Positions 1-64,000 of a stretch of 64,000 bases of DNA are shown one piece after another. Position 1 is the stretch's first letter, and every line of letters begins with the position of its first letter. Source of the stretch: Akkermansiaceae bacterium (lineage in GTDB: Bacteria; Verrucomicrobiota; Verrucomicrobiia; Verrucomicrobiales; Akkermansiaceae); assembly GCA_045106015.1 (NCBI GenBank), contig JBGCEE010000032.1, positions 1,668 through 65,667 of the forward strand, written 5' to 3'. Made by a program: the position numbers and the translations under genes. The notes below the pieces were generated by a model. The model worked only from the letters and a program-made list of their open reading frames with translations, made no database searches and had not been told where the DNA came from.

Positions 1-1131
1 GTGGCTCTGGCAGGGAGCGAGGGAGGTCTTGTCGCATGGGAACGGACGATGGCCGAGATTTTTGCCGACAACGGCTACGCAACCTCTTGTGTTGGAAAGT
101 GGCACATCGGTGCCTCTGAGGGCCGCTGGCCGACCGACCAGGGTTTCGATGAATGGATTGGACCCCCTCACAGCTATGACGAAGCTCTCTGGGCGGATGA
201 CCCGTGGTATGATCCCAAACGCGATCCGGTCGCATACATGTATGAGGGGAAAAAAGGAGAAGCTGTTAAGAAGACAATCCAACTGACAACAGAAGTCAAA
301 CGGGATCTGGACGTCACCTATCTCAAACGGAGCAAAGAGTTTATCCGTAAGAGCAAAGAGGCAGGAAAGCCCTTCTTTCTTTATTTCAATCATACCTTGA
401 TGCACCTGCCGACGATTCCGCGGAAGGAGTTTTCAGGTAAGTCAGGCCACGGTGAAAGGGCAGATTGCCTCCTCCAGCTTGATCATGACTTCGGTGTTGT
501 TCTCGATTACTTGAAGGAACTCGATCTCGACGAAAACACCATCGTCGTTTTTTCAGGAGACAACGGCCCCGAACAAATGGACCCTTGGCGGGGTTCGGCG
601 GGCCCTTGGGATGGATCGTATTTCACAGGACTCGAGGGTTCCCTCCGGACTCCTTGTATCGTCCGGTATCCCAAGGTTGTGCCGGAAGGGAAGAAAAGTA
701 ACGAAATCGTCCACATCACGGATATGTTCACGACACTCCTCAAGTGGACAGGGTTGCCGGTTCCTGACGATCGGGTAATCGATGGCATCGACCAGCGGGC
801 ATTTCTCGAAGGTAAGCAGGATCGTTCGGACCGGGACGGGTTCCCATACTGGATGGGCGAAAAAATGTATGGAGTGAAATGGCATCAATTCAAAATGGTG
901 ATGGTACTGCAGCGAAGCCTTGATGCGCCCGCTCTTAGTCTCGCCACTCCTCACATCGTGAACTTGGATGTCGATCCGAAGGAACGTCAGGCATATAATT
1001 ATCCGCATGTGCATACGTGGGTGATTGCTCATACCAGCAAGATCGCCCAAGACTTCAAAGCGAGTGTCGCAAAGGAGGAGTTGATTCCGCTCGGAGCCCC
1101 GCTTGATTTCGTTCCCAAGGTAAAACAGTGA
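1..1131 (+). CDS. Arylsulfatase / sulfatase family protein, 5' truncated by the window edge
   Basis: Open from base 1. Sulfatase motifs GKWHIG, YFNHTLMHLP, FSGDNGP and LEGSLRTPCIVRYP. The CxPxR active-site motif would lie upstream of the window. Confidence 0.92.
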   Translation: MALAGSEGGLVAWERTMAEIFADNGYATSCVGKWHIGASEGRWPTDQGFDEWIGPPHSYDEALWADDPWYDPKRDPVAYMYEGKKGEAVKKTIQLTTEVKRDLDVTYLKRSKEFIRKSKEAGKPFFLYFNHTLMHLPTIPRKEFSGKSGHGERADCLLQLDHDFGVVLDYLKELDLDENTIVVFSGDNGPEQMDPWRGSAGPWDGSYFTGLEGSLRTPCIVRYPKVVPEGKKSNEIVHITDMFTTLLKWTGLPVPDDRVIDGIDQRAFLEGKQDRSDRDGFPYWMGEKMYGVKWHQFKMVMVLQRSLDAPALSLATPHIVNLDVDPKERQAYNYPHVHTWVIAHTSKIAQDFKASVAKEELIPLGAPLDFVPKVKQ

Positions 1132-1426
1132 AAAGAACAAGACGCGGTTAATCAACTAACTGCCCGCCAAGATTTCAAAGCGCGCCTTTTGTACGAAGTG
1201 ACAGCACTTTGACTTCGCAAAATATTATAAGGAAACTATTCGGCTCTTGTCACATTAGGGATGAAAGACGTAACCCACTCAAGTTTCTGCTTCAGAGCTT
1301 TTTTCCTGATCGTCTCCAATGCTCTCGTGGCGGCCTTGGCAGTAGCCAAGAAAAATGGTGGCTGATCAGCGAATGGTTTTTTGTTTCTACTCCGCCATTC
1401 GGTTTGCTAAAGAGGTCAGCTCTAAA

Positions 1427-2221
1427 ATGAAAGTTTTCTTCACTCAACTAATCGTTACTGCTGCCACTCTTTTCGTTGTCGGTTGTGATAGGGGTGGTAG
1501 CCCAAACCTCTCCAGTGCGGTAACGTTGGGAGATGTTGGGTCTGTGAAAAGGTTTATAGCAGCCGGGGTGGATGTGAATTCTCCGGCAGACAGTCCTCCA
1601 TTATATGTCGCAACGATGTTCGCGGTAGATCTTCGAAAGGATCCTCGTCCGAACATGCAGGAGAAAGAAAAGAACTACACCAAGATTATCGAGTTACTTG
1701 TCGAGGGAGGAGCGGACCTGGATGCACGGGAAGGTGCAGGACATACGGCGTTGGCTAGAGCGGCAAAGAACGGGCATAAAGAAATCGTACAATTTTTCAT
1801 TTCCGAGGGTGCTGATGTGAATGTGTTGTTGTATGAAAACCGGACAAAAACAGCATTGGATTCGGCCTTGGCAGCGGGCGAATCTGAAATTGCCGAGATA
1901 CTCCGAAAACATGGTGGCAAGACTCGGGCAGAAATTGTGGAAGAAACGGAAGAGGGGGGTGTCGTCGAAAATCCAGATCGTGACAAAGCCGAAGCTTACT
2001 TCACTGCGCTTGGAAACGTTCAATCTGCTCAGGAAGAAGAGAAACTTCTGACCGAGTTCGGCGAGTGGTTGAAGAAAAATGACTACAAGGTCAGCGTTGA
2101 AGAAAGGGATGGAAAGTACAGACTCACTTGCTCTTCTTTTCCGCCTGTTACTCCGTGGATCGAACACACATTCTTCGATCAAAAAAATTTGGAGCGACTC
2201 CCTCGCCTTGGCGAGAAGTGA
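1427..2221 (+). CDS. Ankyrin-repeat lipoprotein with extra C-terminal domain
   Basis: ATG at 1427 gives a signal peptide and lipobox (LFVVGC). Ankyrin motifs AGVDVN..PPLYVA, GADLDAREGAGHTALARAAKNGHKEIVQFFISEGADVN and KTALDSA. The ORF track starts it at 1355. Confidence 0.85.
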   Translation: MKVFFTQLIVTAATLFVVGCDRGGSPNLSSAVTLGDVGSVKRFIAAGVDVNSPADSPPLYVATMFAVDLRKDPRPNMQEKEKNYTKIIELLVEGGADLDAREGAGHTALARAAKNGHKEIVQFFISEGADVNVLLYENRTKTALDSALAAGESEIAEILRKHGGKTRAEIVEETEEGGVVENPDRDKAEAYFTALGNVQSAQEEEKLLTEFGEWLKKNDYKVSVEERDGKYRLTCSSFPPVTPWIEHTFFDQKNLERLPRLGEK

Positions 2222-2230
2222 ACGGATCCT

Positions 2231-2265
2231 AGGACTCGTCGGTGCGGACGGATCGACGAAGTCCT
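2231..2265 (+). terminator. Hairpin downstream of the ankyrin gene (possible terminator)
   Basis: AGGACTCGTC...GACGAAGTCCT, a 10-bp stem with one bulge, 10 nt after the stop codon. No U tract. Confidence 0.35.
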
Positions 2266-2279
2266 GCCCATAAGAGTGA

Positions 2280-2563
2280 CTCTCAGAAGTTTTCGGATCT
2301 ATCGCTGAGCCTGATCAAGCACTCAAGGAAGCTTTTTGTAAGGCATGTGCTTCGGTCGCTTTGGACGATGGGTATTCAGTGACCATGAAGTTTAGGCGGG
2401 CCCTCCCGATTGTAGCCGAATACCATCGCAGGGTGATGATCTTTGCAGGTGATACACGCAGAGGGAAACTAACTGGATCGCTACCGCTTAGGATGAACTT
2501 CGGAGGTCGGGCTCACATCTTGTTATCCCTGAGGAGTCAGCCCGCAAAGAGCTGGAGAAATAA
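2280..2563 (+). pseudogene. Possible degenerate gene fragment
   Basis: Protein-like open frame from 2280 (LSEVFGSIAEPDQALKEAF...MNFGGRAHI). It reads on naturally as LVIPEESARKELEK* after a -1 shift near 2519. No convincing start. Confidence 0.25.
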
Positions 2564-2719
2564 AACAAGATCATTCAGCAAGAAGAATGGGCTTGGACGC
2601 ATCGGTTGAAGCGCTAAGTTTGGGGCCTTAACGCTTTTTCATGCGATTCCTAAGTAGGTGTCAAATGCATTGGCTAAGGACAAAAAACGAAGGACAAGCT
2701 TTATTTAACCACCAACATC

Positions 2720-2875
2720 ATGCTCCATTACGCAATTGTATTTATTATCGTCGCCCTTGTTGCGGGCGTTTTAGGTTTTGGCTCATTATCCGGAACGGCC
2801 GCACTAATCGCCAAAGTGTGCTTTGTCTTATTCTTAGTCTTCGCGGTGCTTTCTTTTCTTAAGAAGAAGGTCTGA
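2720..2875 (+). CDS. DUF1328 (UPF0391 / YtjA-like) small membrane protein, 51 aa
   Basis: Translated by hand, absent from the ORF track: [51 protein letters not shown]. Typical DUF1328 pattern (A.VLGFG...G.AA.IAK..F). Confidence 0.93.
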
Positions 2876-2955
2876 TCCGAAAGTTTAAGCGTAGCGGCAA
2901 ACCCAAACTAAGAAGTCGTATCAATCAGATAGCAGTCCACTTCATAACCGTATTT

Positions 2956-3558
2956 ATGGCCTTCTTTGCCATCATGAATCCCGTCGCCAACGCGTCGCTT
3001 TTTGTCGCGCTCACGCAAGATACTAGCTCAAAGACTCGTCAGCTGATTGCACTGCGTTCGGTGGTCGTGGCATTCGTCATTGTTCTGATTTTCTCCATCG
3101 GTGGTCGTGAAATATTTACGATTTTTGGGATCACACTGCCAGCATTCCGCATTGCTGGCGGATTGATGGTTGGTGTCATTGGCTACCACATGCTGCAAGG
3201 TGCACCATCCAGCCTCCATATGCCTGACGAACAGGATACCGAAGACACTAGTGATGCCTATCTGGACATGGCGATTACTCCGCTCGGAATTCCTGTCTTA
3301 GCTGGACCGGGAACGATCGCGACCGCAATGAACTTCGCTGCAGAATCCAGCCATCTGGAAATCATCATTGTTCTTGCTGCTTTTGGACTGATGTGTGCGG
3401 TTACTTATATCGCATTTGTCAGTGGAGAGTGGCTTTCTAAGATTCTTGGAAAAAATGGAATCAAGGTGATTTCTCGCCTCATGGGTCTCATACTCGCTGT
3501 CGTGGGTGTGCAAATGCTCATCGAGGGAGTCCGTGGTGCCGCTACAGGTTTTTCCTAA
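2956..3558 (+). CDS. MarC family integral membrane protein
   Basis: FAIMNPVAN, FGITLPAFRIAGG, AITPLGIPVLAGPGTIA and SRLMGLILAVVGVQMLIEG are MarC hallmarks. The true start may be slightly upstream. Confidence 0.93.
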   Translation: MAFFAIMNPVANASLFVALTQDTSSKTRQLIALRSVVVAFVIVLIFSIGGREIFTIFGITLPAFRIAGGLMVGVIGYHMLQGAPSSLHMPDEQDTEDTSDAYLDMAITPLGIPVLAGPGTIATAMNFAAESSHLEIIIVLAAFGLMCAVTYIAFVSGEWLSKILGKNGIKVISRLMGLILAVVGVQMLIEGVRGAATGFS

Positions 3559-3664
3559 ATGATCATGCTATAGTTCTATGAGATCGAAGCCTTCTCTTGA
3601 ACAGCGAACGCACGCTCTCAAATTGGAGATTGTTGTGAAATGAACTCTCTTTAAGGTAATTTCT

Positions 3665-4129
3665 ATGAACTCAAATTGGATAGGATTTTTTGGAATTGCC
3701 ATGATTAGTACTTTGGTTTGCGCGTTCAGCCATGCTGCGGAGGTGGCCCAACCGTCGGTGGACACGAAGCTTGAATTTAGGATGGAGCACAGCTCTGCAG
3801 GGAAGAAAGTCGGGTCGATCACTCATACTCGGAGCATCAAAGATCTGACTGGGGCTCCTCTTGTGAATACGTTCAACGGCCTAGATGGACGGTCATACAA
3901 GATGACGATCAGCTATGTGGGCTACGCAAAATTCGAGGTTTCCAAGGAAGGTAAATCGAACCAACAAAAGCCCGGCCATGTTTTTGCTGTTCAAGTTTTA
4001 TCCGGCGAAAAAGGCCTAACGATCGAAACCACTGAGAAGAATGAGACCAAGCTGTTTGTGTATGAGCAATCGCCCCAAACTTTGTATGAAGGTGAAGGAC
4101 TTACTGTGACCATAAGAAATAAAAAATAG
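3665..4129 (+). CDS. Hypothetical secreted protein
   Basis: 154-aa ORF with a Sec-type signal peptide (…AFSHA/AE) and a beta-rich mature part. No family recognised. Confidence 0.65.
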   Translation: MNSNWIGFFGIAMISTLVCAFSHAAEVAQPSVDTKLEFRMEHSSAGKKVGSITHTRSIKDLTGAPLVNTFNGLDGRSYKMTISYVGYAKFEVSKEGKSNQQKPGHVFAVQVLSGEKGLTIETTEKNETKLFVYEQSPQTLYEGEGLTVTIRNKK

Positions 4130-4206
4130 GGAATGAATCGAATGGCGATGATTTCTTATTTCGTTTCCGGTGATCTTTTGAGAAAGAAGGTATTGTGAAT
4201 CAAACG

Positions 4207-5658
4207 ATGAGATACAGTAGATTGCAGGGGTCGATCGTTGCGGCATTCGTGGTGAGTCTAGGACTTTCCGTAGGGGATGCGAGAGAAGCCGAAGACCGGC
4301 CCAATGTTGTTGTATTCTTTTTGGATGATAGCGGATACGGCGATTTTGCCCACAATGGTAATCCGACTATTCGCACCTCACAAATTTCGAAGCTCGTGCA
4401 AGACGGGATGAATTTCACCCAATTCTATGTTACTTCGCCGGCGTGCAGTGCCTCGCGATACTCACTTCTAACAGGTCGGTATCCAGGACGTTCGGGCTTG
4501 GGCACATGGGTGGTCGGACCAGATGCAAAACGTCATATTCATCCTAAAGAGATTACCCTCGCCGAAGGCTTGAGAACGCGTGGTTATAAAACTGGAATTT
4601 TCGGCAAATGGCATCTTGGAAGCCCGAACAAAAAGAATGGCGAGTCTCAAGGTACCCTGCCTTTGGCTCACGGATTTGACGAATGGTTTGGGACAAACGT
4701 TTCCCATGATTATCAGAATGCGATGTTGTTAGAATCAGATCCTAAGGGAAACGATCCAATCGAAGGTTACTCAGTGATTACAAGGAATCTACCGTCCAAG
4801 CATGATATTTGCTCAGAGCTGACGAAACGTTCCACAGATGCAGCCATTGCATTCATTGAAAAAAATAAGTCAGATCCCTTCTTCGCTTACATTCCATTCA
4901 ACATGCCTCACCTAGGAATTCACGCGAGTGAGAAGTTTCTCGGAAAGTCGCGCAGAGGTCTGCTTGGGGATGTGATGGAGGAAATCGATTACAGCGTTGG
5001 TCAAATTCGAAATGCCATTGAAGATGCTAGGCTAACCAAGAACACCCTGATCATTTTTTCTTCAGACAACGGACCGTGGATCAAATTTCAGGATACGGAG
5101 AAACACAGTAGGTATGGGGAGGCGCGCCTTCACGTTGGATATGCTCAACCGTTCCGAGATGGAAAGGGCTCCACTTGGGAAGGGGGGCATCGCGTCCCTG
5201 GGATTTTCTGCTGGCCGGGAAGTATCACTCCGAACTCCGTCGAACTCTCTCCAGCCAGCACCTTGGATATACTGCCGACGATTTTTGCACTAGCAGGTGT
5301 CGATCTTCCGAAGGATCGTTCGATTGACGGTCGTGATATCCGGCCCTACTTGATGCCACAATCCCACAAGCAAAACGTTGCGGATTTCGAATTCTACTTT
5401 TCAGCATCTGATAACAAGCCCTCTGCAGTCCGCATCGGTGCTTGGAAGATGCATACGCGTATCTCTTCTCAAACAGGAAACAACTACGGATTCGAGGCCT
5501 CTCTGAACACACCACTATTGTTTCATGTCGAACATGATCTTGGAGAGAGATTTGATCGTGCTGGAGAACAGACGAAACTCGTTGAGACGGTGCGATCGAC
5601 TTTGAGTAAGTTTCAAATTCAGATCCAGGAAGAAGGTTCTTTCTGGGATTCGAAGTAA
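4207..5658 (+). CDS. Sulfatase (Cys-type formylglycine-dependent)
   Basis: Signal peptide, RPNVVVFFLDDSGYGD, active site CSASRYSLLTGR, GKWHLG, SSDNGP, WEGGHRVP. Confidence 0.95.
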   Translation: MRYSRLQGSIVAAFVVSLGLSVGDAREAEDRPNVVVFFLDDSGYGDFAHNGNPTIRTSQISKLVQDGMNFTQFYVTSPACSASRYSLLTGRYPGRSGLGTWVVGPDAKRHIHPKEITLAEGLRTRGYKTGIFGKWHLGSPNKKNGESQGTLPLAHGFDEWFGTNVSHDYQNAMLLESDPKGNDPIEGYSVITRNLPSKHDICSELTKRSTDAAIAFIEKNKSDPFFAYIPFNMPHLGIHASEKFLGKSRRGLLGDVMEEIDYSVGQIRNAIEDARLTKNTLIIFSSDNGPWIKFQDTEKHSRYGEARLHVGYAQPFRDGKGSTWEGGHRVPGIFCWPGSITPNSVELSPASTLDILPTIFALAGVDLPKDRSIDGRDIRPYLMPQSHKQNVADFEFYFSASDNKPSAVRIGAWKMHTRISSQTGNNYGFEASLNTPLLFHVEHDLGERFDRAGEQTKLVETVRSTLSKFQIQIQEEGSFWDSK

Positions 5659-5680
5659 TATCTCTTACAGTGATCAGTCA

Positions 5681-5911
5681 ATGAGCTCAGACGTGGATAA
5701 ACCCAGAACAAATGGCGCTTGGGGAATGACTTGGGCTGCCATTTTGGATCTGATTGCTTTTGGATTTTTAATTGCCTCAGATGCGGAGTTATCATTGCTC
5801 GCACTGTTCGGAGCTTGCGAAGCAATGTTCATCTTCTTGTCAGTGAAAGCATGGAAGGACTATTTCGAAGCCTACACTCGATATGAAATTGCAAAGTCGC
5901 GAAAGGATTAG
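5681..5911 (+). CDS. Small hypothetical membrane protein
   Basis: 76 aa with two hydrophobic segments. Fills the gap between the sulfatase and the amidase (6 nt to the next ATG). Confidence 0.55.
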   Translation: MSSDVDKPRTNGAWGMTWAAILDLIAFGFLIASDAELSLLALFGACEAMFIFLSVKAWKDYFEAYTRYEIAKSRKD

Positions 5912-5917
5912 GACGAA

Positions 5918-7615
5918 ATGGCTTACGAATTGAAGCCTGTTAGATCGCCGAGGCTTAGGGGTTTGGGGCTTCGCTTATTTACCGGGCTGATAGAGAGTGC
6001 ATGGATACGCCCGATTCTGTTGCCGAGTCTTATGAAGAACATCGGGGTGACGGTGTTTCGGAAACATGTTCCGCACTCGGGACCTACGAATTTTCCCCTC
6101 GTGAAACCATTGGAACTGAAGACTCAAGTCACTGGTACTGATGCCGTTGCGGCGCTTGCTGCGGAAGTGCCGATCTCGACTTCATCTGGCTTCAGCCATT
6201 CATCGACTACCGACTACGCGAGGGCATATCGGAGCGGGAGTATGTCGCCAGTGGACGTTGCTGAGCGAATCATTGATGCAATCGGGGTTTCAAACAAAAC
6301 AGATCCACCTCTCCGAGCGATTATCAAATATGAGCCGGAAGATATACGTCGCCAAGCGAGGGAGAGCGCCGAATTTCTGGCTGGTGGGAGGCCTCGTAGT
6401 ATTCTCGAAGGTGTACCTGTCGCGATCAAGGACGAGTTAGATATGCTGCCCTACTCGACACATGTTGGCACTTCTTTCCTAGGTGAAGAGACTGCCAGTG
6501 AGGAAGCGACGGTCGTAAGTCGACTGCGTGCAGCCGGCGCGCTTCTGGTCGGAAAAACCAACATGTATGAGATTGGTATTTCTCCTACTGGGAACAATCC
6601 GATTCACGGGTTCTGTCGCAACCCGTATGATCTCAATCACGATGCAGGCGGTTCATCGGGAGGGAGTGCGGCTTCGGTAAGCAGTGGAATCGTGCCGTTG
6701 GCCATTGGTGCCGACGGAGGTGGATCCATTCGTGTGCCGTCCGCTCACTGCGGAGTGGTTGGCTTGAAGCCAACCTTCGGGCGAGTGAGTGAGTTCGGCG
6801 CCGCGCCACTTTGTTGGAGCGTTGCTCATATCGGACCGATTGGGGCTACAGCATTGGATACCGCTATTGGCTATGCGATCTGTGCAGGCAAAGACCCTAA
6901 AGATTCGATGTCTCTCGGTCAGCCTAGCGTGCGCTCATCCGATTTTCACAATCTTGATCTGAGGGGAATCACGCTGGGAATTTATCCTGCTTGGTTTGAG
7001 GACGCATCGTCGGAGATTACGGAACAATGTAAGGAAACGCTCGAGGTTCTGAAAACTGCTGGAGCCGTCATTAGAGAAATTACAATTGAGGGTCTTGAGG
7101 AGACACGCGTGGCCCATGCCATTACCACTCTAACAGAAATGGCAACGGCCATGGAGCCTCATTATGCAGAGCACCGAAAATCTTTTGCCCACCCGACGCG
7201 TATTAGTCTCGCAATCGCTCGGAGCTTCACGAGTCGTGATTATGTGCTTGCTCAACGTGTGCGCACAGAGTCGATGCGTGAGTGGGATCGTGTGCTTTCT
7301 GAAGTGGACGCGGTGATCACACCCACCACAGCTTGTGTGGCTCCGTATCTTGATCCGAGCACCCGAGGTTATGGAGAGTCTGATATGGAGACGATGACTG
7401 AGTTGATGCGATTTGTCGTGAGTGCGAATTTTTGTGGACTACCTGCCATTTCGTTTCCTGCTGGCTATAACAGTAAAGGACTTCCAGTCGGGATCCAAGC
7501 CATAGGGCGCCACTGGGAGGAGCATCTACTTCTGCGCCTAGCCAACGTTGCCGAACAGAAAGCCGACAGAAACAAGCCAAAGTCATACCACGAAATTCTT
7601 CCGCCTAGGGTGTGA
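5918..7615 (+). CDS. Amidase-signature enzyme, plant FAAH-like fatty acid amide hydrolase
   Basis: Lys-cisSer-Ser triad motifs PVAIKDE, GGSSGGS and GADGGGSIRVP. Long N-terminal extension resembling Arabidopsis FAAH (comparison from memory). Confidence 0.9.
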   Translation: MAYELKPVRSPRLRGLGLRLFTGLIESAWIRPILLPSLMKNIGVTVFRKHVPHSGPTNFPLVKPLELKTQVTGTDAVAALAAEVPISTSSGFSHSSTTDYARAYRSGSMSPVDVAERIIDAIGVSNKTDPPLRAIIKYEPEDIRRQARESAEFLAGGRPRSILEGVPVAIKDELDMLPYSTHVGTSFLGEETASEEATVVSRLRAAGALLVGKTNMYEIGISPTGNNPIHGFCRNPYDLNHDAGGSSGGSAASVSSGIVPLAIGADGGGSIRVPSAHCGVVGLKPTFGRVSEFGAAPLCWSVAHIGPIGATALDTAIGYAICAGKDPKDSMSLGQPSVRSSDFHNLDLRGITLGIYPAWFEDASSEITEQCKETLEVLKTAGAVIREITIEGLEETRVAHAITTLTEMATAMEPHYAEHRKSFAHPTRISLAIARSFTSRDYVLAQRVRTESMREWDRVLSEVDAVITPTTACVAPYLDPSTRGYGESDMETMTELMRFVVSANFCGLPAISFPAGYNSKGLPVGIQAIGRHWEEHLLLRLANVAEQKADRNKPKSYHEILPPRV

Positions 7616-7664
7616 CTTTTTACGAATTCTCATGAGTCGTAGAATAAGAAGAAGGTGTTCCTTC

Positions 7665-7715
7665 TACCGATTGAAATATCTCAAACTCATCGCTTGTAGT
7701 AATTTTCAATCGGTA
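7665..7715. promoter_or_regulatory. Perfect 12-bp inverted repeat (hairpin or paired operator)
   Basis: TACCGATTGAAA (7665-7676) and TTTCAATCGGTA (7704-7715) with a 27-nt spacer, in the amidase / DUF1111 intergenic region. Confidence 0.5.
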
Positions 7716-7855
7716 AATCGATGACGTGGATATCGAAGTGGTCTAGTTCTTTCAGAAGCTCCCACGACTCAATCTACGTTTTTTCGTGCTACGGCTCATT
7801 TTGGTAGGTATCGTTTAGCTCGCGGTTAACCATCAGGACTTTGCAATCGACTATT

Positions 7856-9766
7856 ATGTTTCAGAAACTCATTCCAAACTCTCTGGCTTTTCTATGTCTT
7901 ATTGGCGCTCCGGCAAGTGCCGGGGGATACAGTGAGATAGGCCAACGAACTGGCGCGAGTCTAGTCGATGGGGTAGCGGTTACGGAAGGGGTGATCCGCG
8001 TCCGCCGCCGACATGAGAACGACATGGATTTTTCTAAATTCAATCCCTTCTATTGGGAGGGGAGACGTGCTTGGTTCAAAGTAGAAGACCATACTTCGCG
8101 TGGAGAAAAGCGAATGGTGTTCACCTTGAGGACCGAATGGCCTCAGGACTTCACTCCCTACCGTGGATCAGATTTTTCTGCGATTTACTTAGGTGATCCG
8201 TTGGCTGACGAAACTTTACGCAGTAAGTTTGCGATCAATGTGCGAATGAAGCACGTAGAGGGATTCACACATTTCGAGGCTGAGCTTGATGAGACCGCTT
8301 TTCATCAGCATCCCGAGGCCCTCCAAAAAGGTAAATTACTGACCTTTGAGTTTCGCTTCTTCAACAACGAGGCACACCCAGGCTGGGCGAAACAGAAAAA
8401 GCGAAACCCGCACAATCTCTCCGCCTACTATTCTGAATTTTTCCGGATCAAAATCGGTGAGCCGGGACTCTACATCGACAATTTCAGTGAGGCGAACGAG
8501 TTTCCCTCCGCCAAACGATATGCGGGTGGTTGGACGACCATCCCAACGGTTCGTGTTGAGCCTTGGACCGCCTTACAGCAAAACGCATTTAATCTCAAAC
8601 CAGCGCACAACTTGGGCTTTCTTGAAGGGCGAACATGGTTCCATACCGATATGGTCAGCGGCAAACACATCAGTAACCCTTCTGATGACAAGCCTTCGGT
8701 TTTTTTCGAAGAGATGGAGAAAGCACGCCGCGGACTTGCCAGCGATACTTACAACGCCCGCTCGTGCATCGAATGTCATGTGCATAACGGGGGTGCGATT
8801 CTGCCCCCGCTTGGTGAACCGATTCACACCACGATTCTGCGCACGACGGATCCGGACTCGCCACATGGCGCCCAAATACAGACAGCAGGTGCGGGAGCCG
8901 AGGGCACGGTTACCATTGGTCGTTACGAAACTCGGAAAGTTGAGTTAGCGGACGGCACGGTCGTAGAGCTTTCCAAACCCATCTTTTACCTCGATGGCAA
9001 GCCCTCGGACGCGATCTCTCCAAGAACACCCCCTGCGATCATCGGCGCGGGCCTGCTGAGTGCCGTAACGGATGAAACTATTCTCGACCTCGCAAAGTCT
9101 TCCTCGGGAGAGCCGCGACTTATCGGAGGTAAGGTTGGGCGCTTTGGCTGGAAAGCAGATCAGCCTACGGTTTATTCACAGATACAAAGCGCGTTGCGGG
9201 AAGATATGGGGGTCAAAGAGCCAGGGTTTGAAAGTCTTGATAGGATTGAAGCCTACGTTTCCCTACTGGGCGTCCCACCACGTACAAACCCAGAAGCCCC
9301 GGAAGTATTGGCAGGTGAACGAGTTTTTCTGAGTTTAAGTTGCAACCAATGCCACACTCCGACCTTGCGGACGGGGGAGTCGAAGTTTCCAGAAATCAGC
9401 CACCAAACGATTCATCCTTTCACGGATCTTTTGTTGCACGATATGGGAGAAGGTTTGAGCGACGATCGTGGTGGGGCACTGGCTTCGAAGTGGCGGACCG
9501 CTCCACTTTGGGCACTGAAAAATAAACGCCATGCGATTCATGACCACGTTGGAACATTTCGTCCCGGCGATACCAAGGTCACCTACGTCGATACGCATTT
9601 AGAAGCTGATAAGAATCCGCTTCAGCTTCTTCATGATGGCCGAGCTCGCAGTATTGCTGAAGCTATCCTCTGGCACGGTGGTGAAGCCGAAGATTCGGTC
9701 AAGGCTTACAAGGCTTTGCCTAAGGCCGATCGCGAAGCTTTGGAGAAGTATCTATTAGATCTTTAG
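7856..9766 (+). CDS. Di-heme oxidoreductase family (DUF1111) protein with N-terminal extension
   Basis: Two CxxCH heme motifs (CIECH, CNQCH). GRFGWKA, HPFTDLLLHDMGEGL, WRTAPLW, LLHDGRARSIAEAILWHGGEA. Signal peptide present. Confidence 0.9.
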   Translation: MFQKLIPNSLAFLCLIGAPASAGGYSEIGQRTGASLVDGVAVTEGVIRVRRRHENDMDFSKFNPFYWEGRRAWFKVEDHTSRGEKRMVFTLRTEWPQDFTPYRGSDFSAIYLGDPLADETLRSKFAINVRMKHVEGFTHFEAELDETAFHQHPEALQKGKLLTFEFRFFNNEAHPGWAKQKKRNPHNLSAYYSEFFRIKIGEPGLYIDNFSEANEFPSAKRYAGGWTTIPTVRVEPWTALQQNAFNLKPAHNLGFLEGRTWFHTDMVSGKHISNPSDDKPSVFFEEMEKARRGLASDTYNARSCIECHVHNGGAILPPLGEPIHTTILRTTDPDSPHGAQIQTAGAGAEGTVTIGRYETRKVELADGTVVELSKPIFYLDGKPSDAISPRTPPAIIGAGLLSAVTDETILDLAKSSSGEPRLIGGKVGRFGWKADQPTVYSQIQSALREDMGVKEPGFESLDRIEAYVSLLGVPPRTNPEAPEVLAGERVFLSLSCNQCHTPTLRTGESKFPEISHQTIHPFTDLLLHDMGEGLSDDRGGALASKWRTAPLWALKNKRHAIHDHVGTFRPGDTKVTYVDTHLEADKNPLQLLHDGRARSIAEAILWHGGEAEDSVKAYKALPKADREALEKYLLDL

Positions 9767-9797
9767 TAGATACCTTGCGAAGAAGGTTCTGGATCGA

Positions 9798-9950
9798 ATG
9801 GCTCAGGAATACTTTGGGGATGAAAGACGAATGGGAAAGAAGGAGGTATCTCCTGAGATTCAAGAGTTGTTCGAGCAAGTGCCCAAGCTTTTCGTCACAA
9901 AGAAGGTAGATCCTGCCGCCGGCATCGAGCCGAAGCCTGAGCATAAGTGA
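9798..9950 (+). pseudogene. Possible small ORF or C-terminal gene remnant (50 aa)
   Basis: MAQEYFGDERRMGKKEVSPEIQELFEQVPKLFVTKKVDPAAGIEPKPEHK*. The frame is also open upstream to 9759 without a start. Confidence 0.3.
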
Positions 9951-10005
9951 TCGCTGCTTTTCAGACTTCATTCCTTTTGCATCTGTGTTACGAACTAGAT
10001 GCAGA

Positions 10006-10992
10006 ATGATCAGACTTATTATTTCTTCATGGCTTGTCGCCTTTGTATCGCTTGGTTTCAATATTTCGGCTGAAGAGGCTGACTCGAGCCATGGCCTTGT
10101 CGGACTTCGGCCGTTGCCTCGCAGTGCGAAGCTGGATCACGGGCACAATCATGGTGGTTCTTGGGCCGGGACTCCCACCTATGAGGAGCAGAAAGGGAAG
10201 TATCCGTTCGTTGCTCAGAATCTTGATACCGTCAAAGGTTGGCTCGATGGCGATTTCAAAACCAAGCGGGTCTTTTTTGAGCATTATTGGGGTCTGAGTG
10301 AAGGACGTGATGATCTCGATCCCAAAAAGAATCTGCTAATCAAAAGCATACGTAACTGGGAGGCAAAGGGTGGAATCGTAGAACACATCCTCATCTGCCG
10401 AGAATACGACCTTGCGATTCAGCGAGGACACAAAGACGCCAAGCCAGGGCCTTTCAAGGAAGATACGCGTATTCTATTTGCGGAAGACTACGAGAGCATA
10501 CGCACAATGTTCACAGAGGCTCACAAACAAAATCTAACCAAGCACCCGAATTACAAATTGATCCAGATGGTGCAGGAGCCATCTTTTTTTGCCAAAGACA
10601 AGCGGTTCCTTCCGATCATGGAGAAGTGTGATGGGATCGCCTACGAGTGCCACCAGTTCAATCGTCACTGGCCCTTGGAAACGGGTTGGGGGAAACCTGA
10701 GAAGGTCATTGAAGGAGCCAAGTGGACACTGGATCAAGGCAAGGAATACATCTTTTATTACGGCCCGATACGATGGAAGGGGAAAGTCTACTACGAGTTT
10801 TTGGAGCGTGACTGGCTGCAGAAATTCTGGAAGGCAGGTCTCCCGAAACATCATGCGAATATGCATTACTATTTGAATACGTTTCCGCATGGAGACGGTA
10901 GAGGTCGCCCAGTTGGACCTGAGACGGATCCGCACTCCACCTTGGGTTTTACGAAGTGGCTTATTGAGGAAATAAAGACGGGTGCTGAGTAG
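10006..10992 (+). CDS. Hypothetical secreted protein
   Basis: Signal peptide then about 300 aa of soluble, aromatic-rich sequence. No family recognised with confidence. Confidence 0.75.
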   Translation: MIRLIISSWLVAFVSLGFNISAEEADSSHGLVGLRPLPRSAKLDHGHNHGGSWAGTPTYEEQKGKYPFVAQNLDTVKGWLDGDFKTKRVFFEHYWGLSEGRDDLDPKKNLLIKSIRNWEAKGGIVEHILICREYDLAIQRGHKDAKPGPFKEDTRILFAEDYESIRTMFTEAHKQNLTKHPNYKLIQMVQEPSFFAKDKRFLPIMEKCDGIAYECHQFNRHWPLETGWGKPEKVIEGAKWTLDQGKEYIFYYGPIRWKGKVYYEFLERDWLQKFWKAGLPKHHANMHYYLNTFPHGDGRGRPVGPETDPHSTLGFTKWLIEEIKTGAE

Positions 10993-11023
10993 GGAAGGTA
11001 TCTGAACTTTTCATCACCTCGTC

Positions 11024-11434
11024 ATGCAGCGTAACCGACTCTTATATCTTGTTCTAACAATCGTCGTGATCGTTGCTGGGCTTTTATCTCGGTCTAGCTG
11101 GTTCGAAATTGCTCCAGACTTTCTCGTCAGCTTTGCGGGTGACACACTCTGGGCACTGATGGTTTTTCTGGGCTTGGGGCTGGTTTTTCGAACCCTACCT
11201 ACAACAGCTGTGGCTGTGATGGCGCTTGCTTTTGCATTCACGATAGAAGTCAGCCAGTTGTATCAAGATGATTGGATCAATCGGATTCGCGCGACTCGTC
11301 TAGGAGCTTTGGTCTTGGGATCGGGGTTCCTATGGTCGGATCTAGTTTGCTACACGGTTGGGGTTTTGGTGGGTGCTTTGGGAGAGCTCTTTTGGAAACG
11401 AAAGGTGATGAAACATGGGTTGAATCATGATTAG
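11024..11434 (+). CDS. DUF2809 family membrane protein
   Basis: AGDTLWALMVF, IEVSQLYQ..WI..IRAT.LG.LVLGSGFLWSDLVCY.VG pattern. Confidence 0.88.
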   Translation: MQRNRLLYLVLTIVVIVAGLLSRSSWFEIAPDFLVSFAGDTLWALMVFLGLGLVFRTLPTTAVAVMALAFAFTIEVSQLYQDDWINRIRATRLGALVLGSGFLWSDLVCYTVGVLVGALGELFWKRKVMKHGLNHD

Positions 11435-11495
11435 TCGGCTTTGCGCTTCAAAGTTTACGAAATGAGCACTGAATTCATTGATCATAGCAACCGAC

Positions 11496-11831
11496 ATGGT
11501 TGATCCTTCCGAAGTCCTGACGCGGCTACCTGTCTGGGAGGCTTTATCCGATTTCTTTTTGGATACCGAGCTGGAAGAAAGAGACTATTTGCGTATTTCC
11601 GAAGTCCTCGTTGCATCGCCTTACTCTGTTGATGAGATCGAAGACATTCTGCGGTGTGAGGTTTACCCAGTGTTGATATGGAATTTAAGAACCGTCGCAG
11701 GAGAGTGGTCGGGTTTTGACTCTGGCTGGCTGAGGGAGCAGATCGAGCCGAGGATGAACGAACGGCCAAAGTTTCGCTGGCCGCTTCTTCAGTGGAATAT
11801 GGTTCGGAATCATTGGGATCGTGTGTCGTAG
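11496..11831 (+). CDS. Conserved hypothetical protein (DUF7079-like)
   Basis: RLPVWEALSDFFLDTEL...SPYS.DEIE.IL..EVYP.L.WNL..VAGEW.GFD pattern. Confidence 0.7.
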   Translation: MVDPSEVLTRLPVWEALSDFFLDTELEERDYLRISEVLVASPYSVDEIEDILRCEVYPVLIWNLRTVAGEWSGFDSGWLREQIEPRMNERPKFRWPLLQWNMVRNHWDRVS

Positions 11832-11964
11832 TTGGTTCGAAAGTATCGTGACCATGACTCCATCGAGAAATCTTGAGGTATCACTCGAATGGTTGTTGAC
11901 TGTGTTTTGAGATAGCTTGTCGCTGAAGGGAGATCATCTCCTTTGGCTCGGCTCAAAAGAAGAT

Positions 11965-12984
11965 ATGATGAAAAGAATGAACGTAGTGGTCTGCGCATTT
12001 TTGGTGATGCTGACAGTATTAGGTTTCTCCCATGCTGAAGAACTCGTGAAGAAGGAGGATCCTTGGCTTTCTTGGCATCGGCCAGCTGACAACAATGCTT
12101 TCATCACAACAATGGGGAACAACCATGACTCGATCCTCTTTGTTGAACCGGAACTCGAATATCCTTACCACTTGATCATCAGTCACACGCCGGAGGCGGC
12201 GCATCTTTGGAGAGCGAAGAAGTTCTCATGGAAAGGTGCCGACTGGGAGCTTGTTTCCGATCAATATAAGATCGCCAAGCACTATGAATACGACGATGGA
12301 GTAAAGGTCGATGGGACCTATTATATTTATGAAGCGGGAAAGGTGTATACCTTTTCAGGTCCGCTTGAAGAGGCCAGCGGTAAGTGGAAGGTGGCTGGAA
12401 GTTTTCCAAAAAAACAATGCGATGACATCGGGATCTACTACGAAGATGGGTTGTTCCACATGTTTGGTGAGCACGGTAATTTTCCACACGGACCCGATGG
12501 GACCAGCTTGGCCCATTTTACTTCGAAAACCGGGTTGGGTGATTGGAAGCTGGTAAATGCCAAGGCCGTCGATCCGAATCCTGATGGAGGGAACAAGTAC
12601 GGCGTAGGCGATGCTACGATCGAAAAGATCGAGGGGAAATACTACATCTTTTGCGATCGCGAATCGAAGGGTAACCCCTACAAGGTCACCGCATGGCGAT
12701 CGGATGATTTGACCAAACCATTTGAGTATCTGGGAAAGGCGATCACACCGCGCTCAGATGAAACGGATGACTGGGACAATCACCGGATCCAAGATGCCGA
12801 TATTGCCTTTAGCCCCGAACTCGGGCGCTACGTCATGACGTGCAACATGATGGATACCGACGGAAATCCAGGCGGTAACTTCCCAACCATGAAAAAGAAT
12901 CAAACTCGGGTAATTGGAATTTTCTATTCGGATAAGAAACTAGAATTGAAAAACGATTCGCCGCCATTCCTCCAATCTAACTGA
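11965..12984 (+). CDS. Secreted five-bladed beta-propeller glycoside hydrolase-like protein (GH43/GH32-like fold)
   Basis: Signal peptide. Repeated blade motifs DDGVKVDGTYYIY, DDIGIYYEDGLFHMF, GDATIEKIEGKYYIF and QDADIAFSPELGRYVM. Confidence 0.7.
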   Translation: MMKRMNVVVCAFLVMLTVLGFSHAEELVKKEDPWLSWHRPADNNAFITTMGNNHDSILFVEPELEYPYHLIISHTPEAAHLWRAKKFSWKGADWELVSDQYKIAKHYEYDDGVKVDGTYYIYEAGKVYTFSGPLEEASGKWKVAGSFPKKQCDDIGIYYEDGLFHMFGEHGNFPHGPDGTSLAHFTSKTGLGDWKLVNAKAVDPNPDGGNKYGVGDATIEKIEGKYYIFCDRESKGNPYKVTAWRSDDLTKPFEYLGKAITPRSDETDDWDNHRIQDADIAFSPELGRYVMTCNMMDTDGNPGGNFPTMKKNQTRVIGIFYSDKKLELKNDSPPFLQSN

Positions 12985-13012
12985 CGGAATGGTATGATTA
13001 GCGGAGGAATTC

Positions 13013-13102
13013 ATGGGAATACGCGCCAAAATAGGAATCGACTTTTTGTTTACTACGCCTTGCTTAGATCGATATGACTTCGTAAAGCAGTGGTATAAAT
13101 GA
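13013..13102 (+). CDS. Candidate 29-aa small ORF coupled to the methyltransferase
   Basis: GGAGG at 13003-13007, ATG at 13013, MGIRAKIGIDFLFTTPCLDRYDFVKQWYK. Its TGA overlaps the next ATG (ATGA at 13099-13102). Confidence 0.3.
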   Translation: MGIRAKIGIDFLFTTPCLDRYDFVKQWYK

Positions 13103-13710
13103 CCCCTGAAGAAACAGCCAAAAGTTATGATACTCTTGCGGATCACTGGAACGGGAAGGACTTTCATCGTGAGAACGGGATGGATCAGCATCTGAGGGCG
13201 ATTCGATTCTCCGGAAGATCGGGATGTGCTATTGATATTGGCTGCGGCAGTAGTGGCAGGATTATCGATCTTCTAACAGAAGTTGGATTTAAAACTGAAG
13301 GTCTGGATATTTCTGAGAAGATGCTAGAGCACGCGAAATCTCGGCATCCGGAAGTTGTGTTTCATCATGCGGATATCGTGACGTGGAATTTCCCAAGGAA
13401 GTACGATTTCATCTCGGCATGGGACAGCGTTTGGCATGTGCCGCTGGAAGACCAAGAAGCGGTGTTACGAAAGCTTTGTGAGAGCCTCTCAGAAAAGGGT
13501 GTATTGATTTTTTCTAGCGGAGGAGTTGATCAGTCTGAGGACGGGTCAAACCCGTTTCTTGGACAGCCTCTTTATCATGCAGCCTTGGGAATTCCGAAGC
13601 TTCTTGCATTGATTGCTGAGTGCGGATGCATTTGCCGACACTTGGAATACGACCAGGCTCACAAGGACGATATTGGTAGGCATCTGTATTTGATTGTCCA
13701 AAAAAGGTGA
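13099..13710 (+). CDS. Class I SAM-dependent methyltransferase
   Basis: Motif I AIDIGCGSSG, GLDISEKML, HADI, YDFISAWDSVWH. Confidence 0.92.
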   Translation: MTPEETAKSYDTLADHWNGKDFHRENGMDQHLRAIRFSGRSGCAIDIGCGSSGRIIDLLTEVGFKTEGLDISEKMLEHAKSRHPEVVFHHADIVTWNFPRKYDFISAWDSVWHVPLEDQEAVLRKLCESLSEKGVLIFSSGGVDQSEDGSNPFLGQPLYHAALGIPKLLALIAECGCICRHLEYDQAHKDDIGRHLYLIVQKR

Positions 13711-13718
13711 CCGATTGG

Positions 13719-14903
13719 TTAGAGCTTTATATCGATTTTTCCGGCTGCTTGGCGTGCTTTCTCTCGTGCTTCTTCGACGTTGGATGCGCGGGCTAAAGTC
13801 ACGGCCATTCGGCGTTTACCGGCAACTGCAGGTTTGCCAAAGAGGCGGAGTTGAGTGTCGGGTTCGCTAAGTGCTTGATCGAGATTTCCGAAGCGGATAT
13901 TTTCTGACTTTCCTTCAACGACGACAGCGCAGGATGCACTCGGCCCGTGAGTGTGAATGTTGGGAATCGGTAGTCCGAGAATGGCCCGCGCATGCAGGGC
14001 GAACTGGCTGAGGTCTTGGGAAATCATCGTGACCATTCCGGTATCGTGGGGACGTGGTGAGACTTCGGAAAAAATGACTTCATCGTCTTTCACGAACATT
14101 TCCACACCGAAAAGGCCGTAACCTCCAAGGTTCGCTGTGACGTCAGCTGCCATTTTTTTCGCGCTAGCGAGAGCCGCCTCGGTCATGGGGGCGGGTTGCC
14201 ATGATTCGCGGTAATCACCATCGACTTGGATGTGGCCTACGGGATCGCAGAAAGAAGTACCGCCCACGTGGCGAACGGTTAGCAAGGTGATTTCATAGTC
14301 GAATTCCACGAAGCCTTCGATGATCACTTTTCCCGCACCGGCTCTGCCACCTGCTTGTGCGTATTCCCATGCGGGTTGCACGTCTGCCGTTGCGCGAAGC
14401 GTGCTCTGGCCCTTTCCGGAAGATGACATGATGGGTTTCACAACGCATGGAAGGCCGATTTTTTCTATGGCGGCAGAGTATTCCTCAAAAGTCCCGGCAA
14501 AGGCATATGGTGATGTGCGGCATCCAAGCTCTTCAGCAGCCATACGCCGGATTCCTTCGCGGTTCATGGTGAGCTGAGTCGCTCGGGCAGTGGGGATGAT
14601 GGTTGCGATACCTTCCTGCTCTACGGCTGCCAAGGCGTCAGTTGCAATGGCTTCGACTTCGGGAACGACTAGGTCGGGTTTCTCAAGTTCAATCACGCGG
14701 CGCAGTGCTTCGCCATCGAGCATAGAGAAGACATGCGAGCGGTCAGCGACCTGCATGGCGGGAGCGTTCGGGTATGCATCGCAGGCAATGACTTCGACAC
14801 CGTAGCGCTGCAGTTCGATGACGACTTCCTTCCCGAGCTCGCCCGAGCCACAGAGCATTACTTTTTTTGCGGAAGAGGTGAACGGTGTGCCGATGGAGTT
14901 CAT
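13719..14903 (-). CDS. purT: Formate-dependent phosphoribosylglycinamide formyltransferase
   Basis: [55 protein letters not shown]...RRMAVTLA. Confidence 0.97.
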
Positions 14904-14964
14904 AATTTGAGAGATGAAAATTTCTGTGATTCGAGGGGTGTGGGGTCGATTTTCCTTACCGTTT

Positions 14965-15684
14965 TTATTCGGTTGGAAGGGGCTCTGCCATCTCTCGATA
15001 GCGCCAAGGAGAATAGCCGTTTGCTTTCAACCAGTCGATGCGGATGGAGCATTGTCTGGCTCGCCAAGTGGGGATGGGGCCTGATTCGAACCCCACTACA
15101 TAGTCCTTTCTCCGCTCCACGAACATCAGGGCATGGCCGGGCTTCAGGATGATGTCCGCCATTTTCAGTTCATCCCAGCTGACAGGATCACAGAGAGCGG
15201 GAAGGTCCTTGGTAGAAACATGCTCGGAGAGTTGCCAGCAGCGTGAGATAAACCCCGAGCAGTCAATTCCAACGCTCTCGTTACTAATGGCAGCATTGTC
15301 GTTTCGGACTTTGTAAGTGTTTGCGATATCGCCGGCTTTCTTCCCATTTGCGAGGCCATCGAGAAAACTTTCAGGAGTGTCGAAGCCACCCCATTTGTAT
15401 GCCATTCCTTTCGCGGTCCGGCCAGGTTTCCACCAGCCGCGCTTATCACCGTGTTCTGCCAGAGTGGTATCTGGCGTTTGGACGGGAATCCCATTACTAT
15501 CTTTTCCGTGACGGATGTGACGCTCTTCAGGCATCCATTCCAAGTTTGCGTAAGAAATGGCAATTCTAACGGCCTCTTCGGGAGTGGGCTTGAAGGCACA
15601 AGAGCCAAGGAGGAGAGCGAGTGTGCTTGTGGCAAGGAAGCCGATTATTGAATGCCGCGCAGAGCCTTTTGGTTGTCGATCCAT
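14965..15684 (-). CDS. NlpC/P60-like (papain-fold) lipoprotein, putative peptidoglycan hydrolase
   Basis: Lipobox [23 protein letters not shown] (catalytic Cys) and KPGHALMF (His). Confidence 0.75.
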
Positions 15685-16559
15685 TTTCTATCGTTCTTTG
15701 AAAGTTTTGATTCGTTAGTGCGAAATCTTTCGCCACCCGGCTCGATCAAGACCATGTTGCCATTTGAATAGGAAACGAGTTTCGCGAATACTTTCCGGCC
15801 GGTCTTGCCTTTCCATTCACGATAGCCCTTGGCCTCGAGGCCTTTTCTCCATGAATCGTATTGCTGATCGGAAGCGACTTTGGCTTGCTTGAGCAAACCC
15901 CATGTGAAGTCGGCCTCACCGCGCTTGTAACCGGTATCCTTCCAGAGTACCTCGCCACTTGGGTTCAGCATCAATAAGGTTGGATGACCTAGAACACGAT
16001 AGCGCTTTTTCATACGTTTCACGTAGTTTTTCACCAAGGTTTGGCGATGGACTTTATCGTCGAGAGAGAGGTCCTTATCGTCGATATTGATATTCGAATC
16101 CACACGAAGCATAACGATATTTTTGGTGGCCCAGCTTCCAAAATCATTGGTCGAGAAAAGTTCTGCGGAGAGTGCGCGGCACATGGGGCTACTGGCAGAA
16201 TTTGTGAACCAAATGAGAATGGGTTTACCTTCACGTGCGGCGGTTTGCCGAGCAATGGTTTCACTTTCCTCCCAAGGCCCTTTTTTCGGTGCGGCCATCA
16301 AGCTTTCCAGTTCGGGGATCCCTGCGTCAGGATTGTCTGGATCGGTGAAAATAATGTCTTCCTGGGGGGTGATATTGATTGGGAGTGGTCTTGCGTTGCC
16401 GCCTGGCGTGACAGGAGTTCCGCCGCTATTACCTCTTAGTTGAGGAGGAATCCCTGTGGGTCCGAATGGTTTGGGTTCCTCTTCATCAGAGGTCCCAGCG
16501 CACCCAACGAGCAAAGTGCTCGCGGCATAAATGCACCATTTTACCATGGACGTGTTCAT
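15645..16559 (-). CDS. Thioredoxin-fold lipoprotein with C-terminal SHD1 domain
   Basis: Lipobox LLVGC. Thioredoxin-like AAREGKPILIWFT..ASSPMC with SxxC instead of CxxC. SHD1-like REWKGKTGRKVFAKLV...LSKNDRKWI. Confidence 0.8.
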   Translation of the reverse strand: MNTSMVKWCIYAASTLLVGCAGTSDEEEPKPFGPTGIPPQLRGNSGGTPVTPGGNARPLPINITPQEDIIFTDPDNPDAGIPELESLMAAPKKGPWEESETIARQTAAREGKPILIWFTNSASSPMCRALSAELFSTNDFGSWATKNIVMLRVDSNINIDDKDLSLDDKVHRQTLVKNYVKRMKKRYRVLGHPTLLMLNPSGEVLWKDTGYKRGEADFTWGLLKQAKVASDQQYDSWRKGLEAKGYREWKGKTGRKVFAKLVSYSNGNMVLIEPGGERFRTNESKLSKNDRKWIDNQKALRGIQ

Positions 16560-16562
16560 GGC

Positions 16563-17618
16563 CTATTTTCTCAGACGGACGGGCGTGCCGCAAGCAAGAC
16601 AGCGAAACCAGTTGAAGACTAAAAGGTGCAAGCAAAGAGGAACAATGAAGCCAAATCCCGGGATACGGTGGGATTTGATATGTTTTCTTGCCACGCTGCG
16701 GATGAACAATTTCTGAGTACAGATGCGGCATTTGCAGGAGGATCCGAGCAGAAAATAGATGAAGGCGATGACAGGTAAGGCGAGAGGAAAAACGATGACC
16801 CATGCAGGAACCCATCCGAATGTTTCCGGATTTTCTCCAGAAAGCAGGAGCAAAAATGCGGCAGCGATGGCGAGCGGAATATTCAATATCAGAATGAGTG
16901 TGAAGAGCGCCCCGAACCGCAGTCGCCATGGATGGGTATGCAAGACCCCGCGAACATACCGTCGAGACTCGGGGTTTTTCCCGCGATTTGTCTTTTCAAG
17001 AGGTGCGCGGATGAGGCCAACCCTGTCAGTTTCACTGGAATCTTTGGATTTCGGAGTTTTACGTTTTTTGGCGTTTGGATCTGGAATGAGTGCTTTCAGC
17101 TGAGAACCATCAAAATCGGCGGGATCATCACGTGTCATCAGGCGTTCCGAATGGCCCGAATCACGACGTTCTGGAAGGTCAGCTTTTAGTCGATCCGAAC
17201 CGTCCACCCGGACGTCTAGTTTTCCAGCGTATCGATTCAGTAAAACTCCCTCGGGAACATCGCTGACTTTAAGCTTTTTTTCGACCATCACCTTGCCAGG
17301 CAGCGGTATGGCAGCGGGCGAGGAAATTAAGAGTTCAGCGACATCTTCATTGTCCTCGTAATTGACGGGACCTCTTGCTTTCGGCAATACGGTTGGTTCC
17401 GCTTCTGCAAGTTCCTTGGCCTTTTCGATCCATCGTTCCAATGAGGATTTTGAAGGGGCCTTACCGTCGATCTCTAATGTTTTAATGGCCTTTTTGATCT
17501 CGCTGATAAGAAAGTCTGGATCCTGCTGAGAGAGAAGTTCTGCATCCCTCACACCAGCGACCGCGAGCAGCTCCAGTGAAGCGTCTCCAATACCAGGAAT
17601 CTCTTTCAGGTTGGCCAT
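16563..17618 (-). CDS. DUF4332-like HhH domain protein with C-terminal membrane / Cys-rich module
   Basis: N-terminal LKEIPGIGDASLELLAVAGV...WIEKAK. Two TM helices near the C-terminus, then CKCRIC and CLAC. Confidence 0.75.
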   Translation of the reverse strand: MANLKEIPGIGDASLELLAVAGVRDAELLSQQDPDFLISEIKKAIKTLEIDGKAPSKSSLERWIEKAKELAEAEPTVLPKARGPVNYEDNEDVAELLISSPAAIPLPGKVMVEKKLKVSDVPEGVLLNRYAGKLDVRVDGSDRLKADLPERRDSGHSERLMTRDDPADFDGSQLKALIPDPNAKKRKTPKSKDSSETDRVGLIRAPLEKTNRGKNPESRRYVRGVLHTHPWRLRFGALFTLILILNIPLAIAAAFLLLLSGENPETFGWVPAWVIVFPLALPVIAFIYFLLGSSCKCRICTQKLFIRSVARKHIKSHRIPGFGFIVPLCLHLLVFNWFRCLACGTPVRLRK

Positions 17619-17622
17619 GGTC

Positions 17623-20307
17623 TTATTTCAAGGCATCCAGCATCTCGCCGAGTTGTGAGAGCTTCGTTTTCCAGCTTTCAAGTCGCTCTTTTTCTTGAGC
17701 GACGACCTGTGGGGGGGCGCGGTCGACGAATGATGAATTACTGAGCTTACCTTCGGACTTTCTAACCTCGATCTGGATCTTCTCGATCTCTTTGGAAATT
17801 CTTGTTTTTTCGGCTTCGACGTCGACGAGTCCTTCCATTGGCATATAGGCTTCACCTCCCGGTGTTACCGCTGCGGGCGTCCCTTTGGGAGGATTGTAAG
17901 AATCATCTACGACAATCTCAGTAGCTCCGGCTAGAAGAGCTAAGACTTCAAGTTCACTCGATAAAAATTCAGCTGCTCCTTTGAAGATGAAGCGTACGTC
18001 TTTTCGAGAGGCGACGTTGTATTCTGCTTTCAGGTTACGGAGGCGGCCAGCGGATTCATAAACGGCTGTTGCTTGTTGGTCGGCCAGCTCGGTTTCTTTT
18101 TCGGAAAGCTCACCAAGCAATGAGGTTTCGGGGAGTGCCTTGCTCATCAGGAACTCACCCTTGGCCACGTAGTCCATACGTTCTGAGAGCTCTTCAGTTA
18201 CATGAGGCATGTATGGATGCAGGAGCTGTAAATAGCGGCTCATCACCGCATCGAATGTACCCAGAGCGGCAGCCCGCGCCTCTGGTGTGGCGGATTCGCG
18301 AAGGTCTGCTTTAACGGCCTCCAGCCACTTGTCGCAGAAGTCGTTCCAAAGGAATTCGTAGAGACGATGGGCGATTTCTCCGAAACGATATTCGCCGTAG
18401 ATATCTTCCAGATCAAAGGCGAGCCGGTCGAGTTTCGACATGACCTGGATGTGATAGACTGGAAGGGTTTTTACGTCGGGGAGTGGGGCGAACTCATTGC
18501 CATCCATCTGGCGGAAGCGGCAGGCGTTGTAGAGTTTGTTGGCGAAATTTCGGCCTTCTTCGACAGAGCTTTCGTCGAAACGCACGTCAGAGCCAATAGG
18601 TGCGATTCGCATGAGTCCAAAGCGCAGGCCATCGGCCCCGTATTTGTCCATGAGGTCGATGGGGTCTGGGGAGTTTCCGAGTGACTTGCTCATCTTGCGA
18701 CCTTTGAGGTCACGAATGATGGCGGTGAAATAGACATTCTTGAACGGCAGCTCGTCGGCGAAGCGATAGCCAGCCATGATCATACGAGCGACCCAGAAGA
18801 AAATAATATCCGGGCCTGTTACGAGATCCGTAGTAGGATAAAATTTCTTCAGAAATTGGGATTCTTCACCGACATCTGACATGGTTGCGAACGGCCAGAG
18901 CCATGATGAGAACCATGTATCCATCACATCTTCATCTCGCTCCCATTCGCCTTCGGATGGAGCTTCGATTCCAACATAAATATCTCCGCATTCAGCATCT
19001 TTGGTCTCTAAAGACTCAGCGTTTTTCAATGCATCCAGTTTGTCTTTTCGATACCAAACAGGGATTTGATGACCCCACCAGAGCTGACGGCTGATGCACC
19101 AGTCTTGGAGGTTTTCCATCCAATGCGCATAGGTCTTTGACCAGCGTGCAGGGCGGAAGGTGATATCTCCAGAAGCGACGGCTTCTGTGGACTTTTCAAT
19201 TTCTGGGTAACGCAGGAACCACTGCATGGATATTCTTGGTTCGATGGGAACACCGGCGCGTTCCGAGTAACCGACGTTGTTATCGTATTCTTCGACTCCC
19301 ACCAGCAGGCCCATTTCTTCAAGTTTTGCGGCGGCCTTCCGACGTGCAACAAATCGGTCGAGGCCATCGAATTCAGGAAGATCCGGCGTATTCATATTCC
19401 CGTCTGGGTGCAATACGTCGATGATTTCGAGGTCGTGTTTCATACCAACCTCGAAGTCGACTTTGTCGTGGGCAGGAGTGATTTTGAGAGCACCGGTTCC
19501 AAATTCTAGATCCACGGCCTCGTCGCCGATGACAGGGATTTCCGCTTCTGGGAATGGGCGCTTGACCACTTTTCCAATCCACTTCGCGTATTTTGGATGT
19601 TTCGGATGCACCGCCACGGCGGTATCTCCCATGAGTGTTTCAGGCCGGGTGGTGGAAATTTCGATGAATTCGCCGGGACTGTCAGCGAGTTCGTATTTCA
19701 TGGTAAAAAGCTTCGATTTGGAAGGTTTCATGATCACCTCTTCGTCAGAAAGTGCGGTGAGTGAAACCGGACACCAGTTGACCATGCGTTTGCCCCGGTA
19801 GATCAGACCTTCGTTAAAGAGGTCGACGAAGACTTGGCTGACCCATTTGGTGTAGGCCTCATCCATCGTGAAGCGCTCGCGTGACCAGTCGCAGGAGCAG
19901 CCGAGGCGTTTGAGCTGTTTGATGATAATGTCGCCGTGCTTGTCTTTGAAATCCCAGACTAGCTTGAGAAACTCCTCGCGACCAAGATCGCGGCGCGTTT
20001 TCCCTTCCTTCTCACGGAGTTCTCGCTCGACCTTTGCTTGGGTTGCAATTCCTGCGTGATCCGTGCCGGGCAGCCAGAGAACCTCTTTGCCTTTTTGTCT
20101 CGCTCGCCGCGCAAGAATATCCTGAATGGAATTGTTCAGAACGTGCCCGAGATGAAGAATGCCGGTGACATTGGGCGGCGGAATGACGATGGAATAAGCT
20201 TCCTTATCGGATTGCTCGTCTGCGCGGAAACAACCGGCTTCCTGCCATGCGGCATACCATTTCTTTTCCACATCTTGTGGTTCATACGCTTTCGCTAGCT
20301 CAGACAT
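17623..20307 (-). CDS. valS: Valine--tRNA ligase
   Basis: PPPNVTGILHLGH (HIGH-like), DWCISRQLWWGHQIP, KMSKSLGN and a C-terminal coiled coil. Likely start MSELAKAYEP at 20307. Confidence 0.98.
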   Translation of the reverse strand: MSELAKAYEPQDVEKKWYAAWQEAGCFRADEQSDKEAYSIVIPPPNVTGILHLGHVLNNSIQDILARRARQKGKEVLWLPGTDHAGIATQAKVERELREKEGKTRRDLGREEFLKLVWDFKDKHGDIIIKQLKRLGCSCDWSRERFTMDEAYTKWVSQVFVDLFNEGLIYRGKRMVNWCPVSLTALSDEEVIMKPSKSKLFTMKYELADSPGEFIEISTTRPETLMGDTAVAVHPKHPKYAKWIGKVVKRPFPEAEIPVIGDEAVDLEFGTGALKITPAHDKVDFEVGMKHDLEIIDVLHPDGNMNTPDLPEFDGLDRFVARRKAAAKLEEMGLLVGVEEYDNNVGYSERAGVPIEPRISMQWFLRYPEIEKSTEAVASGDITFRPARWSKTYAHWMENLQDWCISRQLWWGHQIPVWYRKDKLDALKNAESLETKDAECGDIYVGIEAPSEGEWERDEDVMDTWFSSWLWPFATMSDVGEESQFLKKFYPTTDLVTGPDIIFFWVARMIMAGYRFADELPFKNVYFTAIIRDLKGRKMSKSLGNSPDPIDLMDKYGADGLRFGLMRIAPIGSDVRFDESSVEEGRNFANKLYNACRFRQMDGNEFAPLPDVKTLPVYHIQVMSKLDRLAFDLEDIYGEYRFGEIAHRLYEFLWNDFCDKWLEAVKADLRESATPEARAAALGTFDAVMSRYLQLLHPYMPHVTEELSERMDYVAKGEFLMSKALPETSLLGELSEKETELADQQATAVYESAGRLRNLKAEYNVASRKDVRFIFKGAAEFLSSELEVLALLAGATEIVVDDSYNPPKGTPAAVTPGGEAYMPMEGLVDVEAEKTRISKEIEKIQIEVRKSEGKLSNSSFVDRAPPQVVAQEKERLESWKTKLSQLGEMLDALK

Positions 20308-20396
20308 CGGGCGCGGACTTTCAAGCAGGCAAAGGGATTTGTCCAGCTTGGACGCAACAAGGAATCTGGGTCCAGCTGCAATACTCTCCATACGTT

Positions 20397-20529
20397 TAGA
20401 CCGGTTTCCAAATGGCCTTGCCGAAATCGAGTGGATTTTTTGGGGTTCGAAGAAATTGGCTACGCGATGTCAGGTACCGTTTCGGGCGGACGAAGCCAAT
20501 ATCGGCAATTCCATCCGCAATACGGTCTA
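20397..20529. mobile_element. MITE-like dispersed repeat, copy 1
   Basis: 20397-20505 matches 59846-59954 at 105/109 nt. Perfect 7-bp terminal inverted repeat TAGACCG (20397) / CGGTCTA (20523-20529). No transposase ORF. Confidence 0.7.
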
Positions 20530-20710
20530 TATCTCAGCAATGGATTAGAGAGAGGTTTGTGCGAATCGGACTTCGCGTGGAACTGAACAATATGCAGGGG
20601 AGAGCGCTGAGCGGGTTGGCTAGGGTTTTGTAACGGAAATCTTTTCGAGGTGTGTTTTGATTCCACTTATGAATTGAATGGTGGGACGAATGCGGCACCT
20701 TTGAGGGGAA

Positions 20711-22216
20711 ATGAAACAAACCTTTCTCGCTCTATTCCTTTCCTCGGTGATTCATGCTGCGGAGAAACCTCGTAATGTTGTGTTCATACTCGTTGATGAT
20801 CTAGGGGTGACCGACATTGATATCGACGGTTCGGACCCGTTTTACGAGACGCCTAATCTTGAGAAGTTCGCAAAGACAGCGGTGAATTTTGCCAATGGCT
20901 ATGCGAGTTGTCCGGTTTGTTCGCCGACTCGATCTGCGATCATGACGGGCCGTAACCCAGCGAGAACGGATAATACGAATTTCTTCGGTGCACCGAATCA
21001 ATTCCTCGACGCCATTCCCGAGGACTACGATCCACTCAAAAATTTCATCAAGCCGGGTAAGAAGGGGCCACGGAGGGCTAAATATCCGTTTTGGCCGGCA
21101 CCGTATTTAGGGAGGCTTCCGGATGGCACGACGACGCTAGCCCAGGCTCTGAAAAGCAATGGCTACGCGACCTTCTTTGCCGGGAAGTGGCATCTTGGCC
21201 AAAAAGGCAACTACCCTCAGGACCACGGCTTCGATGTCAACATAGGTGGGCAGAGCGGCGGAGGGCCTTACGGCGGCAAAAAGTATTTTTCACCATATGG
21301 AAATGATCAAATCGAGGATGGCCCCGACGGAGAGCACCTCACCGAGCGCTTGGGACGGGAGACGGCAAATTTCATCAAGGCGAATAAAGATAAACCCTTT
21401 CTGGCCTATCTCTCTTTCTACTCCGTTCATACGCCCCTGATGGCGCCAGAGAAACTGGTGAAGAAATTTCAGGCGAAACGCAAGAAGCTCGGACTGGAGG
21501 ACGAGTTCTCACCGGAGCCACCGCGCAAGAATCGCACGATTCATTCGCATGCCATTTATGCAGCGATGCTGGAGTCCATGGACGCTGCCTGTGGGCAAGT
21601 ATTTGATACGCTCGAAGCTGAAGGCTTGATCGATAATACCCTTGTGATCTTCACGTCTGACAACGGAGGACTTTCAACATCCGAAGGTTCGCCGACTTCC
21701 AATCTTCCCTATCGCGCTGGTAAAGGCTGGCTTTATGAAGGTGGCATCCGTGTCCCTGTGCTAGTCAGAAATCCTGCTACAGGTCATGGCGGGACGGTCA
21801 CTCAGCAGCCTGTTTATTCGACCGACTATTATCCAACGATTCTCGAAGCAACCGGCCTTTCTCAGTTACCGGAGCAACATATGGACGGGACGTCGTTTCT
21901 TGCCCATTTAAAAGACCCCGCAACAGCAGCGAGCGATCGTCCGCTTTTCTGGCACTACCCGCATTGGGGAAATCAGGGAGGGAGCCCCGGGACGGCGGTC
22001 CGCAAGGGTAAATGGAAATTGATCCGTTGGCACTGGCCAGAGCGCACCGAGCTTTTCGATCTCGAGGCGGATCCAGGCGAGCTCAAAGATCTTTTCGCAG
22101 ATGAGTCGGAAGTTGCATCTGAGCTTGGCAAACTCATCGATTCGTTTCTTGAAAAAACAAATGCCCGCCCACCGCATCGCAATCCGGACTTCAATGGGAA
22201 ATTTCCCAAATGGTAA
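20711..22216 (+). CDS. Sulfatase (Cys-type formylglycine-dependent)
   Basis: Signal peptide, RNVVFILVDDLG, CSPTRSAIMTGR, GKWHLG, TSDNGG, YEGGIRVP. Confidence 0.95.
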   Translation: MKQTFLALFLSSVIHAAEKPRNVVFILVDDLGVTDIDIDGSDPFYETPNLEKFAKTAVNFANGYASCPVCSPTRSAIMTGRNPARTDNTNFFGAPNQFLDAIPEDYDPLKNFIKPGKKGPRRAKYPFWPAPYLGRLPDGTTTLAQALKSNGYATFFAGKWHLGQKGNYPQDHGFDVNIGGQSGGGPYGGKKYFSPYGNDQIEDGPDGEHLTERLGRETANFIKANKDKPFLAYLSFYSVHTPLMAPEKLVKKFQAKRKKLGLEDEFSPEPPRKNRTIHSHAIYAAMLESMDAACGQVFDTLEAEGLIDNTLVIFTSDNGGLSTSEGSPTSNLPYRAGKGWLYEGGIRVPVLVRNPATGHGGTVTQQPVYSTDYYPTILEATGLSQLPEQHMDGTSFLAHLKDPATAASDRPLFWHYPHWGNQGGSPGTAVRKGKWKLIRWHWPERTELFDLEADPGELKDLFADESEVASELGKLIDSFLEKTNARPPHRNPDFNGKFPKW

Positions 22217-22271
22217 GCCATCTCTGGAAAGCCGGATTGACTTGCTGGGGTGAGATTACAATCTTGCTTCC

Positions 22272-22637
22272 GTGATTAAAAAACTCCTCTTAGCCATTTT
22301 TATGTCCACTTCATCCATGTCCCAAGCCGGCGGCGAGTTTCGCCACGTCGTGATGTTTCAATTCAAAGAATCCGCCACCGCCGAGCAGGTGAAGTCAGTT
22401 GAAAAAGCCTTCGGCGAGCTTCCTTCGAAGATCGATACAATTGTCGATTACGAGTGGGGAACCTCGGAAAGTGTCGAAGGAAAGAACGATGGATTCACTC
22501 ATTGCTTCTTTGTGACTTTCAAGGACAAGGCGGGGCTTGAAGTCTACATTCCGCACCCTGCACATGTGAAATTCAAGGAGGTGCTGATTCCGATTTTGGA
22601 AAAAGCAATGGTCTTCGATTACACCGCCAAGCCCTAG
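22272..22637 (+). CDS. Dabb family (stress-responsive A/B barrel) protein
   Basis: FRHVVMFQFK, EWGT..S.EG...GFTHCF.VTF, Y.PHPAH..F, VFDY. Confidence 0.92.
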   Translation: MIKKLLLAIFMSTSSMSQAGGEFRHVVMFQFKESATAEQVKSVEKAFGELPSKIDTIVDYEWGTSESVEGKNDGFTHCFFVTFKDKAGLEVYIPHPAHVKFKEVLIPILEKAMVFDYTAKP

Positions 22638-22640
22638 TGC

Positions 22641-22666
22641 TTTCGATCGGCTTCAATGGATCGAAA
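22641..22666 (+). terminator. Putative intrinsic terminator
   Basis: TTTCGATC / GATCGAAA 8-bp stem, 10-nt loop, followed by ACTTTT, right after the Dabb stop. Confidence 0.45.
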
Positions 22667-22863
22667 ACTTTTAGCCTAAAATTTTCATTGAAGGTTGCGT
22701 TTCTTCAAGATGGGGTTTCCTTGATGGCCGCACTTTCAGGCGACTCCAGAACAAACTTAACAAATACGTCCTAAATTTTTTGCATTTTTCAAAAATCTTC
22801 CTTGCCGCCGTCCATCTAATTTCCACACTCATCAACAATACCGAGAGCAACCTTAAAACCTCA

Positions 22864-23640
22864 ATGATTCATAAATTCAGAACCCGCCCACGTCACACTG
22901 TTTCCGCGACCCTCCTAGCGACTTTTCTAGCGACTCCACAAATTTTCGCTCAAGAAAAAGAAGCCACACTCCTCGATCGCTGGGTTCTTGATGGTGGATA
23001 TACGATGATTTTCATCGGTATTGCCGTTGTCGCTTTCATTGGTCTCGCAGTTTACAACTTCATGTCATTGAGCAAAGCGAAGTTCTGCCCAGCTGATCTC
23101 CAAGCTGCTCTCATGGAGCACATGGCTGCCTGTCGCGTCCGTTCGGCAATCGAGCTTGCCGCTTCGCATCCATCCTACCTCGGCCGTCTCGTTGCCTACT
23201 CATTCCCGAACATCGACGCCACCCAGCCGGAAGATCTCGGTCGCGACAAAGTGGAAGACGCGATCGCCGACTTCACCAACACAGAATCCCGCAAGAGTAT
23301 GCAGTGGATCAATTACATCTCCTTGATCGCTCAGGCCTCTCCGATGCTGGGACTGACTGGAACCGTTATCGGTATGGTCAACGCGTTCGGAACCTTGAAA
23401 ACTGCAGGTTCTGCAGATCCCTCCGCGCTGGCGGGTGATATCTCCGTGGCTCTCTTGACCACCCTTTGGGGACTGATCAACGCCATCCCCTGTATTCTCA
23501 CCTACTTCATTCTCAAAAATAAGTACAACGCTCTCGTCGCTGAATCCATTCATGCTGCTGAGGAAATGCTCAATGCAGCCGTAGCAACCGTGAACGCCGA
23601 TACACTTTACGCCAAGATTCCTGAAGGGATCGACGTTTAG
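22864..23640 (+). CDS. exbB: MotA/TolQ/ExbB proton channel family protein
   Basis: QASPMLGLTGTVIGMVNAFG and LAGDISVALLTTLWGL. N-terminal signal peptide. The symbol denotes the family only. Confidence 0.92.
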   Translation: MIHKFRTRPRHTVSATLLATFLATPQIFAQEKEATLLDRWVLDGGYTMIFIGIAVVAFIGLAVYNFMSLSKAKFCPADLQAALMEHMAACRVRSAIELAASHPSYLGRLVAYSFPNIDATQPEDLGRDKVEDAIADFTNTESRKSMQWINYISLIAQASPMLGLTGTVIGMVNAFGTLKTAGSADPSALAGDISVALLTTLWGLINAIPCILTYFILKNKYNALVAESIHAAEEMLNAAVATVNADTLYAKIPEGIDV

Positions 23641-23662
23641 GCCTAAGGAACGCTCAACTGGT

Positions 23663-23681
23663 TGGCGCGGCTCTCGCGCCA
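23663..23681 (+). other. Intercistronic stem-loop between exbB and exbD1
   Basis: TGGCGCG-GCTCT-CGCGCCA, a perfect 7-bp GC-rich stem with no U tract. Confidence 0.55.
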
Positions 23682-23718
23682 CCATCCCGTTTCCTGAAAA
23701 CCTTCTAACAAAACTCCA

Positions 23719-24183
23719 ATGGCAGCCAACAAGCTCAGAAAATCCCGCGCGATCGAAGATGATGATGCGAAGGTCGACATGTCGCCAATGATCGACATGG
23801 TCTTCCTGCTTCTCATTTTCTTCATCGTCAACGCGACGGCAATCATCGTGAAGACGGACCCAAAGGTCCTTCCTCCCGTGGCGAAGAATTCGCTCAAGCA
23901 GAAGGACGGTCGCGGTCGCATCGTGGTGAACATTCGTAAGGACGGTGAATTCACGAATGAGAATTTCGAGATTCTAGAAGCAGGAGAGTCGGACATCTTC
24001 GATCTTGTGAAGAAGCAGAAAGAAGAAATCGACGCGCTTGGTGTTACTCCGAAGCTTCACCTTCGTGGAGACCAAGATGCTGTTTTCAAATATTCACGTA
24101 CCGCGATTCGCGCTGCCGCTGCGGCAGGTGTCGATCAGGTCGTCTTTGCCGTTTATCAGACCCACAAGGGCCTGAAGAAATAA
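23719..24183 (+). CDS. exbD: ExbD/TolR family protein (first copy)
   Basis: DMSPMIDMVFLLLIFFIV with the conserved TM Asp. C-terminal LHLRGD. Confidence 0.92.
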   Translation: MAANKLRKSRAIEDDDAKVDMSPMIDMVFLLLIFFIVNATAIIVKTDPKVLPPVAKNSLKQKDGRGRIVVNIRKDGEFTNENFEILEAGESDIFDLVKKQKEEIDALGVTPKLHLRGDQDAVFKYSRTAIRAAAAAGVDQVVFAVYQTHKGLKK

Positions 24184-24207
24184 TTAAACCCCAGCTAAAA
24201 TTCCCAC

Positions 24208-24669
24208 ATGGCACGCCATAAGAAATCCGTCAGTGAGCCGGAACCAGATCCAGATCTTGATATCTCGTCTCTCATTGACGTTTGTTTCCTCCTTCTGATC
24301 TATTTCCTCGTCACCTCTACGATCACGCCCCGCGAGCAAGATCTTGGAATGGCCTTACCTGCGAGCACGCCAAGTGACGAGCAGCCAAAGATTGAACCGA
24401 TGTTCATCAAAGTGGAGGCAAGCGGCCAGATTTTCACCGGAACGGGTCCAAGCCAACAAGCGATGGATTCCGATGGCAGCGTGCGTGACCTGCCGTTGCT
24501 CTCCAGTCAGTTGGAACTTTACTCTGCTGCTGCCAAGAGCGCCGGTAGCAATCCCTTGGTTCAAATTTATGTGGACCCCGGCTCAACCCAACAACGAGTG
24601 ATCGATGTTCTCAACGCACTTGCCGGAGTGAAAATCACCTCGGTCACCTTCACCGACCTGCTCGAGTGA
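24208..24669 (+). CDS. exbD: ExbD/TolR family protein (second copy)
   Basis: DISSLIDVCFLLLIYFLVTS, then VQIYVDP..TQQRVIDVLNALAG. Confidence 0.92.
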   Translation: MARHKKSVSEPEPDPDLDISSLIDVCFLLLIYFLVTSTITPREQDLGMALPASTPSDEQPKIEPMFIKVEASGQIFTGTGPSQQAMDSDGSVRDLPLLSSQLELYSAAAKSAGSNPLVQIYVDPGSTQQRVIDVLNALAGVKITSVTFTDLLE

Positions 24670-24700
24670 GGCTTTTCCGCACAACACGCACCTAAGAAAT

Positions 24701-24753
24701 TGCGCCGCTGAACGTTCCCTACTTGCGGGGCTCATCAGATGGCGTATTTTTTT
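24701..24753 (+). terminator. Terminator-like multi-stem hairpin between exbD2 and the TPR gene
   Basis: TGCGCC/GGCGTA, CTGA/TCAG and CCC/GGG nested stems followed by A and seven T (24747-24753). Confidence 0.45.
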
Positions 24754-24822
24754 AAAAATTTAAACAAATCACCCATCTTCTCGACTCTCTAAAAAGAACC
24801 CCCCCCTTTTGAAACATCTGCC

Positions 24823-27813
24823 ATGAAAAAACTCCTTCCAATCATTGCCTGTCTTTCTCTTGCGACACCGCTTGTCGCTCAAGATGATCTAGGAACCGTC
24901 GTCAACAAAGCGCTTGCCGCTATGAACGAGGGCAACTGGAAAGAAGCTGCCAGACTCAACACCAGCGCCGTCACACGCTTTGGTAAAAACCCGAAGATGG
25001 CGTTGAACCTCTACGGGCCTCAGTTCGGCGTCATTCTTTACCGCAAGGGCGTCTGCGAAATGAAGCTCGGTGAGTTTGAAAAGGCGATGAAGTCCTTTGA
25101 AACGTGTTACAAGGAATTCCCAAACGACAAGAAATCGGGAGGTGGTAACAACTTCAACAAGATGGCGCTATTGAAATGGGGTGAAGCGGCCATGGGTGCA
25201 GGTGAATACGAATTAGCAATCAAGCAGTGGAAGAAGTTTCTCCAAGAGCGTGACAAAACCCGCGACAAGTATCCGCAGGGTGCCTTCCATGTGAATATGG
25301 CCATTTGTCTCTACAACCTGGGCAAACTTCCTGAGGGAAATGAGCACCTTGAGATCGCCATCAAAAACAAACTGACTTTCCCAACTCCGAATGCTGCGAT
25401 CATCTCCGGCTTTCAGACCCTCGTGGATGCATCGATCGGTGCGAAGGATGAGCAGGCCCTTTTGGATTTTGTGAAAAAGAACCGCGGCGCGCTAATCGTT
25501 TCGCCTTTCGAAATGCAGCGCTTCTCCAAAGTTTTCATGAAACTCGCAGGCGATGCGATTGGAGCGAAGATGCCGAAGACGGCCATGACTCTTTATCAGT
25601 TTGTGCCATCGACCAACGTGGCGATCAATGACCTAGAAGTTCGCATTGCGAGCATGGGTGCCTTGGCGAAAATCACGGATGGACCTTATCGTCTTAGCAA
25701 ACCGCAACTCGAAGCAGAGCTGAAAGCTCTCAAAGAGGAGCAAGCCGGCAACAAAGCGATCGAAATGATCAAACTCGCCGGTGTTGCCTACCTGCACGAA
25801 AGCAATGGCAACGTAATCGGAGCGTATGCATCCTACAAACAGCTTGAAAATTTCTACCCAAAAGCTGAAAAGCGTGAGGATAATCTCTATCATCTCGTCC
25901 GCACCTCTTCCATCCTAGGCAAGGTTCCTGTCACTCAAAAATACGGGGAGCTCTTCCTCAGTGAGTATCCGGATTCGAATTATAAGAACCAAGTTCAGCA
26001 ACTCATGCTTTCGGCCCTTTTCTTCAAGGGTGAATACGAACTCTCCATTGAGATTGCCGCCGATCTCATCAATAACAATAAAGTTGCCGAAGGAACCAAG
26101 GAACACGACCTTGCGCTGTTTGTCCTTGGCGGTTCCTATTTCTACACGGGTCAATACGACAAAGCCACGCCACATATCGACAAGCATCTTGAAATCTATC
26201 CGGAAAGTGACTTTGCGATGCCAGCGATGTATTTCCGTGGTGCGAATGCCTCTCGGCTCCAATACTGGACGAAAGCCGCTCGCTTGCTCGATGAGTTTAT
26301 TGGGAAATACAATGATAGCGACGATCAATCCTACATGCCGCTCGCTCTTTTTGATCGAGCTACCGCGCATTTCACTGAGGAAGAATTTGAAGGAGCTCTT
26401 GCGAAGTTAGAGCAAGTCATCACCCGCTTTCCAGATTCTCCGGTTTTGGATCAAGCCTACAACCTTAAGGGAAATGTGCTTCAGAGTGAGGGTGACAAGG
26501 AAGGGGCTGAAGAGGCTTACCTCAAAGCGCTTGAAATAGCTGAATCACGGAACAACGACGGAGTGTCTTCAGAAGCTCTCTATTATCTTGTTGGTTTGTT
26601 GGGTGAGCAGAAGAAAGGCGATGATCCGAACCCTCGCCTCAAAGATGCTGTGCCTTTTGCCGACAAATATTGGGAGGAATACTCCGCCGGCTCTCCGTAT
26701 AACGCCCAAGTCGCCGTCGCCCAGGTACGTGCCATGTATGCTGTGAATCGGGGACCAGAAGCCTTGGAGCGCTTGCAGAAAGTGATTTCCACCATGGCAA
26801 AACTTCCGGAGGCCGTGGGCTTAGAAGAAGCGATCAATTCCTACACAGAGGTCTATCTGGAGACAAACTCGCCAGATGAGCTCAAGGAGCACTACTACAA
26901 CTTTCCTGGGATCAGTATCCAAGACAAAGCAGCCCGTGCGCTCCTTCGCATTGCCATTATTGGTGTGTTTGAAGGAGTCGGTGAGCAATCCGAAGATGAG
27001 GATCAAACGCGTGCAGCCAAAGCAATGATTACGGTTCTTTTCCAAGAGTTGAAAAGGGATTTCGATCTGAAAGATCTTTCCACCTATATTCTTGTGAAGC
27101 TCGGCGATTATCTTCGCAGCAATACCGCGACACCTCTTGAGGCGTTGCCCTATTATGTCGAGGCAGTTTCGCGTCAGGACAATACCTACCAGTTCGCTGC
27201 CCTTCTCGGACGGGCCGATGTTTACGGAAATTCCTCGAAAAATGAAGATCTTGCGAGAGCGGTTGAGGACTTTGAACGAATTTTTGCGGATTCAGACGAC
27301 AAGGGCCAACGCGACTTCGCTCTTTACCGCATTGTTGAGATTCTAATGAAGAAGGGCGACTACGCGGAATCTGCCAAACGTGCGAATGAGTATCTCAACC
27401 GCGACGAGAAATCCGGACCCACTCACGGCTTCAACAAATACTCACCTGAAGTCGGCCTGATGTTGGCGCAATCCTTCGAGAAGAGAAAGAAGGTGGACGA
27501 TGCCATCGCCATGTATGTCAAAGTATGGTCGGCTCACATGGGCTACATTCCGATCTCCGCTACAGCTATTCTTTCTTGGATGGAGCTTCAGTCCAACCGA
27601 AATAGGAAGTCAGAAGATGCGAACATTCCATCCGACCGCCAAGGCGCATACGAAGGAGGTTACCGTTACCTTGAACTGACCGGGCGCTTTAAGGACAAGA
27701 TGAGCCAAGAGGAAGTCGCTCTCTGGGAGAAGGTCGAGAAATTCACCAATAAATTGGTGGCGGATCCGAACGTCAAATCCATGGAACAAATTGAGAAGGA
27801 GAAAGAGAAATAA
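24823..27813 (+). CDS. Large secreted tetratricopeptide-repeat protein (996 aa)
   Basis: Signal peptide (LVA/QD). Many TPR-like helix pairs, e.g. ALFVLGGSYFYTGQYDKA and AYNLKGNVLQSEGDKEGAEEAY. Confidence 0.88.
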   Translation: MKKLLPIIACLSLATPLVAQDDLGTVVNKALAAMNEGNWKEAARLNTSAVTRFGKNPKMALNLYGPQFGVILYRKGVCEMKLGEFEKAMKSFETCYKEFPNDKKSGGGNNFNKMALLKWGEAAMGAGEYELAIKQWKKFLQERDKTRDKYPQGAFHVNMAICLYNLGKLPEGNEHLEIAIKNKLTFPTPNAAIISGFQTLVDASIGAKDEQALLDFVKKNRGALIVSPFEMQRFSKVFMKLAGDAIGAKMPKTAMTLYQFVPSTNVAINDLEVRIASMGALAKITDGPYRLSKPQLEAELKALKEEQAGNKAIEMIKLAGVAYLHESNGNVIGAYASYKQLENFYPKAEKREDNLYHLVRTSSILGKVPVTQKYGELFLSEYPDSNYKNQVQQLMLSALFFKGEYELSIEIAADLINNNKVAEGTKEHDLALFVLGGSYFYTGQYDKATPHIDKHLEIYPESDFAMPAMYFRGANASRLQYWTKAARLLDEFIGKYNDSDDQSYMPLALFDRATAHFTEEEFEGALAKLEQVITRFPDSPVLDQAYNLKGNVLQSEGDKEGAEEAYLKALEIAESRNNDGVSSEALYYLVGLLGEQKKGDDPNPRLKDAVPFADKYWEEYSAGSPYNAQVAVAQVRAMYAVNRGPEALERLQKVISTMAKLPEAVGLEEAINSYTEVYLETNSPDELKEHYYNFPGISIQDKAARALLRIAIIGVFEGVGEQSEDEDQTRAAKAMITVLFQELKRDFDLKDLSTYILVKLGDYLRSNTATPLEALPYYVEAVSRQDNTYQFAALLGRADVYGNSSKNEDLARAVEDFERIFADSDDKGQRDFALYRIVEILMKKGDYAESAKRANEYLNRDEKSGPTHGFNKYSPEVGLMLAQSFEKRKKVDDAIAMYVKVWSAHMGYIPISATAILSWMELQSNRNRKSEDANIPSDRQGAYEGGYRYLELTGRFKDKMSQEEVALWEKVEKFTNKLVADPNVKSMEQIEKEKEK

Positions 27814-27843
27814 ACCAAATCCTCCCTATATCTGAACCTTTCA

Positions 27844-28764
27844 ATGATCAAACCGATGAAAAAACTTCTCTCAACACTCCTCATTCCCGTCATTTCCTGC
27901 ACCGCGATTGCTCAAGATGCCTTTCAAGCCAGAGCGATTCTCTCCTTTGATGGTGGCGGTAATACGGTTGCTTGGATTCTAGCCGCGACAGACAAAGCCG
28001 TTCGCTACAAGACCAGCGCGAATTCTACGCAATTCGAAGACGCCGGAATCTCGGACTTTTCGAATATCTACCTCATGGAACCTCCGCAATTTTCTGAGGC
28101 CATGGATTTGTATGAAGGAGGTAAGTTCAAAGAAGCGAAGGAGAAGTTCGCGGCATACAAAAAAATCTCCAAACCCATCGCAGCCTTGAAAGGGAATTTC
28201 CATACGCTTTCGGCTTTCTATGAAATGGAGTGCCTGAGGCAGCTTGAGGACTATGAAGCGATTCTCGAGATCCTTAAAAATTTCTTCAAAGAGCCGCTCA
28301 CCCGTGACCATCACCTTCGCCAGCTAGAGCTCTATGTCATGTGGAATGCTGTGAAGTCAGAAGCTTGGGACCAAGTGATTGCCATCGCGGACGAGCGTTA
28401 CGACGAAAACCTTCCTGCCTATCAGTTGGCTCAAGTTGCCTACTGCAAGGGTCTGGCTCTTGAAAAGAAGGGAAAACCACAAGAGGCCCTCGTCGAATAC
28501 GCCGTCGCCATGACTGCAGATGCAGGTGCTTCACGTTTTACGGCCCAGAACGCCGCCTTAAATTCCCTGCGGATTTACAACGCAGATAAAGAAGTCCAGG
28601 CAGCCATGGAAGCATGGGGCACCGAAGATGAAGTCAAAGGCTCGCTTGGCTACAACCGCCTCAGGGAGGCACAGGGAATCGCAAAGGTTTTCCGCAGTTT
28701 CCTGAAAGCTGACAAAGCCCTGGGTGACTACGTGAAATTCCTCGAATACAAGTTCGAGGAATAG
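27844..28764 (+). CDS. Secreted TPR-like protein
   Basis: Signal peptide (AIA/QD). Helical repeats FSEAMDLYEGGKFKEAKEKF and AYCKGLALEKKGKPQEALVEY. Confidence 0.8.
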   Translation: MIKPMKKLLSTLLIPVISCTAIAQDAFQARAILSFDGGGNTVAWILAATDKAVRYKTSANSTQFEDAGISDFSNIYLMEPPQFSEAMDLYEGGKFKEAKEKFAAYKKISKPIAALKGNFHTLSAFYEMECLRQLEDYEAILEILKNFFKEPLTRDHHLRQLELYVMWNAVKSEAWDQVIAIADERYDENLPAYQLAQVAYCKGLALEKKGKPQEALVEYAVAMTADAGASRFTAQNAALNSLRIYNADKEVQAAMEAWGTEDEVKGSLGYNRLREAQGIAKVFRSFLKADKALGDYVKFLEYKFEE

Positions 28765-28902
28765 CCAATCAAGGCCCCCGGGGAATCAAGTGATTCCCGC
28801 GCTTTGTTCCTTTGCGCGACCCGTGGATTGAGATTTTCTCGATCCCGAACTTTCCGCGTAAAAGTTCGATAATTTCACCTGTCATCAGTCCTCTATTGTG
28901 AC

Positions 28903-30534
28903 ATGGTCCTGCCAGCGATGTTCTCCCGCCTGTCCCTCATAGTCATTTCAAGCTTGCTGCTCTTCTCCTGCCAGAAGGAAAGCCAAGTCGATAAGGCGAC
29001 AAGAGAGGGCATTTTGCTGCTGAGTAACTCCAGTGATCCGAAGAGCTTCGATCCGCATATTGTTTCGGGAGTCCTCGAGAGCAATATCATGCGTTCTCTC
29101 TTCGAAGGCTTGGTTCAGTTTCATCCGAGTGAAGATTTGGAAGCCCCTCCAGGGGTCGCTTTAGAGGTCACACCGGATGCAGAATACACGGTATGGACGG
29201 CCAAACTCCGGCCAGATGCAAAGTGGTCGGATGGTGAACCCGTTACCGCAGAGGATTTTGCCTTCTCCTACGAACGATTCCTTAAGCCCGACCTCGGAGC
29301 GAAGTATGCCGAAATGCTCTATTTTATGAAGGGTGCGGAGGCTTTCAATAAGGGCGAAACCGATGATTTTTCCACGGTAGGAGTCAAAGTGATTGACCCG
29401 CTTACATTCACCATCACCTTGCGTGGGCCGACCCCTTTCTTCAAGGAGCTGCTGAAGCACTACACTTGGTATCCCGTGCCGAAACACGCCGTCCTAAAGC
29501 ATGGGAAAATCGACGACATGCGCAATCCTTGGTCCAAGCCATATCGATTGGTTGGCAATGGTCCATTCCGTATCAAATCTTTTCGCCGTAACGATCACAT
29601 TGAGGTTGAGAGGAATCCACACTACTGGGATGCAGAAAATGTGAAGCTAAATGGAATCCGGTTCCTGCCGATTTCAAATGTGTTCACCGAAGCTCGGATG
29701 TTCCGCGACGGGCAGCTTCACATCACATACACCGCAGCTCCTGAGGTCGTAGACTTCATGAGTAAATCGAATCCCTCCGTGCTACGGCAAGAGCCGTACT
29801 TGGGAACCGATTTTTATCGTTTCAATACCACACGAGAGCCACTCAACGACTCCCGTGTGCGACGTGCCTTGAGCATGTCTTTGGATCGCGAGTCTCTTTG
29901 TAAAAGCGTATTCCGAGGTTCGCTGCCTGCCTATGCGATCACTCCTCCGATGGGTGACTACAATCCACCTCGTGGTGTCTCTTTTGAGCCTGAGAAAGCA
30001 CGGAAACTCCTAGCGGAAGCAGGCTTCCCTGACGGTAAAGGTTTTCCAAGATTGAAAATTCTCATCGCTTCTCGCGAAACGGCAGCGACTCTCGCCACTG
30101 CGATTCAAGCGATGTGGAGCAAGCATCTAGGAGTTGAGGTTGAGATCGAAAACAAAGAGTGGACCGCTTATCTCGCAGCCACCCAGAGTTTGGAATATGA
30201 TATCGTGGGTGCTGGTTGGATCGGCGACTTCATCGACCCCCTGACCTTTCTTGAAATTTGGTCTCCTGGAAACGGCAACAACAACACGGGTTGGTCAAAC
30301 TCCGAGTTTGTTGAGAACTTGGAGAAGTCGTTCCAAGCGACTGACCCGGAGCAACGCTACCAATATTTGCATGCGGCCGAGACGATTCTCATGCAGGAGG
30401 CTCCTATTGCCCCCATTGGCTGGCGCGGGAAAAATTTCCTCATCCATCCCTCCGTCAAAGGATGGGATCCGCTTTTGCTCGATAGCCATCCTTACACTTC
30501 TGTCGAACTCATTCCCCAAGAAGAAGCACGCTGA
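28903..30534 (+). CDS. oppA: Peptide ABC transporter substrate-binding lipoprotein (OppA-like)
   Basis: Lipobox LFSC, DPKSFDPH, LFEGLV, AKWSDGEPVTAEDF, GNGPF, NPHYWD, AGWIGDFIDP. Confidence 0.92.
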   Translation: MVLPAMFSRLSLIVISSLLLFSCQKESQVDKATREGILLLSNSSDPKSFDPHIVSGVLESNIMRSLFEGLVQFHPSEDLEAPPGVALEVTPDAEYTVWTAKLRPDAKWSDGEPVTAEDFAFSYERFLKPDLGAKYAEMLYFMKGAEAFNKGETDDFSTVGVKVIDPLTFTITLRGPTPFFKELLKHYTWYPVPKHAVLKHGKIDDMRNPWSKPYRLVGNGPFRIKSFRRNDHIEVERNPHYWDAENVKLNGIRFLPISNVFTEARMFRDGQLHITYTAAPEVVDFMSKSNPSVLRQEPYLGTDFYRFNTTREPLNDSRVRRALSMSLDRESLCKSVFRGSLPAYAITPPMGDYNPPRGVSFEPEKARKLLAEAGFPDGKGFPRLKILIASRETAATLATAIQAMWSKHLGVEVEIENKEWTAYLAATQSLEYDIVGAGWIGDFIDPLTFLEIWSPGNGNNNTGWSNSEFVENLEKSFQATDPEQRYQYLHAAETILMQEAPIAPIGWRGKNFLIHPSVKGWDPLLLDSHPYTSVELIPQEEAR

Positions 30535-30541
30535 TTAGGCC

Positions 30542-31456
30542 ATGTTAAAACTGCTCGTTTCTCGATTTCTCCAAGGCCTGCTCACGTTGTTCGTGCTGGT
30601 GACGCTCACCTTTTTCCTCGTCCGTCTGATGCCAGGCAGCCCGTATACGGAAGAAAAGGCGATTCCTAAACATGCTTTGGAAAGAGCGATGGCCTATTCC
30701 GGTATGGATAAGCCCTTGCCTGTGCAATATCTCAGATACTTTCAGAATTTGCTTATCCACCAAGACCTCGGGCCGTTGATTCGTAAGCCGGGCGTCGAAG
30801 TATCCGAAGTGATTGGTGACTCCTTTCCAGTCTCGATGGCTCTGGGATTTGCTTCTATGGGCATTGCCTTACTGGTTGGAATTCCGGCTGGTGTGATTGC
30901 TGCGGTCCGAAAAAATTCTCCGACAGATTTTGCCTGTCTTGCCTTTGCGATGATCGGGATTTGCTTGCCGAGTTTTGTGATTGGGCCGCTACTTGCGGTG
31001 TTCGCAGGACTTAAACTTCAATCGATCAATGTCGCGGGATGGAATTCTGCAACAGACTGGATTCTTCCGGCAGTCACACTGGGAATGATCAACGCTGCCT
31101 ACCTTGCGCGCTTGTCACGCGGTGGAATGCTGGATGTTCTCAGCCAAGACTACATTCGCACGGCCAAGGCAAAAGGCGTTCCTGGATTTCGTATCATCGT
31201 TCGGCATGCATTAAGAGGTGGGCTCATTCCGGCTGTCGCTTTTATTGGGCCCGCCTTTGCTGCGATGATTTCTGGCTCCTTCGTGATCGAAACAATTTTC
31301 CAAATTCCGGGGATGGGTCAGCATTTTGTCAATGCGGCGAATGACCGCGAATACTTCCTAATTCAGGGTCTTGTGCTCTTTTATGGTTTCCTCATCGTTG
31401 CGGCGAACTTCTTAGCCGACCTCGCTCAGGTCGCCCTCAATCCGAGACTTCGGTAG
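30542..31456 (+). CDS. oppB: Peptide ABC transporter permease (OppB-like)
   Basis: LVRLMPGSPY, SFPVSMALG, EAA loop QDYIRTAKAKG, GSFVIETIFQIPGMG. Confidence 0.93.
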   Translation: MLKLLVSRFLQGLLTLFVLVTLTFFLVRLMPGSPYTEEKAIPKHALERAMAYSGMDKPLPVQYLRYFQNLLIHQDLGPLIRKPGVEVSEVIGDSFPVSMALGFASMGIALLVGIPAGVIAAVRKNSPTDFACLAFAMIGICLPSFVIGPLLAVFAGLKLQSINVAGWNSATDWILPAVTLGMINAAYLARLSRGGMLDVLSQDYIRTAKAKGVPGFRIIVRHALRGGLIPAVAFIGPAFAAMISGSFVIETIFQIPGMGQHFVNAANDREYFLIQGLVLFYGFLIVAANFLADLAQVALNPRLR

Positions 31457-31459
31457 TCG

Positions 31460-32296
31460 TTAGTCCGATTCGAGGTAGGTATCAGCTAAGGCTTTCATCG
31501 AGGAAGCGAGCTCCTTATCACTGAGTGGCTTTTGCCAGATTAGAAAGCGGGCGATTTCACCATCGAAGGATTCTTTTCCGGGATGTTCAATGGCGTCACG
31601 TTCTTGACCGATGGCCATACGGGATGGGTTGGCTTTCGGGTTCACTGGAAATTTTTCAGTGGCAACCACCTCAGGAGTATTCACATGAAGCGTGATGTTC
31701 ACGGTTCCTGTCCCAGCGTCCATGCGGCCGGCGATGATATAGAATTTCTCTCTTTCGAGAACAGGACCGGAGACCTTCGGGTTGTTTTTGTCAAAACGCC
31801 CGAAACTCAAGCCGTTCCGTGCTCCGCACCAGATCGTGTTGTCATCGTCAAGGCAACCCCAGAGGCCTTCGTAGATTTTGCCATTCCGAAGGTTACCGAA
31901 AAATGAATTTACGTTTTTCACGCCGACGCGTTGGTCGTAGACCGCGATCACGGCGATCCAAGTGTGGCCTTTTCCTGTCGTCAATCCATCGAAGATATCC
32001 TCATCCGGGCAGATGAGTTCCTGCTGCTTGAAGATCAAGGCAGGCTTTTTGTTGGCAGCACTCTTACGCAGCGAAGGTCTCCCGCTACCCGCTATAGCCC
32101 GGCCTTCGTTTTGTATCGAAAAGAGCAGACTTTTATGAATCGGTGCCTGATTTTTCCATGAGATCACCCGCCCATCGTCGTCCAGTTGAAGCCCTTTGGC
32201 TGCGTCGAGATCAAGAATGAGTTGGTCCGAAGGGAGAGGTTCATTTCCGGCGAAGGCAGAAACGGTGAGAACGGAGATGAAAAGCAAGAATCTCAT
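31460..32296 (-). CDS. Secreted LamG / concanavalin-A-like domain protein
   Basis: Signal peptide. LDLDAAKGL...VISWKNQA. C-terminal IGQER...FDGEIARFLIWQKPLS typical of LamG-like jelly rolls. Confidence 0.7.
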   Translation of the reverse strand: MRFLLFISVLTVSAFAGNEPLPSDQLILDLDAAKGLQLDDDGRVISWKNQAPIHKSLLFSIQNEGRAIAGSGRPSLRKSAANKKPALIFKQQELICPDEDIFDGLTTGKGHTWIAVIAVYDQRVGVKNVNSFFGNLRNGKIYEGLWGCLDDDNTIWCGARNGLSFGRFDKNNPKVSGPVLEREKFYIIAGRMDAGTGTVNITLHVNTPEVVATEKFPVNPKANPSRMAIGQERDAIEHPGKESFDGEIARFLIWQKPLSDKELASSMKALADTYLESD

Positions 32297-32303
32297 AGGG
32301 AGA

Positions 32304-33812
32304 TCACATCAATTGCGCACCTGCTTCGGCAAGTTCCGAACGCTCACCGCGATTCAATGCGACGTGCGCAGTGAATGGTTGTCCTTTCAAGCGGTTACGC
32401 GTGTAGACGAGGCCGTTGCTACGGCTATCGACGTATGGGTTGTCGATCTGTGCTGGGTCACCAACGAGCACCAGCTTGGAATCACGAGACATGCGAGTGA
32501 CAATGGTCTTAGCCTCTTGAGGTGTGAGTTGCTGGGCTTCGTCTAAGATGAAAAAACGATTTGGGATCGAACGCCCGCGGATGTAGCAGAGCGCTTCGAT
32601 TTCCAAGACACCTCGCTCCATCAACGCTTCATAGGGCTTCATGGTTGGAGTGTCGCTCTTGGTTTGTTTCTGTTGCTTACGCTTTGGCCCAAGTGGAATG
32701 TTCGGCCGCATGAGCAGGTCCAAAGCGTCATGGATGGGTTGCAGCCAAGGGCGCATTTTTTCGTCGAGTGACCCTGGGAGGAAACCCATTTGATCTCCCA
32801 TGGCGACAACTGGCCGACTTACTGTTATTCCGTTGTATTTTCGATTGAACATCTCGTGCAGACCCGCTGCAACTGCAACGAGCGTCTTACCCGTTCCGGC
32901 GTGGCCGTAGCAGGTGACTAGTGAGATTTCTGGATTGAGTAAGGCGTCGATCAAACATCTCTGACCGAGATTGAGAGGTTTCAATGTTTGGCCGTCGGGA
33001 ATTTTCAAAACCTCGGGGATATTGAGCCGAACAAATTTTTTATCGAATCGAAAGCGAGCCGGAATAGTTTGTTTCTCACCGCAACAAAGTAGGACGTATT
33101 CATTTACGGATACACCAACGGATCGTTCTTCATCGAGCCCGATCTCACCTTTGCTCGCAAAGCGATGAAGCTCGGATGCATCCACTTCGACTCGGCGGAC
33201 TTCGTAGTTCGAAACCTCGCGCGCATCGACCTTGTCATTCAGGTAGTCTTGACACTCGATGTGTACGGCGCGGGCCTTCAGTTGGAGATTGATGTCCTTG
33301 GTTACCAATGCAATTTGGCCATCAGGGTTGTGTTGCTTCAGAAGCAAACACGCGGCAAGAATCCGGTGATCCACTCTTTCTCGATCAGGAAAGACTCGGT
33401 AAAATTGGTTGAGTTGGTCGGAGTTGTCGGGACAGGTCGAGGGATCGTAGATGACCAGACGAATCGTTCCACCACCTTCGGTAGACGCACCTTTTGTTAC
33501 TACGCTTGCCGTAGAAAAGATATCAGTTAGGCGCCGATGCACGCGCCGTGCATTTGCTCCGCGCTCCGACTGCTCTGTTTTAAATTTGTCCAACTCGGCC
33601 AATACATCGACGAGAATGCATATATGGTTCTCCTTGAAACGTTCAAGACACGCGGGGTCGTGGAGGAGGACATTGGTATCGAGAACGTAGTTCTTGCCCT
33701 TTTTTGATGGTGCTTTGAGTCCGAACTCTTCGATTGCTTTGGAATTTGAGCGGTTAGCCTTTTTTTTGGCTTTGCCGATGGGAGCGGAATCATCAAAGAG
33801 GGCAGGCTGCAT
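32304..33812 (-). CDS. PIN-PhoH (PhoH2 / YlaK-like) ATPase
   Basis: PIN motif YVLDTNVLLHDP, TKDINLQLKA, Walker A GHAGTGKT, YIRGRSI, ILDEAQQLT, VGDPAQID. Confidence 0.93.
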   Translation of the reverse strand: MQPALFDDSAPIGKAKKKANRSNSKAIEEFGLKAPSKKGKNYVLDTNVLLHDPACLERFKENHICILVDVLAELDKFKTEQSERGANARRVHRRLTDIFSTASVVTKGASTEGGGTIRLVIYDPSTCPDNSDQLNQFYRVFPDRERVDHRILAACLLLKQHNPDGQIALVTKDINLQLKARAVHIECQDYLNDKVDAREVSNYEVRRVEVDASELHRFASKGEIGLDEERSVGVSVNEYVLLCCGEKQTIPARFRFDKKFVRLNIPEVLKIPDGQTLKPLNLGQRCLIDALLNPEISLVTCYGHAGTGKTLVAVAAGLHEMFNRKYNGITVSRPVVAMGDQMGFLPGSLDEKMRPWLQPIHDALDLLMRPNIPLGPKRKQQKQTKSDTPTMKPYEALMERGVLEIEALCYIRGRSIPNRFFILDEAQQLTPQEAKTIVTRMSRDSKLVLVGDPAQIDNPYVDSRSNGLVYTRNRLKGQPFTAHVALNRGERSELAEAGAQLM

Positions 33813-34053
33813 AAATTTGGGAGTGGGGATTATGGATTAGTGGTTGCTAGTTGGGCAGAAATCACACGTATCGTGTGCGGTGCGAAGAAGTTCCAGCGGA
33901 TCGGAAACAGTCCAGATGCCGCTATCAAAAGGCGGCCAGCTGACGACACTTTTAATCAAGATACATGAACTATCTCGATTTCATTGCGGCATGACAATCG
34001 CTAAATGGAAAACCTTCGATTTTTTCGATAGGAAGCATTCTTCAGGTGGCTGC

Positions 34054-34353
34054 CTAGCTCTGAGAAAGCGTGCGTTCGGCTTCCTTCCAGTCGCTCGCTT
34101 GATCGCCGGGAAGACCGAGATCTATTCGGTGGCGATAGATGAGATACGCAGCCTTTGCGATGGCTTCTTTGGAAGGCGCGCTTCTTTTGGGCGTTTTCTT
34201 TTTCGCCGTGGCTTTTTTTGCAACCTTCTTGTGAACCGCTTTTTTCGTCTCTGTTTTTACGATTTTCTTTGCGGCCTTCTTCGTGGCCTTTTTCTTCACG
34301 GCTTTTTTTGTGGCATTTGCAGTCTTCTTTTTCGCTGATTTCTTACTAGGCAT
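34054..34353 (-). CDS. Lys/Ala-rich histone H1-like protein with DUF2934-like C-terminus
   Basis: MPSKKSAKKKTANATKKAVKKKATKKAAKK..., ending IAKAAYLIY...PGDQASDWKEAERTL. Confidence 0.8.
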   Translation of the reverse strand: MPSKKSAKKKTANATKKAVKKKATKKAAKKIVKTETKKAVHKKVAKKATAKKKTPKRSAPSKEAIAKAAYLIYRHRIDLGLPGDQASDWKEAERTLSQS

Positions 34354-34460
34354 AATGAATGAAAGTGGTTGGTTGTCATTAAGCACAATGAGTGCCGGGG
34401 CAGGGCTTAGATCGCTTTTTCCGGCATTGCCAGCAAGATTCATTGGTTTATGATATAGAG

Positions 34461-35723
34461 ATGGAACAGGAGGTACGCTGGAGCGATACGCGTGATGCGG
34501 ATGGCTACCGTCTCCCCGGTGCCGAGCATCTCGGGCGCTGGGCTACGGTTGCTATGCTCGTGTCCATTCTTCTGCATGTCGTGGTCTTTTTCGCCTTGGA
34601 CCGTGTGAAAATCGCTTTGGGAATTCAGTCCACCACCGAAGAGCTTGCCACCGGCCCAGTAGACATTCGGCAAGTGGCTGTGAAGCCTTACGAGCCACAA
34701 ACCGCGCTGCCCGAGGAGAAAGCGATCACGCCGCCAAATGATTCTGCAGCGTTGCTTGAGGAAGTGGACCTCCTTGATCTGTTGCCTGAAAACGAAGAGA
34801 TCGATATCGCCCCAAGCGTCGTGGATGCCGAATATGCGTTGAAAATGTCTAATCCATTGGCTGAGGGCGAGCTGGACGCACCGATGACCGATGTTTCATC
34901 TAATTTTGATATTGAGGCGGACTTGCCTGAGTTTGGGCGTATCGAAGAAGATTTGAAGCCTGCTGCAGTCGGGCAAATTACCGTCGATCCCGGAGCTGTG
35001 CAGATCGACGATGGTGAGATGACAAATTTTACCGAGGACCTGATTAAAAAGGGCAACGAAGGTTTGGTGGAGAACGGGAAACTCGACGGAATTGAATCGC
35101 TTGATGATTTGCTCGACCTACCACCCAACTTATTGCTTTCCAAGAAGACACTTCTTCCTAGTGACCTATTGTTTGAATTCAACAAATCAGAGCTGAAAGA
35201 AAGTGCGAAAATCGGCCTGATGAAACTGGCTTTGTTGATGGACAAAAATCCGAATCTATATTGTTGGATTGAGGGACATACGGATCTCATCGGCACGGAT
35301 GAAGCGAATATTGAACTTTCGCAGCTTCGCGCTGAATCCGTGAAAGATTACCTTGTCGAATCCATGCGGATGAACCCTGAAAGGATCATTACCCGTGGCT
35401 TCGGTGAAACTCGACCGCTTGTCACCGAGGGCAGTGAAGTCGAACAAGCACCGAACCGGAGGGTGGAGATCAAGATGCGTAAAAACCCCCCAGCAGATGC
35501 ACCTATTATGGTTGTTCCCAAGCCGACAACGATTGTGGAGAAACCCAAAGTCGTTGAGCCACCCAAGGAGCCGGCACCCCCTAAGGCGGTATTGGTTAAG
35601 CCCAATCGTGACGTGAGGCCTGCGCCTGAAGCAAACCCTCCGAAAGCTCTTGTCGTGCCACAAAGAGCTCTCCCTGTTGAGGATGAAGACCGTGTTCTGA
35701 AAGCTGTTCCTGTAGAGCCTTGA
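34461..35723 (+). CDS. Single-TM OmpA/MotB-domain protein
   Basis: N-terminal TM helix, long acidic linker, OmpA domain (LFEFNKSEL, IEGHTD, LSQLRAESV, GFGETRP, NRRVEI) and a Pro-rich tail. Confidence 0.9.
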   Translation: MEQEVRWSDTRDADGYRLPGAEHLGRWATVAMLVSILLHVVVFFALDRVKIALGIQSTTEELATGPVDIRQVAVKPYEPQTALPEEKAITPPNDSAALLEEVDLLDLLPENEEIDIAPSVVDAEYALKMSNPLAEGELDAPMTDVSSNFDIEADLPEFGRIEEDLKPAAVGQITVDPGAVQIDDGEMTNFTEDLIKKGNEGLVENGKLDGIESLDDLLDLPPNLLLSKKTLLPSDLLFEFNKSELKESAKIGLMKLALLMDKNPNLYCWIEGHTDLIGTDEANIELSQLRAESVKDYLVESMRMNPERIITRGFGETRPLVTEGSEVEQAPNRRVEIKMRKNPPADAPIMVVPKPTTIVEKPKVVEPPKEPAPPKAVLVKPNRDVRPAPEANPPKALVVPQRALPVEDEDRVLKAVPVEP

Positions 35724-36796
35724 GCGTTTCCTCCCAATCTTTTCTCGGGCTGAAGTTTTCCGAGGTCGAGGGTCTTCTATCCGAAGATGGTGTTCTGAGA
35801 CATCACGCTAGGCAGTTGTGGCGAGCTGTCCACCGAGACCACATGACGGATGTGGAAACTGCTGATTTGTCTCCTCCATTGAAACGATGGGCCACGGCGA
35901 ATCTGGGTATAGGTAAAAGGTTTTTTATCGAACGACCCGAGCAAGTTCAGGAAATTCATAGTAACGACGGACGGACACGGAAATACCTGCTGCGTCTTGC
36001 TGACGGCCAAGTAATTGAGACGGTTCTCATGGGCTATGACGGGCGCTTTACCGCCTGTCTCAGCTCGCAGGCGGGATGCGCGATGGGTTGTGTGTTCTGC
36101 GCGACTGGTCAAATGGGGTTTGTGCGCCATCTAACAGTGGGTGAAATCGTTGCCCAAGTGCGTCATGTCAGAAGAATGCTGGCGGAGAGCCATCCACATC
36201 GCCGACTGAGGAACATCGTTCTCATGGGCATGGGAGAGCCCTTGCATAATTACGATTCGGTGATGAAGGCGATGGGAATAGTCTCAGATGTTCGAGGGGC
36301 TTCGATCGGTCCGTCCAAGATTGCCATCAGTACGGTTGGCTTGGTTCCAAGCATCCTGCGTATGGCAGAGGAAGGTCGCCCTTACCGCCTTGCAGTTAGC
36401 CTCCATGGCTCGACTGAGGAGGAACGTTCATCGCTCGTTCCAACGAGTAAAAAGTGGAATTTGGAAACATTGATTGGGGCATGCCGGAGTTATTGCGAAA
36501 GCACGGGGAAACGAATCTTTTTCGAATGGACGCTCATCGAAGGGAAAAATGATTCACCAGATACCGCTCGGCGATTGGTCGCTTTGCTAGAGGGAATTGA
36601 CAGTCACGTGAATATCATTCCGTTGAATCCGACCAAGGGTTACGAAGGCGCGCCAAGCGATAGTGGGGCGGAGTTTCAGCGAATCATTCGCGAATCCGGG
36701 ATTCCCTGCACCTTTCGGCAACGCCGGGGTATCGATGTCGCGGCAGGCTGCGGAATGTTGAAGGCGGAGAATCAGAAAAAATCTGCGACTAGTTAG
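35720..36796 (+). CDS. rlmN: 23S rRNA (adenine-C2) methyltransferase, radical SAM RlmN family
   Basis: CLSSQAGCAMGCVFCATG (CxxxCxxC), MGMGEPLH, NIIPLNP, DVAAGCG. Confidence 0.93.
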   Translation: MSVSSQSFLGLKFSEVEGLLSEDGVLRHHARQLWRAVHRDHMTDVETADLSPPLKRWATANLGIGKRFFIERPEQVQEIHSNDGRTRKYLLRLADGQVIETVLMGYDGRFTACLSSQAGCAMGCVFCATGQMGFVRHLTVGEIVAQVRHVRRMLAESHPHRRLRNIVLMGMGEPLHNYDSVMKAMGIVSDVRGASIGPSKIAISTVGLVPSILRMAEEGRPYRLAVSLHGSTEEERSSLVPTSKKWNLETLIGACRSYCESTGKRIFFEWTLIEGKNDSPDTARRLVALLEGIDSHVNIIPLNPTKGYEGAPSDSGAEFQRIIRESGIPCTFRQRRGIDVAAGCGMLKAENQKKSATS

Positions 36797-37519
36797 TCAC
36801 AAAGCCTGTTTGAGAATCGCCTCGACGATGGGCTTGCGCATGGGTTGCTTGTTCCAATCTTTGCGTTTCTTGCCCCTGTCGAAGCCGGAGAGGTGTTTCT
36901 GGTAACCCGTGTGACCTGGATGTTTTTCTTCGGGGCCGAATTGAGCGAGGACAAATGTGTGCATGTCATTGATCGGGATGCCATGCCGCTTCATCACGCT
37001 GGCGGCGATTTTGTTATACTCAATTTCTGAGTTTGGATCATACATGTTTCCCATATATCCGGGAAAGGCATTCACAGTGACCATGGGAGTTGTCGAGGCC
37101 CAGATGAGCTTTGCTCCAGTTGCTTTGAGACGCTGCGCCAATTGTTCCAAATTTTTCCCGTATTGCTCCGGTGAAGATACTCTCACCCCCCCGGAATATT
37201 TGCTCATCGCACGGATTTCTGTGCTTTTCGGGTCTTTGTAAAATAGATCGCCGAGCCCGTAGTTGAAATAGATGACATCCCACTTGGTATCACCGAGGAG
37301 TTCATCGATCTTGTTCAGTGCGGTTCCAGTGTCATTCGCTATAACACTTGGTAATTCGATTTGAACCTTATCCCTGAGGTCTTTCCCCACGGCGGAAAAG
37401 AGATTTCTCTGAACCTGGTCCCCGAGAACCAAGACCTTTGGCAACTCCCCTTGCGCTGCGACGCAAAGCGGAAGCAGCAGCAGGGCAAGGATGGCGGACC
37501 GTGAGAATGTTCTCCCCAT
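36797..37519 (-). CDS. SGNH/GDSL hydrolase family protein
   Basis: KVLVLGDQ (Ser replaced), WDVIYFNYGLGDL, AKLIWASTTP, YNKIAASVM...PINDMH. The catalytic Ser and His look altered. Confidence 0.75.
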   Translation of the reverse strand: MGRTFSRSAILALLLLPLCVAAQGELPKVLVLGDQVQRNLFSAVGKDLRDKVQIELPSVIANDTGTALNKIDELLGDTKWDVIYFNYGLGDLFYKDPKSTEIRAMSKYSGGVRVSSPEQYGKNLEQLAQRLKATGAKLIWASTTPMVTVNAFPGYMGNMYDPNSEIEYNKIAASVMKRHGIPINDMHTFVLAQFGPEEKHPGHTGYQKHLSGFDRGKKRKDWNKQPMRKPIVEAILKQAL

Positions 37520-37521
37520 GA

Positions 37522-38868
37522 CTAAGCTAGGATTTCGGTAAGTTCACCCGTGCTGTCTGCAAATTTTTCGACCGGCGCATCCACAGCATTGAGCATGGAG
37601 ACAAATAAATTGGAAAGCGGCACCTTGCGACTGTCGTCAAAGTTGTGAAGGTTGCCGTGTTTGAAGCCGAGCTTGCCACCACCTGCAATTTGGATCGGAT
37701 AGAGTTTGGTGCTGTGAGAAGCATGTGGGTGGGCAGAGCCCCAAAGGACGACGGTGTTGTCTAGCATGTTGCCGTCACCTTCTTGAGTATCACGCATGCG
37801 TTTGAGGAAATAGGCGTGTTGTTCGGCGCGCCATTTCTCCCACTGCAGAGAAGCCTCATCGGGCCGCTTGTGTGCGATATCGTGAGTCGCACCGGTATAC
37901 CCAAAGAGTTGATTGGCAAAGTTTCCGACAGGATTTCCCGTGGAGTGTTCACTTTCCGTCATGAAGCTGGCGAAGCGAGTTGAGTCAGTTTGAAGGGCGA
38001 GGTAAAGCAAGTCATACATGCATTTGATGTATTCGGCAGGGTCTTGATAGCTTGCCTCAAGGTTGAGGCCCTTGGTATCGACTTTAGGCAGTGGTTCGTG
38101 AGTCCACTGACTGGTGCGTTCGACGCGTTTTTCAAGAGCACGAACCGAGTCGAGATATTCATCCATTTTCTGCTGATCCTCTGCGCCGATCTTGCCGTGT
38201 AAGGATTTGTAATTCTCCATCATCAGGTCAAGTACGCTGGCCTCGCGCTTGAGTTCTCCCCGCACGTCGTTGATGGTTTTGTTTGCGTAAGGCCTGAAGA
38301 GTTTATTGAAGATTTCCTGCGGCCGATGCATGGCTGGTATGGGTTGACCAGGACCGTAATGCGAGAGGGTTTTAGACATGCCGTAAGAGCCCGTGCCACC
38401 TTCTGTGCCGAGCACGATTGAAGCGTAGCGGGTGTCTTGCCCTTTCATTTTCGCGGCGAGTTGGTCGACGGAAATGTTGTTTGTTTTCTCAGGTCCAGAC
38501 ATATCAGCTCCGGTGGAAAAGACGTCGCCGCTGCTGTGGCCGCCTAAACCATAGCCGCCGGGGTGGTCCAATCCACGGAGATAAGTGATATCACTTTCAA
38601 GCGATTGAAAAGGTGCGGAGGCGTTTGCAAAAGTGAGTGGGCCTGAATCATGGCGCGGGAACCAACTAGACGGGTGTGCTTTGCCATCTTTGGTGTTTGG
38701 ATCGTAAACACCGTATCCAATATAGCTGACCACCATGCGCTTGGGCTGTTTTGCGCCACCAGCTAGTCCTCGTGCCCAACTCATACTGTTGAGGAAAGGG
38801 AGAGCAAGGGCGACCCCGCCGCCTCGCAATACGTCTCGACGATTCATATTCCAGGATTTAGTTCTCAT
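37522..38868 (-). CDS. DUF1552 domain protein
   Basis: Tat-like NRRDVLRGGGVALALPFLNSM, ISVDQLAA, MLDNTVVLWGS, PIQIAGGGKLGFKHG, LSNLFVSML. Confidence 0.93.
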   Translation of the reverse strand: MRTKSWNMNRRDVLRGGGVALALPFLNSMSWARGLAGGAKQPKRMVVSYIGYGVYDPNTKDGKAHPSSWFPRHDSGPLTFANASAPFQSLESDITYLRGLDHPGGYGLGGHSSGDVFSTGADMSGPEKTNNISVDQLAAKMKGQDTRYASIVLGTEGGTGSYGMSKTLSHYGPGQPIPAMHRPQEIFNKLFRPYANKTINDVRGELKREASVLDLMMENYKSLHGKIGAEDQQKMDEYLDSVRALEKRVERTSQWTHEPLPKVDTKGLNLEASYQDPAEYIKCMYDLLYLALQTDSTRFASFMTESEHSTGNPVGNFANQLFGYTGATHDIAHKRPDEASLQWEKWRAEQHAYFLKRMRDTQEGDGNMLDNTVVLWGSAHPHASHSTKLYPIQIAGGGKLGFKHGNLHNFDDSRKVPLSNLFVSMLNAVDAPVEKFADSTGELTEILA

Positions 38869-41441
38869 TTTTCTGTTTGGTTGGTAGTAGTTTCTCTGAA
38901 CGAATCACTGAGACAGACAGCGACGATCATATCTTTAAATCCATAGTCCGATTTTTTTGCCTCCGCAAGTAGTGCCTCCACGTCGAACCTGTCACGATAG
39001 GTCAATTCGCGCCCGATGCCGTAGCTGAGAAGCCGACGTATTACGTTTTCCGCGACATCTTCACTACGGTCCTTCAGAAGGTATTTCTTGAGATCTTCTA
39101 TTCCAGAAACTTCCGGTCCGTGTGGCACTCGTGCAATGGAGTCGACGTCTTCCGTATTGACGGTTTTCAGATAGGCCTTGTATCCATCCAAGTCTTTGTG
39201 GGTGTTTGGATCAAACCGTGAAATACGAGTTCCGTTCTTAGGGATCTTGGTTTGGAACTGACCGATCGCGTTATACTCTTCAAAGGGAATTCCCCAGGGA
39301 TCGAGGCGTACGTGGCAGTCGTTACAACTTTCTTGTTCGCGGTGCAATGCGAGCAGATCTTTGATGGTGACGGCATTGTCAGCAGAATCGCCTGTGGTAT
39401 CGGAGAGTGCAGGTACTTCTGCTGGCGGGGGTTTCACCTTATCGCCGAGAATCGCCTCTCGGAGCCACACAGCACGATAGATCGGATGAGGCGCAGAACC
39501 GGTTCCGTTGCCAACGAGGACGGAGCCTTGAGTTGGTAAACCGCCGATTCGACTTTCCGCTTTTAGTGCTACTGGGCGGAACGCGATACCCTTCACTCCT
39601 TCGACACCGTAGTGATTGGCCAGTGGTTCATTGAGCCAAGCGAAGTCAGAATCAACGACATTCATGACACTGGCGTTGCGACGAATCAATTCGGCGATAA
39701 AGCCGACGGTTTCCTCATGCATGAAATCGCGGATGGTGGGGCGGAACAGGACCTCTTGGCCCGTCCGTTCTCCGCGAACCACGGTATAGAGAAAGCGTGG
39801 GAAGAGTTGTAGGTTGACGTTGATGACTTTCATCTTGTCGATACTCAGCCATTGAGTCGTGAAATTATCGACGAAGTCCGAGGATCGCTCATCTTCCAGT
39901 AAGCGTTTGACTTGTGTGGTGATGACCTCGGGGTCATTCAAGCGCTTTTGCTCCGCAAGTTGCAATAAATCTTCGTCTGGCATCGTTCCCCAAAGTAGAT
40001 AGGAAAGTTTTGATGCGAGCTCATACTCGGGAGTAGCGATGCCTTCTACGGCTTGTGTGTGATAGAGAAACTGGTGGGAGATCAGCACCATGGAAAGAGT
40101 TTCCCGCATGGTCTCTTCAAGAGTTTCGAACTTTGGGCTGAGATATTTATAAAGTCCCGCAAAGCGATCGATTTCTTCAGTTGTCGAAGGGCGTCTGAAA
40201 GCGCGGTCTAGAAATCTCTTGATCACCTCCCGCACGTAGGCATCCGGATTTGAATCCCGAACTGGCGAATCGAAAAGAATACGGGTGTGATGTTCGGGAG
40301 GCCATACATCTGTGATTGGTCCTTCAAATTCAATCTCGCGCACAACTGCCCGTGGTAAATCGTACTGCATCTTACCATTACTAGAACTATAGTAGTCCAT
40401 CAGGCGTCCGTCATCGAAGAGATTCTGTGGATAGATGTAGCGTTGGTTTGGCTCTTGGCCGTTTTTGGTCACTCGACCGACTTGGATTGGGTAATTTTCA
40501 ATACGGCCGCGAAATTCAAAATCCTTGAGATCGTCGACGGTATTATTGAGGTAGACGGTTCCGACTGGGTGGTAGTCACCAGTGCCGGCGTCATGGCGTA
40601 GATGGCTTCCCATGACCATGCGAAGAGGGACTTCATCGTATCCTTCTGGGAGAATGGCCGCAGCCTTGATGCGGATTCTGAATTCACCTGTTTCCGGCCA
40701 TTCTTTGAATGAAACTCCGCGTGATACGGAACGCCTTCCACCTCCATGCACCCCCACTTCATCATCGTGGGCAGCTGCGAAAGCGGGGCCTCTCGGTTCG
40801 AACGTCCATTTCTGCCGATAAACTTTCGGTTCGCCTGGGTCGACAATCGCGCTGGCCATGGCGCGGCGGGCGTTTTTCAAGTAGCGGTCGATTTGCTCGG
40901 GCCCCAGTAGCATAAGATCTGCCGTATTGTTGAAGTGGTAGGGCTTTTCCGGGTCTTCAGGAAGCGTCTTCGTTAGGTCGAGCTCGAATCCAAGTAGATC
41001 TCGCATAGTATTCTGATACTCGAAATTGCTGAGTCTGCGTGCCGTTGTCTGTGGAGCTTGGCTGCTCGCTTTTTTCACATAGTCTCGCAGACCGGAATCA
41101 ATCCACTCAGCGACTACCTCTCGCTCCCTCGCGTTCGGTTGTTTCTCGTCTTCGGGAGGCATTTCCTTGTAGTTGAGGACGTCGAGAATCTCTTCCCATC
41201 GTTCAAGCTCTTCGCCTCTGGAAAGGTCGCCATCGAGGCTGTGGAGAGTGATCTTGCCTTTGCTTTTGTCTGGCCCGTGGCACTTGATACAGTAGGTCTC
41301 AAAGAAGGGCTGAATCTGTGATTTGAAGTCTTCTGGCGATGCGTTGCCATCCACGAGGCCAAGGAAGCCGGTAACTGTCGCAAGCGGCAGAATTCGCATG
41401 AAGCTGAAGCGTCTGGAAGATATGTTATCGAAAAGTTTCAT
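38865..41441 (-). CDS. DUF1592/DUF1588/DUF1587/DUF1595/DUF1585 planctomycete-type cytochrome c domain protein
   Basis: CIKCHG heme motif, RRLSNFEYQNT, YELASKLSYLLW..MPD, NFTTQWL, CNDCH..LDPWG. Start uncertain (41399-41501). Confidence 0.92.
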   Translation of the reverse strand: MKLFDNISSRRFSFMRILPLATVTGFLGLVDGNASPEDFKSQIQPFFETYCIKCHGPDKSKGKITLHSLDGDLSRGEELERWEEILDVLNYKEMPPEDEKQPNAREREVVAEWIDSGLRDYVKKASSQAPQTTARRLSNFEYQNTMRDLLGFELDLTKTLPEDPEKPYHFNNTADLMLLGPEQIDRYLKNARRAMASAIVDPGEPKVYRQKWTFEPRGPAFAAAHDDEVGVHGGGRRSVSRGVSFKEWPETGEFRIRIKAAAILPEGYDEVPLRMVMGSHLRHDAGTGDYHPVGTVYLNNTVDDLKDFEFRGRIENYPIQVGRVTKNGQEPNQRYIYPQNLFDDGRLMDYYSSSNGKMQYDLPRAVVREIEFEGPITDVWPPEHHTRILFDSPVRDSNPDAYVREVIKRFLDRAFRRPSTTEEIDRFAGLYKYLSPKFETLEETMRETLSMVLISHQFLYHTQAVEGIATPEYELASKLSYLLWGTMPDEDLLQLAEQKRLNDPEVITTQVKRLLEDERSSDFVDNFTTQWLSIDKMKVINVNLQLFPRFLYTVVRGERTGQEVLFRPTIRDFMHEETVGFIAELIRRNASVMNVVDSDFAWLNEPLANHYGVEGVKGIAFRPVALKAESRIGGLPTQGSVLVGNGTGSAPHPIYRAVWLREAILGDKVKPPPAEVPALSDTTGDSADNAVTIKDLLALHREQESCNDCHVRLDPWGIPFEEYNAIGQFQTKIPKNGTRISRFDPNTHKDLDGYKAYLKTVNTEDVDSIARVPHGPEVSGIEDLKKYLLKDRSEDVAENVIRRLLSYGIGRELTYRDRFDVEALLAEAKKSDYGFKDMIVAVCLSDSFRETTTNQTEK

Positions 41442-41584
41442 CAAAGAACTGCCGGGGAGCACACAGGCACCCATTACGGCTTTTACAGTAACGCCAATCA
41501 AGCGGGTTGTCTTTCAAAAGGTAGAGGCCCAACTATACCGAAAATTTGGATAGTTGGACTCACCCAAATTTAGTCTCACGAAGC

Positions 41585-41628
41585 GGAAGACGAGCGAGGG
41601 AATTGAGCGAAGAGAGCTTCTGTCTTCC
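41585..41628 (-). terminator. Hairpin after dgoA
   Basis: GGAAGAC / GTCTTCC 7-bp inverted repeat 8 nt downstream of the dgoA stop. Confidence 0.3.
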
Positions 41629-41636
41629 TGGTCGCA

Positions 41637-42269
41637 TCATGAATGCCTATTCATCAAGGCGATCATTGATTTTGCATTGGCAGCGACTTTCTCCGAAGTG
41701 TCTCCTGCCTTGTAGAGATTGGAACCCAGCCCCACTCCTTTTATGCCGATCGAGAGCCAGTTTTCGAGATTGTGTTCGTTCACACCACCGACTGCGAAAA
41801 TTCCGATTTCTTTTGGTATGACTGCCATCATATCTTTCACACCCGCGACGCCAACGACCGAGGCTGGGAAAATTTTCAGAGCGTTTGCTCCGGCGTTGAT
41901 GGCTTCGAAGCACTCGGTGCAAGTCAGTGCTCCGGGAATGGAATACATGCCCATTGTTACGGTTTTTTCGATCACTTCCACATTCACTGAGGGTGAAACA
42001 ATGAACTGCCCACCTGCGGACTGGACGTTCTCCACATCCTTGGCGCTGAGCACGGTCCCCGCACCAATTGCCATTCTCCCTTCAAAGTGATTGGCCAGCA
42101 GTTCGATGCTTTTTAATGGTTCCGGTGAATTTAAGGTGACCTCCATGGTGGTGATGCCGGAGTTGAACAAGGCAGTGCCAATTTCGATCGCCTCAGATGG
42201 CATCAGGCCACGGAGGATCGCCACCATTGGGAGTTTGTCGATTTGTTCGGCAACGAATGAATTCTTCAT
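41637..42269 (-). CDS. dgoA: 2-dehydro-3-deoxy-6-phosphogalactonate aldolase
   Basis: PMVAILRG, EVTLNSPEPLKSI, IGAGTVL, ALKIFPA, AVGGV. Overlaps dgoK by 4 nt. Confidence 0.92.
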   Translation of the reverse strand: MKNSFVAEQIDKLPMVAILRGLMPSEAIEIGTALFNSGITTMEVTLNSPEPLKSIELLANHFEGRMAIGAGTVLSAKDVENVQSAGGQFIVSPSVNVEVIEKTVTMGMYSIPGALTCTECFEAINAGANALKIFPASVVGVAGVKDMMAVIPKEIGIFAVGGVNEHNLENWLSIGIKGVGLGSNLYKAGDTSEKVAANAKSMIALMNRHS

Positions 42270-43135
42270 GGGCGTTTTAGTTCGATGTGAGCTCTCACGG
42301 TTGCGGATTCACTGTCCACGGGGATGCTTTTGATGTGAATCTGCTCAAGTGCCAAGGCATAAGACTTGATCAATGGTCCAGAGCCACACAGATGGACCGT
42401 GCCCTGTGCCTTCTGTGCCAAGATTTCGTTAGCAATAAGAAAGCCAGAAAGGCAGGAGTGAAACCCATTTGCGGAAACCTTTGAAAAGACGTATTCCGTT
42501 CGCAATCGAAAGAGCCGATCTAGGCCACTACCTTCGTTTGCCATGTGACATCCATGAAGAAACCCATCGCCGTCGAATGTCGTGCTGGTAATTTGTTCTT
42601 TGAAGATACTGTTTTCACTAAGCGAATGAAATAAATCGCCAGTCATATGCGTTCTGACGCTGGCAATCTTACCGTTTTCGATTTTGACCCATTTTGAATG
42701 AGTTCCCGGCAAGCAGATGAGGCGCGCATCGGGTTTTTCAAGCAAGATGCCGAACACTTGAATCTCTTCTCCTCGCATTACATCAATGGCCCCATCATGC
42801 GTTTCGTGCTTGATGCCTCCGTATACGCGAAGATTTGGAAATTCTTGAATGGATTTATAATTACTGGAAAAGTTATCGATTCCCGTCGGTGTGGAGGCAT
42901 ACTCCGTTTCAATCCATCCGTTTTTCGAGCCAGCCATGCCAGAAATGCGGATGGGAATATCAAACCCAACTTCAAAATTTCTGAGCACTTTGGTCATCTC
43001 TTCGTGGAATTCATCCTTTCGCCCTGCCAATTGCTTGACCCCCATATCTGATTCGTAGTTATTCAAAACCTTCCCATCGGCATCGAGCAACCATGCCCGT
43101 AGCCGGCTGCTTCCCCAGTCACATACAATCCACAT
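42266..43135 (-). CDS. dgoK: 2-dehydro-3-deoxygalactonokinase
   Basis: CDWGSSRLRAW, SGMAGSKNGW, DVMRGEEIQ, LPGTHSKW, MTGDLF, LSGFLIANE. Confidence 0.93.
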   Translation of the reverse strand: MWIVCDWGSSRLRAWLLDADGKVLNNYESDMGVKQLAGRKDEFHEEMTKVLRNFEVGFDIPIRISGMAGSKNGWIETEYASTPTGIDNFSSNYKSIQEFPNLRVYGGIKHETHDGAIDVMRGEEIQVFGILLEKPDARLICLPGTHSKWVKIENGKIASVRTHMTGDLFHSLSENSIFKEQITSTTFDGDGFLHGCHMANEGSGLDRLFRLRTEYVFSKVSANGFHSCLSGFLIANEILAQKAQGTVHLCGSGPLIKSYALALEQIHIKSIPVDSESATVRAHIELKRP

Positions 43136-43194
43136 GAGGTTGTTGATAGATGAGAGGCGCAGTCTTGTGAACGTTAGATCCGAAAATTTTCTCC

Positions 43195-44343
43195 ATGAGA
43201 ATCACTAAGCTTCATTTATACAAAGTCCCGCCTAGGTGGGTCTTTCTGGAAATTGAGACTGACGAAGGTGTGTCTGGCTGGGGTGAGCCAGTGATCGAAG
43301 GTCGAGCCGAAACCGTCATGGCGGCGGTTCGAGAACTCGAGCCGATGTTGATCGGTCAAGATCCAGAAAAGATCAATGATTTGTGGAATGCGATGTATCG
43401 AGGTGGTTTCTATCGAGGCGGTCCGATTCTTATGTCGGCGATTGCTGGGGTGGATCAAGCCCTTTGGGATCTGAAAGGCAAAGCCCTCGGTCAGCCCATC
43501 ACTGAGCTTTTGGGCGGGAGAGTTCGTGAGAAAATGAAGTCATACTGCTGGGTTGGTGGTGACAATCCCGAAGATGAAATATCGCAAATCGAGAAAGCAC
43601 GTGCGAAGGGACTGGACACATTCAAGTTGAACGGTTGTGGAGCGCTGCCGCAGATCGCCTCGCATCGAGAGATCGATGAAATCGTCAATCGTATCTCAGC
43701 GATCAGGGCGCACTTTGGAAACGAGATTGATTTTGCATTGGATTTTCACGGACGTGTTTCACTTTCCATGGCAAGAGTCCTTTTAAGGGAGTTGGAGACT
43801 ACGCGGCCCTTGTTCGTCGAGGAGCCAGTGCTCCCGGAATACGCGCGTTCCTACAGAGAGCTGGCCGATTTGACATCAATCCCGCTTGCCGCAGGGGAAC
43901 GTGCCTATAGCCGATTTGATTTTCTGCCCATTCTTGAGTCAGGCGGCTTGAGTATCATTCAACCGGACTTGTCGCATGCAGGCGGAATCACCGAGTGCCT
44001 AAAAATTGCGTCTTTGGCAGAAACTTTTCATGTTTCGCTGGCCCCACATTGCCCCCTTGGGCCGATCGCTTTGGCCTCTTGCCTCGCGGTGGATTTTATT
44101 TCACCGAACGCCGTGCTGCAGGAGCAATCAGTCGGCATCCACTATAACGACGGTGTTGAGCTGACGGATTATGTTCGGAACAAAACTGACTTTGGCTCCA
44201 AGGACGGCTGGATCGCACCGCTGCGGTTGCCTGGATTAGGCGTGGATATCGATAGAGAGTTTGTGATCGAACAGAGCAAGGTCAAACATGACTGGAAAAA
44301 TCCGGTGTGGCGCCACGAGGATGGTTCTATTTCAGAATGGTAA
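43195..44343 (+). CDS. dgoD: D-galactonate dehydratase
   Basis: [71 protein letters not shown]. Confidence 0.96.
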
Positions 44344-44347
44344 GAAT

Positions 44348-46063
44348 ATGATCAATCAATTTTCCGGAACTACTGCGAATATCGTAAATCACATGCAAAC
44401 CCTTGACTGGGTTGTCGTCGTATTCTGGGTGCTGGGCACGAGTTTGTTCGGCTATTGGTTTTCCAAATACGTGAAAACAGCCAGAGACTATCTGGTCGCA
44501 GGCCGCAAGCTGAAGTGGTGGCAGATTGGTATTGCGCAGGCTGCCGATTCGGTAGATGCAGGAGACTTTATTGCCATCGCCGGCATGGCGTATCTGAAAG
44601 GCTTCACAGGGCTTGGGTATATCTGGATTGGTATGGCCTTCGGAACCTACATTCTCGCACGCCATCTGGCACCGATGCTTTATCGAAGTGGAGTCGTGAC
44701 CAACGCAGAATTTCTCGAACTGCGTTTTACTCCCTCCATGCGAAAGGCTTCGGCATTGATTCAGATCCTTTATCGTTTCATTGCGATGGCTTTAGTAGGC
44801 TACGCGTTGGCCACCATGTTCAAGGTGGTGATGGGTGTTGAGATGACCCATGGAATTCTAATTTCCATGAGCATCACAATTCTTTATGTGTTCGCTTCTG
44901 GGCAGTTGGGTGTGGTGATGGCCGCGATACCTCAAGTTGCACTGATGCTGCTCGTTTCAGGTATCATCTTTTTTTCCGTGTATATGGATATCGGGGGTGT
45001 GGAGGGGTTCAAGAGTCATCTTCCGGAATATGGTGACATGTTGCACCTGACCTACTACACGGAGGACGGGCTGAACCCCTCACTTTACCTCTGGGGCCTA
45101 ATTCTTGTTCTCTTCACCTACCCATTGGTCAATCAGACCGTGGCGCAGCGAATCGTTTCGGCTGCAAGTGAATCGGATGCGCGGAAAGGCAGTATGATTT
45201 CACTGCTTCCTTGGTTCATTGTGACTGGCGTGGCGATCCTTGCTGGAGTGGTAGGAACGGTTCTAGTTCCGGACTTACCTGCGGAAACGAGAAACGACCT
45301 GTATCCCATTTACATGGTGAAATATCTATCGCCTGGGATTCTGGGCTTGGGAGTTGCCGCTTTGGTCGTTGGCAGCATGTCTACGGGTGCGGGAATTGGA
45401 ACCGCGATTTCTGGCCTCATGGCAAATGATGTTTTCAACATTCTTGATAGCGAGAAATACACGGCTGCGCAGAAATTAAGATGGAGCCGAATTTTTTCAA
45501 CCGCAGCGATTGTTTTCGGTTCGATCCTATCGTCACAGGTCTCGAACTTCGGAGGGATGGTTCCGTTCTATGTGACATTTTCGGGAACCTTTGTTCTTCC
45601 ACTCACGGTCCCGTATCTGGCCGCTGCCTTTTTCCCTCAAGCAAGCCGCCACTCAGCACTTGCATCGCTTATCACAGGGTGTGGGGTCGGACTGATCCTC
45701 TTTAATGCTACCGAGTACCTACCAGTCTACATGACACAACCGCAGTGCCGCCCGCTTTGGGTTCTCGGTGTGGCGCTCGTTACCATGGTAGTCTGGTCGC
45801 TTGTGGAAAATGCGGTGAAAGGTCCGATTCCAAAGAGTCAGCTTGCGAGCCGTTTCAATACCTTTGATTTTGGGAAAAACATGACGCCCGATGAGGCCAA
45901 AGAACTCATGGAAGACGGAGGTTTGGAAGACTGGAAAGCGAAGGCCAACATCCAGTATGAAACTCTTGGAATACGAAGTGATGTTCCTTGGTTTTCCCGC
46001 CCCGGGTTTTACGAAATTTCCACGGTTGTACTGATGATCGCCATCATGATCTGGCTCTGGTAA
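44348..46063 (+). CDS. Sodium:solute symporter (SSS) family transporter
   Basis: Many TM helices. YLVAGRKL, TNAEFLELRF, VNQTVAQRIVSA, LVVGSMST. Confidence 0.9.
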   Translation: MINQFSGTTANIVNHMQTLDWVVVVFWVLGTSLFGYWFSKYVKTARDYLVAGRKLKWWQIGIAQAADSVDAGDFIAIAGMAYLKGFTGLGYIWIGMAFGTYILARHLAPMLYRSGVVTNAEFLELRFTPSMRKASALIQILYRFIAMALVGYALATMFKVVMGVEMTHGILISMSITILYVFASGQLGVVMAAIPQVALMLLVSGIIFFSVYMDIGGVEGFKSHLPEYGDMLHLTYYTEDGLNPSLYLWGLILVLFTYPLVNQTVAQRIVSAASESDARKGSMISLLPWFIVTGVAILAGVVGTVLVPDLPAETRNDLYPIYMVKYLSPGILGLGVAALVVGSMSTGAGIGTAISGLMANDVFNILDSEKYTAAQKLRWSRIFSTAAIVFGSILSSQVSNFGGMVPFYVTFSGTFVLPLTVPYLAAAFFPQASRHSALASLITGCGVGLILFNATEYLPVYMTQPQCRPLWVLGVALVTMVVWSLVENAVKGPIPKSQLASRFNTFDFGKNMTPDEAKELMEDGGLEDWKAKANIQYETLGIRSDVPWFSRPGFYEISTVVLMIAIMIWLW

Positions 46064-46079
46064 AAAGACTCTCAAATTT

Positions 46080-47096
46080 ATGAAACATACTATTCAATCT
46101 CTCTTCGCTGTCGTGATGGCTATCACCTGCAGCGCTGAAAATTATAAGACCATTGGTTCCCTCGAAAGCCACGATCCACAGTTCGACAAGCTGGTCTCCC
46201 CGGATGCAAAAATCGAGATCATCGCCGAAGGCTTTTCATGGATTGAAGGCCCGTTGTGGTTACCCACTGAAAATTGCCTGATCTTTTCAAATATCCCTCC
46301 AAACAAGATTTGGAAATGGACAGAAAAGGAGGGCGCTACGGTGTATTTGGAAAAGAGCGGTTATCTTGGCAAAGTACCACGTCCCGGAGTGACCGGCGCC
46401 TTCGACCAAGCTGGATCAAACGGCCTCATTCTCAGCCCGCTTAATCAGCTTGTCCTTTGCCAGCATGGCTTACGTCAGATCGGTATGATGAAGGCTCCCT
46501 TGAATGACCCGAAGCCGAACTACATTCCTCTAACTGACCAGAACGACGAAGAGCAGCGCTACAACAGCCCGAACGATGGATGCTACCACCGCGATGGCAG
46601 TCTATTTTTCACGGATCCACCTTATGGACTGCCGAAAGGAGCCGACGATCCAACTAGAGAGACTGACTACTCTGGAGTCTACCGGCTTGCTAAAAATGGA
46701 AAGGTAACCCTGATCGATGATCAGTTGGAACGCCCGAACGGTATCGCTTTGTCACCGACGAACGACACGCTTTATGTGGCGAACTCTCACGGGCCGAACG
46801 CCATTTGGATGGCCTACGATCTCAATGAAGATGGCACGGTGAAGTCCAAGCGTGTTTTTAGAGATGTCACCAAAATGGTCGGAACGCGGAAAGGCATGCC
46901 GGATGGTCTGAAGGTTAATGATGCAGGGTATATTTTTGCGACAGCTCCTGGTGGTGTTTGGGTTCTCGACCCGAAAGGAAAGCATCTTGGAACCATTGTG
47001 ACGAAGGAGTTTGCAAGCAATGTGGCATTTGGCCCGGAGCAGAAAACTCTCTACATCACTGCGGACATGTTGCTTTTGCGCGTGAAGCTTAAGTAA
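46080..47096 (+). CDS. SMP-30 / gluconolactonase family protein, secreted
   Basis: Signal peptide. EGPLW, GSNGL, YNSPNDG, RPNGIALSP, PDGLKV. Confidence 0.93.
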   Translation: MKHTIQSLFAVVMAITCSAENYKTIGSLESHDPQFDKLVSPDAKIEIIAEGFSWIEGPLWLPTENCLIFSNIPPNKIWKWTEKEGATVYLEKSGYLGKVPRPGVTGAFDQAGSNGLILSPLNQLVLCQHGLRQIGMMKAPLNDPKPNYIPLTDQNDEEQRYNSPNDGCYHRDGSLFFTDPPYGLPKGADDPTRETDYSGVYRLAKNGKVTLIDDQLERPNGIALSPTNDTLYVANSHGPNAIWMAYDLNEDGTVKSKRVFRDVTKMVGTRKGMPDGLKVNDAGYIFATAPGGVWVLDPKGKHLGTIVTKEFASNVAFGPEQKTLYITADMLLLRVKLK

Positions 47097-47111
47097 GAGG
47101 AAGCCGACTGT

Positions 47112-48260
47112 ATGAAATTTCTAACAATTACTACTGTTGCAAGTTCTCTGCTTACGAATTTCGTCCTCGCAGACAATGAGAAACTGAGGGTAGGGAATGC
47201 GCAAAGCCCAGCTGAGGCAAAAGAAGAGCTCAAAGAATTTAAGAAAACATTTTCCAACCTTGATGAATGGAAGTTGCGCAAAGAGATCCTTCTCAAGGGC
47301 ATACTTCACGGTGCAGGCCTGTCAGAGCTCCCGCCGAAAACACCGCTCAAAGCAACGTTTTCGAATAAGCGAATTTACAAAGGTTATCAGATTGAGAGCG
47401 TGGCGTTTCAAAGTTCACCCGGATTCTATGTTACCGGCTCACTATACCGACCGACCGAATTTAGTGGTAACTTGGCAGGCATCTTGTGCCCGCACGGGCA
47501 CGGTGGCCGGTTCAAGGAAAGTCGACAGAAACGTTGTGCTGTACTCGCGCGTATGGGTGCTGCAGTTTTCCTTTTTGACATGGTAGGCTACGGAGATTCA
47601 AAGGAAGCCGGATGGTCGCACAAGGAGACTCCACAGGTGCTCAGGCTTCAGACATGGAACAGCATTCGAGCTCTCGACTTTATTCAATCTTTGCCGAAGG
47701 TGGATGCCGAAAGGATAGGAATGACCGGTTGCTCTGGGGGAGGCACGCAGACGTTTCTCCTAGCTGCGATCGACGAACGCGTTGCGGTGAGTGTTCCGGT
47801 TTGCCAAGTGTCCGCACATTTTTTTGGAGGTTGTGTTTGTGAAAGTGGAATGCCGATTCATCAGAGTCCGGAGCATAAGACGAACAACGCAGAAATCGCA
47901 GCACTAGCCGCGCCGCGCCCACAAATGCTTGTCTCCAACGGTGACGATTGGACCAAGCACAATCCTCGCGTGGAATTTCCCTACATCAAGTTTGTCTATG
48001 AGTTGTATGGTGCTGCGGATCGAATCGAACACGCGCACTTTGCCGATGAAAAACACGACTACGGGGAATCAAAGCGCATGGCCGCCTATCCATTCTTGGC
48101 AAAACATTTGAAACTCAATTTGAAGGCGGTGATGGACGAGGATGAAAAAATCGACGAGTCCTTTGTTGAAACAGAAGATCGCTCTGCAATGTTAGTTTTC
48201 GGAAAAGACCATCTCTATCCAAAAAACTCGGTGGCACCAAACACTCCCTTACCCGAATAG
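47112..48260 (+). CDS. Secreted alpha/beta hydrolase (acetyl-xylan-esterase-like)
   Basis: Signal peptide. [17 protein letters not shown], nucleophile motif [21 protein letters not shown]. Confidence 0.85.
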
Positions 48261-48317
48261 ATTGGTCCGTTTGGCAGGAGAAAATAACCCGTCGCATTTC
48301 TATTCGAATTCAAAATA

Positions 48318-48371
48318 GTTCTTGTCCTTTCGTAACTTTCAGGATTTACTGAAAACAACGAAAGGAAGAAC
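48318..48371 (+). promoter_or_regulatory. Nested palindrome: candidate operator and RBS-occluding hairpin
   Basis: GTTCTT/AAGAAC (6 bp), CCTTTCGT/ACGAAAGG (8 bp) and TTTCAG-N6-CTGAAA (6 bp) nested. The 3' arm contains AAAGGA and ends 2 nt before the ATG at 48374. Confidence 0.6.
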
Positions 48372-48373
48372 CA

Positions 48374-48832
48374 ATGAAACTAACGAATCGAATGGAGTGG
48401 ATCGAAGTGTATTATGACGGCCGGTGCGGGATGTGTTGTAGTTTTCACGAATGGATCAATCGCCAGCCGCGGGCTTTTAAAATCGTCTTCATTCCGTATC
48501 AGGCAGAAAAGGCAGAGCAGGTCTTCCCCGGTATTGGTAGCCTCGACCCCTCTCGGGAAATGGTGGTTCGAACGAGTGACCATGAGCTTTTCCGGGGAGC
48601 TGAAGCTTGGGTTTGGTGCTTGAATAGTTGTGCGAACCATCAGCGGGCAGCGCAGAAGTTGAGTGGTCCAAAACTTCTTCCTCTTGCCATACGTGCTTGT
48701 CGGGTTCTTGCGGCAAATCGCCACAGCCTCAGCAAAGTATTTTTTTACGGGAAGGACAAGGTAGTGAGGGAGAAGCTTCATCAGATGCCAGCGCCCGATT
48801 GTAAGAAGGGCCATTGTGCGACTCAGAGTTGA
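48374..48832 (+). CDS. DCC1-like thiol-disulfide oxidoreductase (DUF393)
   Basis: VYYDGRCGMC (DGxCxxC), FIPYQ, GAEAW. Confidence 0.9.
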   Translation: MKLTNRMEWIEVYYDGRCGMCCSFHEWINRQPRAFKIVFIPYQAEKAEQVFPGIGSLDPSREMVVRTSDHELFRGAEAWVWCLNSCANHQRAAQKLSGPKLLPLAIRACRVLAANRHSLSKVFFYGKDKVVREKLHQMPAPDCKKGHCATQS

Positions 48833-48860
48833 ATGTGAAGAAAAATTGAAAGGCTGAATA

Positions 48861-49265
48861 GTGAATCTCCAAGATATACATCTTCTACTTCGTCTGGCTG
48901 GTCTTGTGCTATGCGGATTGGTTCTCGCGAATTTTGTTGCGGCGAAGCGCTTTCAGTATGCTGAAAATCTTCGGTCAACGGACGTGATCATTCGCCAGAT
49001 TTTTCATGTCCATAGCGCGTATATCATCGCTATCATTGGTGGGTTGGCAGTTCTGTGTTTGGGATCGCCAGAGCTCTTAACCGAAGGAAAATTCAGCCGT
49101 GTGTTCTGCATCTTCTTCGCCCTGTTCTGGAGCAGCCGAGTGCTCGTTCAGTTGAAGTATTACGACAGGGATCTACGCCGTTCGAACCGCTTCTGGGATG
49201 TCTTTTTCCTCTGCGTATTTGGTTTCCTTGGTGTCGTCTTCACCCTAACTGCACTGCTACCATGA
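48861..49265 (+). CDS. Hypothetical 4-TM membrane protein (paralog A)
   Basis: GTG start, 134 aa. IRQIFHVHSAYI and FWSSRVLVQLKYYD motifs are shared with the next gene. Confidence 0.8.
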   Translation: MNLQDIHLLLRLAGLVLCGLVLANFVAAKRFQYAENLRSTDVIIRQIFHVHSAYIIAIIGGLAVLCLGSPELLTEGKFSRVFCIFFALFWSSRVLVQLKYYDRDLRRSNRFWDVFFLCVFGFLGVVFTLTALLP

Positions 49266-49696
49266 AAAATTTGTTAGAAATTGGAACGCTGATCGGAGGC
49301 TGGTCGTTGGTCATCCTATGTATCGGTAGTTTTTGGATTCCTCAGAAACTGGGATGGAAGGAGAAGCTGGCTGGGTTGACTCCGCTGATGCGAGAGCTTT
49401 GGTGGACCTACTCAATCTACGTCTTGAGCAGTCATGTATTCTTTTCGGTCTTACTTCTGTTTCATCGTGATTGGCTAATGGGTGGGAGCGGATCGGCCAT
49501 TGCGATGAACGTTTTTATGCTGCTTTGGTGGTCGGTGAGACTCTGGTTGCAGTTCTTTGGATTCGATTTCTCTGAGGTCGAAAAAAATTTGAGCAACCGG
49601 CTAGCGAAGGGCCTACTGACGCTACTTTTTATTGGGCTCGTGGTTCTGAATGGCGGGCTACTTTGTTGGAATGTTGGTTGGTTCGAATTTCTTTGA
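49262..49696 (+). CDS. Hypothetical 4-TM membrane protein (paralog B)
   Basis: ATGA overlap with paralog A. LMRELWWTYSIYV and WWSVRLWLQFFGFD motifs. Confidence 0.8.
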   Translation: MKNLLEIGTLIGGWSLVILCIGSFWIPQKLGWKEKLAGLTPLMRELWWTYSIYVLSSHVFFSVLLLFHRDWLMGGSGSAIAMNVFMLLWWSVRLWLQFFGFDFSEVEKNLSNRLAKGLLTLLFIGLVVLNGGLLCWNVGWFEFL

Positions 49697-49700
49697 ACCG

Positions 49701-50606
49701 ATGATTGGTCTTATCGCATCGCTGACGCTCGTAGGCGTTCTTGCTGGTCCTGCTTTAAGGAAAGTTCAGCGAGTCTCGTGGAGGCGACTGTGTGGATGGG
49801 CTGTCTTGTTGCTACTCGTTTGGTGTGCGGACTCTTTGATGGCCGAAAGTGATCCGGTCCTACGCATGATTGGGATCTGTTGTGTCTTACTCGGTGGGAT
49901 GAAGGGACTGGTGTATGCGGAGTGGGCAGGAGATCGTCCACTGGCTCTAGGTCGATATTTGTTGTTCGCGTTCTGCTGGTTTGGAATGGATCCGAGTGCC
50001 TTTCAAAAGCGTCGGACAGGGCTGAGTTGGAAGGCGGATATCACAGTTGGCCTGACTCTCATGTTGGTTGGCACCTTATTGGGATGGCTGGTTTGGGTAT
50101 CTGGGTGGCGTCAGCTTTTGGTCATGTTTTTACCCATGAGTTTGGGATTTCACTTTGGAGCTCTGAGAGTTCTCAAAGGAGTCCTGCGATTATCGGGATT
50201 TCCTGTTCGAACGCTTTTCCCGAACTTGCTGGAGGCTCGTGGAGTAGGTGATTTTTGGAGCCGGAAGTGGAACGTGGGCTATTCGCAAATGATGCAACGT
50301 GTGGTGGGGCGTCCGATCACGGCGGTTGCGGGATCGAATTCAGGATTGATGGTCGTTTTCCTTGTTTCAGGACTTTTGCATGAACTGGCCATCACCTTAC
50401 CTGTGCGATCGGGGTTCGGATTGCCGACCCTGTTTTTCGTCGTCCACGGTCTGCTGGTCTTAGCTGAAAAGCACTGGAAAATTCCCATGGGTCGGGTGCC
50501 AGCTCTATTGCTTGTTGGGTTACCGCTTGGCCTCTTGTTCCCAGAGGATTTTAGAGACCAAATCATTGTCAGGTGCCTGTCGGTTTTCGAATATTTACCG
50601 GGGTAA
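49701..50606 (+). CDS. MBOAT family O-acyltransferase (wax synthase-like MBOAT_2)
   Basis: DFWSRKWNVGYSQMM and FLVSGLLHELA (catalytic His). Multiple TM helices. Confidence 0.88.
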   Translation: MIGLIASLTLVGVLAGPALRKVQRVSWRRLCGWAVLLLLVWCADSLMAESDPVLRMIGICCVLLGGMKGLVYAEWAGDRPLALGRYLLFAFCWFGMDPSAFQKRRTGLSWKADITVGLTLMLVGTLLGWLVWVSGWRQLLVMFLPMSLGFHFGALRVLKGVLRLSGFPVRTLFPNLLEARGVGDFWSRKWNVGYSQMMQRVVGRPITAVAGSNSGLMVVFLVSGLLHELAITLPVRSGFGLPTLFFVVHGLLVLAEKHWKIPMGRVPALLLVGLPLGLLFPEDFRDQIIVRCLSVFEYLPG

Positions 50607-50621
50607 GAACGCTTGTGCGTC

Positions 50622-50649
50622 GGGAAATTCCGTGCTCGAAGAATTTCCC
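50622..50649. promoter_or_regulatory. Perfect 9-bp inverted repeat upstream of the metal ATPase
   Basis: GGGAAATTC-N10-GAATTTCCC. Imperfect pairing extends outward to CTTGT/ACAAG (50612-50664). Confidence 0.45.
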
Positions 50650-50672
50650 ACGTGGCGCTACAAGGGTCGTGT

Positions 50673-53036
50673 ATGAAGGGGGAAGAGAGATCGTCCGATT
50701 TGCTTGGAGATGTGATTCATGACTTAGCAGATCAGCAGGGTGTCGTGAAAGTTCGCGCGGACCCCGAGCATGGGCGTCTCGAAATTGATTTTGACCCAAA
50801 AGAGATGAGCGAAGGCGAACTGCGAAAAATCGCCGGTGAGGATGCTAGCGAGTTGGCGGAGGAATTGAGGAAGTTAAGTTTTCGATTGGAGAATTCGGGA
50901 TGCGAAGCAGGTGCGCTTCGATTGGAGAAAAAGGTTAGCAATGTCCATGGTGTTCGGCATGCGACGGCAACTTACATCGGTAAGGTCCTGTGCCTGACTT
51001 TTGATCAGTCCATGGCGGCGGAGGACGAAGTGGTTGCTGGTATTCAGCAAGCTGGGGCTGAAGTAAAACCACTGGAATTTGGTAAAGGGGGTAAGACTTC
51101 GTTTGCCGACAAACTAAAAGCGGGTGAGCTTAACGAGGAAATCTCGTGTGGTCTTGGATTTGCTTTTTTGATTGCTGCGTTTGTGTCCGAGAAAATTGCT
51201 GGCATGGGTGTTTTGGCCATTGGATTTTATGTGGGTGCGTATGTATTCGCAGGCCAGGAGGGAGTCAGATCTGCGATTGCGTCTCTTAAGGAGAAGGTCT
51301 TGGACGTGGATGTGTTGATGGTACTTGCAGCCATCGGTGCGGCCATCGTCGGTGCTCCATTTGAAGGTGCACTGCTTTTATTCCTTTTCAGTTTTTCGAA
51401 CGTTCTACAACGCTATGCGATGGAGCGGACACATCGGGCAATCGAGTCTTTGCTCACGCTTCGGCCGGATGAGGCGTTGGTGAAGCGTGGGGGTAGGACG
51501 GTCCTTGTTCCCGTGGAGGACCTAGAGATCGGGGAAACGGTTGTGGTAAAGCCGGGAGAGCAGATTCCGGTGGATGGGGAGCTTTCCGAGGGTAGCACGC
51601 ATGTGAATGAATCCTCGCTGACTGGTGAGTCGATGCCAGTGGCGAAACACAAGGGTAGCGAACTCTTTGCAGGGACGATGAATCAGAGCGGAGGTATTGA
51701 ACTTAGGGTAACGAAGCGCTCCGAGGACTCGGCACTGGCGCGCATGGTTAAGCTTGTCGCCGAGGCTCAAGCTGAGAAGTCGAAAACCCAACGTTTTTTG
51801 GAAACTGCCGAGCAGTATTATGCGATGGGAGTCATTCTTTTTACGATAGGTGTATTCTTTTTACCTTGGTTGATTTGGGAAGAATCATTTTCCCAATCGT
51901 TTTACCGAGCGATGACAGTGATGGTAGTGGCTTCTCCCTGTGCGCTGATCATCAGTACTCCTGCAACGGTTTTGTCAGCGATTGGTGGGGCAGCAAGAAG
52001 GGGGATTCTTGTCAAAGGAGGTTCGCATTTGGAGCAGGCAGCAACGATTGATATAGTCGCGGTGGATAAGACAGGAACCCTCACAGAAGGAAAGCCTTCA
52101 CTGACGGAAATCGTGACCTTGCAAGGGGCTTCAATAATGTCGCCATCGCTGGGTGAAGATGCTCGAAGTCTTCTCCGTATGGCTGCGGGATTGGAAACAA
52201 GATCAGAACATCCGCTTGCGCACGCGATCGCAGATGCTGCTTCTTCCTTGGGTTTAGATATTCCAGAGGCATCCGAGTTTCAGTCGATAACTGGCAAAGG
52301 AGCCGAGGCGACTCTGGAATCCGAACGCTATGTCATCGGTAGTGAAAGATGGTTTCGCGATTCGCTGGCAGAAAATGTTGAAGAGCTTTCGAGCTCCGCC
52401 CATGAATTTCAGAAGAAAGGGCGAACTTGCGTTTGGCTTGGGGTGCGAAAGGGGAACAAGCTTTCGGTAAAAGCGGTATTCGCTATGGCGGATACGGTTC
52501 GCCAAGAAGCGAAGACTCTCGCGAAACAGCTTCATGTTTTGGGGATCAAAAAATTCGTCATGCTCACGGGGGATCAGAAGGTGGTCGCTGATACGATTGC
52601 TGCTGAGGTTGGGATTGATGAAGTTCATGCGGAGATGCTTCCCGAGAATAAACTGGAGGTGATTCGCGAACTGAAGAAAGAAGGAAAAGTCCTGATGATT
52701 GGGGATGGCGTGAACGACGCGCCGGCCTTGGCGACATCGGACCTGAGTATGGCGATGGGTGCGGCGGGAACGGATGTTGCGATGGAAACCGCAGATGTCG
52801 TGCTGATGGGGGATCGTTTGGAATCGATTCCACTGCTTTTGAATCATGCGAGGAGAGCCAGACGTGTTCTTATACAGAATCTCGCTTTCGCGACAGGCGT
52901 GATCATTGTTCTTGTGATCGGTGCGCTTGGATTTGCTTTGCCATTGCCCGTGGGTGTCGTGGGACATGAAGGCAGCACGGTGTTAGTTTGTCTCAATGGC
53001 TTGCGCCTTCTTTTGATCGGCAGGTCTGCAGTGTAG
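50673..53036 (+). CDS. Heavy-metal P-type ATPase, P1B-4 signature
   Basis: SPC (VASPCALII), TGES, DKTGT, SEHP, GDGVND and HEGST in the last TM. Confidence 0.93.
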   Translation: MKGEERSSDLLGDVIHDLADQQGVVKVRADPEHGRLEIDFDPKEMSEGELRKIAGEDASELAEELRKLSFRLENSGCEAGALRLEKKVSNVHGVRHATATYIGKVLCLTFDQSMAAEDEVVAGIQQAGAEVKPLEFGKGGKTSFADKLKAGELNEEISCGLGFAFLIAAFVSEKIAGMGVLAIGFYVGAYVFAGQEGVRSAIASLKEKVLDVDVLMVLAAIGAAIVGAPFEGALLLFLFSFSNVLQRYAMERTHRAIESLLTLRPDEALVKRGGRTVLVPVEDLEIGETVVVKPGEQIPVDGELSEGSTHVNESSLTGESMPVAKHKGSELFAGTMNQSGGIELRVTKRSEDSALARMVKLVAEAQAEKSKTQRFLETAEQYYAMGVILFTIGVFFLPWLIWEESFSQSFYRAMTVMVVASPCALIISTPATVLSAIGGAARRGILVKGGSHLEQAATIDIVAVDKTGTLTEGKPSLTEIVTLQGASIMSPSLGEDARSLLRMAAGLETRSEHPLAHAIADAASSLGLDIPEASEFQSITGKGAEATLESERYVIGSERWFRDSLAENVEELSSSAHEFQKKGRTCVWLGVRKGNKLSVKAVFAMADTVRQEAKTLAKQLHVLGIKKFVMLTGDQKVVADTIAAEVGIDEVHAEMLPENKLEVIRELKKEGKVLMIGDGVNDAPALATSDLSMAMGAAGTDVAMETADVVLMGDRLESIPLLLNHARRARRVLIQNLAFATGVIIVLVIGALGFALPLPVGVVGHEGSTVLVCLNGLRLLLIGRSAV

Positions 53037-53037
53037 A

Positions 53038-53352
53038 TCAGCGGCGTTGCAGTTCGCTTGAAGGGAAGAGCAGCCTCGCCATGCCGTTGAAAAGAGTCAT
53101 GAGCACCTTGTAGCAAACGAATAGGACTGCAGCGACCATGCCGATGGCGACAAAGAGAATAAGAAGCACAAAGCCAAGGATGAACCAGAGTGGCCACCAG
53201 CGGGAATCGAGCTTTCTCATCTTTCCTTGTAAGGTGCCCCAGCTCTGCCAGCGACTGCGTTGACGCTTGGATTTCTGAGCGGGATTTGGCTCCACAGCGA
53301 CCCCGTCGATCTCGACGACTTCGGCTTCGATGGTGGGTTCCTCACGGCTCAT
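53038..53352 (-). CDS. Hypothetical membrane protein
   Basis: MSREEPTIEAEVVEIDG...WWPLWFILG with a C-terminal hydrophobic hairpin. A TATACT -10-like hexamer lies 8 nt upstream (53361-53366). Confidence 0.7.
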   Translation of the reverse strand: MSREEPTIEAEVVEIDGVAVEPNPAQKSKRQRSRWQSWGTLQGKMRKLDSRWWPLWFILGFVLLILFVAIGMVAAVLFVCYKVLMTLFNGMARLLFPSSELQRR

Positions 53353-53406
53353 ACGGCAACAGTATACCGTGTGGGCGGAACTACGCACCTATAGAAAGCA
53401 AAAATC

Positions 53407-53476
53407 AAAAAAAGTGCGGCCCGACCGATCATCCCCAAGGAAAACCCAATAACCAGAGGAGTCTCAGTCGGACCGC
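53407..53476 (-). terminator. Intrinsic terminator with a 35-nt loop
   Basis: Minus strand GCGGTCCGACTGA pairs with TCGGTCGGGCCGC (13 bp, two G-U pairs that work only on this strand), followed by AC and seven T. Confidence 0.75.
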
Positions 53477-53520
53477 CTATAGATGAGGACAGCACGGAAC
53501 ATGCCAAAGTCGTTTTCGTT
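53407..53520 (-). ncRNA. Candidate small RNA (about 115 nt)
   Basis: Bounded by an extended -10 (TGCTACTAT) and a 13-bp stem plus U7 terminator. No long ORF. The 5' end is inferred. Confidence 0.5.
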
Positions 53521-53525
53521 TCGAA

Positions 53526-53534
53526 ATAGTAGCA
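53526..53534 (-). promoter_or_regulatory. Extended -10 promoter element
   Basis: Minus strand TG-C-TACTAT. No consensus -35 at 17-nt spacing. Confidence 0.4.
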
Positions 53535-53586
53535 AAGGCTTTCAATTCTCTATTGGACGATTCGACGAGGAAGCGCAGTCGAAATC

Positions 53587-54504
53587 TCAAACCATTGCAG
53601 CGCGTGCGAGTTCCTCACGACGGAAATTCGTTGGAGAATTCCCGGTGAAACGAGCAAAGCTGCGGTTGAACTGGGAAAGTGATTGGTAACCGATTTGGAA
53701 TGCGATTTCGGACACACGTGTTTCAGAGCGGAGCAGTTCTTTTTTCGCCCATTCGATGCGGCGACGGTTGACGTAGTCGGTGAGGGTCAGGCTGGTGGCG
53801 TCTTTGAAAACGCGGCAGAAATGAGACTCACTGAGCCCTGCCTGTCTGGCGACCAGCGAGAGGGGGAGCGGGTCGGCCAAGTTATTATCGATAAATTTTT
53901 TCGCGCGAGCTACGGCCGCAGGTTCGCTACCATTGCTGATGATCGCTAGCTTTTCGGCATGTTTGCCGAGTTGGCTGGCGAAGGTGGCGAGCAAGGTGAC
54001 CATGCTTTGGTAGCGCTCGGGTTCGACAACGGCGGTCTGTAAGTAGGCTTCCTTTAGTGCTGTGGCATCGCTTTCGCTAAGGCCTTGGCGCAGAAGTGTT
54101 TTTGTAACGGTTTCGAATTTTTTTGGAGTGGGAGTTTTATGAAAGACTTGTCCGGTGCGAAGCATTCCGATCAGGACACCGCTGCAAGAGACTGGGACCG
54201 CAGTGGCGGCCATGCCGGTGAAACAATGGCAGGTGGTTGGGCCGTGAATTTTTGCCTCTTCGTTTAGGCGGTTGTTTACCGAGATACAAGATTTGCAGGC
54301 GGTGGAGCAGAGGTTGAGTTTTTCACAAAAGGCGCTGCCGTTCGTAGAGTTTCTACAGGTGTCTTCGATTCCTGAATCTGGATCGACAAAGCGTAGCGGG
54401 AGCCCAGTAGCGCATCTGAATGCGTTTTGGTAGGTCGTGAAAAGCTCCGAACCTAGCACTTTTTCGTGCATGGCCTTCTTGAACTGTTCCGGATCGTTAA
54501 TCAT
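53587..54504 (-). CDS. AraC family regulator with N-terminal PocR-type sensor domain
   Basis: AF..ATGLPL, FC...C..C, CHCFTGM...AVPV, LRTGQVF. C-terminal AraC double HTH (LSESHFCRVFK, IAFQIGYQSLSQFNRSF). Confidence 0.92.
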   Translation of the reverse strand: MINDPEQFKKAMHEKVLGSELFTTYQNAFRCATGLPLRFVDPDSGIEDTCRNSTNGSAFCEKLNLCSTACKSCISVNNRLNEEAKIHGPTTCHCFTGMAATAVPVSCSGVLIGMLRTGQVFHKTPTPKKFETVTKTLLRQGLSESDATALKEAYLQTAVVEPERYQSMVTLLATFASQLGKHAEKLAIISNGSEPAAVARAKKFIDNNLADPLPLSLVARQAGLSESHFCRVFKDATSLTLTDYVNRRRIEWAKKELLRSETRVSEIAFQIGYQSLSQFNRSFARFTGNSPTNFRREELARAAMV

Positions 54505-54577
54505 GTGTAAGCTCAAATTTCCTGAGAACGTGAGGGAAACTAGATGAGTTTCCGATCTTGTGCAACTTTTCATGAAC

Positions 54578-56935
54578 TTACGGATTTTGAGGGTATTTTT
54601 TTTCGTTTTTCAGGCCGATGGCAACGATTCCGAGGCAGATGGCAGAGCTGAGCGGCATAATGATGGCTGCGATCAGAGGGCTCATAAGGCCGAGTAGAGC
54701 CGCACTGATGGCAGCGGCGTTGTAAATGAGGGCAAAGCTAAATGCGGTGGCGACGGTGAGGTGCCGCCGACGAGCCAGTTCGAGTAAGCCAGGCAGGAAA
54801 CGAAGGCTCTGGCCGAGGAAAAAAAAGTCGGATTTTGTCTCTAGCAAACTGCGGTCGACAACGGGTGTGCCTGTGGCGAAGGCGGCATTGAAGGCAAGGG
54901 AGTCGTTGGCGCCATCACCGAGGTAGAGGGTGTCGCGGCGATCGATTTGGCGGACAAGTTCCTCTTTTTCCGCAGGTTGCAGAGTCGAATGGGCATCTGC
55001 GAGGTCAATACCCAGCAGTTTCGCGGTGGATTGCACTTTCTCGTTACGATCACCAGAGAGGATGACGAGACGGTGGGTGGTTCGAAGTCGCTCCAGTGCT
55101 TCTCTGGCATCGGGGCGGAGGCTTTCCTCGAAATGGAAGCAGGCGATGGTTTTGCCAGCGTGGCAGAGTTCGGCGTCATGTGGGGAAAAAGTTCCGGTGT
55201 TTTCAGAAGCCCAGCCAGGCCGGCCCAGTGTCCATTCGCCGGATTTGTCAGTGAAGCGCCTGCCCATGCCGGGGACGTCCTCGATTTCGATGGGTGCGGA
55301 GAGCCGAAGTTCGGTGAGGCTTTTTTTCCCAAGAGATTCGAGAAGTGTCCTTGAAACTGGATGGAGCGATGCATGAGACAAGCGGGCAAGGGCTAGGCGG
55401 GCTGGGTCTGTGAGTGTTGAGATGGAATCGGGGTTGGTGAGGACGGGGCGCTCTAGGGTGAGGGTTCCGGTTTTATCGAAAATGATGGTTCGAATGCGGC
55501 AGAGTCTTGCCCAAAGTTGGGACTCGCGGATGAAGACACCGGCGCGCTCCATGCGCGAACCTGCGAGTTCATCAGCGAAGGGCAGAGCTACGCCGAGGGC
55601 GCAGGGGCAGGAGACCACAAAAACCGAGATCATGACCTGCAGCGCGGTCGCGAATCCGGCAGCAGGAATCCAAAAGGCAAAGCCAGCAATGCCGATGAGA
55701 ATGATGGCGATGATATAGTATTTGAGAACCTTTTCGAGGGCTGGAATGCGGGTGGGAGAGCGTGTGGATTCGGTGAGTTTACAGAGAAGTGAGTCCTGCC
55801 ATGTTTCTGAAGAGATTAGAATGACGGGGTCTTTACCCAAGTGAATCGCCCCGGCGGGAACATGACGCCCAGCACGGAACGTCTCTGGTTCTGCTTCACC
55901 ATTGATCCACTCTAGCGAGAACTCCGCAGCGTCGTCAGCGAGGGTGGAACTAACAGGAAGGGATTGGCCCGAGTTGACCTCGATGCGGAGACCGGGTTCG
56001 ATTTCGGAAAGTGGAATGGGCTCGGGTCGGTCAGGTGAACGAATCGAATCAGGAACCGGGCGACGGCGCTGAAGGCGGTTCCGGTTTTTTTCAACAGCGG
56101 CCAGCTGGAGGTAGCGACCCGCGAGCATTAGGAAGACGAACGTGGCAACAAAATCAAAGTAGAGGAGACCTTCGACGCCGAGAGCCCAACCGATTAGCGA
56201 GCCACAAAAGGCGAAAATGATTCCCAAGGCGATGGGTAGGTCGATATGAGGGATTTTCGCGCGAGCGGCTTGCCAAGCACGGCGGATGAAATAACTACCG
56301 CCTACGAGCATCGCAAGCGTGGCGGAGAGAAAGGTTACGAGCTGGAAGATTCCGGCAAAGGCAAAATCGTCTTCCATGCCGAGGTAGCTCGGGAGAGTGA
56401 AGACCATTCCGTTCATGGCGAAGGCCGCACAAAGCCCAAGCTTCACGGCCAGTTCGCGCGACTCGCTGCGCAGGGTTCCCGAGCGTTTGGGTGTGATGGA
56501 ATAACCGAAAGATGCGACTTCGTGGGCGAAGGCGACAAGATCGGTTTGGCCGGATGTCCATTTGAGGTTCAGATTACCCGTTGCTGGATGGGCAGATGCT
56601 TCAATTGCACCTTCGTATCGCTGGAAAACTTTCTCCACCAGCCAGACGCAACCGACGCATGAGAGGCCTTCCAAAGAGAACTCCGCCTCGGCGAGATCAC
56701 CATGTTCCAGAAGCTCTTCGGTTTCGTTTTTTCGCGCTACCAACCACTCGAAGTCTTGTGATTCGAATGGTGTGCTCCTGACGGGTCGGATGGTCTTATT
56801 ACTACGAAGATCGTAGAAGCGATCCAGCCCTTCGTCTTGAATGAGATCGTAAACGAATTCGCAGCCACGGCAGCAGAACTTCTCCAGCGAGCCGGTCGCT
56901 GAGAAAGGTGTGGCGCAGTGGACGCAGGTATTCAA
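54578..56935 (-). CDS. ccoI: Copper-transporting P1B ATPase, cbb3 oxidase maturation (CcoI/FixI)
   Basis: N-terminal CVHC...FCCRGC, HMA GLSCVGC, SCPCALG, DKTGT, GDGAND, YN and MPLSS. Confidence 0.9.
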   Translation of the reverse strand: MNTCVHCATPFSATGSLEKFCCRGCEFVYDLIQDEGLDRFYDLRSNKTIRPVRSTPFESQDFEWLVARKNETEELLEHGDLAEAEFSLEGLSCVGCVWLVEKVFQRYEGAIEASAHPATGNLNLKWTSGQTDLVAFAHEVASFGYSITPKRSGTLRSESRELAVKLGLCAAFAMNGMVFTLPSYLGMEDDFAFAGIFQLVTFLSATLAMLVGGSYFIRRAWQAARAKIPHIDLPIALGIIFAFCGSLIGWALGVEGLLYFDFVATFVFLMLAGRYLQLAAVEKNRNRLQRRRPVPDSIRSPDRPEPIPLSEIEPGLRIEVNSGQSLPVSSTLADDAAEFSLEWINGEAEPETFRAGRHVPAGAIHLGKDPVILISSETWQDSLLCKLTESTRSPTRIPALEKVLKYYIIAIILIGIAGFAFWIPAAGFATALQVMISVFVVSCPCALGVALPFADELAGSRMERAGVFIRESQLWARLCRIRTIIFDKTGTLTLERPVLTNPDSISTLTDPARLALARLSHASLHPVSRTLLESLGKKSLTELRLSAPIEIEDVPGMGRRFTDKSGEWTLGRPGWASENTGTFSPHDAELCHAGKTIACFHFEESLRPDAREALERLRTTHRLVILSGDRNEKVQSTAKLLGIDLADAHSTLQPAEKEELVRQIDRRDTLYLGDGANDSLAFNAAFATGTPVVDRSLLETKSDFFFLGQSLRFLPGLLELARRRHLTVATAFSFALIYNAAAISAALLGLMSPLIAAIIMPLSSAICLGIVAIGLKNEKKYPQNP

Positions 56936-56973
56936 AGATTCAAAAGTAAGTTTTACCTCTCCCTGATGGAGCT

Positions 56974-57669
56974 CTAGTGGCAGCAGGAGGGAAGGTCAGA
57001 TTTTGTATCCGTCGGCGATTGGGAAAACGGAAGAGTGCCCCAGAGACGGAAGGCGATGAGACAGGCAGCGGCGATTGCGAAAGTGCGCTGGATGGGGACG
57101 AGATTGAACCGCTTGCCGATGTGGCGGAAACTCTGCTGGGCGATCCAGAGGAGCGGTACGGTCCCGAGACCGAAGGCGAGTGCGAATTCAGCACCCCGCA
57201 TGGCCGAGCCAGTGAGAAGTGATGCGCCGAAGAGTAGATAGAGGGGGCCACATGGGAGAAGTGGCGTCAGAGACCCAAGGGCAATTCCGCTGCGGATGGG
57301 CGATAATCTGCCGAGCCGGAAGCGCATCTTGGCTGTCCATTTCATCAGGGATGGAGGACGAGGAAGCTTTTTCTCCAGCCCGAATCCAAAAATCAGAAAG
57401 ACAACGACAAGCACCCATGGGAGGAGTGCAGCGGGTGAGGAGAAGAACCATTCGAGAGGCTGGCGCCCAATCGCCCCGCAGATGGCTCCGATGGTTCCGT
57501 AAGCGGCGAGGCGGGAAAGATGGTAAGAGGTTGTGGCGATGAGCCTTTGAGTTTCCGTTGCAGGCATGGCCGAAAGGCCACAGGCGATGGGTCCGCACAT
57601 ACCGACGCAATGGACGCTGGTCACGAGACCAGCGACAAGCGCTCCGACAGTAGTTTGGACGGGATCCAT
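56974..57669 (-). CDS. DsbD_2 / sulfite exporter TauE-SafE-like protein of cco clusters
   Basis: SVHCVGMCGPI, YHLSRL..YG..GA..G, LLPCGPLY, FGLGTVP. Confidence 0.9.
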   Translation of the reverse strand: MDPVQTTVGALVAGLVTSVHCVGMCGPIACGLSAMPATETQRLIATTSYHLSRLAAYGTIGAICGAIGRQPLEWFFSSPAALLPWVLVVVFLIFGFGLEKKLPRPPSLMKWTAKMRFRLGRLSPIRSGIALGSLTPLLPCGPLYLLFGASLLTGSAMRGAEFALAFGLGTVPLLWIAQQSFRHIGKRFNLVPIQRTFAIAAACLIAFRLWGTLPFSQSPTDTKSDLPSCCH

Positions 57670-57675
57670 CGTAGA

Positions 57676-57816
57676 TTATTTCTCGGATGTCACTTCGATG
57701 CGTTCCGGCGTGTGTTTCACGGCGATGAAGATGAGGCTGGACCATGCGGCCATAAGAAGTGCGAAGGCGCCGATTACAAAGAGCCAAGGACGGATGTTTG
57801 CGGATTTCTTTTTCAT
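57676..57816 (-). CDS. 46-aa single-TM protein (CcoH/FixH-position gene)
   Basis: Translated by hand: MKKKSANIRPWLFVIGAFALLMAAWSSLIFIAVKHTPERIEVTSEK. ATGA overlap with the ccoG stop. Confidence 0.8.
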   Translation of the reverse strand: MKKKSANIRPWLFVIGAFALLMAAWSSLIFIAVKHTPERIEVTSEK

Positions 57817-59210
57817 TTCAGTTGGTTGGGGTTAGGTCCCAGGAATTTGATTGTCTGGGTGATGGTTTGTTTGCCTGGGTCGGCGGAGATTTGCAGAGTC
57901 AGCTCAGTGGGGCCGGTGTAGGTTTCTCGATCGTTGAGAATGATGAGTGGGCGACTCGTTTCTGCCAGAGCGTTGAGCGTAATTGATTCGCCAGTGCCAC
58001 TGAGAGTGAATCCCTCCGGAGGATCTTGGAGGGAGAAGGTGTATTCAACAGGTTGGTTGCGCTTGTTGAGCAGGCGGAGCTGATAATGATTTCTAACAGA
58101 GCTCTGATCAACGAAGAACGGGGCGCCTTTCATCCGCGATAGATCGACGTGGAAGGGCCTTGCTCGGAAGTAAGCGGTCGTCCCCATGGCGGCGAGGCCC
58201 AGCATGCCGAGGACAGCGTAGAGAAAGATACGCGGGCGGATGATACGGCGTTTCTTACCTTGCAGTCCGGAAGTCGAATCGTAGCGGATCAGGCCTTCGG
58301 GGCGTTTGACTTTCCGCATGATGTCGTTGCAGGCATCGATACAGGCTGCGCAACCGATACATTCCATTTGGAGGCCGTTGCGGATGTCGATACCCGTTGG
58401 GCAGACCTGCACACAGCGGGTGCATTCGATGCAATCGCCGGCGTTGGGATCAGAGGCCTTTCCGCGAGGTTCCCCGCGCTTGGAGTCATATCCGATGATG
58501 ACCGTTTCCTCGTCAGTCAGCGCGGATTGGATGCGTCCGTAGGGGCAGAGGATGATGCAGAATTGCTCTCGGAACCAGGCGAAACAGAAGTAGAGGGTGC
58601 CTGTGAGGGCGATGATGATGGTGAAGGTTGCTCCGTGCTGGAGCGGTCCTTCCTGCATGAATTGGTACAGGCGCGGCAAGGAGACGAAGTAGCTGATAAA
58701 CACATGGGCGATTAGGGTTGAGGCGATGAAATAGAGTCCGTATTTAACGGCCCTACGTATGGTTTTTCTCGTGCTTGAAGGAGCTGCAGCGAGGCGGCGC
58801 CGTGCGGTGGCATCGCCATCGATCCAGCGTTCAATGCGCCGAAAGACATGTTCCAGGAAAACGGTGTAAGGGCAGGCCCATCCGCACCAGAGGCGGCCGA
58901 GGAGCGCGGTGATAAAAAAGAGTGAGAAACCGAGCCCGCTGATGAGGAAAAAGAAGACCCAGAGGTCTTGGGCTAGGAGGGTCAGGCCAAAGATATGGAA
59001 GCGGCGGTTTTCTACATCAAAGAACAGAGCGGGGGCTCCGTTGATCGGAATCCAAGGCATCAGTACGTAGACGGCAATGAGCAGAATTCCAAATAGCCGC
59101 CGGAACAGCGTGAAGCGACCTTTGACGTCCGCTGGGTGGAGGACGAAATGAGACCCGTCCGGATTAATCGTCGTCAGCGAGACAAGATTTGGACTTTTGT
59201 TTTTTTGCAT
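57813..59210 (-). CDS. ccoG: Cytochrome c oxidase accessory ferredoxin-type protein CcoG/FixG
   Basis: GRLWCGWACP, REQFC...CPYGR.QS, CIECTRCVQVCPTGIDIRNGLQMECIGCAACIDAC. Confidence 0.96.
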   Translation of the reverse strand: MQKNKSPNLVSLTTINPDGSHFVLHPADVKGRFTLFRRLFGILLIAVYVLMPWIPINGAPALFFDVENRRFHIFGLTLLAQDLWVFFFLISGLGFSLFFITALLGRLWCGWACPYTVFLEHVFRRIERWIDGDATARRRLAAAPSSTRKTIRRAVKYGLYFIASTLIAHVFISYFVSLPRLYQFMQEGPLQHGATFTIIIALTGTLYFCFAWFREQFCIILCPYGRIQSALTDEETVIIGYDSKRGEPRGKASDPNAGDCIECTRCVQVCPTGIDIRNGLQMECIGCAACIDACNDIMRKVKRPEGLIRYDSTSGLQGKKRRIIRPRIFLYAVLGMLGLAAMGTTAYFRARPFHVDLSRMKGAPFFVDQSSVRNHYQLRLLNKRNQPVEYTFSLQDPPEGFTLSGTGESITLNALAETSRPLIILNDRETYTGPTELTLQISADPGKQTITQTIKFLGPNPNQLK

Positions 59211-59351
59211 GGGCTCCGGCACGGCAAAAAACATGGCATTTCCCGTGGAACCATGCTCCGCATGAGGTCTCGGAAAGTGCGCGGAATTTGCGCGATGAAG
59301 CGAAAAATTCCTCTATCTCAAGTGAATTTTGAGGTTTTTCTTAGCCAGTTC

Positions 59352-59750
59352 CTATCCCAATTCCTCTTCGATGAATTCGAGGACTAGGTCGACGAGTTCG
59401 TCCATGCCGGGCGGGAGTTCTTCTTCGATGGTGGTGAGGTAGTCGGCTTCGGTTTCGCTGTAGTCGCTGCGGTCTTGGGGGCGGGTCTGGCACCAGCGGC
59501 TGGCGTTGAGGGGATCAACGATGGTTGCGGCACCGACGAGATCGAAGGAATTGATCACGCGTTGATGGTCCAGTCCGCTTTGCCAGAACTCATGGAGGCA
59601 GTCACCACTTTCCAGAATTGGCACGGTTTCATAGACATCCATGAGGGCGCGTTCCTCGCGGTTGAGGGGACGGTCGGCGGCTTCGCTCTCGAGGCGATCC
59701 ACGAGAACTTCGACTTCGTCGGGCCATTCAATCGGTTCTTGGGCAAACAT
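59352..59750 (-). CDS. Acidic hypothetical protein (DUF4375-like)
   Basis: 132 aa, Glu/Asp-rich, with GDCLHEFW and SFDLVGA. Family call tentative. Confidence 0.7.
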   Translation of the reverse strand: MFAQEPIEWPDEVEVLVDRLESEAADRPLNREERALMDVYETVPILESGDCLHEFWQSGLDHQRVINSFDLVGAATIVDPLNASRWCQTRPQDRSDYSETEADYLTTIEEELPPGMDELVDLVLEFIEEELG

Positions 59751-59845
59751 CTTGCTGGGACTTAGAACAGAGGAGCTCTCCTTGCAAAGCGAAACGAAAA
59801 AATTTCATCTCACGGAGGTAAGAATAACCAATTCGCTTTGGTGGG

Positions 59846-59988
59846 TAGACCGGTTTCCAAATGGCCTTGCCGAAATCGAGTGGATTTTTTGGGGTTTGAA
59901 GAAATTGGCTACGCGATGTCAGGCAGCGTTTCGGGCGGACGAAGCCAAGATCGGAGTTGTTCGTCATTCGTGGATGTTCAACGGTCTG
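59846..59988. mobile_element. MITE-like dispersed repeat, copy 2
   Basis: 59846-59954 matches copy 1 at 105/109 nt in the same orientation. Left end TAGACCG, right end CGGTCTG (59982-59988). Confidence 0.7.
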
Positions 59989-59992
59989 ACAA

Positions 59993-60706
59993 CTATTGAC
60001 CAAGTTTTTCGATACGTTCATGAAGTTGTTTGGCTATGTCATTCCAGCCGCTTCGGTTGTCCGGACAATTGCCGAAGCTGACCGGTTCTCCAATCTTGAT
60101 GCGGAGTTTTGTCGGCTTGATGAAATGGCCGCCGGGTGGCCAGGCGTGGGCACAGCCTTCAAGTTTGCAGGGGACGACGGGGATTTTGCTTTCTGCAACG
60201 AGACGGCCAATTCCGCTTTTGAAGGGTTGCATTTTACCAGAGCGACTACGAGTTCCCTCGGGAAAAATGATGAAAACGGCGTTCTCCTTAATTAAGCGTT
60301 CACGCATTCGTTCGAGATCGTGAGCACCGGTCCCTCGGCGGCGGATGGCCAGTGCGTTGAGAAACCAAGCTGCAAATGCGGCAGTGGGGAGATTCTCGAA
60401 AAACGTGTCACTCGCAGCCACTGGGGAGATTTGGTCACGCCATTTCGGAGGAAGCATCGAGGCGAGCAGAGGCGCATCAAGGTGACTGGTATGGTTCGCA
60501 ACGAGGATGAACGGAGGTGAATTCGGGAGGTTTTCGCGGCCGCTGACATCGAGTCTGTTCCAGATTCGAAATATCAAGCGGAGGCTTCCCCACCAGAACA
60601 GGCGGCAGACGCTGGCGGCCAACCCATGTTCACGCTGAAGACTGCGGTGTCGTTCGATACCTTGGAGGTCTTTGTCGCGAGCCGGTTCGAATTCCCATCC
60701 GTTCAT
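59993..60706 (-). CDS. Lysophospholipid (1-acyl-sn-glycerol-3-phosphate) acyltransferase family
   Basis: ANHTSHLD (HxxxxD), FPEGTRS, FKSGIG. Confidence 0.93.
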   Translation of the reverse strand: MNGWEFEPARDKDLQGIERHRSLQREHGLAASVCRLFWWGSLRLIFRIWNRLDVSGRENLPNSPPFILVANHTSHLDAPLLASMLPPKWRDQISPVAASDTFFENLPTAAFAAWFLNALAIRRRGTGAHDLERMRERLIKENAVFIIFPEGTRSRSGKMQPFKSGIGRLVAESKIPVVPCKLEGCAHAWPPGGHFIKPTKLRIKIGEPVSFGNCPDNRSGWNDIAKQLHERIEKLGQ

Positions 60707-60708
60707 AT

Positions 60709-61722
60709 TCAGCCTCCGGTGATGATTCTCTCAGGTTGCGATTGCGCAAGGGTTCCAAGAGTGAGGGAAAGGAAGTGGTAATACATCGGAGTGACGATGA
60801 TGAGGCTGTCAAAGCGATCTAGTAGCCCACCGTGGCCGGGAAGTAGTCGGCCCAAATCCTTCACTCCCAGATCGCGTTTGATTGAAGAGAGGAGTAGGTC
60901 TCCGAATTGGCCGAAGGCGCTGATACCAAATCCCATGATAAGGAGGTTTCGCCAACTGTCCATCGGAGTGCCCGGAAAGATTACCCAGTGGCCTAGGGCA
61001 ATGACAAGCGTCGTTGTCAGGATGAGAGCTCCAAGCGCGCCGGAAATGGTTTTTCCTGGACTGATGTTGGGAGTCATTTTCGGGCCACGGAAGAGGCGCC
61101 CGCAACAGAAGGCGAAGATATCGTTTAGTTCGACAGTCACCAATAGTAGCAGCAATAGAGGACGATAAAGAGGATCAGCCGTGAAGAGGGCAAGATAGCC
61201 CAATGAGAAACCGAAGAAAAGATAGCCCATAATTCCTAGGCCGACACGCTGGATGAAACCTTCGGGCCTGTCTTGTGGGATGGTAATGATGGCAATTAGG
61301 CCGATACCAAGAATTGGGGCAGCGAAAAATAACCGTGGGAAGTTATCGATGACTGCGAACGAGATGAGACAGAGCCCAAGAACGGCAGCGAGACCAATCA
61401 GTTTTTCCCTAAAGATACCGGTAGCACGGGCGAACTCACGGAAACAAAAAAGGCTGAGAATAAAGACTCCGGCAATCACCCAAGCGGAGCCTAGTAAGAT
61501 GGGGATGATCAGGCCGAGACAGATCCAGATCCAAGAACGCCAGCGAGCCCAAAGTTCCGCATAGGTATTTTTCGATACTCCGACGGTCGCCTGGAATATT
61601 TTGAAAACGATGGGAGCGACCGAGAGGGCCACGGTGATGGCGATGACCGCGCCGGTGGTGAATGGGTGGGCGAAGGCGTCCTCGTAGCCAAAGAACCGCT
61701 CGATCGTTTCTTCACTGATCAT
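60709..61722 (-). CDS. Phosphatidate cytidylyltransferase (YnbB-like CdsA family)
   Basis: ELNDIFAF, SPGKT, GDLLLSSIKRDLGVKD.G.LLPGHGGLLDRFDS. ATGA overlap with the upstream gene. Confidence 0.93.
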   Translation of the reverse strand: MISEETIERFFGYEDAFAHPFTTGAVIAITVALSVAPIVFKIFQATVGVSKNTYAELWARWRSWIWICLGLIIPILLGSAWVIAGVFILSLFCFREFARATGIFREKLIGLAAVLGLCLISFAVIDNFPRLFFAAPILGIGLIAIITIPQDRPEGFIQRVGLGIMGYLFFGFSLGYLALFTADPLYRPLLLLLLVTVELNDIFAFCCGRLFRGPKMTPNISPGKTISGALGALILTTTLVIALGHWVIFPGTPMDSWRNLLIMGFGISAFGQFGDLLLSSIKRDLGVKDLGRLLPGHGGLLDRFDSLIIVTPMYYHFLSLTLGTLAQSQPERIITGG

Positions 61723-62390
61723 GATTCCTGGTTCAGAATTCGTGCGCATTTCCGAAGGCGGCGTATGGATGTGATCACGCAACCGGCGATAATGACCACC
61801 AATGCCACGCCAAAGGCTCCGATATCAAAAAAAGCTTCGATAGAGAACTGCCAGGACCACGGAGCGAATGCCGTGTATAAGGCTGCTGTGGCAATGAGAA
61901 TCATGCGGGGGACTTTCGACATGGGCCCGCTGAAATCGGCTGGTGCCCCAAGCGAACATCCTTGGACTCTCACATAAGCGGTGAAGACCGCTGCGATCGC
62001 CGCGATGTAGCCAAGCTCTGGGGTGCTGCCCGCGGCGTATCCCGCTCCAATTAGAATCGCACTGTCGGATAGCCGGTCTGGGACTTCATTGAAGAGCTCA
62101 CCACTCCGCGAGGCGATACCCGTGTGAACTGCCACCATGCCGTCGAGCATATTACACGCGCCGCGCAGCAATAATAGGAAGCACGCGCTCAGAAGAAGGA
62201 GGATGTGTTGTTGACAACCATGACTAAAATAGAGGGCCATTCCGGAACCAAGGCTGGCGAAGAAGCTGGCGACGGAAATGGTATTTGGTGAGATGCCCAT
62301 GCCTGCCAACCAGCGAGTGGCTGCCGCCGAGGCGCCGAGGTTGCGAGCGGCGAGTGGGCGACGCTCGGGAATATAGTCGTTCTCGCTCAT
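61719..62390 (-). CDS. CDP-alcohol phosphatidyltransferase (YnbA-like)
   Basis: RRPLAAR, GISPNTIS, NMLDGMVA...GELFNEVPDRLSD, GPMSK. Confidence 0.92.
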   Translation of the reverse strand: MSENDYIPERRPLAARNLGASAAATRWLAGMGISPNTISVASFFASLGSGMALYFSHGCQQHILLLLSACFLLLLRGACNMLDGMVAVHTGIASRSGELFNEVPDRLSDSAILIGAGYAAGSTPELGYIAAIAAVFTAYVRVQGCSLGAPADFSGPMSKVPRMILIATAALYTAFAPWSWQFSIEAFFDIGAFGVALVVIIAGCVITSIRRLRKCARILNQES

Positions 62391-62743
62391 GATGGTTTCA
62401 ATCCCATGAGAAACATGCCGCCGACGAGGAGTCCCATTCCGGCGATGTTTAGAGGTCGGATTTGTTCGCCGTAGATCCATGCCGCACCGATGGCCGAGAA
62501 AATAAAGCTCGTGGCATAGATGGGATATAGAACGGACAGTTGGCCGCCGCGTTTGAAGGCAGCGATGAAAAGAATCATTACAGCGATATAGCATCCCACG
62601 CCTCCCAAAAGGCGAGGGTTGAGAAGATAGCTCAACGGACCTTCGGTAGCGCGGGCAGCTCCGGATTTATAAAGAAACTGGCCGGTCGCCCCGAGCAACG
62701 ATGCGAGGAGAAAATAAAGCATTGATTCCACCGGAGTTTTCAT
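62387..62743 (-). CDS. Small DMT-superfamily (EamA half / SMR-like) transporter
   Basis: GATGQFLYK.GA, FKRGGQLSVLYPI, G..LLVGG. Four TM helices. ATGA-type overlap with the next gene. Confidence 0.85.
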   Translation of the reverse strand: MKTPVESMLYFLLASLLGATGQFLYKSGAARATEGPLSYLLNPRLLGGVGCYIAVMILFIAAFKRGGQLSVLYPIYATSFIFSAIGAAWIYGEQIRPLNIAGMGLLVGGMFLMGLKPS

Positions 62744-62867
62744 ACCTTTTTAACCACTAATATGACGATTGATAGAGCATGCTTCCTTGTCAAGCATACC
62801 GATTTGTTGATGAGCTCCTAGCTCGCGCTGTATTTGCGTCTAGTGATTTCTCGTTCAGATTGCAGAT

Positions 62868-63020
62868 ATGGCGAAGCAGGTGAAAAAAAGCGACTTACCT
62901 CAGAAGGAGTGTGTTGTTTGTGGGCGGCCGTTCGCTTGGAGGAAAAAGTGGTCGAAGGTTTGGGATGAGGTGAAGTATTGTTCCGAAAAGTGCCGGGGTG
63001 GTCGATCAGTTCGGAAGTAG
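62868..63020 (+). CDS. DUF2256 family small protein, 50 aa
   Basis: Translated by hand: [50 protein letters not shown]. Characteristic LP.K.C..C.RPF.WRKKW...[10 protein letters not shown]. Confidence 0.95.
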
Positions 63021-63977
63021 TTTCACGATGGCTTTGCCGAGGGCGTCACCGACGAGGTAATAGCTCTCTGCATTTCCATACCAGTGGTGGCCGTGGCCGG
63101 GATTCGGCGATAGTTCACGAGGGCGGGCAAACTCCGCTGTTGGGACAAAAACGGCTCCGGTAATTTTGGCTGCTGCGTCTTTCTGAGCTTTGCGGAATTG
63201 GCCCATGCCGCTATCGGGTTTGGCTGGACCGTTGTTTCCGAGTTCGCCGATGATGATGGGGAGATCGGAGGTCTCGAATTCTTTGCGAATGTCGTTGGCG
63301 AGGTTGATGAGGTTTTTCTCATACTCTGCGGTGGCTTCTTTTGAGACCATATCATTCCAGCCCTGCATCCAGATGAAGCCGCAGATCTCGTATTTGGCAT
63401 CGCCGAGATCTTTTAGAGCTTCTCGCACTTCGCTGATCATCTGATTATAAAAGGGACCGGTTTCACCGCCGGAGCTTGGGGGTCTGAAATCCTGGAACAG
63501 GCTTTTGCCGCCCCATGCGGTTTTGATCAATAAAACGGGCTCTTGGACGTGATTTCCGACGATATGCCCAAAGCTTAGCTCTGGACCGATATGGCTTGAA
63601 TTACCGTAGCCCGTGTAGCCAATGGTAAGCCCACCTTTTCGGACCTTGCCCTTCACTTTGTAGCTGATGGTTACATCATCGCGGACGGTCCAATTGCCAT
63701 CCTGGTCCTTGAGGTGCGCCATCAATTCCTTGCTTTGGGAATTTTCCATTGACCAGACGAGATTTCCTTTCCCGCCGTTGTAATATTCTTCGTGGTCCAT
63801 GGAGACAACGCCTTGGCCCTGCATGTTTGACTGACCGGCGAGAATGAACACTCGGATTGGCCCGTCGGAAGCAAAGGCGGGTGAGATCGCAAGAAGCGCG
63901 ACGAATAATGAGACGAAAGAGAAAGGGGTTTTGCGGATCATGTACCCCATGGTTTTCACAAAACCCTTTGAAAGCAA
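63006..63977 (-). CDS. Sialate O-acetylesterase (SASA) family carbohydrate esterase
   Basis: Signal peptide. [41 protein letters not shown]. Start uncertain (63941-63977). Confidence 0.9.
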
Positions 63978-64000
63978 GATTGTTGATTGGCTTTGGTGAA

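What the first reader, a model, noticed from the sequence alone, without database searches (positions are those of the whole stretch)
5918..7615. Plant-type fatty acid amide hydrolase in a bacterium
Seen: the amidase triad plus an extension YELKPVRSPRLRGLGLRLFTGLIES, and DYARAYRSG, TELMRFVVSAN and C-terminal KPKSYHEIL. From memory, these track Arabidopsis FAAH closely (YKAETMKAPHLTGLSFKLFVNLLE, DYAYAYRSK, TDLMRFVLAAN, KPAIFYDIL). Plant FAAH hydrolyses N-acylethanolamines and N-acyl-homoserine lactones (established). Inference: this enzyme may degrade algal lipid amides or quench quorum signals, and it may inform the bacterial origin of the plant FAAH clade.
Basis: partly seen in the sequence, partly recalled or inferred. 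Interest (0 to 1): 0.55.

Follow-up and report, generated by a model that had tools for sequence, protein, structure and literature searches.

The report
Bacterial relative of plant lipid-amide hydrolase
This gene from an uncultured verrucomicrobial bacterium encodes an intact enzyme of the same family as the plant enzyme (FAAH) that breaks down fatty-acid amide signals. It belongs to a large, unstudied bacterial and archaeal branch of that family, so it is a real but moderately interesting find whose substrate is still unknown.

Summary
ORF 5918-7615 (+) encodes a 565-aa amidase-signature enzyme. Its best solved relative by far is Arabidopsis FAAH: 371 bits against 197 for GatA, Z 51.5, rmsd 2.0 A over 555 residues.

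Only AtFAAH matches the first 92 residues, which form the plant enzyme's membrane-binding cap. A profile built from bacterial N-termini alone finds AtFAAH at E 1.5e-8; the next hit is at 0.67.

The Lys-Ser-Ser triad (K171/S246/S270) is intact. In trees the protein sits with eukaryotic FAAH-type proteins and apart from GatA and generic amidases (100/91 support).

It is not a plant gene that strayed into a bacterium. It belongs to a patchy prokaryotic branch: Chloroflexota, Marinimicrobia, Myxococcota, some Verrucomicrobiota and Poseidoniales archaea. I found the gene in 0 of 51 sampled species of its own genus and in 8 of 300 of its family.

The tree draws eukaryotic FAAH inside prokaryotic diversity, but the alternative is not rejected (AU p 0.37).

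The most likely function is a cytoplasmic-face, membrane-associated fatty-acyl amide hydrolase. The substrate (NAE, AHL or other) is untested, and the gene's neighbours give no clue.

The scan's first stage flagged the same kind of gene in another genome (e1-5316014), and that note has no follow-up. Novelty: new member of a known kind.

The parts
5918..7615 (+). CDS of a 565-aa AtFAAH-type amidase-signature enzyme (P0001)
   Evidence: ORF list and translation; Pfam Amidase PF01425, E 3e-97; best PDB relative is Arabidopsis FAAH at 371 bits; AF2 model pLDDT 91.
5910..5913 (+). Shine-Dalgarno-like AGGA, 4 nt before the ATG at 5918
   Evidence: Read directly from the sequence. Together with N-terminal conservation, it supports the long start over the database gene call that begins at GTG 6101.
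5918..6193 (+). N-terminal extension (res 1-92). Predicted helices 15-26, 31-42 and 44-48 are the counterpart of the AtFAAH alpha1/alpha2 membrane-binding cap; a low-confidence linker follows (res ~60-90).
   Evidence: Aligned to AtFAAH res 20-75. Profile-only search gives E 1.5e-8 to AtFAAH alone. VIA-align superposes model 1..562 on chain 18..605, whereas every other AS enzyme aligns only from model res ~93. The region is absent from outgroup amidases. 19 of 37 residues in 12-48 are hydrophobic and there is no TM segment.
6296..7534 (+). Amidase-signature catalytic domain (res 127-539)
   Evidence: Pfam PF01425, profile positions 12-445 of 445.
6428..6430 (+). Catalytic Lys171 (AtFAAH K205)
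   Evidence: Invariant in all 66 aligned sequences. Mapped through the alignment; AtFAAH triad numbering from PMC7033180.
6653..6655 (+). cis-Ser246 of the triad (AtFAAH S281), in the GGSSGG motif
   Evidence: Invariant; alignment.
6725..6727 (+). Nucleophile Ser270 (AtFAAH S305)
   Evidence: Invariant; alignment.
7382..7417 (+). Res 489-500 (DMETMTELMRFV): counterpart of the AtFAAH helix region 531-537 ('squeeze and lock') plus the family-specific MRF motif
   Evidence: Gap-free alignment to AtFAAH NIQVTTDLMRFV. M497/R498/F499 are conserved in the bacterial, archaeal and eukaryotic FAAH-type rows but not in the outgroups. The role of the helix is taken from PMC10169808.

Best explanation
The gene encodes an intact prokaryotic member of the AtFAAH-type ('plant-type') fatty acid amide hydrolase family. 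It has an amidase-signature core with a Lys171/cis-Ser246/Ser270 triad. On top of that core sits an N-terminal pair of amphipathic helices which, in Arabidopsis FAAH, form the membrane-binding cap and the entrance for lipid substrates. Because there is no signal peptide or transmembrane segment, the enzyme most likely sits on the cytoplasmic face of the inner membrane. There it would pull fatty-acyl amides with a small polar head group out of the bilayer and attack the amide carbonyl with Ser270. The amine head group would be released to the cytosol and the fatty acid to the membrane. Shown here: family membership, an intact active site, conservation of the N-terminal cap, and a fold that matches AtFAAH along its whole length. 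Inferred: membrane association, a lipid amide substrate, and the physiological role. The gene is monocistronic, sits in a variable sulfatase-rich region, and is an accessory gene with a patchy distribution, probably acquired by transfer among bacteria.
For: Sequence: AtFAAH scores 371 bits (E 8e-110) over res 3-561, against 197 bits for GatA and about 91 for mammalian FAAH-1. No NCBIfam amidase model reaches its cut-off (best 282 against 506; gatA 266 against 481). Fold: AF2 pLDDT 91.2. Foldseek gives TM 0.93 to 6dhv against 0.75 or less for other AS enzymes. VIA-align gives Z 51.5, rmsd 2.0 A, 555 residues, model 1..562, while all other AS enzymes align only from res ~93. N-terminal cap: a profile of bacterial N-termini finds only AtFAAH in the PDB (E 1.5e-8). 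Y3/P11/L13/G15 are invariant across the bacterial clade, and the region aligns to archaeal and eukaryotic members but is missing in the outgroups. Active site: K171/S246/S270 are invariant. The family-specific G220, G267 and MRF(497-499) are shared with eukaryotic FAAHs and differ in the outgroups. Tree: FAAH-type versus generic amidases/GatA is split at UFBoot 100 / SH-aLRT 91 and in 100% of bootstrap trees; SH-aLRT is 93 under the mixture model. Named eukaryotic members of the sister groups include Selaginella 'fatty acid amide hydrolase', Chlorokybus, and a Lobosphaera lipid-body protein. AtFAAH is a proven NAE and AHL hydrolase (PDB 6dii and 8ey1 titles; PMC10169808). The genome has a separate true GatA (583 bits against a cut-off of 481).
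Against: There are no biochemical data for any prokaryotic member, and I found no paper on this clade. Identity to AtFAAH is only 36%. Several positions corresponding to pocket residues that PMC10169808 reports for Medicago MtFAAH1 (my transfer to AtFAAH numbering through the alignment) differ from AtFAAH: A265 for T300, W300 for G335, A303 for E338, A434 for F476. Substrate preference may therefore differ; W at 300 is the state PMC10169808 reports for Medicago FAAH2a, which prefers short or aromatic acylamides. Genomic context in Verrucomicrobiota gives no functional partner. The genome has no EutB and no S1P-lyase homolog, so the fate of the amine product is unexplained. Membrane binding is inferred only from 19 of 37 hydrophobic residues and from homology.
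Confidence: 0.62

Rival explanations
1. It is a generic soluble amidase, GatA-like or AtzE/indoleacetamide-hydrolase-like, that acts on small non-lipid amides. On this view the resemblance to plant FAAH is only the shared amidase signature.
For: The best NCBIfam hits are generic amidase, AtzE, GatA and IAM-hydrolase models (E 1e-77 to 1e-84). Public annotations call its relatives 'amidase' or 'GatA family amidase'.
Against: All those models score far below their cut-offs. The N-terminal extension, absent from those families, is independently homologous to AtFAAH. The tree separates the two groups at 100/91. A true GatA is encoded elsewhere in the genome.
Confidence: 0.12
2. It is a ceramidase-like or amino-alcohol-lipid amidase that feeds a long-chain-base or amino-alcohol degradation route, rather than an NAE or AHL hydrolase.
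For: In Chloroflexota loci L093 and L097 the ortholog (about 50% identical to the query) lies in a tight co-oriented cluster: Zn-ADH, FGGY kinase, sphingosine-1-phosphate-lyase homolog (669 bits to StSPL 3mad), then the FAAH-type gene. The kinase-lyase pair is itself a conserved module in 6 of 7 Chloroflexota SPL loci examined.
Against: Only 2 of 8 FAAH-positive Chloroflexota genomes have the strong SPL homolog. The window's genome has no SPL homolog (92.6% complete) and no such neighbours. I know of no AtFAAH-type enzyme shown to cleave ceramide.
Confidence: 0.12
3. It was acquired recently and directly from a eukaryote, such as an algal host or prey, by horizontal transfer. That would make it literally a plant or algal gene in a bacterium.
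For: The closest solved structure and the nearest ESM Atlas clusters are eukaryotic and streptophyte. The organism is sulfatase-rich and so plausibly associated with algae.
Against: Its nearest relatives are bacterial at 50-75% identity, against 36-45% to eukaryotes. It sits in a 100/100-supported bacterial subclade inside a 24-row group that is bacterial except for one Diphylleia row. G+C is ordinary for the window.
Confidence: 0.03

Closest known systems
Arabidopsis thaliana FAAH (AtFAAH; PDB 6DHV, 6DII, 8EY1) and the plant FAAH1/FAAH2 groups
   Same: Same architecture along the whole length: N-terminal alpha1/alpha2 cap plus AS core (Z 51.5, rmsd 2.0 A, 555 residues). Same triad (K205/S281/S305 corresponds to K171/S246/S270). 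Conserved 'T-D/E-LMRFV' helix region, and the C-terminus aligns to within 3 residues. Same clade relative to other amidases.
   Different: 36% identity. About 40 residues shorter, mainly in the linker between the cap and the core. Several pocket positions differ: A265, W300, A303, A401, A434, M490, M493. W300 is the state PMC10169808 reports for Medicago FAAH2a rather than FAAH1, while positions 401/434/490, which I aligned to the three Tyr sites that shorten the FAAH2a channel, carry small or hydrophobic residues instead of Tyr. Prokaryotic host, and no known NAE signalling context.
Other eukaryotic AtFAAH-type enzymes (Physcomitrella PpFAAH1, Dictyostelium FAAH, Medicago MtFAAH1/2a)
   Same: According to the literature these are NAE or anandamide hydrolases of the same family (PMC7033180, PMC3412733, PMC10169808). 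Uncharacterised eukaryotic homologs from Chlorokybus and Clastostelium are 44-45% identical to the query from residue 3 onward.
   Different: They are eukaryotic, typically 600-630 aa. The published phylogenies I read contain no prokaryotic sequences (0 occurrences of 'bacteri' or 'prokaryot').
Mammalian FAAH-1 (rat, PDB 1MT5)
   Same: Amidase-signature fold, Ser-Ser-Lys triad, lipid amide substrates.
   Different: Only about 91 bits, and only over res 160-300. Its membrane cap is built from alpha18/alpha19 with an N-terminal TM helix, not from N-terminal alpha1/alpha2 (PMC7033180). It is a different subfamily.
GatA (Asp/Glu-tRNA amidotransferase subunit A) and generic bacterial AS amidases (AtzE, biuret hydrolase, peptide amidase)
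   Same: Same catalytic core, about 28-30% identity, Z 41-46 over res ~93-557.
   Different: They lack the N-terminal 92-residue cap. The query scores below every curated cut-off. It is separated from them in the tree at 100/91. The genome encodes a genuine GatA elsewhere.

Membership tests
AtFAAH-type (plant-type) fatty acid amide hydrolase family | Amidase-signature domain with an intact Lys / cis-Ser / Ser triad (AtFAAH K205/S281/S305) | tested here: met
   PF01425 E 3e-97. K171/S246/S270 align to the AtFAAH triad and are invariant in 66 rows.
AtFAAH-type (plant-type) fatty acid amide hydrolase family | N-terminal alpha1/alpha2 extension that forms the membrane-binding cap and membrane access channel | tested here: met
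   Sequence homology of the extension alone: E 0.013 for the single sequence and E 1.5e-8 for the profile, with AtFAAH the only PDB hit. The model superposes from residue 1 on chain residue 18. Helices 15-26, 31-42 and 44-48 have pLDDT about 90. Actual membrane binding was not tested.
AtFAAH-type (plant-type) fatty acid amide hydrolase family | Whole-length fold match to the AtFAAH crystal structure, better than to other AS enzymes | tested here: met
   Foldseek TM 0.93 against 0.75 or less. VIA-align Z 51.5 over 555 residues against Z 46.5 or less over 456 residues or fewer.
   The split has UFBoot 100 / SH-aLRT 91 and appears in 100% of bootstrap trees; SH-aLRT 93 under LG+C20. AtFAAH itself was not in the tree because no sequence id was available. 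Selaginella FAAH (P0273) and Chlorokybus (P0129) served as the plant anchors.
AtFAAH-type (plant-type) fatty acid amide hydrolase family | Helix region 531-537 used in 'squeeze and lock' substrate capture | tested here: inconclusive
   The region aligns without gaps, and the following LMRFV is conserved. The acyl-contact residues differ, however (I532 to M490, T535 to M493), and the dynamics cannot be tested.
AtFAAH-type (plant-type) fatty acid amide hydrolase family | Hydrolysis of N-acylethanolamines and N-acyl-homoserine lactones | not testable with these tools
   Needs an enzyme assay. No characterised prokaryotic member was found in the literature held.
GatA (TIGR00132) | Score above the curated equivalog cut-off (481.1 bits) | tested here: not met
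   265.6 bits. The genome's real GatA on another contig scores 582.6.
Mammalian FAAH-1 type | N-terminal TM helix, alpha18/alpha19 membrane cap, and close sequence similarity over the full AS domain | tested here: not met
   About 91 bits, restricted to res 160-300. No TM segment (max 19-residue Kyte-Doolittle mean 1.28). The cap is N-terminal, as in AtFAAH.

The most novel reading that the evidence does not exclude
Prokaryotes carry an ancient AtFAAH-type monotopic lipid-amide hydrolase that predates, and gave rise to, the eukaryotic NAE-degrading FAAH. It acts on endogenous bacterial lipid amides. In some Chloroflexota it is wired into an undescribed operon with an FGGY-family kinase and a sphingosine-1-phosphate-lyase homolog. 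That would make it the entry step of a bacterial pathway that de-acylates a ceramide-like or NAE-like lipid, phosphorylates the freed amino alcohol and cleaves it.
Probability: 0.2. Interest if true: 0.65.

Novelty: new member of a known kind. Interest (0 to 1): 0.4.

Why it matters
The papers I could read describe FAAH as a eukaryotic enzyme of lipid signalling (PMC10169808 calls it 'widely conserved in eukaryotes'), and the FAAH phylogeny I checked (PMC7033180) contains no prokaryotic sequences. This gene shows that bacteria and archaea hold a sizeable, uncharacterised branch of the plant-type family that keeps the membrane cap and the active site. It matters in three ways. First, these proteins are easily expressed candidates for new lipid-amide or quorum-quenching hydrolases. 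Second, the branch gives an outgroup and a possible ancestor for the eukaryotic FAAH family. Third, it raises the question of which lipid amides bacteria themselves make or meet. Cultured carriers exist: a Corallococcus terminator strain has a homolog (L012). The practical lesson for annotation is small but real: the gene call in the assembly cuts off the 61 N-terminal residues that define the family.

Tried and rejected
Context came from genome contigs and genome-search loci instead.
- The AtFAAH structure paper (PMC6509493) is not held. Residue roles were taken second-hand from PMC10169808 and PMC7033180.
- AtFAAH, Dictyostelium FAAH and mammalian FAAH could not be put in the tree because no protein ids were available.
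- The careful mixture-model tree did not finish in 864 s on one CPU. I report the quick LG+C20 tree and the careful LG+G4 tree.
- The synteny test in five same-genus genomes was uninformative. The flanking sulfatase has only about 40%-identical paralogs there, and the downstream di-haem protein was not found.
- The 76-aa upstream ORF (5681-5911) has no counterpart in any related locus, so it is not counted as part of the feature.
- A sphingosine-1-phosphate lyase link was considered for the window's gene and rejected, because the genome has no homolog. An ethanolamine ammonia-lyase link was rejected for the same reason: no EutB.
- The metagenome-contig scan returned only 4 loci, none of them close.
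- Three cluster-member runs gave taxon names for only some clades.
- A signal-peptide or Tat reading of the Arg-rich N-terminus was rejected. The region is homologous to the AtFAAH helices and packs on the core at pLDDT about 90.
Full report
**What is there.** The window has a single open frame at 5918..7615 on the + strand, 565 aa. The Arabidopsis strings recalled from memory agree with the sequence of PDB 6dhv as HMMER printed it. Pfam finds one domain, Amidase PF01425, at residues 127-539 (E 3e-97). No curated NCBIfam amidase model reaches its cut-off: the best scores 282 bits against 506, and gatA scores 266 against 481.

**Start of the gene.** The assembly's own gene call (P0002) is 504 aa and starts at a GTG 61 codons downstream. 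Three things show that ATG 5918 is the real start:
- N-terminal residues Y3, P11, L13 and G15 are invariant in 20 relatives.
- Homologs cover 99% of the query.
- An AGGA lies 4 nt upstream of the ATG.

**Is the likeness to plant FAAH real?** Yes, by four independent lines of evidence.
1. Sequence. Against all solved structures, Arabidopsis FAAH scores 371 bits (E 8e-110) over residues 3-561. GatA reaches 197 bits. Mammalian FAAH-1 reaches about 91 bits, and only over residues 160-300.
2. The N-terminal extension alone. Residues 1-92 hit only AtFAAH in the PDB (E 0.013). A profile made from 13 bacterial N-termini (A2) hits only AtFAAH at E 1.5e-8, aligned 2-74 to 19-92; the next hit has E 0.67.
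3. Fold. An AlphaFold2 model built on a 20-sequence alignment has mean pLDDT 91.2. Foldseek ranks AtFAAH chains first, at TM 0.93 and 36% identity, and other amidase-signature enzymes at 0.75 or below. VIA-align gives Z 51.5 and rmsd 2.0 A over 555 residues, model 1..562 on chain 18..605. Every other amidase aligns only from model residue ~93 onward.
4. Phylogeny. The set had 66 sequences: 31 bacterial, 1 archaeal and 21 eukaryotic FAAH-type proteins, plus 12 generic amidases and the genome's own GatA. The FAAH-type proteins are split from the rest with UFBoot 100 / SH-aLRT 91, and in 100% of bootstrap trees (LG+G4). Under LG+C20 the SH-aLRT is 93.

**Active site and pocket.** Through the alignment, the AtFAAH triad K205/S281/S305 (numbering from PMC7033180) maps to K171/S246/S270. 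All three are invariant in the 66 rows.

Several positions separate the FAAH-type rows from the outgroups:
- G220 is Ala in 11 of 13 outgroup rows.
- G267 is Thr in 12 of 13 outgroup rows.
- Position 303 is Asp in 12 of 13 outgroup rows and mostly Ala or Gly in the family.
- The MRF motif at 497-499 is family-specific.

PMC10169808 names pocket residues for Medicago MtFAAH1. I transferred these to AtFAAH numbering through the alignment, and the query differs from AtFAAH at these positions:

| Query | AtFAAH |
|---|---|
| A265 | T300 |
| W300 | G335 |
| A303 | E338 |
| A401 | V442 |
| A434 | F476 |
| M490 | I532 |
| M493 | T535 |

Trp at 300 is the state that paper reports for Medicago FAAH2a, where it narrows the cytosolic channel. 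The three positions that are Tyr in FAAH2a, and shorten its acyl channel, are small or hydrophobic here. This suggests a long hydrophobic acyl channel with a tighter head-group exit, but that is inference from an alignment.

**Location in the cell.** Residues 12-48 have 19 of 37 hydrophobic residues in predicted helices. There is no transmembrane segment (maximum 19-residue hydropathy 1.28) and no signal peptide. The region is homologous to the AtFAAH cap, which has 21 of 34 hydrophobic residues (PMC7033180). The likely picture is a monotopic enzyme on the cytoplasmic face of the membrane. That weakens the idea that it attacks external algal material directly. Membrane-permeant amides such as AHLs or NAEs remain possible substrates.

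**What family branch is it?** It is not a lone plant-like gene. The protein search returns same-length relatives at 50-75% identity, named only 'amidase'. They come from Akkermansiaceae and Verrucomicrobia MAGs (68%) and from Chloroflexota/Anaerolineae (51-52%).

Species genomes holding a full-length relative with the extension include:
- Chloroflexota, Anaerolinea, Caldilineae and Roseiflexaceae
- Neomarinimicrobiota
- Corallococcus terminator
- a deltaproteobacterial MAG
- Poseidoniales archaea

Bit scores drop sharply between these relatives (319-544) and generic amidases that lack the extension (276 or less). The 600-630-aa sequences in the representative search are eukaryotic: Chlorokybus, Selaginella 'fatty acid amide hydrolase', a Lobosphaera lipid-body protein, Clastostelium, Pythium, Powellomyces and Lapot. 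The query is 45% identical to the Chlorokybus protein and 38% to the Selaginella one.

**Distribution.** The gene is patchy.

| Group sampled | Genomes with the gene |
|---|---|
| Own genus, (samples may overlap) | 0 of 24; 0 of 51 |
| Other families of the order | 0 of 16 |
| Even sample of the phylum | 0 of 400 |
| Own family | 8 of 300, in three other genera, at 47-72% identity |
| Chloroflexota sample | 7 of 300 |

The query lies in a 100/100-supported subclade with those verrucomicrobial-type sequences, inside a 24-row group that is bacterial apart from one Diphylleia row. G+C is unremarkable. The simplest reading is an accessory gene spread among bacteria by transfer.

**Direction of evolution.** Rooted on other amidases, the basal branches are archaeal and bacterial, and the eukaryotes fall in a crown group with the query's bacterial group (82/96). 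This fits a prokaryotic origin of eukaryotic FAAH. However, holding all prokaryotic members together costs only 11 log-likelihood units and is not rejected (AU p 0.37). The question stays open.

**Context.** The gene stands alone, with 259 bp to the upstream sulfatase and 225 bp to a downstream di-haem oxidoreductase. No convincing promoter or terminator signal rose above shuffles. In five other verrucomicrobial loci only sulfatases recur nearby. The genome has a genuine GatA elsewhere, no S1P-lyase homolog and no EutB.

**A lead from relatives.** In Chloroflexota loci L093 and L097 the ortholog ends a tight co-oriented cluster: Zn-alcohol dehydrogenase, FGGY kinase, then a PLP enzyme that scores 669 bits to Symbiobacterium sphingosine-1-phosphate lyase. 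The kinase-lyase pair is itself adjacent in 6 of 7 Chloroflexota SPL loci examined. Only 2 of 8 FAAH-positive genomes carry the strong SPL homolog, against 7 of 293 FAAH-negative ones. This hints that in some lineages the freed amine is an amino alcohol that is then phosphorylated and cleaved. It does not extend to the window's organism.

**Literature.** The FAAH papers I could read treat the family as eukaryotic. PMC7033180 has no occurrence of 'bacteri' or 'prokaryot'. Searches for bacterial FAAH homologs found nothing on this clade. The scan's first stage noted the same kind of gene in another genome (e1-5316014), and that note has no follow-up.

**Verdict.** The functional and evolutionary inferences are plausible but untested. 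It is a new, uncharacterised prokaryotic member of a known enzyme kind, of moderate interest.

Noticed in passing
L097:3564-10667 (-) and L093:5137-10708 (+); also L115, L118, L119, L120: In Chloroflexota an FGGY-family kinase sits directly upstream of a strong sphingosine-1-phosphate-lyase homolog (669 bits to PDB 3mad), often with overlapping or abutting stops and starts, in 6 of 7 SPL loci examined. In two genomes this pair is flanked by a Zn-alcohol dehydrogenase and the FAAH-type amidase. It may be an undescribed route for breaking down amino-alcohol or long-chain-base lipids.
   Followed up: partly
window 5681-5911 (+): A 76-aa ORF with two hydrophobic stretches ends 6 nt before the amidase start codon. 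It has no counterpart in any related locus (tblastn), so its reality is doubtful.
   Followed up: partly
window 5918-6100 (+): The public gene call for this protein (P0002, 504 aa) starts at GTG 6101. It therefore omits the 61 N-terminal residues that carry the family-defining membrane cap, which is an annotation error.
   Followed up: yes
P0133 (Diphylleia rotans transcriptome): One eukaryotic homolog (540 aa) groups with the bacterial clade rather than with the other eukaryotes in all trees. It could be bacterial contamination of the transcriptome or a separate transfer.
   Followed up: no
P0212 (Candidatus Poseidoniales archaeon, 548 aa): Marine Group II archaea carry a homolog with the same N-terminal extension. 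It branches at the base of the FAAH-type family.
   Followed up: partly
window 1-10000: The surroundings look like a variable region: two sulfatases (1-1131, 4195-5658), an ankyrin-repeat protein (1355-2221), a MarC membrane protein (2956-3558) and a di-haem oxidoreductase (7841-9766). The di-haem protein was not found in five same-genus genomes.
   Followed up: partly

What the first reader, a model, noticed from the sequence alone, without database searches (positions are those of the whole stretch)
20397..20529. MITE-like element present twice, 39 kb apart, with terminal inverted repeats
Seen: 109 nt (20397-20505 vs 59846-59954) match at 105 positions. The ORF track shows DRFPNGLAEIEWIFWG at both loci. 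Both copies begin TAGACCG. After a divergent stretch both show ACGGTCT, giving a 133-bp element with perfect TAGACCG/CGGTCTA ends here and a 143-bp element in copy 2. An internal stem ATTGGCT...AGCCAAT is present (6 bp in copy 2). No transposase is in the window. Inference: a non-autonomous miniature element or a genome-wide structured repeat RNA that I cannot match to a named family.
Basis: partly seen in the sequence, partly recalled or inferred. Interest (0 to 1): 0.72.

Follow-up and report, generated by a model that had tools for sequence, protein, structure and literature searches.

The report
New small mobile repeat (MITE) family
The two matching stretches are copies of a roughly 133-base mobile repeat without a gene of its own (a MITE) that is present many times in an uncultured verrucomicrobial bacterium; this is a real but ordinary kind of genomic parasite, in a family that has no name yet.

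Summary
20397-20505 and 59846-59954 match at 105 of 109 positions, and both copies lie between genes. Contigs of the source metagenome show the repeat is far from two-copy. Flanking depth is about 8, while depth on the repeat reaches 1,000-1,160. Copies with unrelated flanks also occur in sediment and other metagenomes. Eight further right ends read from seven runs carry the same end, ...GGCAATTCCATCCGCAAAACGGTCTA; six of them reach the terminus, and in five unrelated DNA is seen to follow. So TAGACCG/CGGTCTA are the true termini of the 133-bp form (copy 1). Its ends form a 31-bp imperfect inverted repeat with 23 of 31 matches; the best of 200,000 random 133-mers from the window had 18. Every end carries TA, as in many bacterial MITEs and IS630/Tc1-mariner-type insertions, but I found no empty site, so a TA duplication is unproven. 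Copy 2 is a variant. It shares the left 109 nt, has a different multi-copy right arm ending at about 59980, and its ACGGTCT lies just outside that arm. The window has no transposase, no Rfam family matches, and no partner insertion sequence could be retrieved. The host is an uncultured Haloferula/Luteolibacter-like Akkermansiaceae. Verdict: a new member of a known kind, of modest interest.

The parts
20397..20529 (+). Copy 1: complete 133-bp 'type A' element, TA-GACCGG ... CGGTC-TA
   Evidence: Depth jumps from about 8-14 to 380-1150 at 20394-20402 and falls back to 8 after 20529. Loose ends at 20397 and 20529 run into unrelated sequence in X1, X3, X4, X5, X10 and X14. A 253-nt contig of a sediment metagenome (X5) carries the whole 133 bp with 5 differences.
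20397..20427 (+). Left terminal inverted repeat (31 nt) of copy 1
   Evidence: 23/31 matches to the reverse complement of 20499-20529. The null from 200,000 window 133-mers has mean 7.7, sd 2.4 and max 18. No variant above 3 % of depth was listed at 20397-20442 in X1.
20499..20529 (+). Right terminal inverted repeat of copy 1 (type A right arm)
   Evidence: The same arm was read as loose ends from other copies in X1 (2 variants), X2, X3, X5, X10 and X14. The consensus TTTCGGCAATTCCATCCGCAAAACGGTCTA gives 24/30 against the left end.
59846..59954 (+). Copy 2: left arm and core shared with copy 1 (105/109)
   Evidence: Depth is 8.4 before 59840 and up to 1159 inside.
59955..59980 (+). Copy 2: alternative 'type B' right arm (GAGTTGTTCGTCATTCGTGGATGTTCA), itself multi-copy
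   Evidence: Depth is 180-360 against 8.3 in the flank. The same arm was read as loose ends after 20506 in X1 and X2. Other copies continue differently after about 59975-59980.
59981..59988 (+). ACGGTCTG: terminus-like 7-mer directly after the type B arm, unique to this copy
   Evidence: Depth is 16 in the bin 59980-59989 and 8.3 from 59990 on. There are only 3 ACGGTCT in the 64 kb. That this is a remnant of the right terminus is an inference.
17623..20307 (-). valS (valine-tRNA ligase). The start at 20307 lies 89 nt from the left end of copy 1.
   Evidence: The 894-aa product matches valS of relatives over 100 % of its length. DNA homology with relatives runs on to about 20349-20363 and stops before the element.
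59352..59750 (-). Conserved 132-aa protein of unknown function. Its start lies 95 nt from the left end of copy 2.
   Evidence: 974 homologues, Haloferula/Luteolibacter. No Pfam family.
59993..60706 (-). PlsC-like acyltransferase. Its stop codon lies 4 nt from the right end of copy 2.
   Evidence: PF01553.

Best explanation
This is a family of miniature inverted-repeat transposable elements (MITEs). These are short DNA transposon derivatives that cannot move on their own. Their roughly 30-bp terminal inverted repeats would be bound by a transposase encoded elsewhere in the genome or community, which would cut the element out and insert it between genes. Copy 1 (20397-20529) is the canonical 133-bp form. 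Copy 2 (59846-59988) is a mosaic variant with the same left arm and core but a different right arm. Shown here: multi-copy status, dispersed copies with unrelated flanks, sharp conserved termini, a significant inverted repeat, no coding capacity, and TA at every end. Inferred: movement by a DDE transposase, most plausibly of IS630/Tc1-mariner type because of the TA ends. Also inferred: insertion at TA with duplication, and origin of the variants by internal deletion or recombination of longer elements.
For: (1) 105/109 identity between two intergenic sites 39 kb apart. (2) Contig word depth is about 8 in both flanks but up to 1153-1159 on the element in X1. In X3 it is about 3 against 168. Other junction contigs (1706, 900 and 680 nt) have depth 6.8-7.0, the same as this genome. 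(3) Left boundary: loose ends at 20397/59846 have low agreement (0.48-0.57), which means many different flanks. (4) Right boundary...CAATTCCATCCGCAAAACGGTCTA is followed by GAAGCT, ATTTCACC, AGATCAGG, GCCGGAAT and AGCCGC in different copies and runs. (5) The inverted repeat has 23/31 matches against a null maximum of 18 in 200,000. The whole 133 nt folds as one long hairpin, z -2.1 (+) and -3.3 (-), while the 109-nt core alone does not, z about 0. (6) Copies at about 96 % identity occur in sediment metagenomes that lack the window's flanks. (7) The six-frame peptides have no homologue among 5.8 billion proteins, and no Rfam family matches. (8) The trait list for bacterial MITEs in Delihas 2008 (PMC2229807) includes size under 200 bp, TIRs, 5'-TA-3' termini, a long stem-loop and frequent open reading frames. 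All of these fit.
Against: No empty site was found, so neither mobility nor the TA duplication is demonstrated. The one other assembly of the same species (L010, 99.3 % identical) has copy 2 in place. No transposase with matching ends was found, and none is in the window. The element-to-flank depth ratio differs between runs (about 138, 50 and 5-6). Much of the depth may therefore come from other community members, and the copy number in this genome is uncertain. Exact 20-21-mers of the element hit nothing real in 185,579 species genomes or in the JGI metagenome contigs. The element is not A+T-rich (50 % G+C), unlike most described bacterial MITEs. Copy 2's right arm matches the left end at only 15/31.
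Confidence: 0.75

Rival explanations
1. A genome-wide structured RNA or regulatory repeat. It would be transcribed with, or upstream of, neighbouring genes, and kept for a role in mRNA stability, termination or promoter activity rather than for mobility.
For: Both window copies have the same orientation relative to the next gene on the minus strand. They lie at similar distances from its start codon (89 and 95 nt). Copy 2 lies 4 nt after a stop codon and is probably co-transcribed. The full copy 1 folds better than shuffles.
Against: There is no Rfam hit at gathering or E<=10. The 109-nt core shared by both copies folds no better than shuffles, with z between -0.4 and +0.9. The good fold of copy 1 comes from the terminal inverted repeat, which works equally on both strands, as expected of DNA symmetry. 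No promoter-like or terminator-like sites were found. Two copies cannot establish an orientation bias. No RNA runs were available. This role would not exclude a MITE origin, as with the Correia elements.
Confidence: 0.1
2. The repeats are end fragments or internal-deletion remnants of a longer element, such as an insertion sequence or another transposon whose left 45-135 nt they share. On this view they are not a self-standing miniature family, and mobility may rest on a mechanism other than a DDE transposase, for example a hairpin-recognising one.
For: Depth falls stepwise along the element: about 1100 for the first 45 nt, 700-800 in the middle and 180-290 in either right arm. Some contigs leave the element after 47 nt (AAAACGGACTTAATCAGG...). 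Others leave after the type B arm into a conserved continuation (TCCACTCGTTCCTCACGCCTTGATCTTGGC) that is identical in X2, X3 and X4, with a 75 %-similar variant. Both versions complete a 6-bp hairpin, GTGGAT/ATCCAC. On the other strand both read like a gene end: ATC AAG GCG TGA and ATT AAG ACG TGA.
Against: Only 30 nt of these continuations could be read, so a gene end is a guess from four codons. The 133-bp form with both ends is itself repeated in several runs, which is what defines a MITE. The continuations may simply be flanks of one conserved locus.
Confidence: 0.12
3. A simple segmental duplication within this genome, with no family behind it.
For: Only two copies are visible in the 64 kb window.
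Against: The depth excess is 50-140 fold. Dozens of contig pieces carry different flanks. Copies exist in unrelated metagenomes.
Confidence: 0.01

Closest known systems
Correia / NEMIS elements of Neisseria (bacterial MITEs, about 105-155 bp, about 24-26-bp TIRs, TA at the ends)
   Same: The size class, long imperfect terminal inverted repeats, TA at both termini, high copy number, intergenic location next to starts and stops of genes, length variants from internal differences, and a whole-element hairpin (traits as listed in PMC2229807).
   Different: The phylum is different (Verrucomicrobiota). I did not test for sequence similarity, and I recall none. No IHF site or outward promoter was detected here. 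G+C is 50 %, not A+T-rich.
RUP of Streptococcus pneumoniae (107-bp MITE thought to be moved by IS630-Spn1)
   Same: A TA-ended small element with TIRs and about 100 copies. The proposed mechanism is the same: trans-mobilisation by an IS630/Tc1-mariner-type transposase that inserts at TA (PMC2229807; ISY100 biochemistry, abstract of PMC2170065 as listed).
   Different: For RUP a parent IS with matching ends is known. Here none was found, so the assignment to IS630 rests on the TA ends alone.
ERIC/IRU and RPE (enterobacterial and rickettsial repeats with open reading frames)
   Same: The element is open in several reading frames. All three + frames are free of stops after the terminal TAG in copy 1. 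It therefore produces spurious ORFs when gene-finding (69, 73 and 146 aa).
   Different: No copy was seen inside a gene here, and no protein in the 5.8-billion collection contains the peptide.
REP/BIME palindromes mobilised by RAYT transposases
   Same: They are high-copy intergenic repeats.
   Different: REPs are 20-40-bp palindromes with a GTAG or CGTC head (abstract of PMC3733652, as listed). This is a 133-bp unit with 31-bp inverted ends starting TAGACCG, and the base before TAG varies (T, G, C).

Membership tests
Bacterial MITE (non-autonomous DNA transposon) | Small size (about 100-300 bp) and no transposase gene inside | tested here: met
   The elements are 133 and 143 bp. The six-frame peptides have no homologue.
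Bacterial MITE (non-autonomous DNA transposon) | Terminal inverted repeats | tested here: met
   Copy 1 has 23/31 matches (null maximum 18 of 31 in 200,000). The consensus of other copies gives 24/30. Copy 2 has only 15/31.
Bacterial MITE (non-autonomous DNA transposon) | Many dispersed copies with unrelated flanking DNA | tested here: met
   Depth is 50-140x the flanks. Loose ends give different flanks at 20397 and 20529 in X1, X3, X4, X5, X10 and X14.
Bacterial MITE (non-autonomous DNA transposon) | Target-site duplication flanking each copy | tested here: inconclusive
   TA lies at both ends of every copy read (copy 2: TA/TG). No longer direct repeat exists in the three copies with both flanks known (copy 1, copy 2, X5). 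TA may be a duplication or part of the repeat.
Bacterial MITE (non-autonomous DNA transposon) | Presence/absence polymorphism (empty sites) showing mobility | tested here: inconclusive
   No joints skip the element in X1-X5. The same-species contig L010 is filled. Relatives are not syntenic at either site.
Bacterial MITE (non-autonomous DNA transposon) | A full-length element whose transposase gene is bounded by the same inverted repeats | not testable with these tools
   There is none in the window. Other contigs of the source metagenome cannot be fetched, and both large DNA scans returned only chance hits.
IS630 / Tc1-mariner-derived MITE | Insertion into TA with TA duplication | tested here: inconclusive
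   The TA ends are consistent with it, but no empty site is available.
IS630 / Tc1-mariner-derived MITE | Ends similar to those of an IS630-family member in the host | not testable with these tools
   No IS sequence library or host genome was available.
REP/BIME | A 20-40-bp imperfect palindrome with a conserved GTAG/CGTC head | tested here: not met
   The unit is 133 bp. The head is TAGACCG, preceded by T, G or C in different copies.
Any curated RNA family (Rfam 15) | A covariance-model hit at or near the gathering score | tested here: not met
   There were 0 hits in the window at gathering score. At E<=10 the only hit was a chance snoRNA match outside the element.

The most novel reading that the evidence does not exclude
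The family may not be an ordinary DDE-transposase MITE. It may be a modular element in which one invariant 45-nt left arm is combined with at least three different right-hand modules. One of those modules ends in a conserved hairpin next to what reads like a gene end. That pattern would fit the non-coding end of a so far undescribed mobile element of uncultured Akkermansiaceae, for example one that recognises hairpins or uses an RNA made from this end. The 133-bp form would then be its stripped-down derivative.
Probability: 0.08. Interest if true: 0.6.

Novelty: new member of a known kind. Interest (0 to 1): 0.3.

Why it matters
I found no paper describing a MITE family in Verrucomicrobia in one literature search. 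Exact 20-21-mers of this element hit nothing real in 185,579 species genomes or in the JGI metagenome contigs. It is therefore a lineage-restricted repeat of an uncultured marine or host-associated Akkermansiaceae. In practice it breaks short-read assemblies: Logan's contig of the same locus ends inside copy 2. It also creates spurious ORFs of 69-146 aa. It sits within about 90 nt of gene starts, where it could alter expression. It could serve as a strain-typing marker. Beyond that it adds one more family to a well-known class.

Tried and rejected
Several searches led nowhere.

- **Large DNA scans.** I scanned genome contigs with GGCCTTGCCGAAATCGAGTGG and metagenome contigs with CCGAAATCGAGTGGATTTTT. 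A viral-contig scan found nothing. Distant blastn against plasmids and phages found nothing.
- **Protein route to other copies.** I concatenated the six-frame peptides of the element and searched 5.8 billion proteins, hoping to catch spurious ORFs called over other copies. There was no hit.
- **Empty sites.** I looked up contigs for valS homologues (87-89 % identity) and homologues of the 132-aa protein (83-98 %). The relatives are not syntenic at either insertion site, and about 88 kb of their DNA holds no copy.
- **Contig walking.** Two exact look-ups of genes at the window's ends, meant to walk beyond the contig, failed, probably because the called start codons differ.
- **Transcription.** No RNA runs were listed.
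- **Regulatory signals.** Promoter and terminator consensus scans found nothing in either copy.
- **Covariation.** A covariance model or covariation test was not attempted. Only three full sequences could be obtained (copy 1, copy 2 and its orthologue in L010).

Readings I rejected: a segmental duplication (refuted by depth), REP/BIME (wrong size and head), and a riboswitch or leader shared by valS and the 132-aa gene (no Rfam hit, no fold signal in the shared core, and copies in unrelated contexts).

Full report
**Observation.** Window 20397-20505 and 59846-59954 are identical at 105 of 109 positions. It is the only long repeat in the 64 kb; the other 'families' that the repeat finder reported are 25-36-nt matches at 63-85 % identity. 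Sensitive blastn finds no third copy.

Homology starts abruptly at TAGACCGG in both copies and stops after ...GCCAA(T/G)ATCGG. ACGGTCT follows 16 nt later in copy 1 (20522) and 26 nt later in copy 2 (59981). There are only three ACGGTCT in the window. The peptide DRFPNGLAEIEWIFWG is the translation of one open frame of the repeat.

**Setting.** The window comes from an uncultured member of the Verrucomicrobiota. Its valS product is at most 89 % identical to anything in the protein collection, and the named relatives are Luteolibacter and Haloferula. The 132-aa protein next to copy 2 gives the same picture. The gene content is typical of that group: several sulfatases, PSD/PSCyt proteins, a galactonate pathway and cbb3-oxidase accessory genes.

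Both copies lie between genes.
- Copy 1 lies between valS (minus strand) and a sulfatase gene (plus strand, 20711). The real valS start is at 20307, because the 894-aa product aligns end to end with relatives.
- Copy 2 lies 4 nt after the stop of a PlsC-like acyltransferase and 95 nt before the start of the conserved 132-aa gene.
- On the minus strand both copies point the same way. They lie 89 and 95 nt from the next start codon. With two cases this carries no statistical weight.

**Copy number.** The window derives from a 'plant metagenome' run (X1). I laid Logan's contigs of that run on the two loci.
- Flank depth is 7-8.4. Depth on the element reaches 985-1159.
- In a sister sample (X3) the flanks are about 3 and the element reaches 168.
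- In X2 the flanks are about 3 and the element reaches 16.5.

The ratio is therefore not constant (about 138, 50 and 5-6). Part of the depth must come from other carriers in the community, or copy number differs between strains. I do not claim a copy number for this genome.

Three points favour many copies in this genome. Other contigs that run from the element into unique DNA (1706, 900 and 680 nt) have depth 6.8-7.0, the same as this genome. Two copies in 64 kb would scale to more than 100 in a genome of several Mb. Logan's own contig of the locus breaks inside copy 2 (L014).

The element also occurs at low depth, without the window's flanks, in sediment metagenomes (X4, X5) and in two runs labelled 'organism A' (X10, X14).

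**Termini.** Loose ends to the left of 20397/59846 have low agreement (0.48-0.57). That means many different flanks, so the left boundary is exact.

To the right, two kinds of arm exist.

*Type A* is the arm of copy 1. I read it from eight further right ends.
- X1: CAATTCCATCCGCAAAACGGTCTA|GAAGCT. Here | marks the end of the element.
- X1: TTTCCGCAATTCCATCCGCAAAACGATCTA.
- X2: TTTCGGCAATTCCATCCGCA.
- X3: TTTCGGCAATTCCATTCGAAAAAACGGTCT.
- X5: ...CAAAACGGTCTA|ATTTCACC.
- X10: ...ACGGTCTA|AGATCAGG.
- X14: TTTCGGCAATTCCAGCCGCAAAACGGTCTA.
- X4: a contig piece laid on 20496-20529 with one difference, followed by GCCGGAATGATG.
- Two more X1 contigs continue AGCCGC... after 20529.

A 253-nt X5 contig holds the complete 133 bp with five differences.

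The left 31 nt and the reverse complement of the right 31 nt of copy 1 match at 23 positions. In 200,000 random 133-mers from the window the mean was 7.7, the sd 2.4 and the maximum 18. The consensus right end gives 24/30.

The 133-nt unit folds into one long hairpin on either strand (z -2.1 and -3.3). The shared 109-nt core alone folds no better than shuffles. The fold signal is therefore the DNA symmetry of the ends, not a strand-specific RNA structure.

No variant above 3 % of depth was listed for 20397-20442 in X1. The interior is polymorphic: 20448 C/T at about 60 %, 20475 T>C at 97 %, 20477 C>G at 37 %, 20499 A>T at 10 %, plus indels at 20501/20503.

**TA.** Every end read carries TA: N|TA-GACCGG...CGGTC-TA|N. 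Copy 2 has TA/TG. In the three copies with both flanks known (copy 1, copy 2, X5) nothing beyond TA is repeated. This fits a 2-bp TA duplication as made by IS630/Tc1-mariner transposases. It fits equally well a TA that belongs to the inverted repeat. Without an empty site I cannot decide between them.

**Copy 2 and the mosaic.** Copy 2 shares the left arm and core. It then carries GAGTTGTTCGTCATTCGTGGATGTTCA, the *type B* arm. This arm is itself multi-copy, with depth 180-360, falling to 16 in the bin 59980-59989 and to 8.3 beyond. Type B was also read after position 20506 from other copies.

After about 59975-59980 the copies diverge.
- Copy 2 has ACGGTCTG and then the stop codon of plsC.
- Others continue TCCACTCGTTCCTCACGCCTTGATCTTGGC, identical in X2, X3 and X4.
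- One variant continues ATTGATCCACTCATTTCTCACGTCTTAATC.
- Others continue ACATTTTG or ACCTTTTGCATTGC....

The first two continuations each complete a 6-bp hairpin (GTGGAT/ATCCAC) with different loops. On the other strand they read ...ATC AAG GCG TGA and ...ATT AAG ACG TGA, which looks like the end of a gene. With four codons this is only a lead.

Depth also steps down along the element, from about 1100 over the first 45 nt to 700-800 and then to 180-290. One X3 contig leaves the element after 47 nt. Several element types therefore share the left end.

My reading is an inference. The family is a set of deletion or recombination derivatives of one or more longer elements. On this reading, copy 2's ACGGTCT, placed exactly at the end of the shared arm, is the remnant of the right terminus. 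Chance placement there has a probability of roughly 1e-3, given three occurrences in 64 kb.

**What it is not.** No Rfam family matches at gathering score or at E<=10. No sigma-70-like promoter or intrinsic terminator pattern lies in either copy. The six-frame peptides have no homologue among 5.8 billion proteins, so no protein is encoded. No ORF of at least 200 aa in the window is a transposase. It is not a REP/BIME, because the size and head are wrong.

**Distribution.** Exact 20-21-mers from the best-conserved part hit only chance 21-23-nt matches in the GTDB species genomes and the JGI metagenome contigs. They hit nothing in viral contigs, plasmids or phages. About 88 kb from relatives hold no copy. 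At the window's density about 2.7 copies would be expected there, so this is weak evidence of absence.

One contig from an unrelated 'gut metagenome' assembly is 99.3 % identical to the window over 1,280 nt. It has copy 2 in place with 2 of 143 differences. The insertion is therefore shared by the only two assemblies of this species that could be compared.

**Comparison with known systems.** The trait list for bacterial MITEs (Delihas 2008, PMC2229807) is:
- size under 200 bp;
- no protein;
- terminal inverted repeats;
- 5'-TA-3' termini;
- target duplication;
- long stem-loop transcripts;
- mostly intergenic location;
- often open reading frames.

All are met here except that the duplication is unproven and the element is not A+T-rich (50 % G+C). 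In architecture the closest described families are the Correia/NEMIS elements, with about 24-bp TIRs, TA ends and length variants. RUP is also close: 107 bp, TA ends, and linked to IS630-Spn1.

Membership in the general class 'MITE' is well supported. Membership in the IS630-derived subgroup rests on TA alone and remains open. One literature search found no described MITE family in Verrucomicrobia.

**Verdict.** This is a new, lineage-restricted family of a well-known kind of element. The mechanism (trans-mobilisation by a transposase that binds the 31-bp ends, probably with insertion at TA) is inferred, not shown. Interest is modest. The mosaic right arms and the unidentified parent element are the only parts that could hold a surprise.

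Noticed in passing
window 20397-20529 and 59846-59988: The element is free of stop codons in most frames. In copy 1 all three + frames are open after the terminal TAG. It therefore generates spurious ORFs of 69, 73 and 146 aa (20339-20548, 20412-20633, 59641-60081). It also generates a 97-aa minus-strand ORF (59728-60021). Open frames are a known trait of several bacterial MITEs.
   Followed up: partly
window 20308-20391: The listed 922-aa valS ORF starts 28 codons too early. Relatives and full-length alignment place the start at 20307 (894 aa). The upstream in-frame ATG at 20391 lies 6 nt from the element.
   Followed up: yes
window 20711-22216 vs L006 9444-10001: In the closest relative (valS 89 %) the Dabb gene lies directly next to valS, with a 191-nt spacer. 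In the window a sulfatase gene and the element lie between them. This is a gene gain or rearrangement next to copy 1.
   Followed up: partly
L010 (ENA assembly of run DRR049542, labelled gut metagenome): A 1,280-nt contig is 99.3 % identical to window 59285-60564. The same species therefore turns up in a sample of a quite different label from the 'plant metagenome' source.
   Followed up: partly
L014 (Logan contig of the source run, 2,498 nt): The short-read contig of this locus ends 29 nt into copy 2. The repeat fragments assemblies of this organism, which may explain why no genome of the lineage shows the element in public genome sets.
   Followed up: partly
window 19900-20200 (inside valS): Short depth bumps (for example 20048-20084: 34 in X1 and 48 in X3) come from contigs of other organisms that match conserved valS motifs at 85-95 % identity. 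They are not repeats.
   Followed up: no
window 50613-59234: A cluster typical of cbb3 oxidase maturation and metal handling: two P-type ATPases (50613-53036 +, 54578-56935 -), a DsbD_2 membrane protein, a FixG/CcoG-like ferredoxin (57813-59234 -) and a PocR/AraC regulator.
   Followed up: no
window 32304-33812 (-): A PIN_4 plus PhoH-like ATPase fusion protein (502 aa).
   Followed up: no
window 9985-10992, 11917-12984, 14965-15684, 27844-28764, 49055-49696: Five ORFs of 213-355 aa have no significant Pfam family (one had only a weak match at E 0.005, below the family cut-off). I did not examine them further. None resembles a transposase by Pfam.
   Followed up: no

What the first reader, a model, noticed from the sequence alone, without database searches (positions are those of the whole stretch)
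48374..50606. Uncharacterised four-gene membrane system: DCC1 oxidoreductase, tandem paralogous 4-TM proteins and an MBOAT acyltransferase
Seen: a tight operon (gaps 28, -4, 4 nt). The two small membrane proteins are mutual paralogs: RFQYAENLRSTDVIIRQIFHVHSAYI vs KLGWKEKLAGLTPLMRELWWTYSIYV, and FWSSRVLVQLKYYD vs WWSVRLWLQFFGFD. The MBOAT keeps its catalytic His and DCC1 keeps DGxCxxC. MBOAT_2 enzymes acylate hydrophobic alcohols, such as wax esters and sterols, in eukaryotes, and DCC1 function is unclear (established). Inference: a heterodimeric membrane protein plus a thiol redox protein supports acylation of an unknown lipid or pigment, probably under stress control through the palindromic leader. 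This is the best candidate for a new biochemical system here.
Basis: partly seen in the sequence, partly recalled or inferred. Interest (0 to 1): 0.72.

Follow-up and report, generated by a model that had tools for sequence, protein, structure and literature searches.

The report
MarR-controlled MBOAT acyltransferase module with partners
The four genes are a real, widely conserved but uncharacterised operon in which a DGAT1-like membrane acyltransferase always travels with a small four-helix membrane protein of an unannotated family, often with a DCC1 thiol protein, under a conserved repressor-type DNA operator.

Summary
The window holds DCC1-like (48374-48832), small membrane protein A (48861-49265), its paralog B (49262-49696) and an MBOAT_2 enzyme (49701-50606), with gaps of 28, -4 and 4 nt.

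The genes form a functional unit:
- In 76 Verrucomicrobiales genomes, a small-protein gene lies directly upstream of the MBOAT in 65/65 testable loci. DCC1 lies upstream in 59/65. The flanking genes differ.
- Other lineages carry natural fusions: MBOAT_2-small, small-MBOAT_2, small-small and DCC1-MBOAT_2.

The MBOAT model folds like DGAT1 and keeps the WN...H-E catalytic motif. A and B belong to a large family (941 clusters at 50% identity) that matches no Pfam or NCBIfam model. It has a near-invariant W-x2-R-x3-Q motif and no conserved cysteine. A and B are ancient paralogs: A groups with a DCC1- or YndJ-adjacent class, B with the MBOAT-adjacent class.

The "palindromic leader" is most likely a DNA operator, TTTCAG-N6-CTGAAA, overlapping the -10 region. 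In related loci it flanks an adjacent MarR gene, and soil lineages use the variant TTTCTG-N6-CAGAAA.

The substrate and the role of DCC1 remain unknown. I found nothing on this gene set in the paper library I could search. I rate it a new variant of a known kind, of good interest.

The parts
48322..48327 (+). -35-like hexamer TTGTCC of the operon promoter (inferred)
   Evidence: It lies exactly 9 nt upstream of the palindrome. In 40 of 67 Verrucomicrobial sites a TTG-starting hexamer (often TTGACA) sits at this same offset. With a 17-nt spacer the -10 falls at 48345-48350, inside the palindrome centre. Inference only; there is no transcript data.
48337..48354 (.). Operator-like palindrome TTTCAG-GATTTA-CTGAAA, proposed binding site of a MarR-family repressor encoded outside the window
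   Evidence: It matches the pattern exactly; 0.10 matches are expected by chance. The same 6-N6-6 palindrome heads the orthologous operon in about 56 fetched loci. It occurs twice, flanking the MarR gene, wherever a MarR gene is adjacent (L039, L052, L054, L055, L059, L060, L062, L063, L067, L041, L142). Soil lineages carry the symmetric variant TTTCTG-N6-CAGAAA at the same places. The centres are A/T-rich and -10-like.
48374..48832 (+). DCC1-like thiol protein (152 aa), cytoplasmic, with DGRCGMC and a clade-specific C-terminal C-x4-C
   Evidence: PF04134 E 3.4e-12. CxxC is conserved in 59/61 Verrucomicrobial and 24/25 soil module-associated DCC1 domains. DCC1 is upstream of the MBOAT in 59/65 Verrucomicrobial loci and fused to the MBOAT N-terminus in at least 9 soil loci and in L085.
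48861..49265 (+). Small 4-TM protein A (134 aa), DCC1/YndJ-adjacent subfamily of an unannotated family
   Evidence: No Pfam or NCBIfam match passes threshold. Homologous to B. Clusters with small proteins that follow DCC1 or precede YndJ outside Verrucomicrobia. Absent from some orthologous operons (L010, L031, L037, L044, L057).
49262..49696 (+). Small 4-TM protein B (144 aa), MBOAT-adjacent subfamily; proposed obligate partner subunit of the MBOAT
   Evidence: The AF2 model has pLDDT 90 and four long helices. It has no significant PDB fold match. A small-protein gene is directly upstream of the MBOAT in 65/65 Verrucomicrobial loci. Domain fusions with MBOAT_2 occur in both orders (P0290, P0301, P0390, P0342). 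The family has 941 representative clusters and a near-invariant G...R-x2-F...W-x2-R-x3-Q motif.
49701..50606 (+). MBOAT_2 acyltransferase (301 aa), DGAT1-like catalytic subunit
   Evidence: PF13813 E 3.4e-10. A profile search of PDB hits the DGAT1 catalytic segment at E 1.7e-4. The AF2 model (pLDDT 86) matches plant and human DGAT1 in Foldseek at E 4e-6 with query-normalised TM-score (TMq) 0.58-0.65. K68, H151, W190-N191, S223 and H227 are invariant across divergent relatives.

Best explanation
This is an operon for a multi-subunit, cytoplasm-facing membrane O-acyltransferase, switched by a dedicated MarR-family repressor.

The 301-aa MBOAT_2 protein is the catalytic subunit. It has a DGAT1-like fold and most likely uses the His/Asn pair to move a fatty acyl group from acyl-CoA onto the hydroxyl of a membrane-embedded lipid. 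The acceptor could be a lipid alcohol, an isoprenoid or a quinol; its identity is unknown.

Small protein B is its obligate 4-helix partner subunit. B's conserved R/W/R/Q/D cluster is predicted to lie at the cytoplasmic membrane interface, where CoA and the DCC1 protein would approach.

DCC1 is an accessory cytoplasmic CxxC protein that docks at the MBOAT N-terminal side. Small protein A is a second, dispensable 4-helix subunit that travels with DCC1. DCC1's thiols probably act on the small-molecule substrate or an intermediate, not on a disulfide in its partners.

Transcription starts at a promoter whose -10 lies inside the palindrome TTTCAG-N6-CTGAAA. A MarR-type repressor encoded elsewhere in this genome binds there until an unknown ligand releases it.

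Shown: gene conservation, the fusions, fold and motif conservation, and operator conservation. Inferred: the complex, the topology, the acyl-CoA donor, repression and the substrate class.
For: Module conservation:
- The order DCC1-A-B-MBOAT recurs in 76 Verrucomicrobiales loci with unrelated flanks.
- A small-protein gene is upstream in 65/65 loci and DCC1 in 59/65.

Rosetta-stone fusions:
- MBOAT_2+small in P0290, P0301 and P0390. The P0301 and P0390 clusters have members from independent sources, one named as Planctomycetota.
- Small+MBOAT_2 in P0342 and small+small in P0258.
- DCC1+MBOAT_2 in L085 and in at least 9 soil loci.

Enzyme:
- Pfam MBOAT_2, a DGAT1 sequence hit over the FW-x-RWN...SGLLHE segment, and Foldseek top hits all DGAT1 with TMq about 0.6.
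- The catalytic residues are invariant.

Thiol logic:
- The DCC1 CxxC is about 95% conserved.
- No Cys column exceeds 50% in the MBOAT or 36% in the small proteins.

Topology is self-consistent. The cytoplasmic DCC1 is fused one TM before the conserved K-helix. The window MBOAT has two TMs there, separated by an RKVQRVSWRR loop. P0342 joins the small protein's C-terminus directly to the K-helix.

Operator:
- It sits at a fixed 9-nt distance from a TTGACA-like hexamer.
- It is duplicated around adjacent MarR genes.
- It is retained at the operon head even when DCC1 is missing (L047, L077, L025).
- A co-varying half-site version occurs in soil lineages.
Against: - No physical interaction was modelled or measured.
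- No transcript data exist for this organism.
- The substrate is unknown, and no lipid-biosynthesis gene in the window points to one.
- DCC1 is missing from 6/65 Verrucomicrobial loci and 23/39 soil loci, and A from several, so neither is essential to the core.
- The 64/64 adjacency in soil loci is inflated. The query contained the small domain and the best 80 matches were kept.
- No MarR gene is in the 64-kb window.
- The palindrome could also fold as an RNA hairpin overlapping the RBS (-24 kcal/mol over 75 nt). This is not formally excluded.
Confidence: 0.6

Rival explanations
1. Coupled reduction and acylation. DCC1 with the Cys-less 4-helix protein A works like a split VKOR or DsbB. The membrane bundle holds a quinone or epoxide head group, and the DCC1 CxxC reduces it. 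The MBOAT-B pair then esterifies the new hydroxyl, for example making an acyl-menaquinol.
For: DCC1-like domains are also fused to HTTM, the vitamin-K-dependent carboxylase-like membrane domain (paper 10.64898/2026.08.19.745780). A plant DUF393 protein is listed among plastoglobule proteins; that plastoglobules are rich in prenylquinones is my own knowledge. The CxxC is conserved, yet no partner cysteine is conserved. A-type small proteins travel with DCC1. The B model has weak structural likeness to a VKOR-like bundle, TMq 0.56. SDR genes recur in extended versions of the module.
Against: The VKOR match is not significant (E 4.6, probability 0.28). A and B lack the defining CxxC of VKOR and DsbB. 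A is absent from DCC1-B-MBOAT operons. No quinone-biosynthesis gene is linked. This is entirely inferential.
Confidence: 0.12
2. Inducible detoxification. The MarR repressor senses a toxic hydrophobic alcohol or phenol, and the MBOAT complex esterifies it to neutralise it or to prepare it for export. The substrate is a xenobiotic, not an endogenous lipid.
For: A dedicated MarR regulator and operator are ancestral to the module. From general knowledge, MarR-family regulators commonly respond to phenolic or lipophilic compounds. An EamA-type exporter gene lies directly upstream of MarR in L080-L083. Fungal MBOAT_2 members acetylate secondary metabolites (general knowledge of PF13813).
Against: Extended versions of the module look biosynthetic. 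They carry two SDRs, a methyltransferase, an SRPBCC-like protein, YndJ and DUF2071. The catalytic core is strongly conserved across phyla, which fits a fixed endogenous substrate. No ligand is known.
Confidence: 0.15
3. A Dlt-like acyl relay. DCC1 carries the acyl group as a cysteine thioester, as DltC carries D-alanine. The MBOAT passes it across the membrane, and the small proteins act as intermediate acceptors like DltX, for an extracytoplasmic target.
For: The architecture is the same: a cytoplasmic thiol-bearing protein, an MBOAT and small membrane proteins. DCC1 is fused at the cytoplasmic N-terminus of the MBOAT in many loci.
Against: No nucleophile (Ser, Thr, Tyr, Cys or Lys) is universally conserved in the small proteins; the conserved residues are G, R, F, W, R, Q and D. 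There is no loading ligase and no periplasmic transferase in the conserved module. The MBOAT is DGAT1-like, not DltB-like. DCC1 is dispensable in many loci.
Confidence: 0.06
4. The adjacency has no shared function, or the small ORFs are not real genes.
For: None beyond the absence of experimental data.
Against: The small proteins are conserved at 55-79% identity across 76 genomes. There are 941 family clusters. The structure prediction is confident. There are fusions of four kinds, and translational coupling through the ATGA overlap.
Confidence: 0.02

Closest known systems
DGAT1 / SOAT (ACAT) clade of MBOAT enzymes, and the eukaryotic MBOAT_2 wax, sterol and terpenoid acyltransferases (PF13813)
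   Same: Same fold (Foldseek TMq 0.58-0.65 to plant and human DGAT1). Same catalytic segment, FW-x-RWN ... S-x-x-x-H-E. Pfam MBOAT_2 membership. By analogy, acyl-CoA is the donor and a hydrophobic alcohol in the membrane is the acceptor.
   Different: It is much shorter (301 aa against about 490-550) and bacterial. It is encoded with an obligate separate 4-helix subunit and frequently with, or fused to, a DCC1 thiol domain. Neither partner is, to my knowledge, known for the eukaryotic enzymes. The substrate is unknown.
Dlt system (DltB MBOAT + DltC carrier + DltX small membrane protein)
   Same: An MBOAT that works with a small membrane protein and a cytoplasmic thiol-bearing protein, encoded in one operon.
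   Different: A different MBOAT clade. There is no phosphopantetheine carrier, no loading ligase and no DltD-like transferase. The small proteins have four helices and no conserved nucleophile.
HTTM-DCC1-like fusion proteins (bacterial GGCX-like membrane proteins)
   Same: A DCC1-like CxxC domain attached to a polytopic lipid-handling membrane enzyme. Here it is attached to, or encoded beside, MBOAT_2.
   Different: The membrane enzyme differs (HTTM against MBOAT_2), the fusion order differs, and no 4-helix partner was reported there.
MarR-family autoregulated operons with palindromic operators over the promoter
   Same: A 6-N6-6 palindrome overlapping the -10. It is duplicated around the regulator gene where that gene is adjacent.
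   Different: In this window the regulator gene is not linked. The operator sequence TTTC(A/T)G-N6-C(T/A)GAAA is not one I know from any characterised MarR regulator. The ligand is unknown.

Membership tests
MBOAT superfamily, MBOAT_2 (PF13813) | Profile match above the curated threshold | tested here: met
   40.5 bits against a cut-off of 25, E 3.4e-10.
MBOAT superfamily, MBOAT_2 (PF13813) | Invariant His in a hydrophobic helix, plus a conserved Asn about 35 residues upstream | tested here: met
   H227 (SGLLHE) and W190-N191 are invariant across Verrucomicrobial, soil and fusion relatives. They align with the DGAT1 WN...FHE segment.
MBOAT superfamily, MBOAT_2 (PF13813) | Polytopic MBOAT fold | tested here: met
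   The AF2 model has pLDDT 86. The top 8 Foldseek PDB hits are all DGAT1, with probability 1.00 and TMq 0.58-0.65.
MBOAT superfamily, MBOAT_2 (PF13813) | Acyl-CoA-dependent O-acyl transfer | not testable with these tools
   Needs an enzyme assay or lipidomics.
DCC1-like thiol-disulfide oxidoreductase (PF04134) | Profile match above threshold, and the D-x-x-C-x-x-C motif | tested here: met
   48 bits against 27.8. DGRCGMC in 57 of 61 Verrucomicrobial orthologues.
DCC1-like thiol-disulfide oxidoreductase (PF04134) | Thiol-disulfide oxidoreductase activity | not testable with these tools
   No solved relative was found by sequence. The activity needs biochemistry.
MarR-regulated operon | Palindromic operator overlapping the promoter, shared with loci where a MarR gene is adjacent | tested here: met
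MarR-regulated operon | Cognate regulator gene present | tested here: not met
   A module-MarR HMM finds nothing in the 64-kb window. The regulator is presumably elsewhere in the genome, as in L001, where it sits about 4 kb away with an SDR gene.
VKOR / DsbB-type 4-helix quinone oxidoreductases (considered for A and B) | Membrane CxxC and loop cysteines | tested here: not met
   No Cys column exceeds 36% across 225 small proteins. The fold match is not significant.
Dlt-type MBOAT relay | Phosphopantetheinyl carrier protein, loading ligase, DltX-like small protein with a conserved acceptor residue, and a DltD-like transferase | tested here: not met
   None of these domains is in the module. The small proteins have no conserved nucleophile.
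AlgI/PatA-type polysaccharide O-acetylation (the label some sources give relatives) | A partner periplasmic SGNH or AlgX-type transferase encoded alongside | tested here: not met
   No such gene is among the recurrent neighbours. The closest structures are DGAT1, not DltB or AlgI types.
MAPEG (UniRef label on an A orthologue) | Match to a MAPEG profile | tested here: not met
   No MAPEG hit for A or B, or for 70 diverse members.
Known anti-phage defence systems | Match to a PADLOC model | tested here: not met
   No hit for any of the four proteins.

The most novel reading that the evidence does not exclude
DCC1-like proteins are the long-sought soluble reductase partners of lipid- and quinone-handling membrane enzymes. 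Here a Cys-less 4-helix protein presents a membrane quinone or epoxide to the DCC1 CxxC, which makes this a split, VKOR-like reductase. The DGAT1-like MBOAT with its own 4-helix subunit then esterifies the resulting quinol. The product would be a previously unknown class of acylated isoprenoid quinols in Verrucomicrobia, Planctomycetes and soil bacteria, made under MarR control.
Probability: 0.1. Interest if true: 0.85.

Novelty: new variant of a known kind. Interest (0 to 1): 0.66.

Why it matters
Three gaps become testable together.

1. Bacterial MBOAT_2 enzymes have, to my knowledge, no known substrate. This module gives a compact, inducible four-gene unit to express.

2. DCC1/DUF393 is a widespread family whose biochemical role is, as far as I know, unsettled. 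Its repeated fusion to an MBOAT, and to HTTM elsewhere, points to a role beside lipid-handling membrane enzymes.

3. A large family of 4-helix membrane proteins (at least 941 clusters at 50% identity) has no Pfam or NCBIfam model. It now has a concrete proposed role as an MBOAT (and YndJ) partner subunit.

The conserved operator also gives a handle for finding the regulator's ligand and regulon, and so the physiological cue.

Tried and rejected
- Pfam and NCBIfam gave nothing valid for A or B. The only hits were sub-threshold (Sre, SPC25, a daptide family). Scanning 70 diverse members found only sporadic chance hits.
- PDB sequence search found nothing for A/B. DCC1 gave only a chance IscB hit. 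YndJ gave nothing meaningful.
- Foldseek with the B model found no significant match; TolQ, MS4A, sigma-2 and VKOR-like hits were all at E > 0.5.
- Rfam found nothing credible in 47500-51500. The terminator and promoter scans were uninformative.
- The RNA-leader reading of the palindrome is not favoured. The arms are invariant rather than co-varying. The element sits at a fixed distance from a -35 hexamer. It also flanks MarR genes whose ATG follows within 4-6 nt.
- I considered that the small proteins might be the missing N-terminal helices of a split MBOAT. I rejected this because the 301-aa protein alone aligns over the DGAT1 core.
- The Dlt-like acceptor role for the small proteins is rejected for lack of a conserved nucleophile.
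- Literature searches found no paper on this gene combination.
- No RNA-seq run holds the locus.
- PADLOC found no match.
- The heavy-metal ATPase downstream is not part of the module. The downstream genes differ in L001 and L003.
Full report
**1. What is in the window**

ORF listing and direct reading confirm four co-directional genes:
- DCC1-like, 48374-48832, 152 aa.
- Small protein A, 48861-49265, GTG start, 134 aa.
- Small protein B, 49262-49696, 144 aa. Its ATG overlaps A's TGA in ATGA.
- MBOAT_2, 49701-50606, 301 aa, 4 nt after B's stop.

Pfam places the first gene in PF04134 (E 3.4e-12) and the last in PF13813 (E 3.4e-10), both above gathering scores. A and B match no Pfam or NCBIfam model above its threshold. 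A and B are homologous: BLASTP gives E 1e-7, and a profile-profile comparison of their orthologue sets gives 95.7% probability and E 8.5e-9.

**2. Organism and orthologues**

The best relatives of the MBOAT are 61-67% identical. The named ones are Luteolibacter, Haloferula and Akkermansiaceae, in Verrucomicrobiota. The DNA is found in plant-associated and marine metagenome runs. No RNA run holds it.

**3. The genes are a unit**

A scan of species-representative genomes returned 76 loci, nearly all labelled Verrucomicrobiota (a few as Opitutaceae or simply uncultured bacterium). I ran tblastn and HMM searches on them.
- A small-protein gene lies directly upstream of the MBOAT in 65/65 loci with enough flank. 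By tblastn it is B-type wherever the sequence allows typing.
- DCC1 lies upstream in 59/65.
- A is usually present between DCC1 and B, but is missing in DCC1-B-MBOAT variants such as L010, L031, L037, L044 and L057.
- The flanking genes differ between loci, so the four genes move as a module.

The downstream P-type ATPase and the upstream sugar-related genes of this window are not conserved neighbours.

**4. The small proteins define a large, unannotated family that fuses with the MBOAT**

A profile of A and B searched against 1.84 billion representatives found 941 clusters at E <= 1e-3 and 357 at E <= 1e-10. The near-invariant positions are:
- a Gly in helix 1;
- R-x2-F at the start of helix 2;
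- W-x2-R-x3-Q-x4-D at the end of helix 3.

There is no conserved cysteine. Seventy diverse members match no Pfam family.

Among the hits are natural fusions:
- MBOAT_2 followed by the small domain: P0290, P0301 and P0390. The P0301 and P0390 clusters have members from independent sources, and one P0301-cluster member is annotated as Planctomycetota.
- The small domain followed by MBOAT_2: P0342.
- A tandem small-small protein: P0258.

A metagenome scan seeded with the fusion class found more than 544 relatives, mostly from soil and peat. In the 80 loci kept, the MBOAT is followed by a small-protein gene in 64/64 testable cases. This count is biased, because the query included the small domain.

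**5. DCC1 is also fused to the MBOAT**

In L085 a 359-aa protein carries a full DCC1-like domain (residues 16-107, DGDCSFC) followed by a shortened MBOAT_2. At least nine soil loci have the same fusion in one ORF. Others have DCC1 as the gene immediately upstream. In total, 16/39 soil loci with enough flank have DCC1.

The CxxC is kept in 59/61 Verrucomicrobial and 24/25 soil DCC1 domains. In contrast, no cysteine column exceeds 50% in the MBOAT or 36% in the small proteins. The DCC1 thiols therefore probably do not target a conserved disulfide in their partners.

The literature I could search records DCC1-like domains fused to HTTM, a GGCX-like membrane domain (10.64898/2026.08.19.745780). 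It also lists a plant DUF393 protein among plastoglobule proteins. Both are lipid or quinone settings.

**6. A and B are ancient paralogs with different company**

I clustered 227 small-protein domains.
- Window B falls with the MBOAT-adjacent class.
- Window A falls with a class that, outside Verrucomicrobia, follows DCC1 or precedes YndJ (L080, L115, L126, L132, L142).

Where DCC1 is fused to or abuts the MBOAT, no A-type gene is present. This argues against a simple A-B heterodimer. It suggests two pairs instead: B with the MBOAT, and A with DCC1 (or with YndJ where that is present).

**7. The enzyme**

The AF2 model of the MBOAT (pLDDT 86) matches only DGAT1 structures significantly (E down to 4e-6, TMq 0.58-0.65). 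The profile also aligns with the DGAT1 catalytic stretch. K68, H151, W190-N191, S223 and H227 (followed by E or D at 228) are invariant over very divergent relatives. An acyl-CoA:lipid-alcohol O-acyltransferase is thus the best-supported chemistry by analogy. It is not demonstrated.

The B model (pLDDT 90) is a four-helix bundle with a short amphipathic helix. It has no significant structural relative.

Topology can be inferred from three observations:
- The cytoplasmic DCC1 domain is fused one helix before the conserved K-helix.
- The window enzyme has two helices there, separated by the strongly basic loop RKVQRVSWRR.
- P0342 joins the small domain's C-terminus straight to the K-helix.

Together with the positive-inside rule, this places the small proteins' conserved R/W/R/Q/D cluster at the cytoplasmic interface. 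This step is inference.

**8. The palindrome is a DNA operator**

The element TTTCAG-GATTTA-CTGAAA lies at 48337-48354 (0.10 chance matches to the pattern expected in the window). It recurs upstream of the orthologous operon in about 56 loci. Several features point to a protein-binding site:
- In 40 of 67 sites a TTG-starting hexamer (often TTGACA) sits exactly 9 nt upstream of the palindrome.
- The 6-nt centres are A/T-rich (TAAATA, TATTTA), so a 17-nt spacer puts the -10 inside the palindrome.
- In a Verrucomicrobial subclade the operon is MarR-DCC1-(extra ORF)-A-B-MBOAT-SDR39U1-like. There the palindrome occurs twice, before MarR (whose ATG follows within 4-6 nt) and between MarR and DCC1.
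- In L001 a second copy precedes a MarR-like gene and an SDR39U1-like gene about 4 kb away.
- The soil locus L142 has the order MarR-DCC1-SDR-small-YndJ-SDR-MBOAT-small and carries the same palindrome. Most soil loci carry the symmetric variant TTTCTG-N6-CAGAAA at the same two places.
- When DCC1 is absent, the operator sits in front of A (L047, L077, L025).

This is the behaviour of an operator for a dedicated, autoregulated MarR-type repressor. The window has the operator but no such regulator within 64 kb. An RNA hairpin that hides the RBS is possible on paper but is not favoured.

**9. Wider neighbourhood**

Recurrent neighbours across lineages are:
- MarR, in 30 loci.
- An SDR39U1-like epimerase with a DUF1731 domain, in 17 loci. 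It matches PDB 4b4o at E 3e-29.
- YndJ, in 13 loci.
- NmrA-like SDRs, in 11 loci.

One long operon (L085) also has three DUF2071 genes, a methyltransferase and an SRPBCC-like protein. This reads as a small-molecule or lipid pathway of which the window keeps a four-gene core. None of these families has a documented function in the literature I could search.

**10. Explanation and rivals**

Best-supported explanation: a MarR-repressed operon for an MBOAT_2-B acyltransferase core, with DCC1 (plus A) as a cytoplasmic thiol accessory, esterifying a membrane lipid alcohol from acyl-CoA. Confidence is about 0.6 for this general scheme.

Rivals:
- Reduction-then-acylation of a quinone-like lipid by a split VKOR-like DCC1/A unit (0.12).
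- Inducible detoxification of a xenobiotic alcohol or phenol (0.15).
- A Dlt-like acyl relay (0.06).
- No shared function (0.02).

**11. Novelty**

The domains MBOAT_2 and DCC1 are known, and MBOATs with accessory proteins are known (Dlt, Alg). Three things appear to be undescribed: the obligate 4-helix partner family, the DCC1-MBOAT linkage including fusions, and the conserved MarR operator. I therefore rate this a new variant of a known kind, with good but not exceptional interest (0.66).

Noticed in passing
window 48951-48966: A second TTTCAG-N4-CTGAAA match lies inside gene A, encoding FQYAEN. The spacing differs from the operator (4 nt against 6) and the peptide is not conserved at the DNA level in orthologues. 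It is probably chance, though only 0.1 matches are expected in the window.
   Followed up: partly
window 48800-48817 (DCC1 residues C143 and C148): Verrucomicrobial DCC1 proteins carry a C-terminal extension with a conserved C-x4-C pair that soil and other module DCC1 domains lack. It could be a second redox or metal site.
   Followed up: partly
L039 2586-2611, L052 2871-2896 and similar loci: The module-linked MarR genes start 4-6 nt after the operator. With the -10 inside the palindrome, they would be leaderless or nearly leaderless mRNAs.
   Followed up: no
L002 5882-6906 (Akkermansiaceae CP059069): The same genome has a second MBOAT paralog without DCC1 or A. It is preceded only by the 3' remnant of a B gene and surrounded by transposase genes (DDE, Y1, IS91). 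This looks like a transposed, truncated copy of the module.
   Followed up: partly
L003 4723-5157; L039 3702-4121; L066 3483-3863: Some orthologous operons carry an extra small ORF (126-145 aa, no Pfam match, unrelated to A and B) between DCC1 and A.
   Followed up: partly
L080 6396-7418; L142 2565-3925; L085 7875-8822: YndJ-like polytopic proteins are also immediately preceded by a small protein of the same 4-helix family. The family may therefore serve as a partner for more than one kind of membrane enzyme.
   Followed up: partly
L001 1372-2538; L080 9819-10856; L082 10220-11221: Rce1-like (CPBP) intramembrane protease genes lie within a few kb of the module in three unrelated loci. An EamA transporter gene precedes MarR in L080-L083.
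   Followed up: no
L003 7126-9768: In Luteolibacter arcticus, an 880-aa AMP-binding plus Acyl_transf_3 fusion protein lies directly downstream of the MBOAT. It is a possible acyl-activating neighbour but is not conserved elsewhere.
   Followed up: no
window 50613-53036 and 53587-54573 (-): Downstream lies a heavy-metal-type P-type ATPase. Its likely ATG is at 50674, and a promoter-like site at 50566-50595 lies inside the MBOAT 3' end. Beyond it is a divergent PocR-AraC regulator. These are not part of the conserved module.
   Followed up: partly
window 44288-48260: The upstream genes are a sodium:solute symporter, an SMP-30/gluconolactonase-like protein and a glucuronyl/acetyl-xylan-esterase-like hydrolase. 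This is a carbohydrate-use cluster unrelated to the module.
   Followed up: partly
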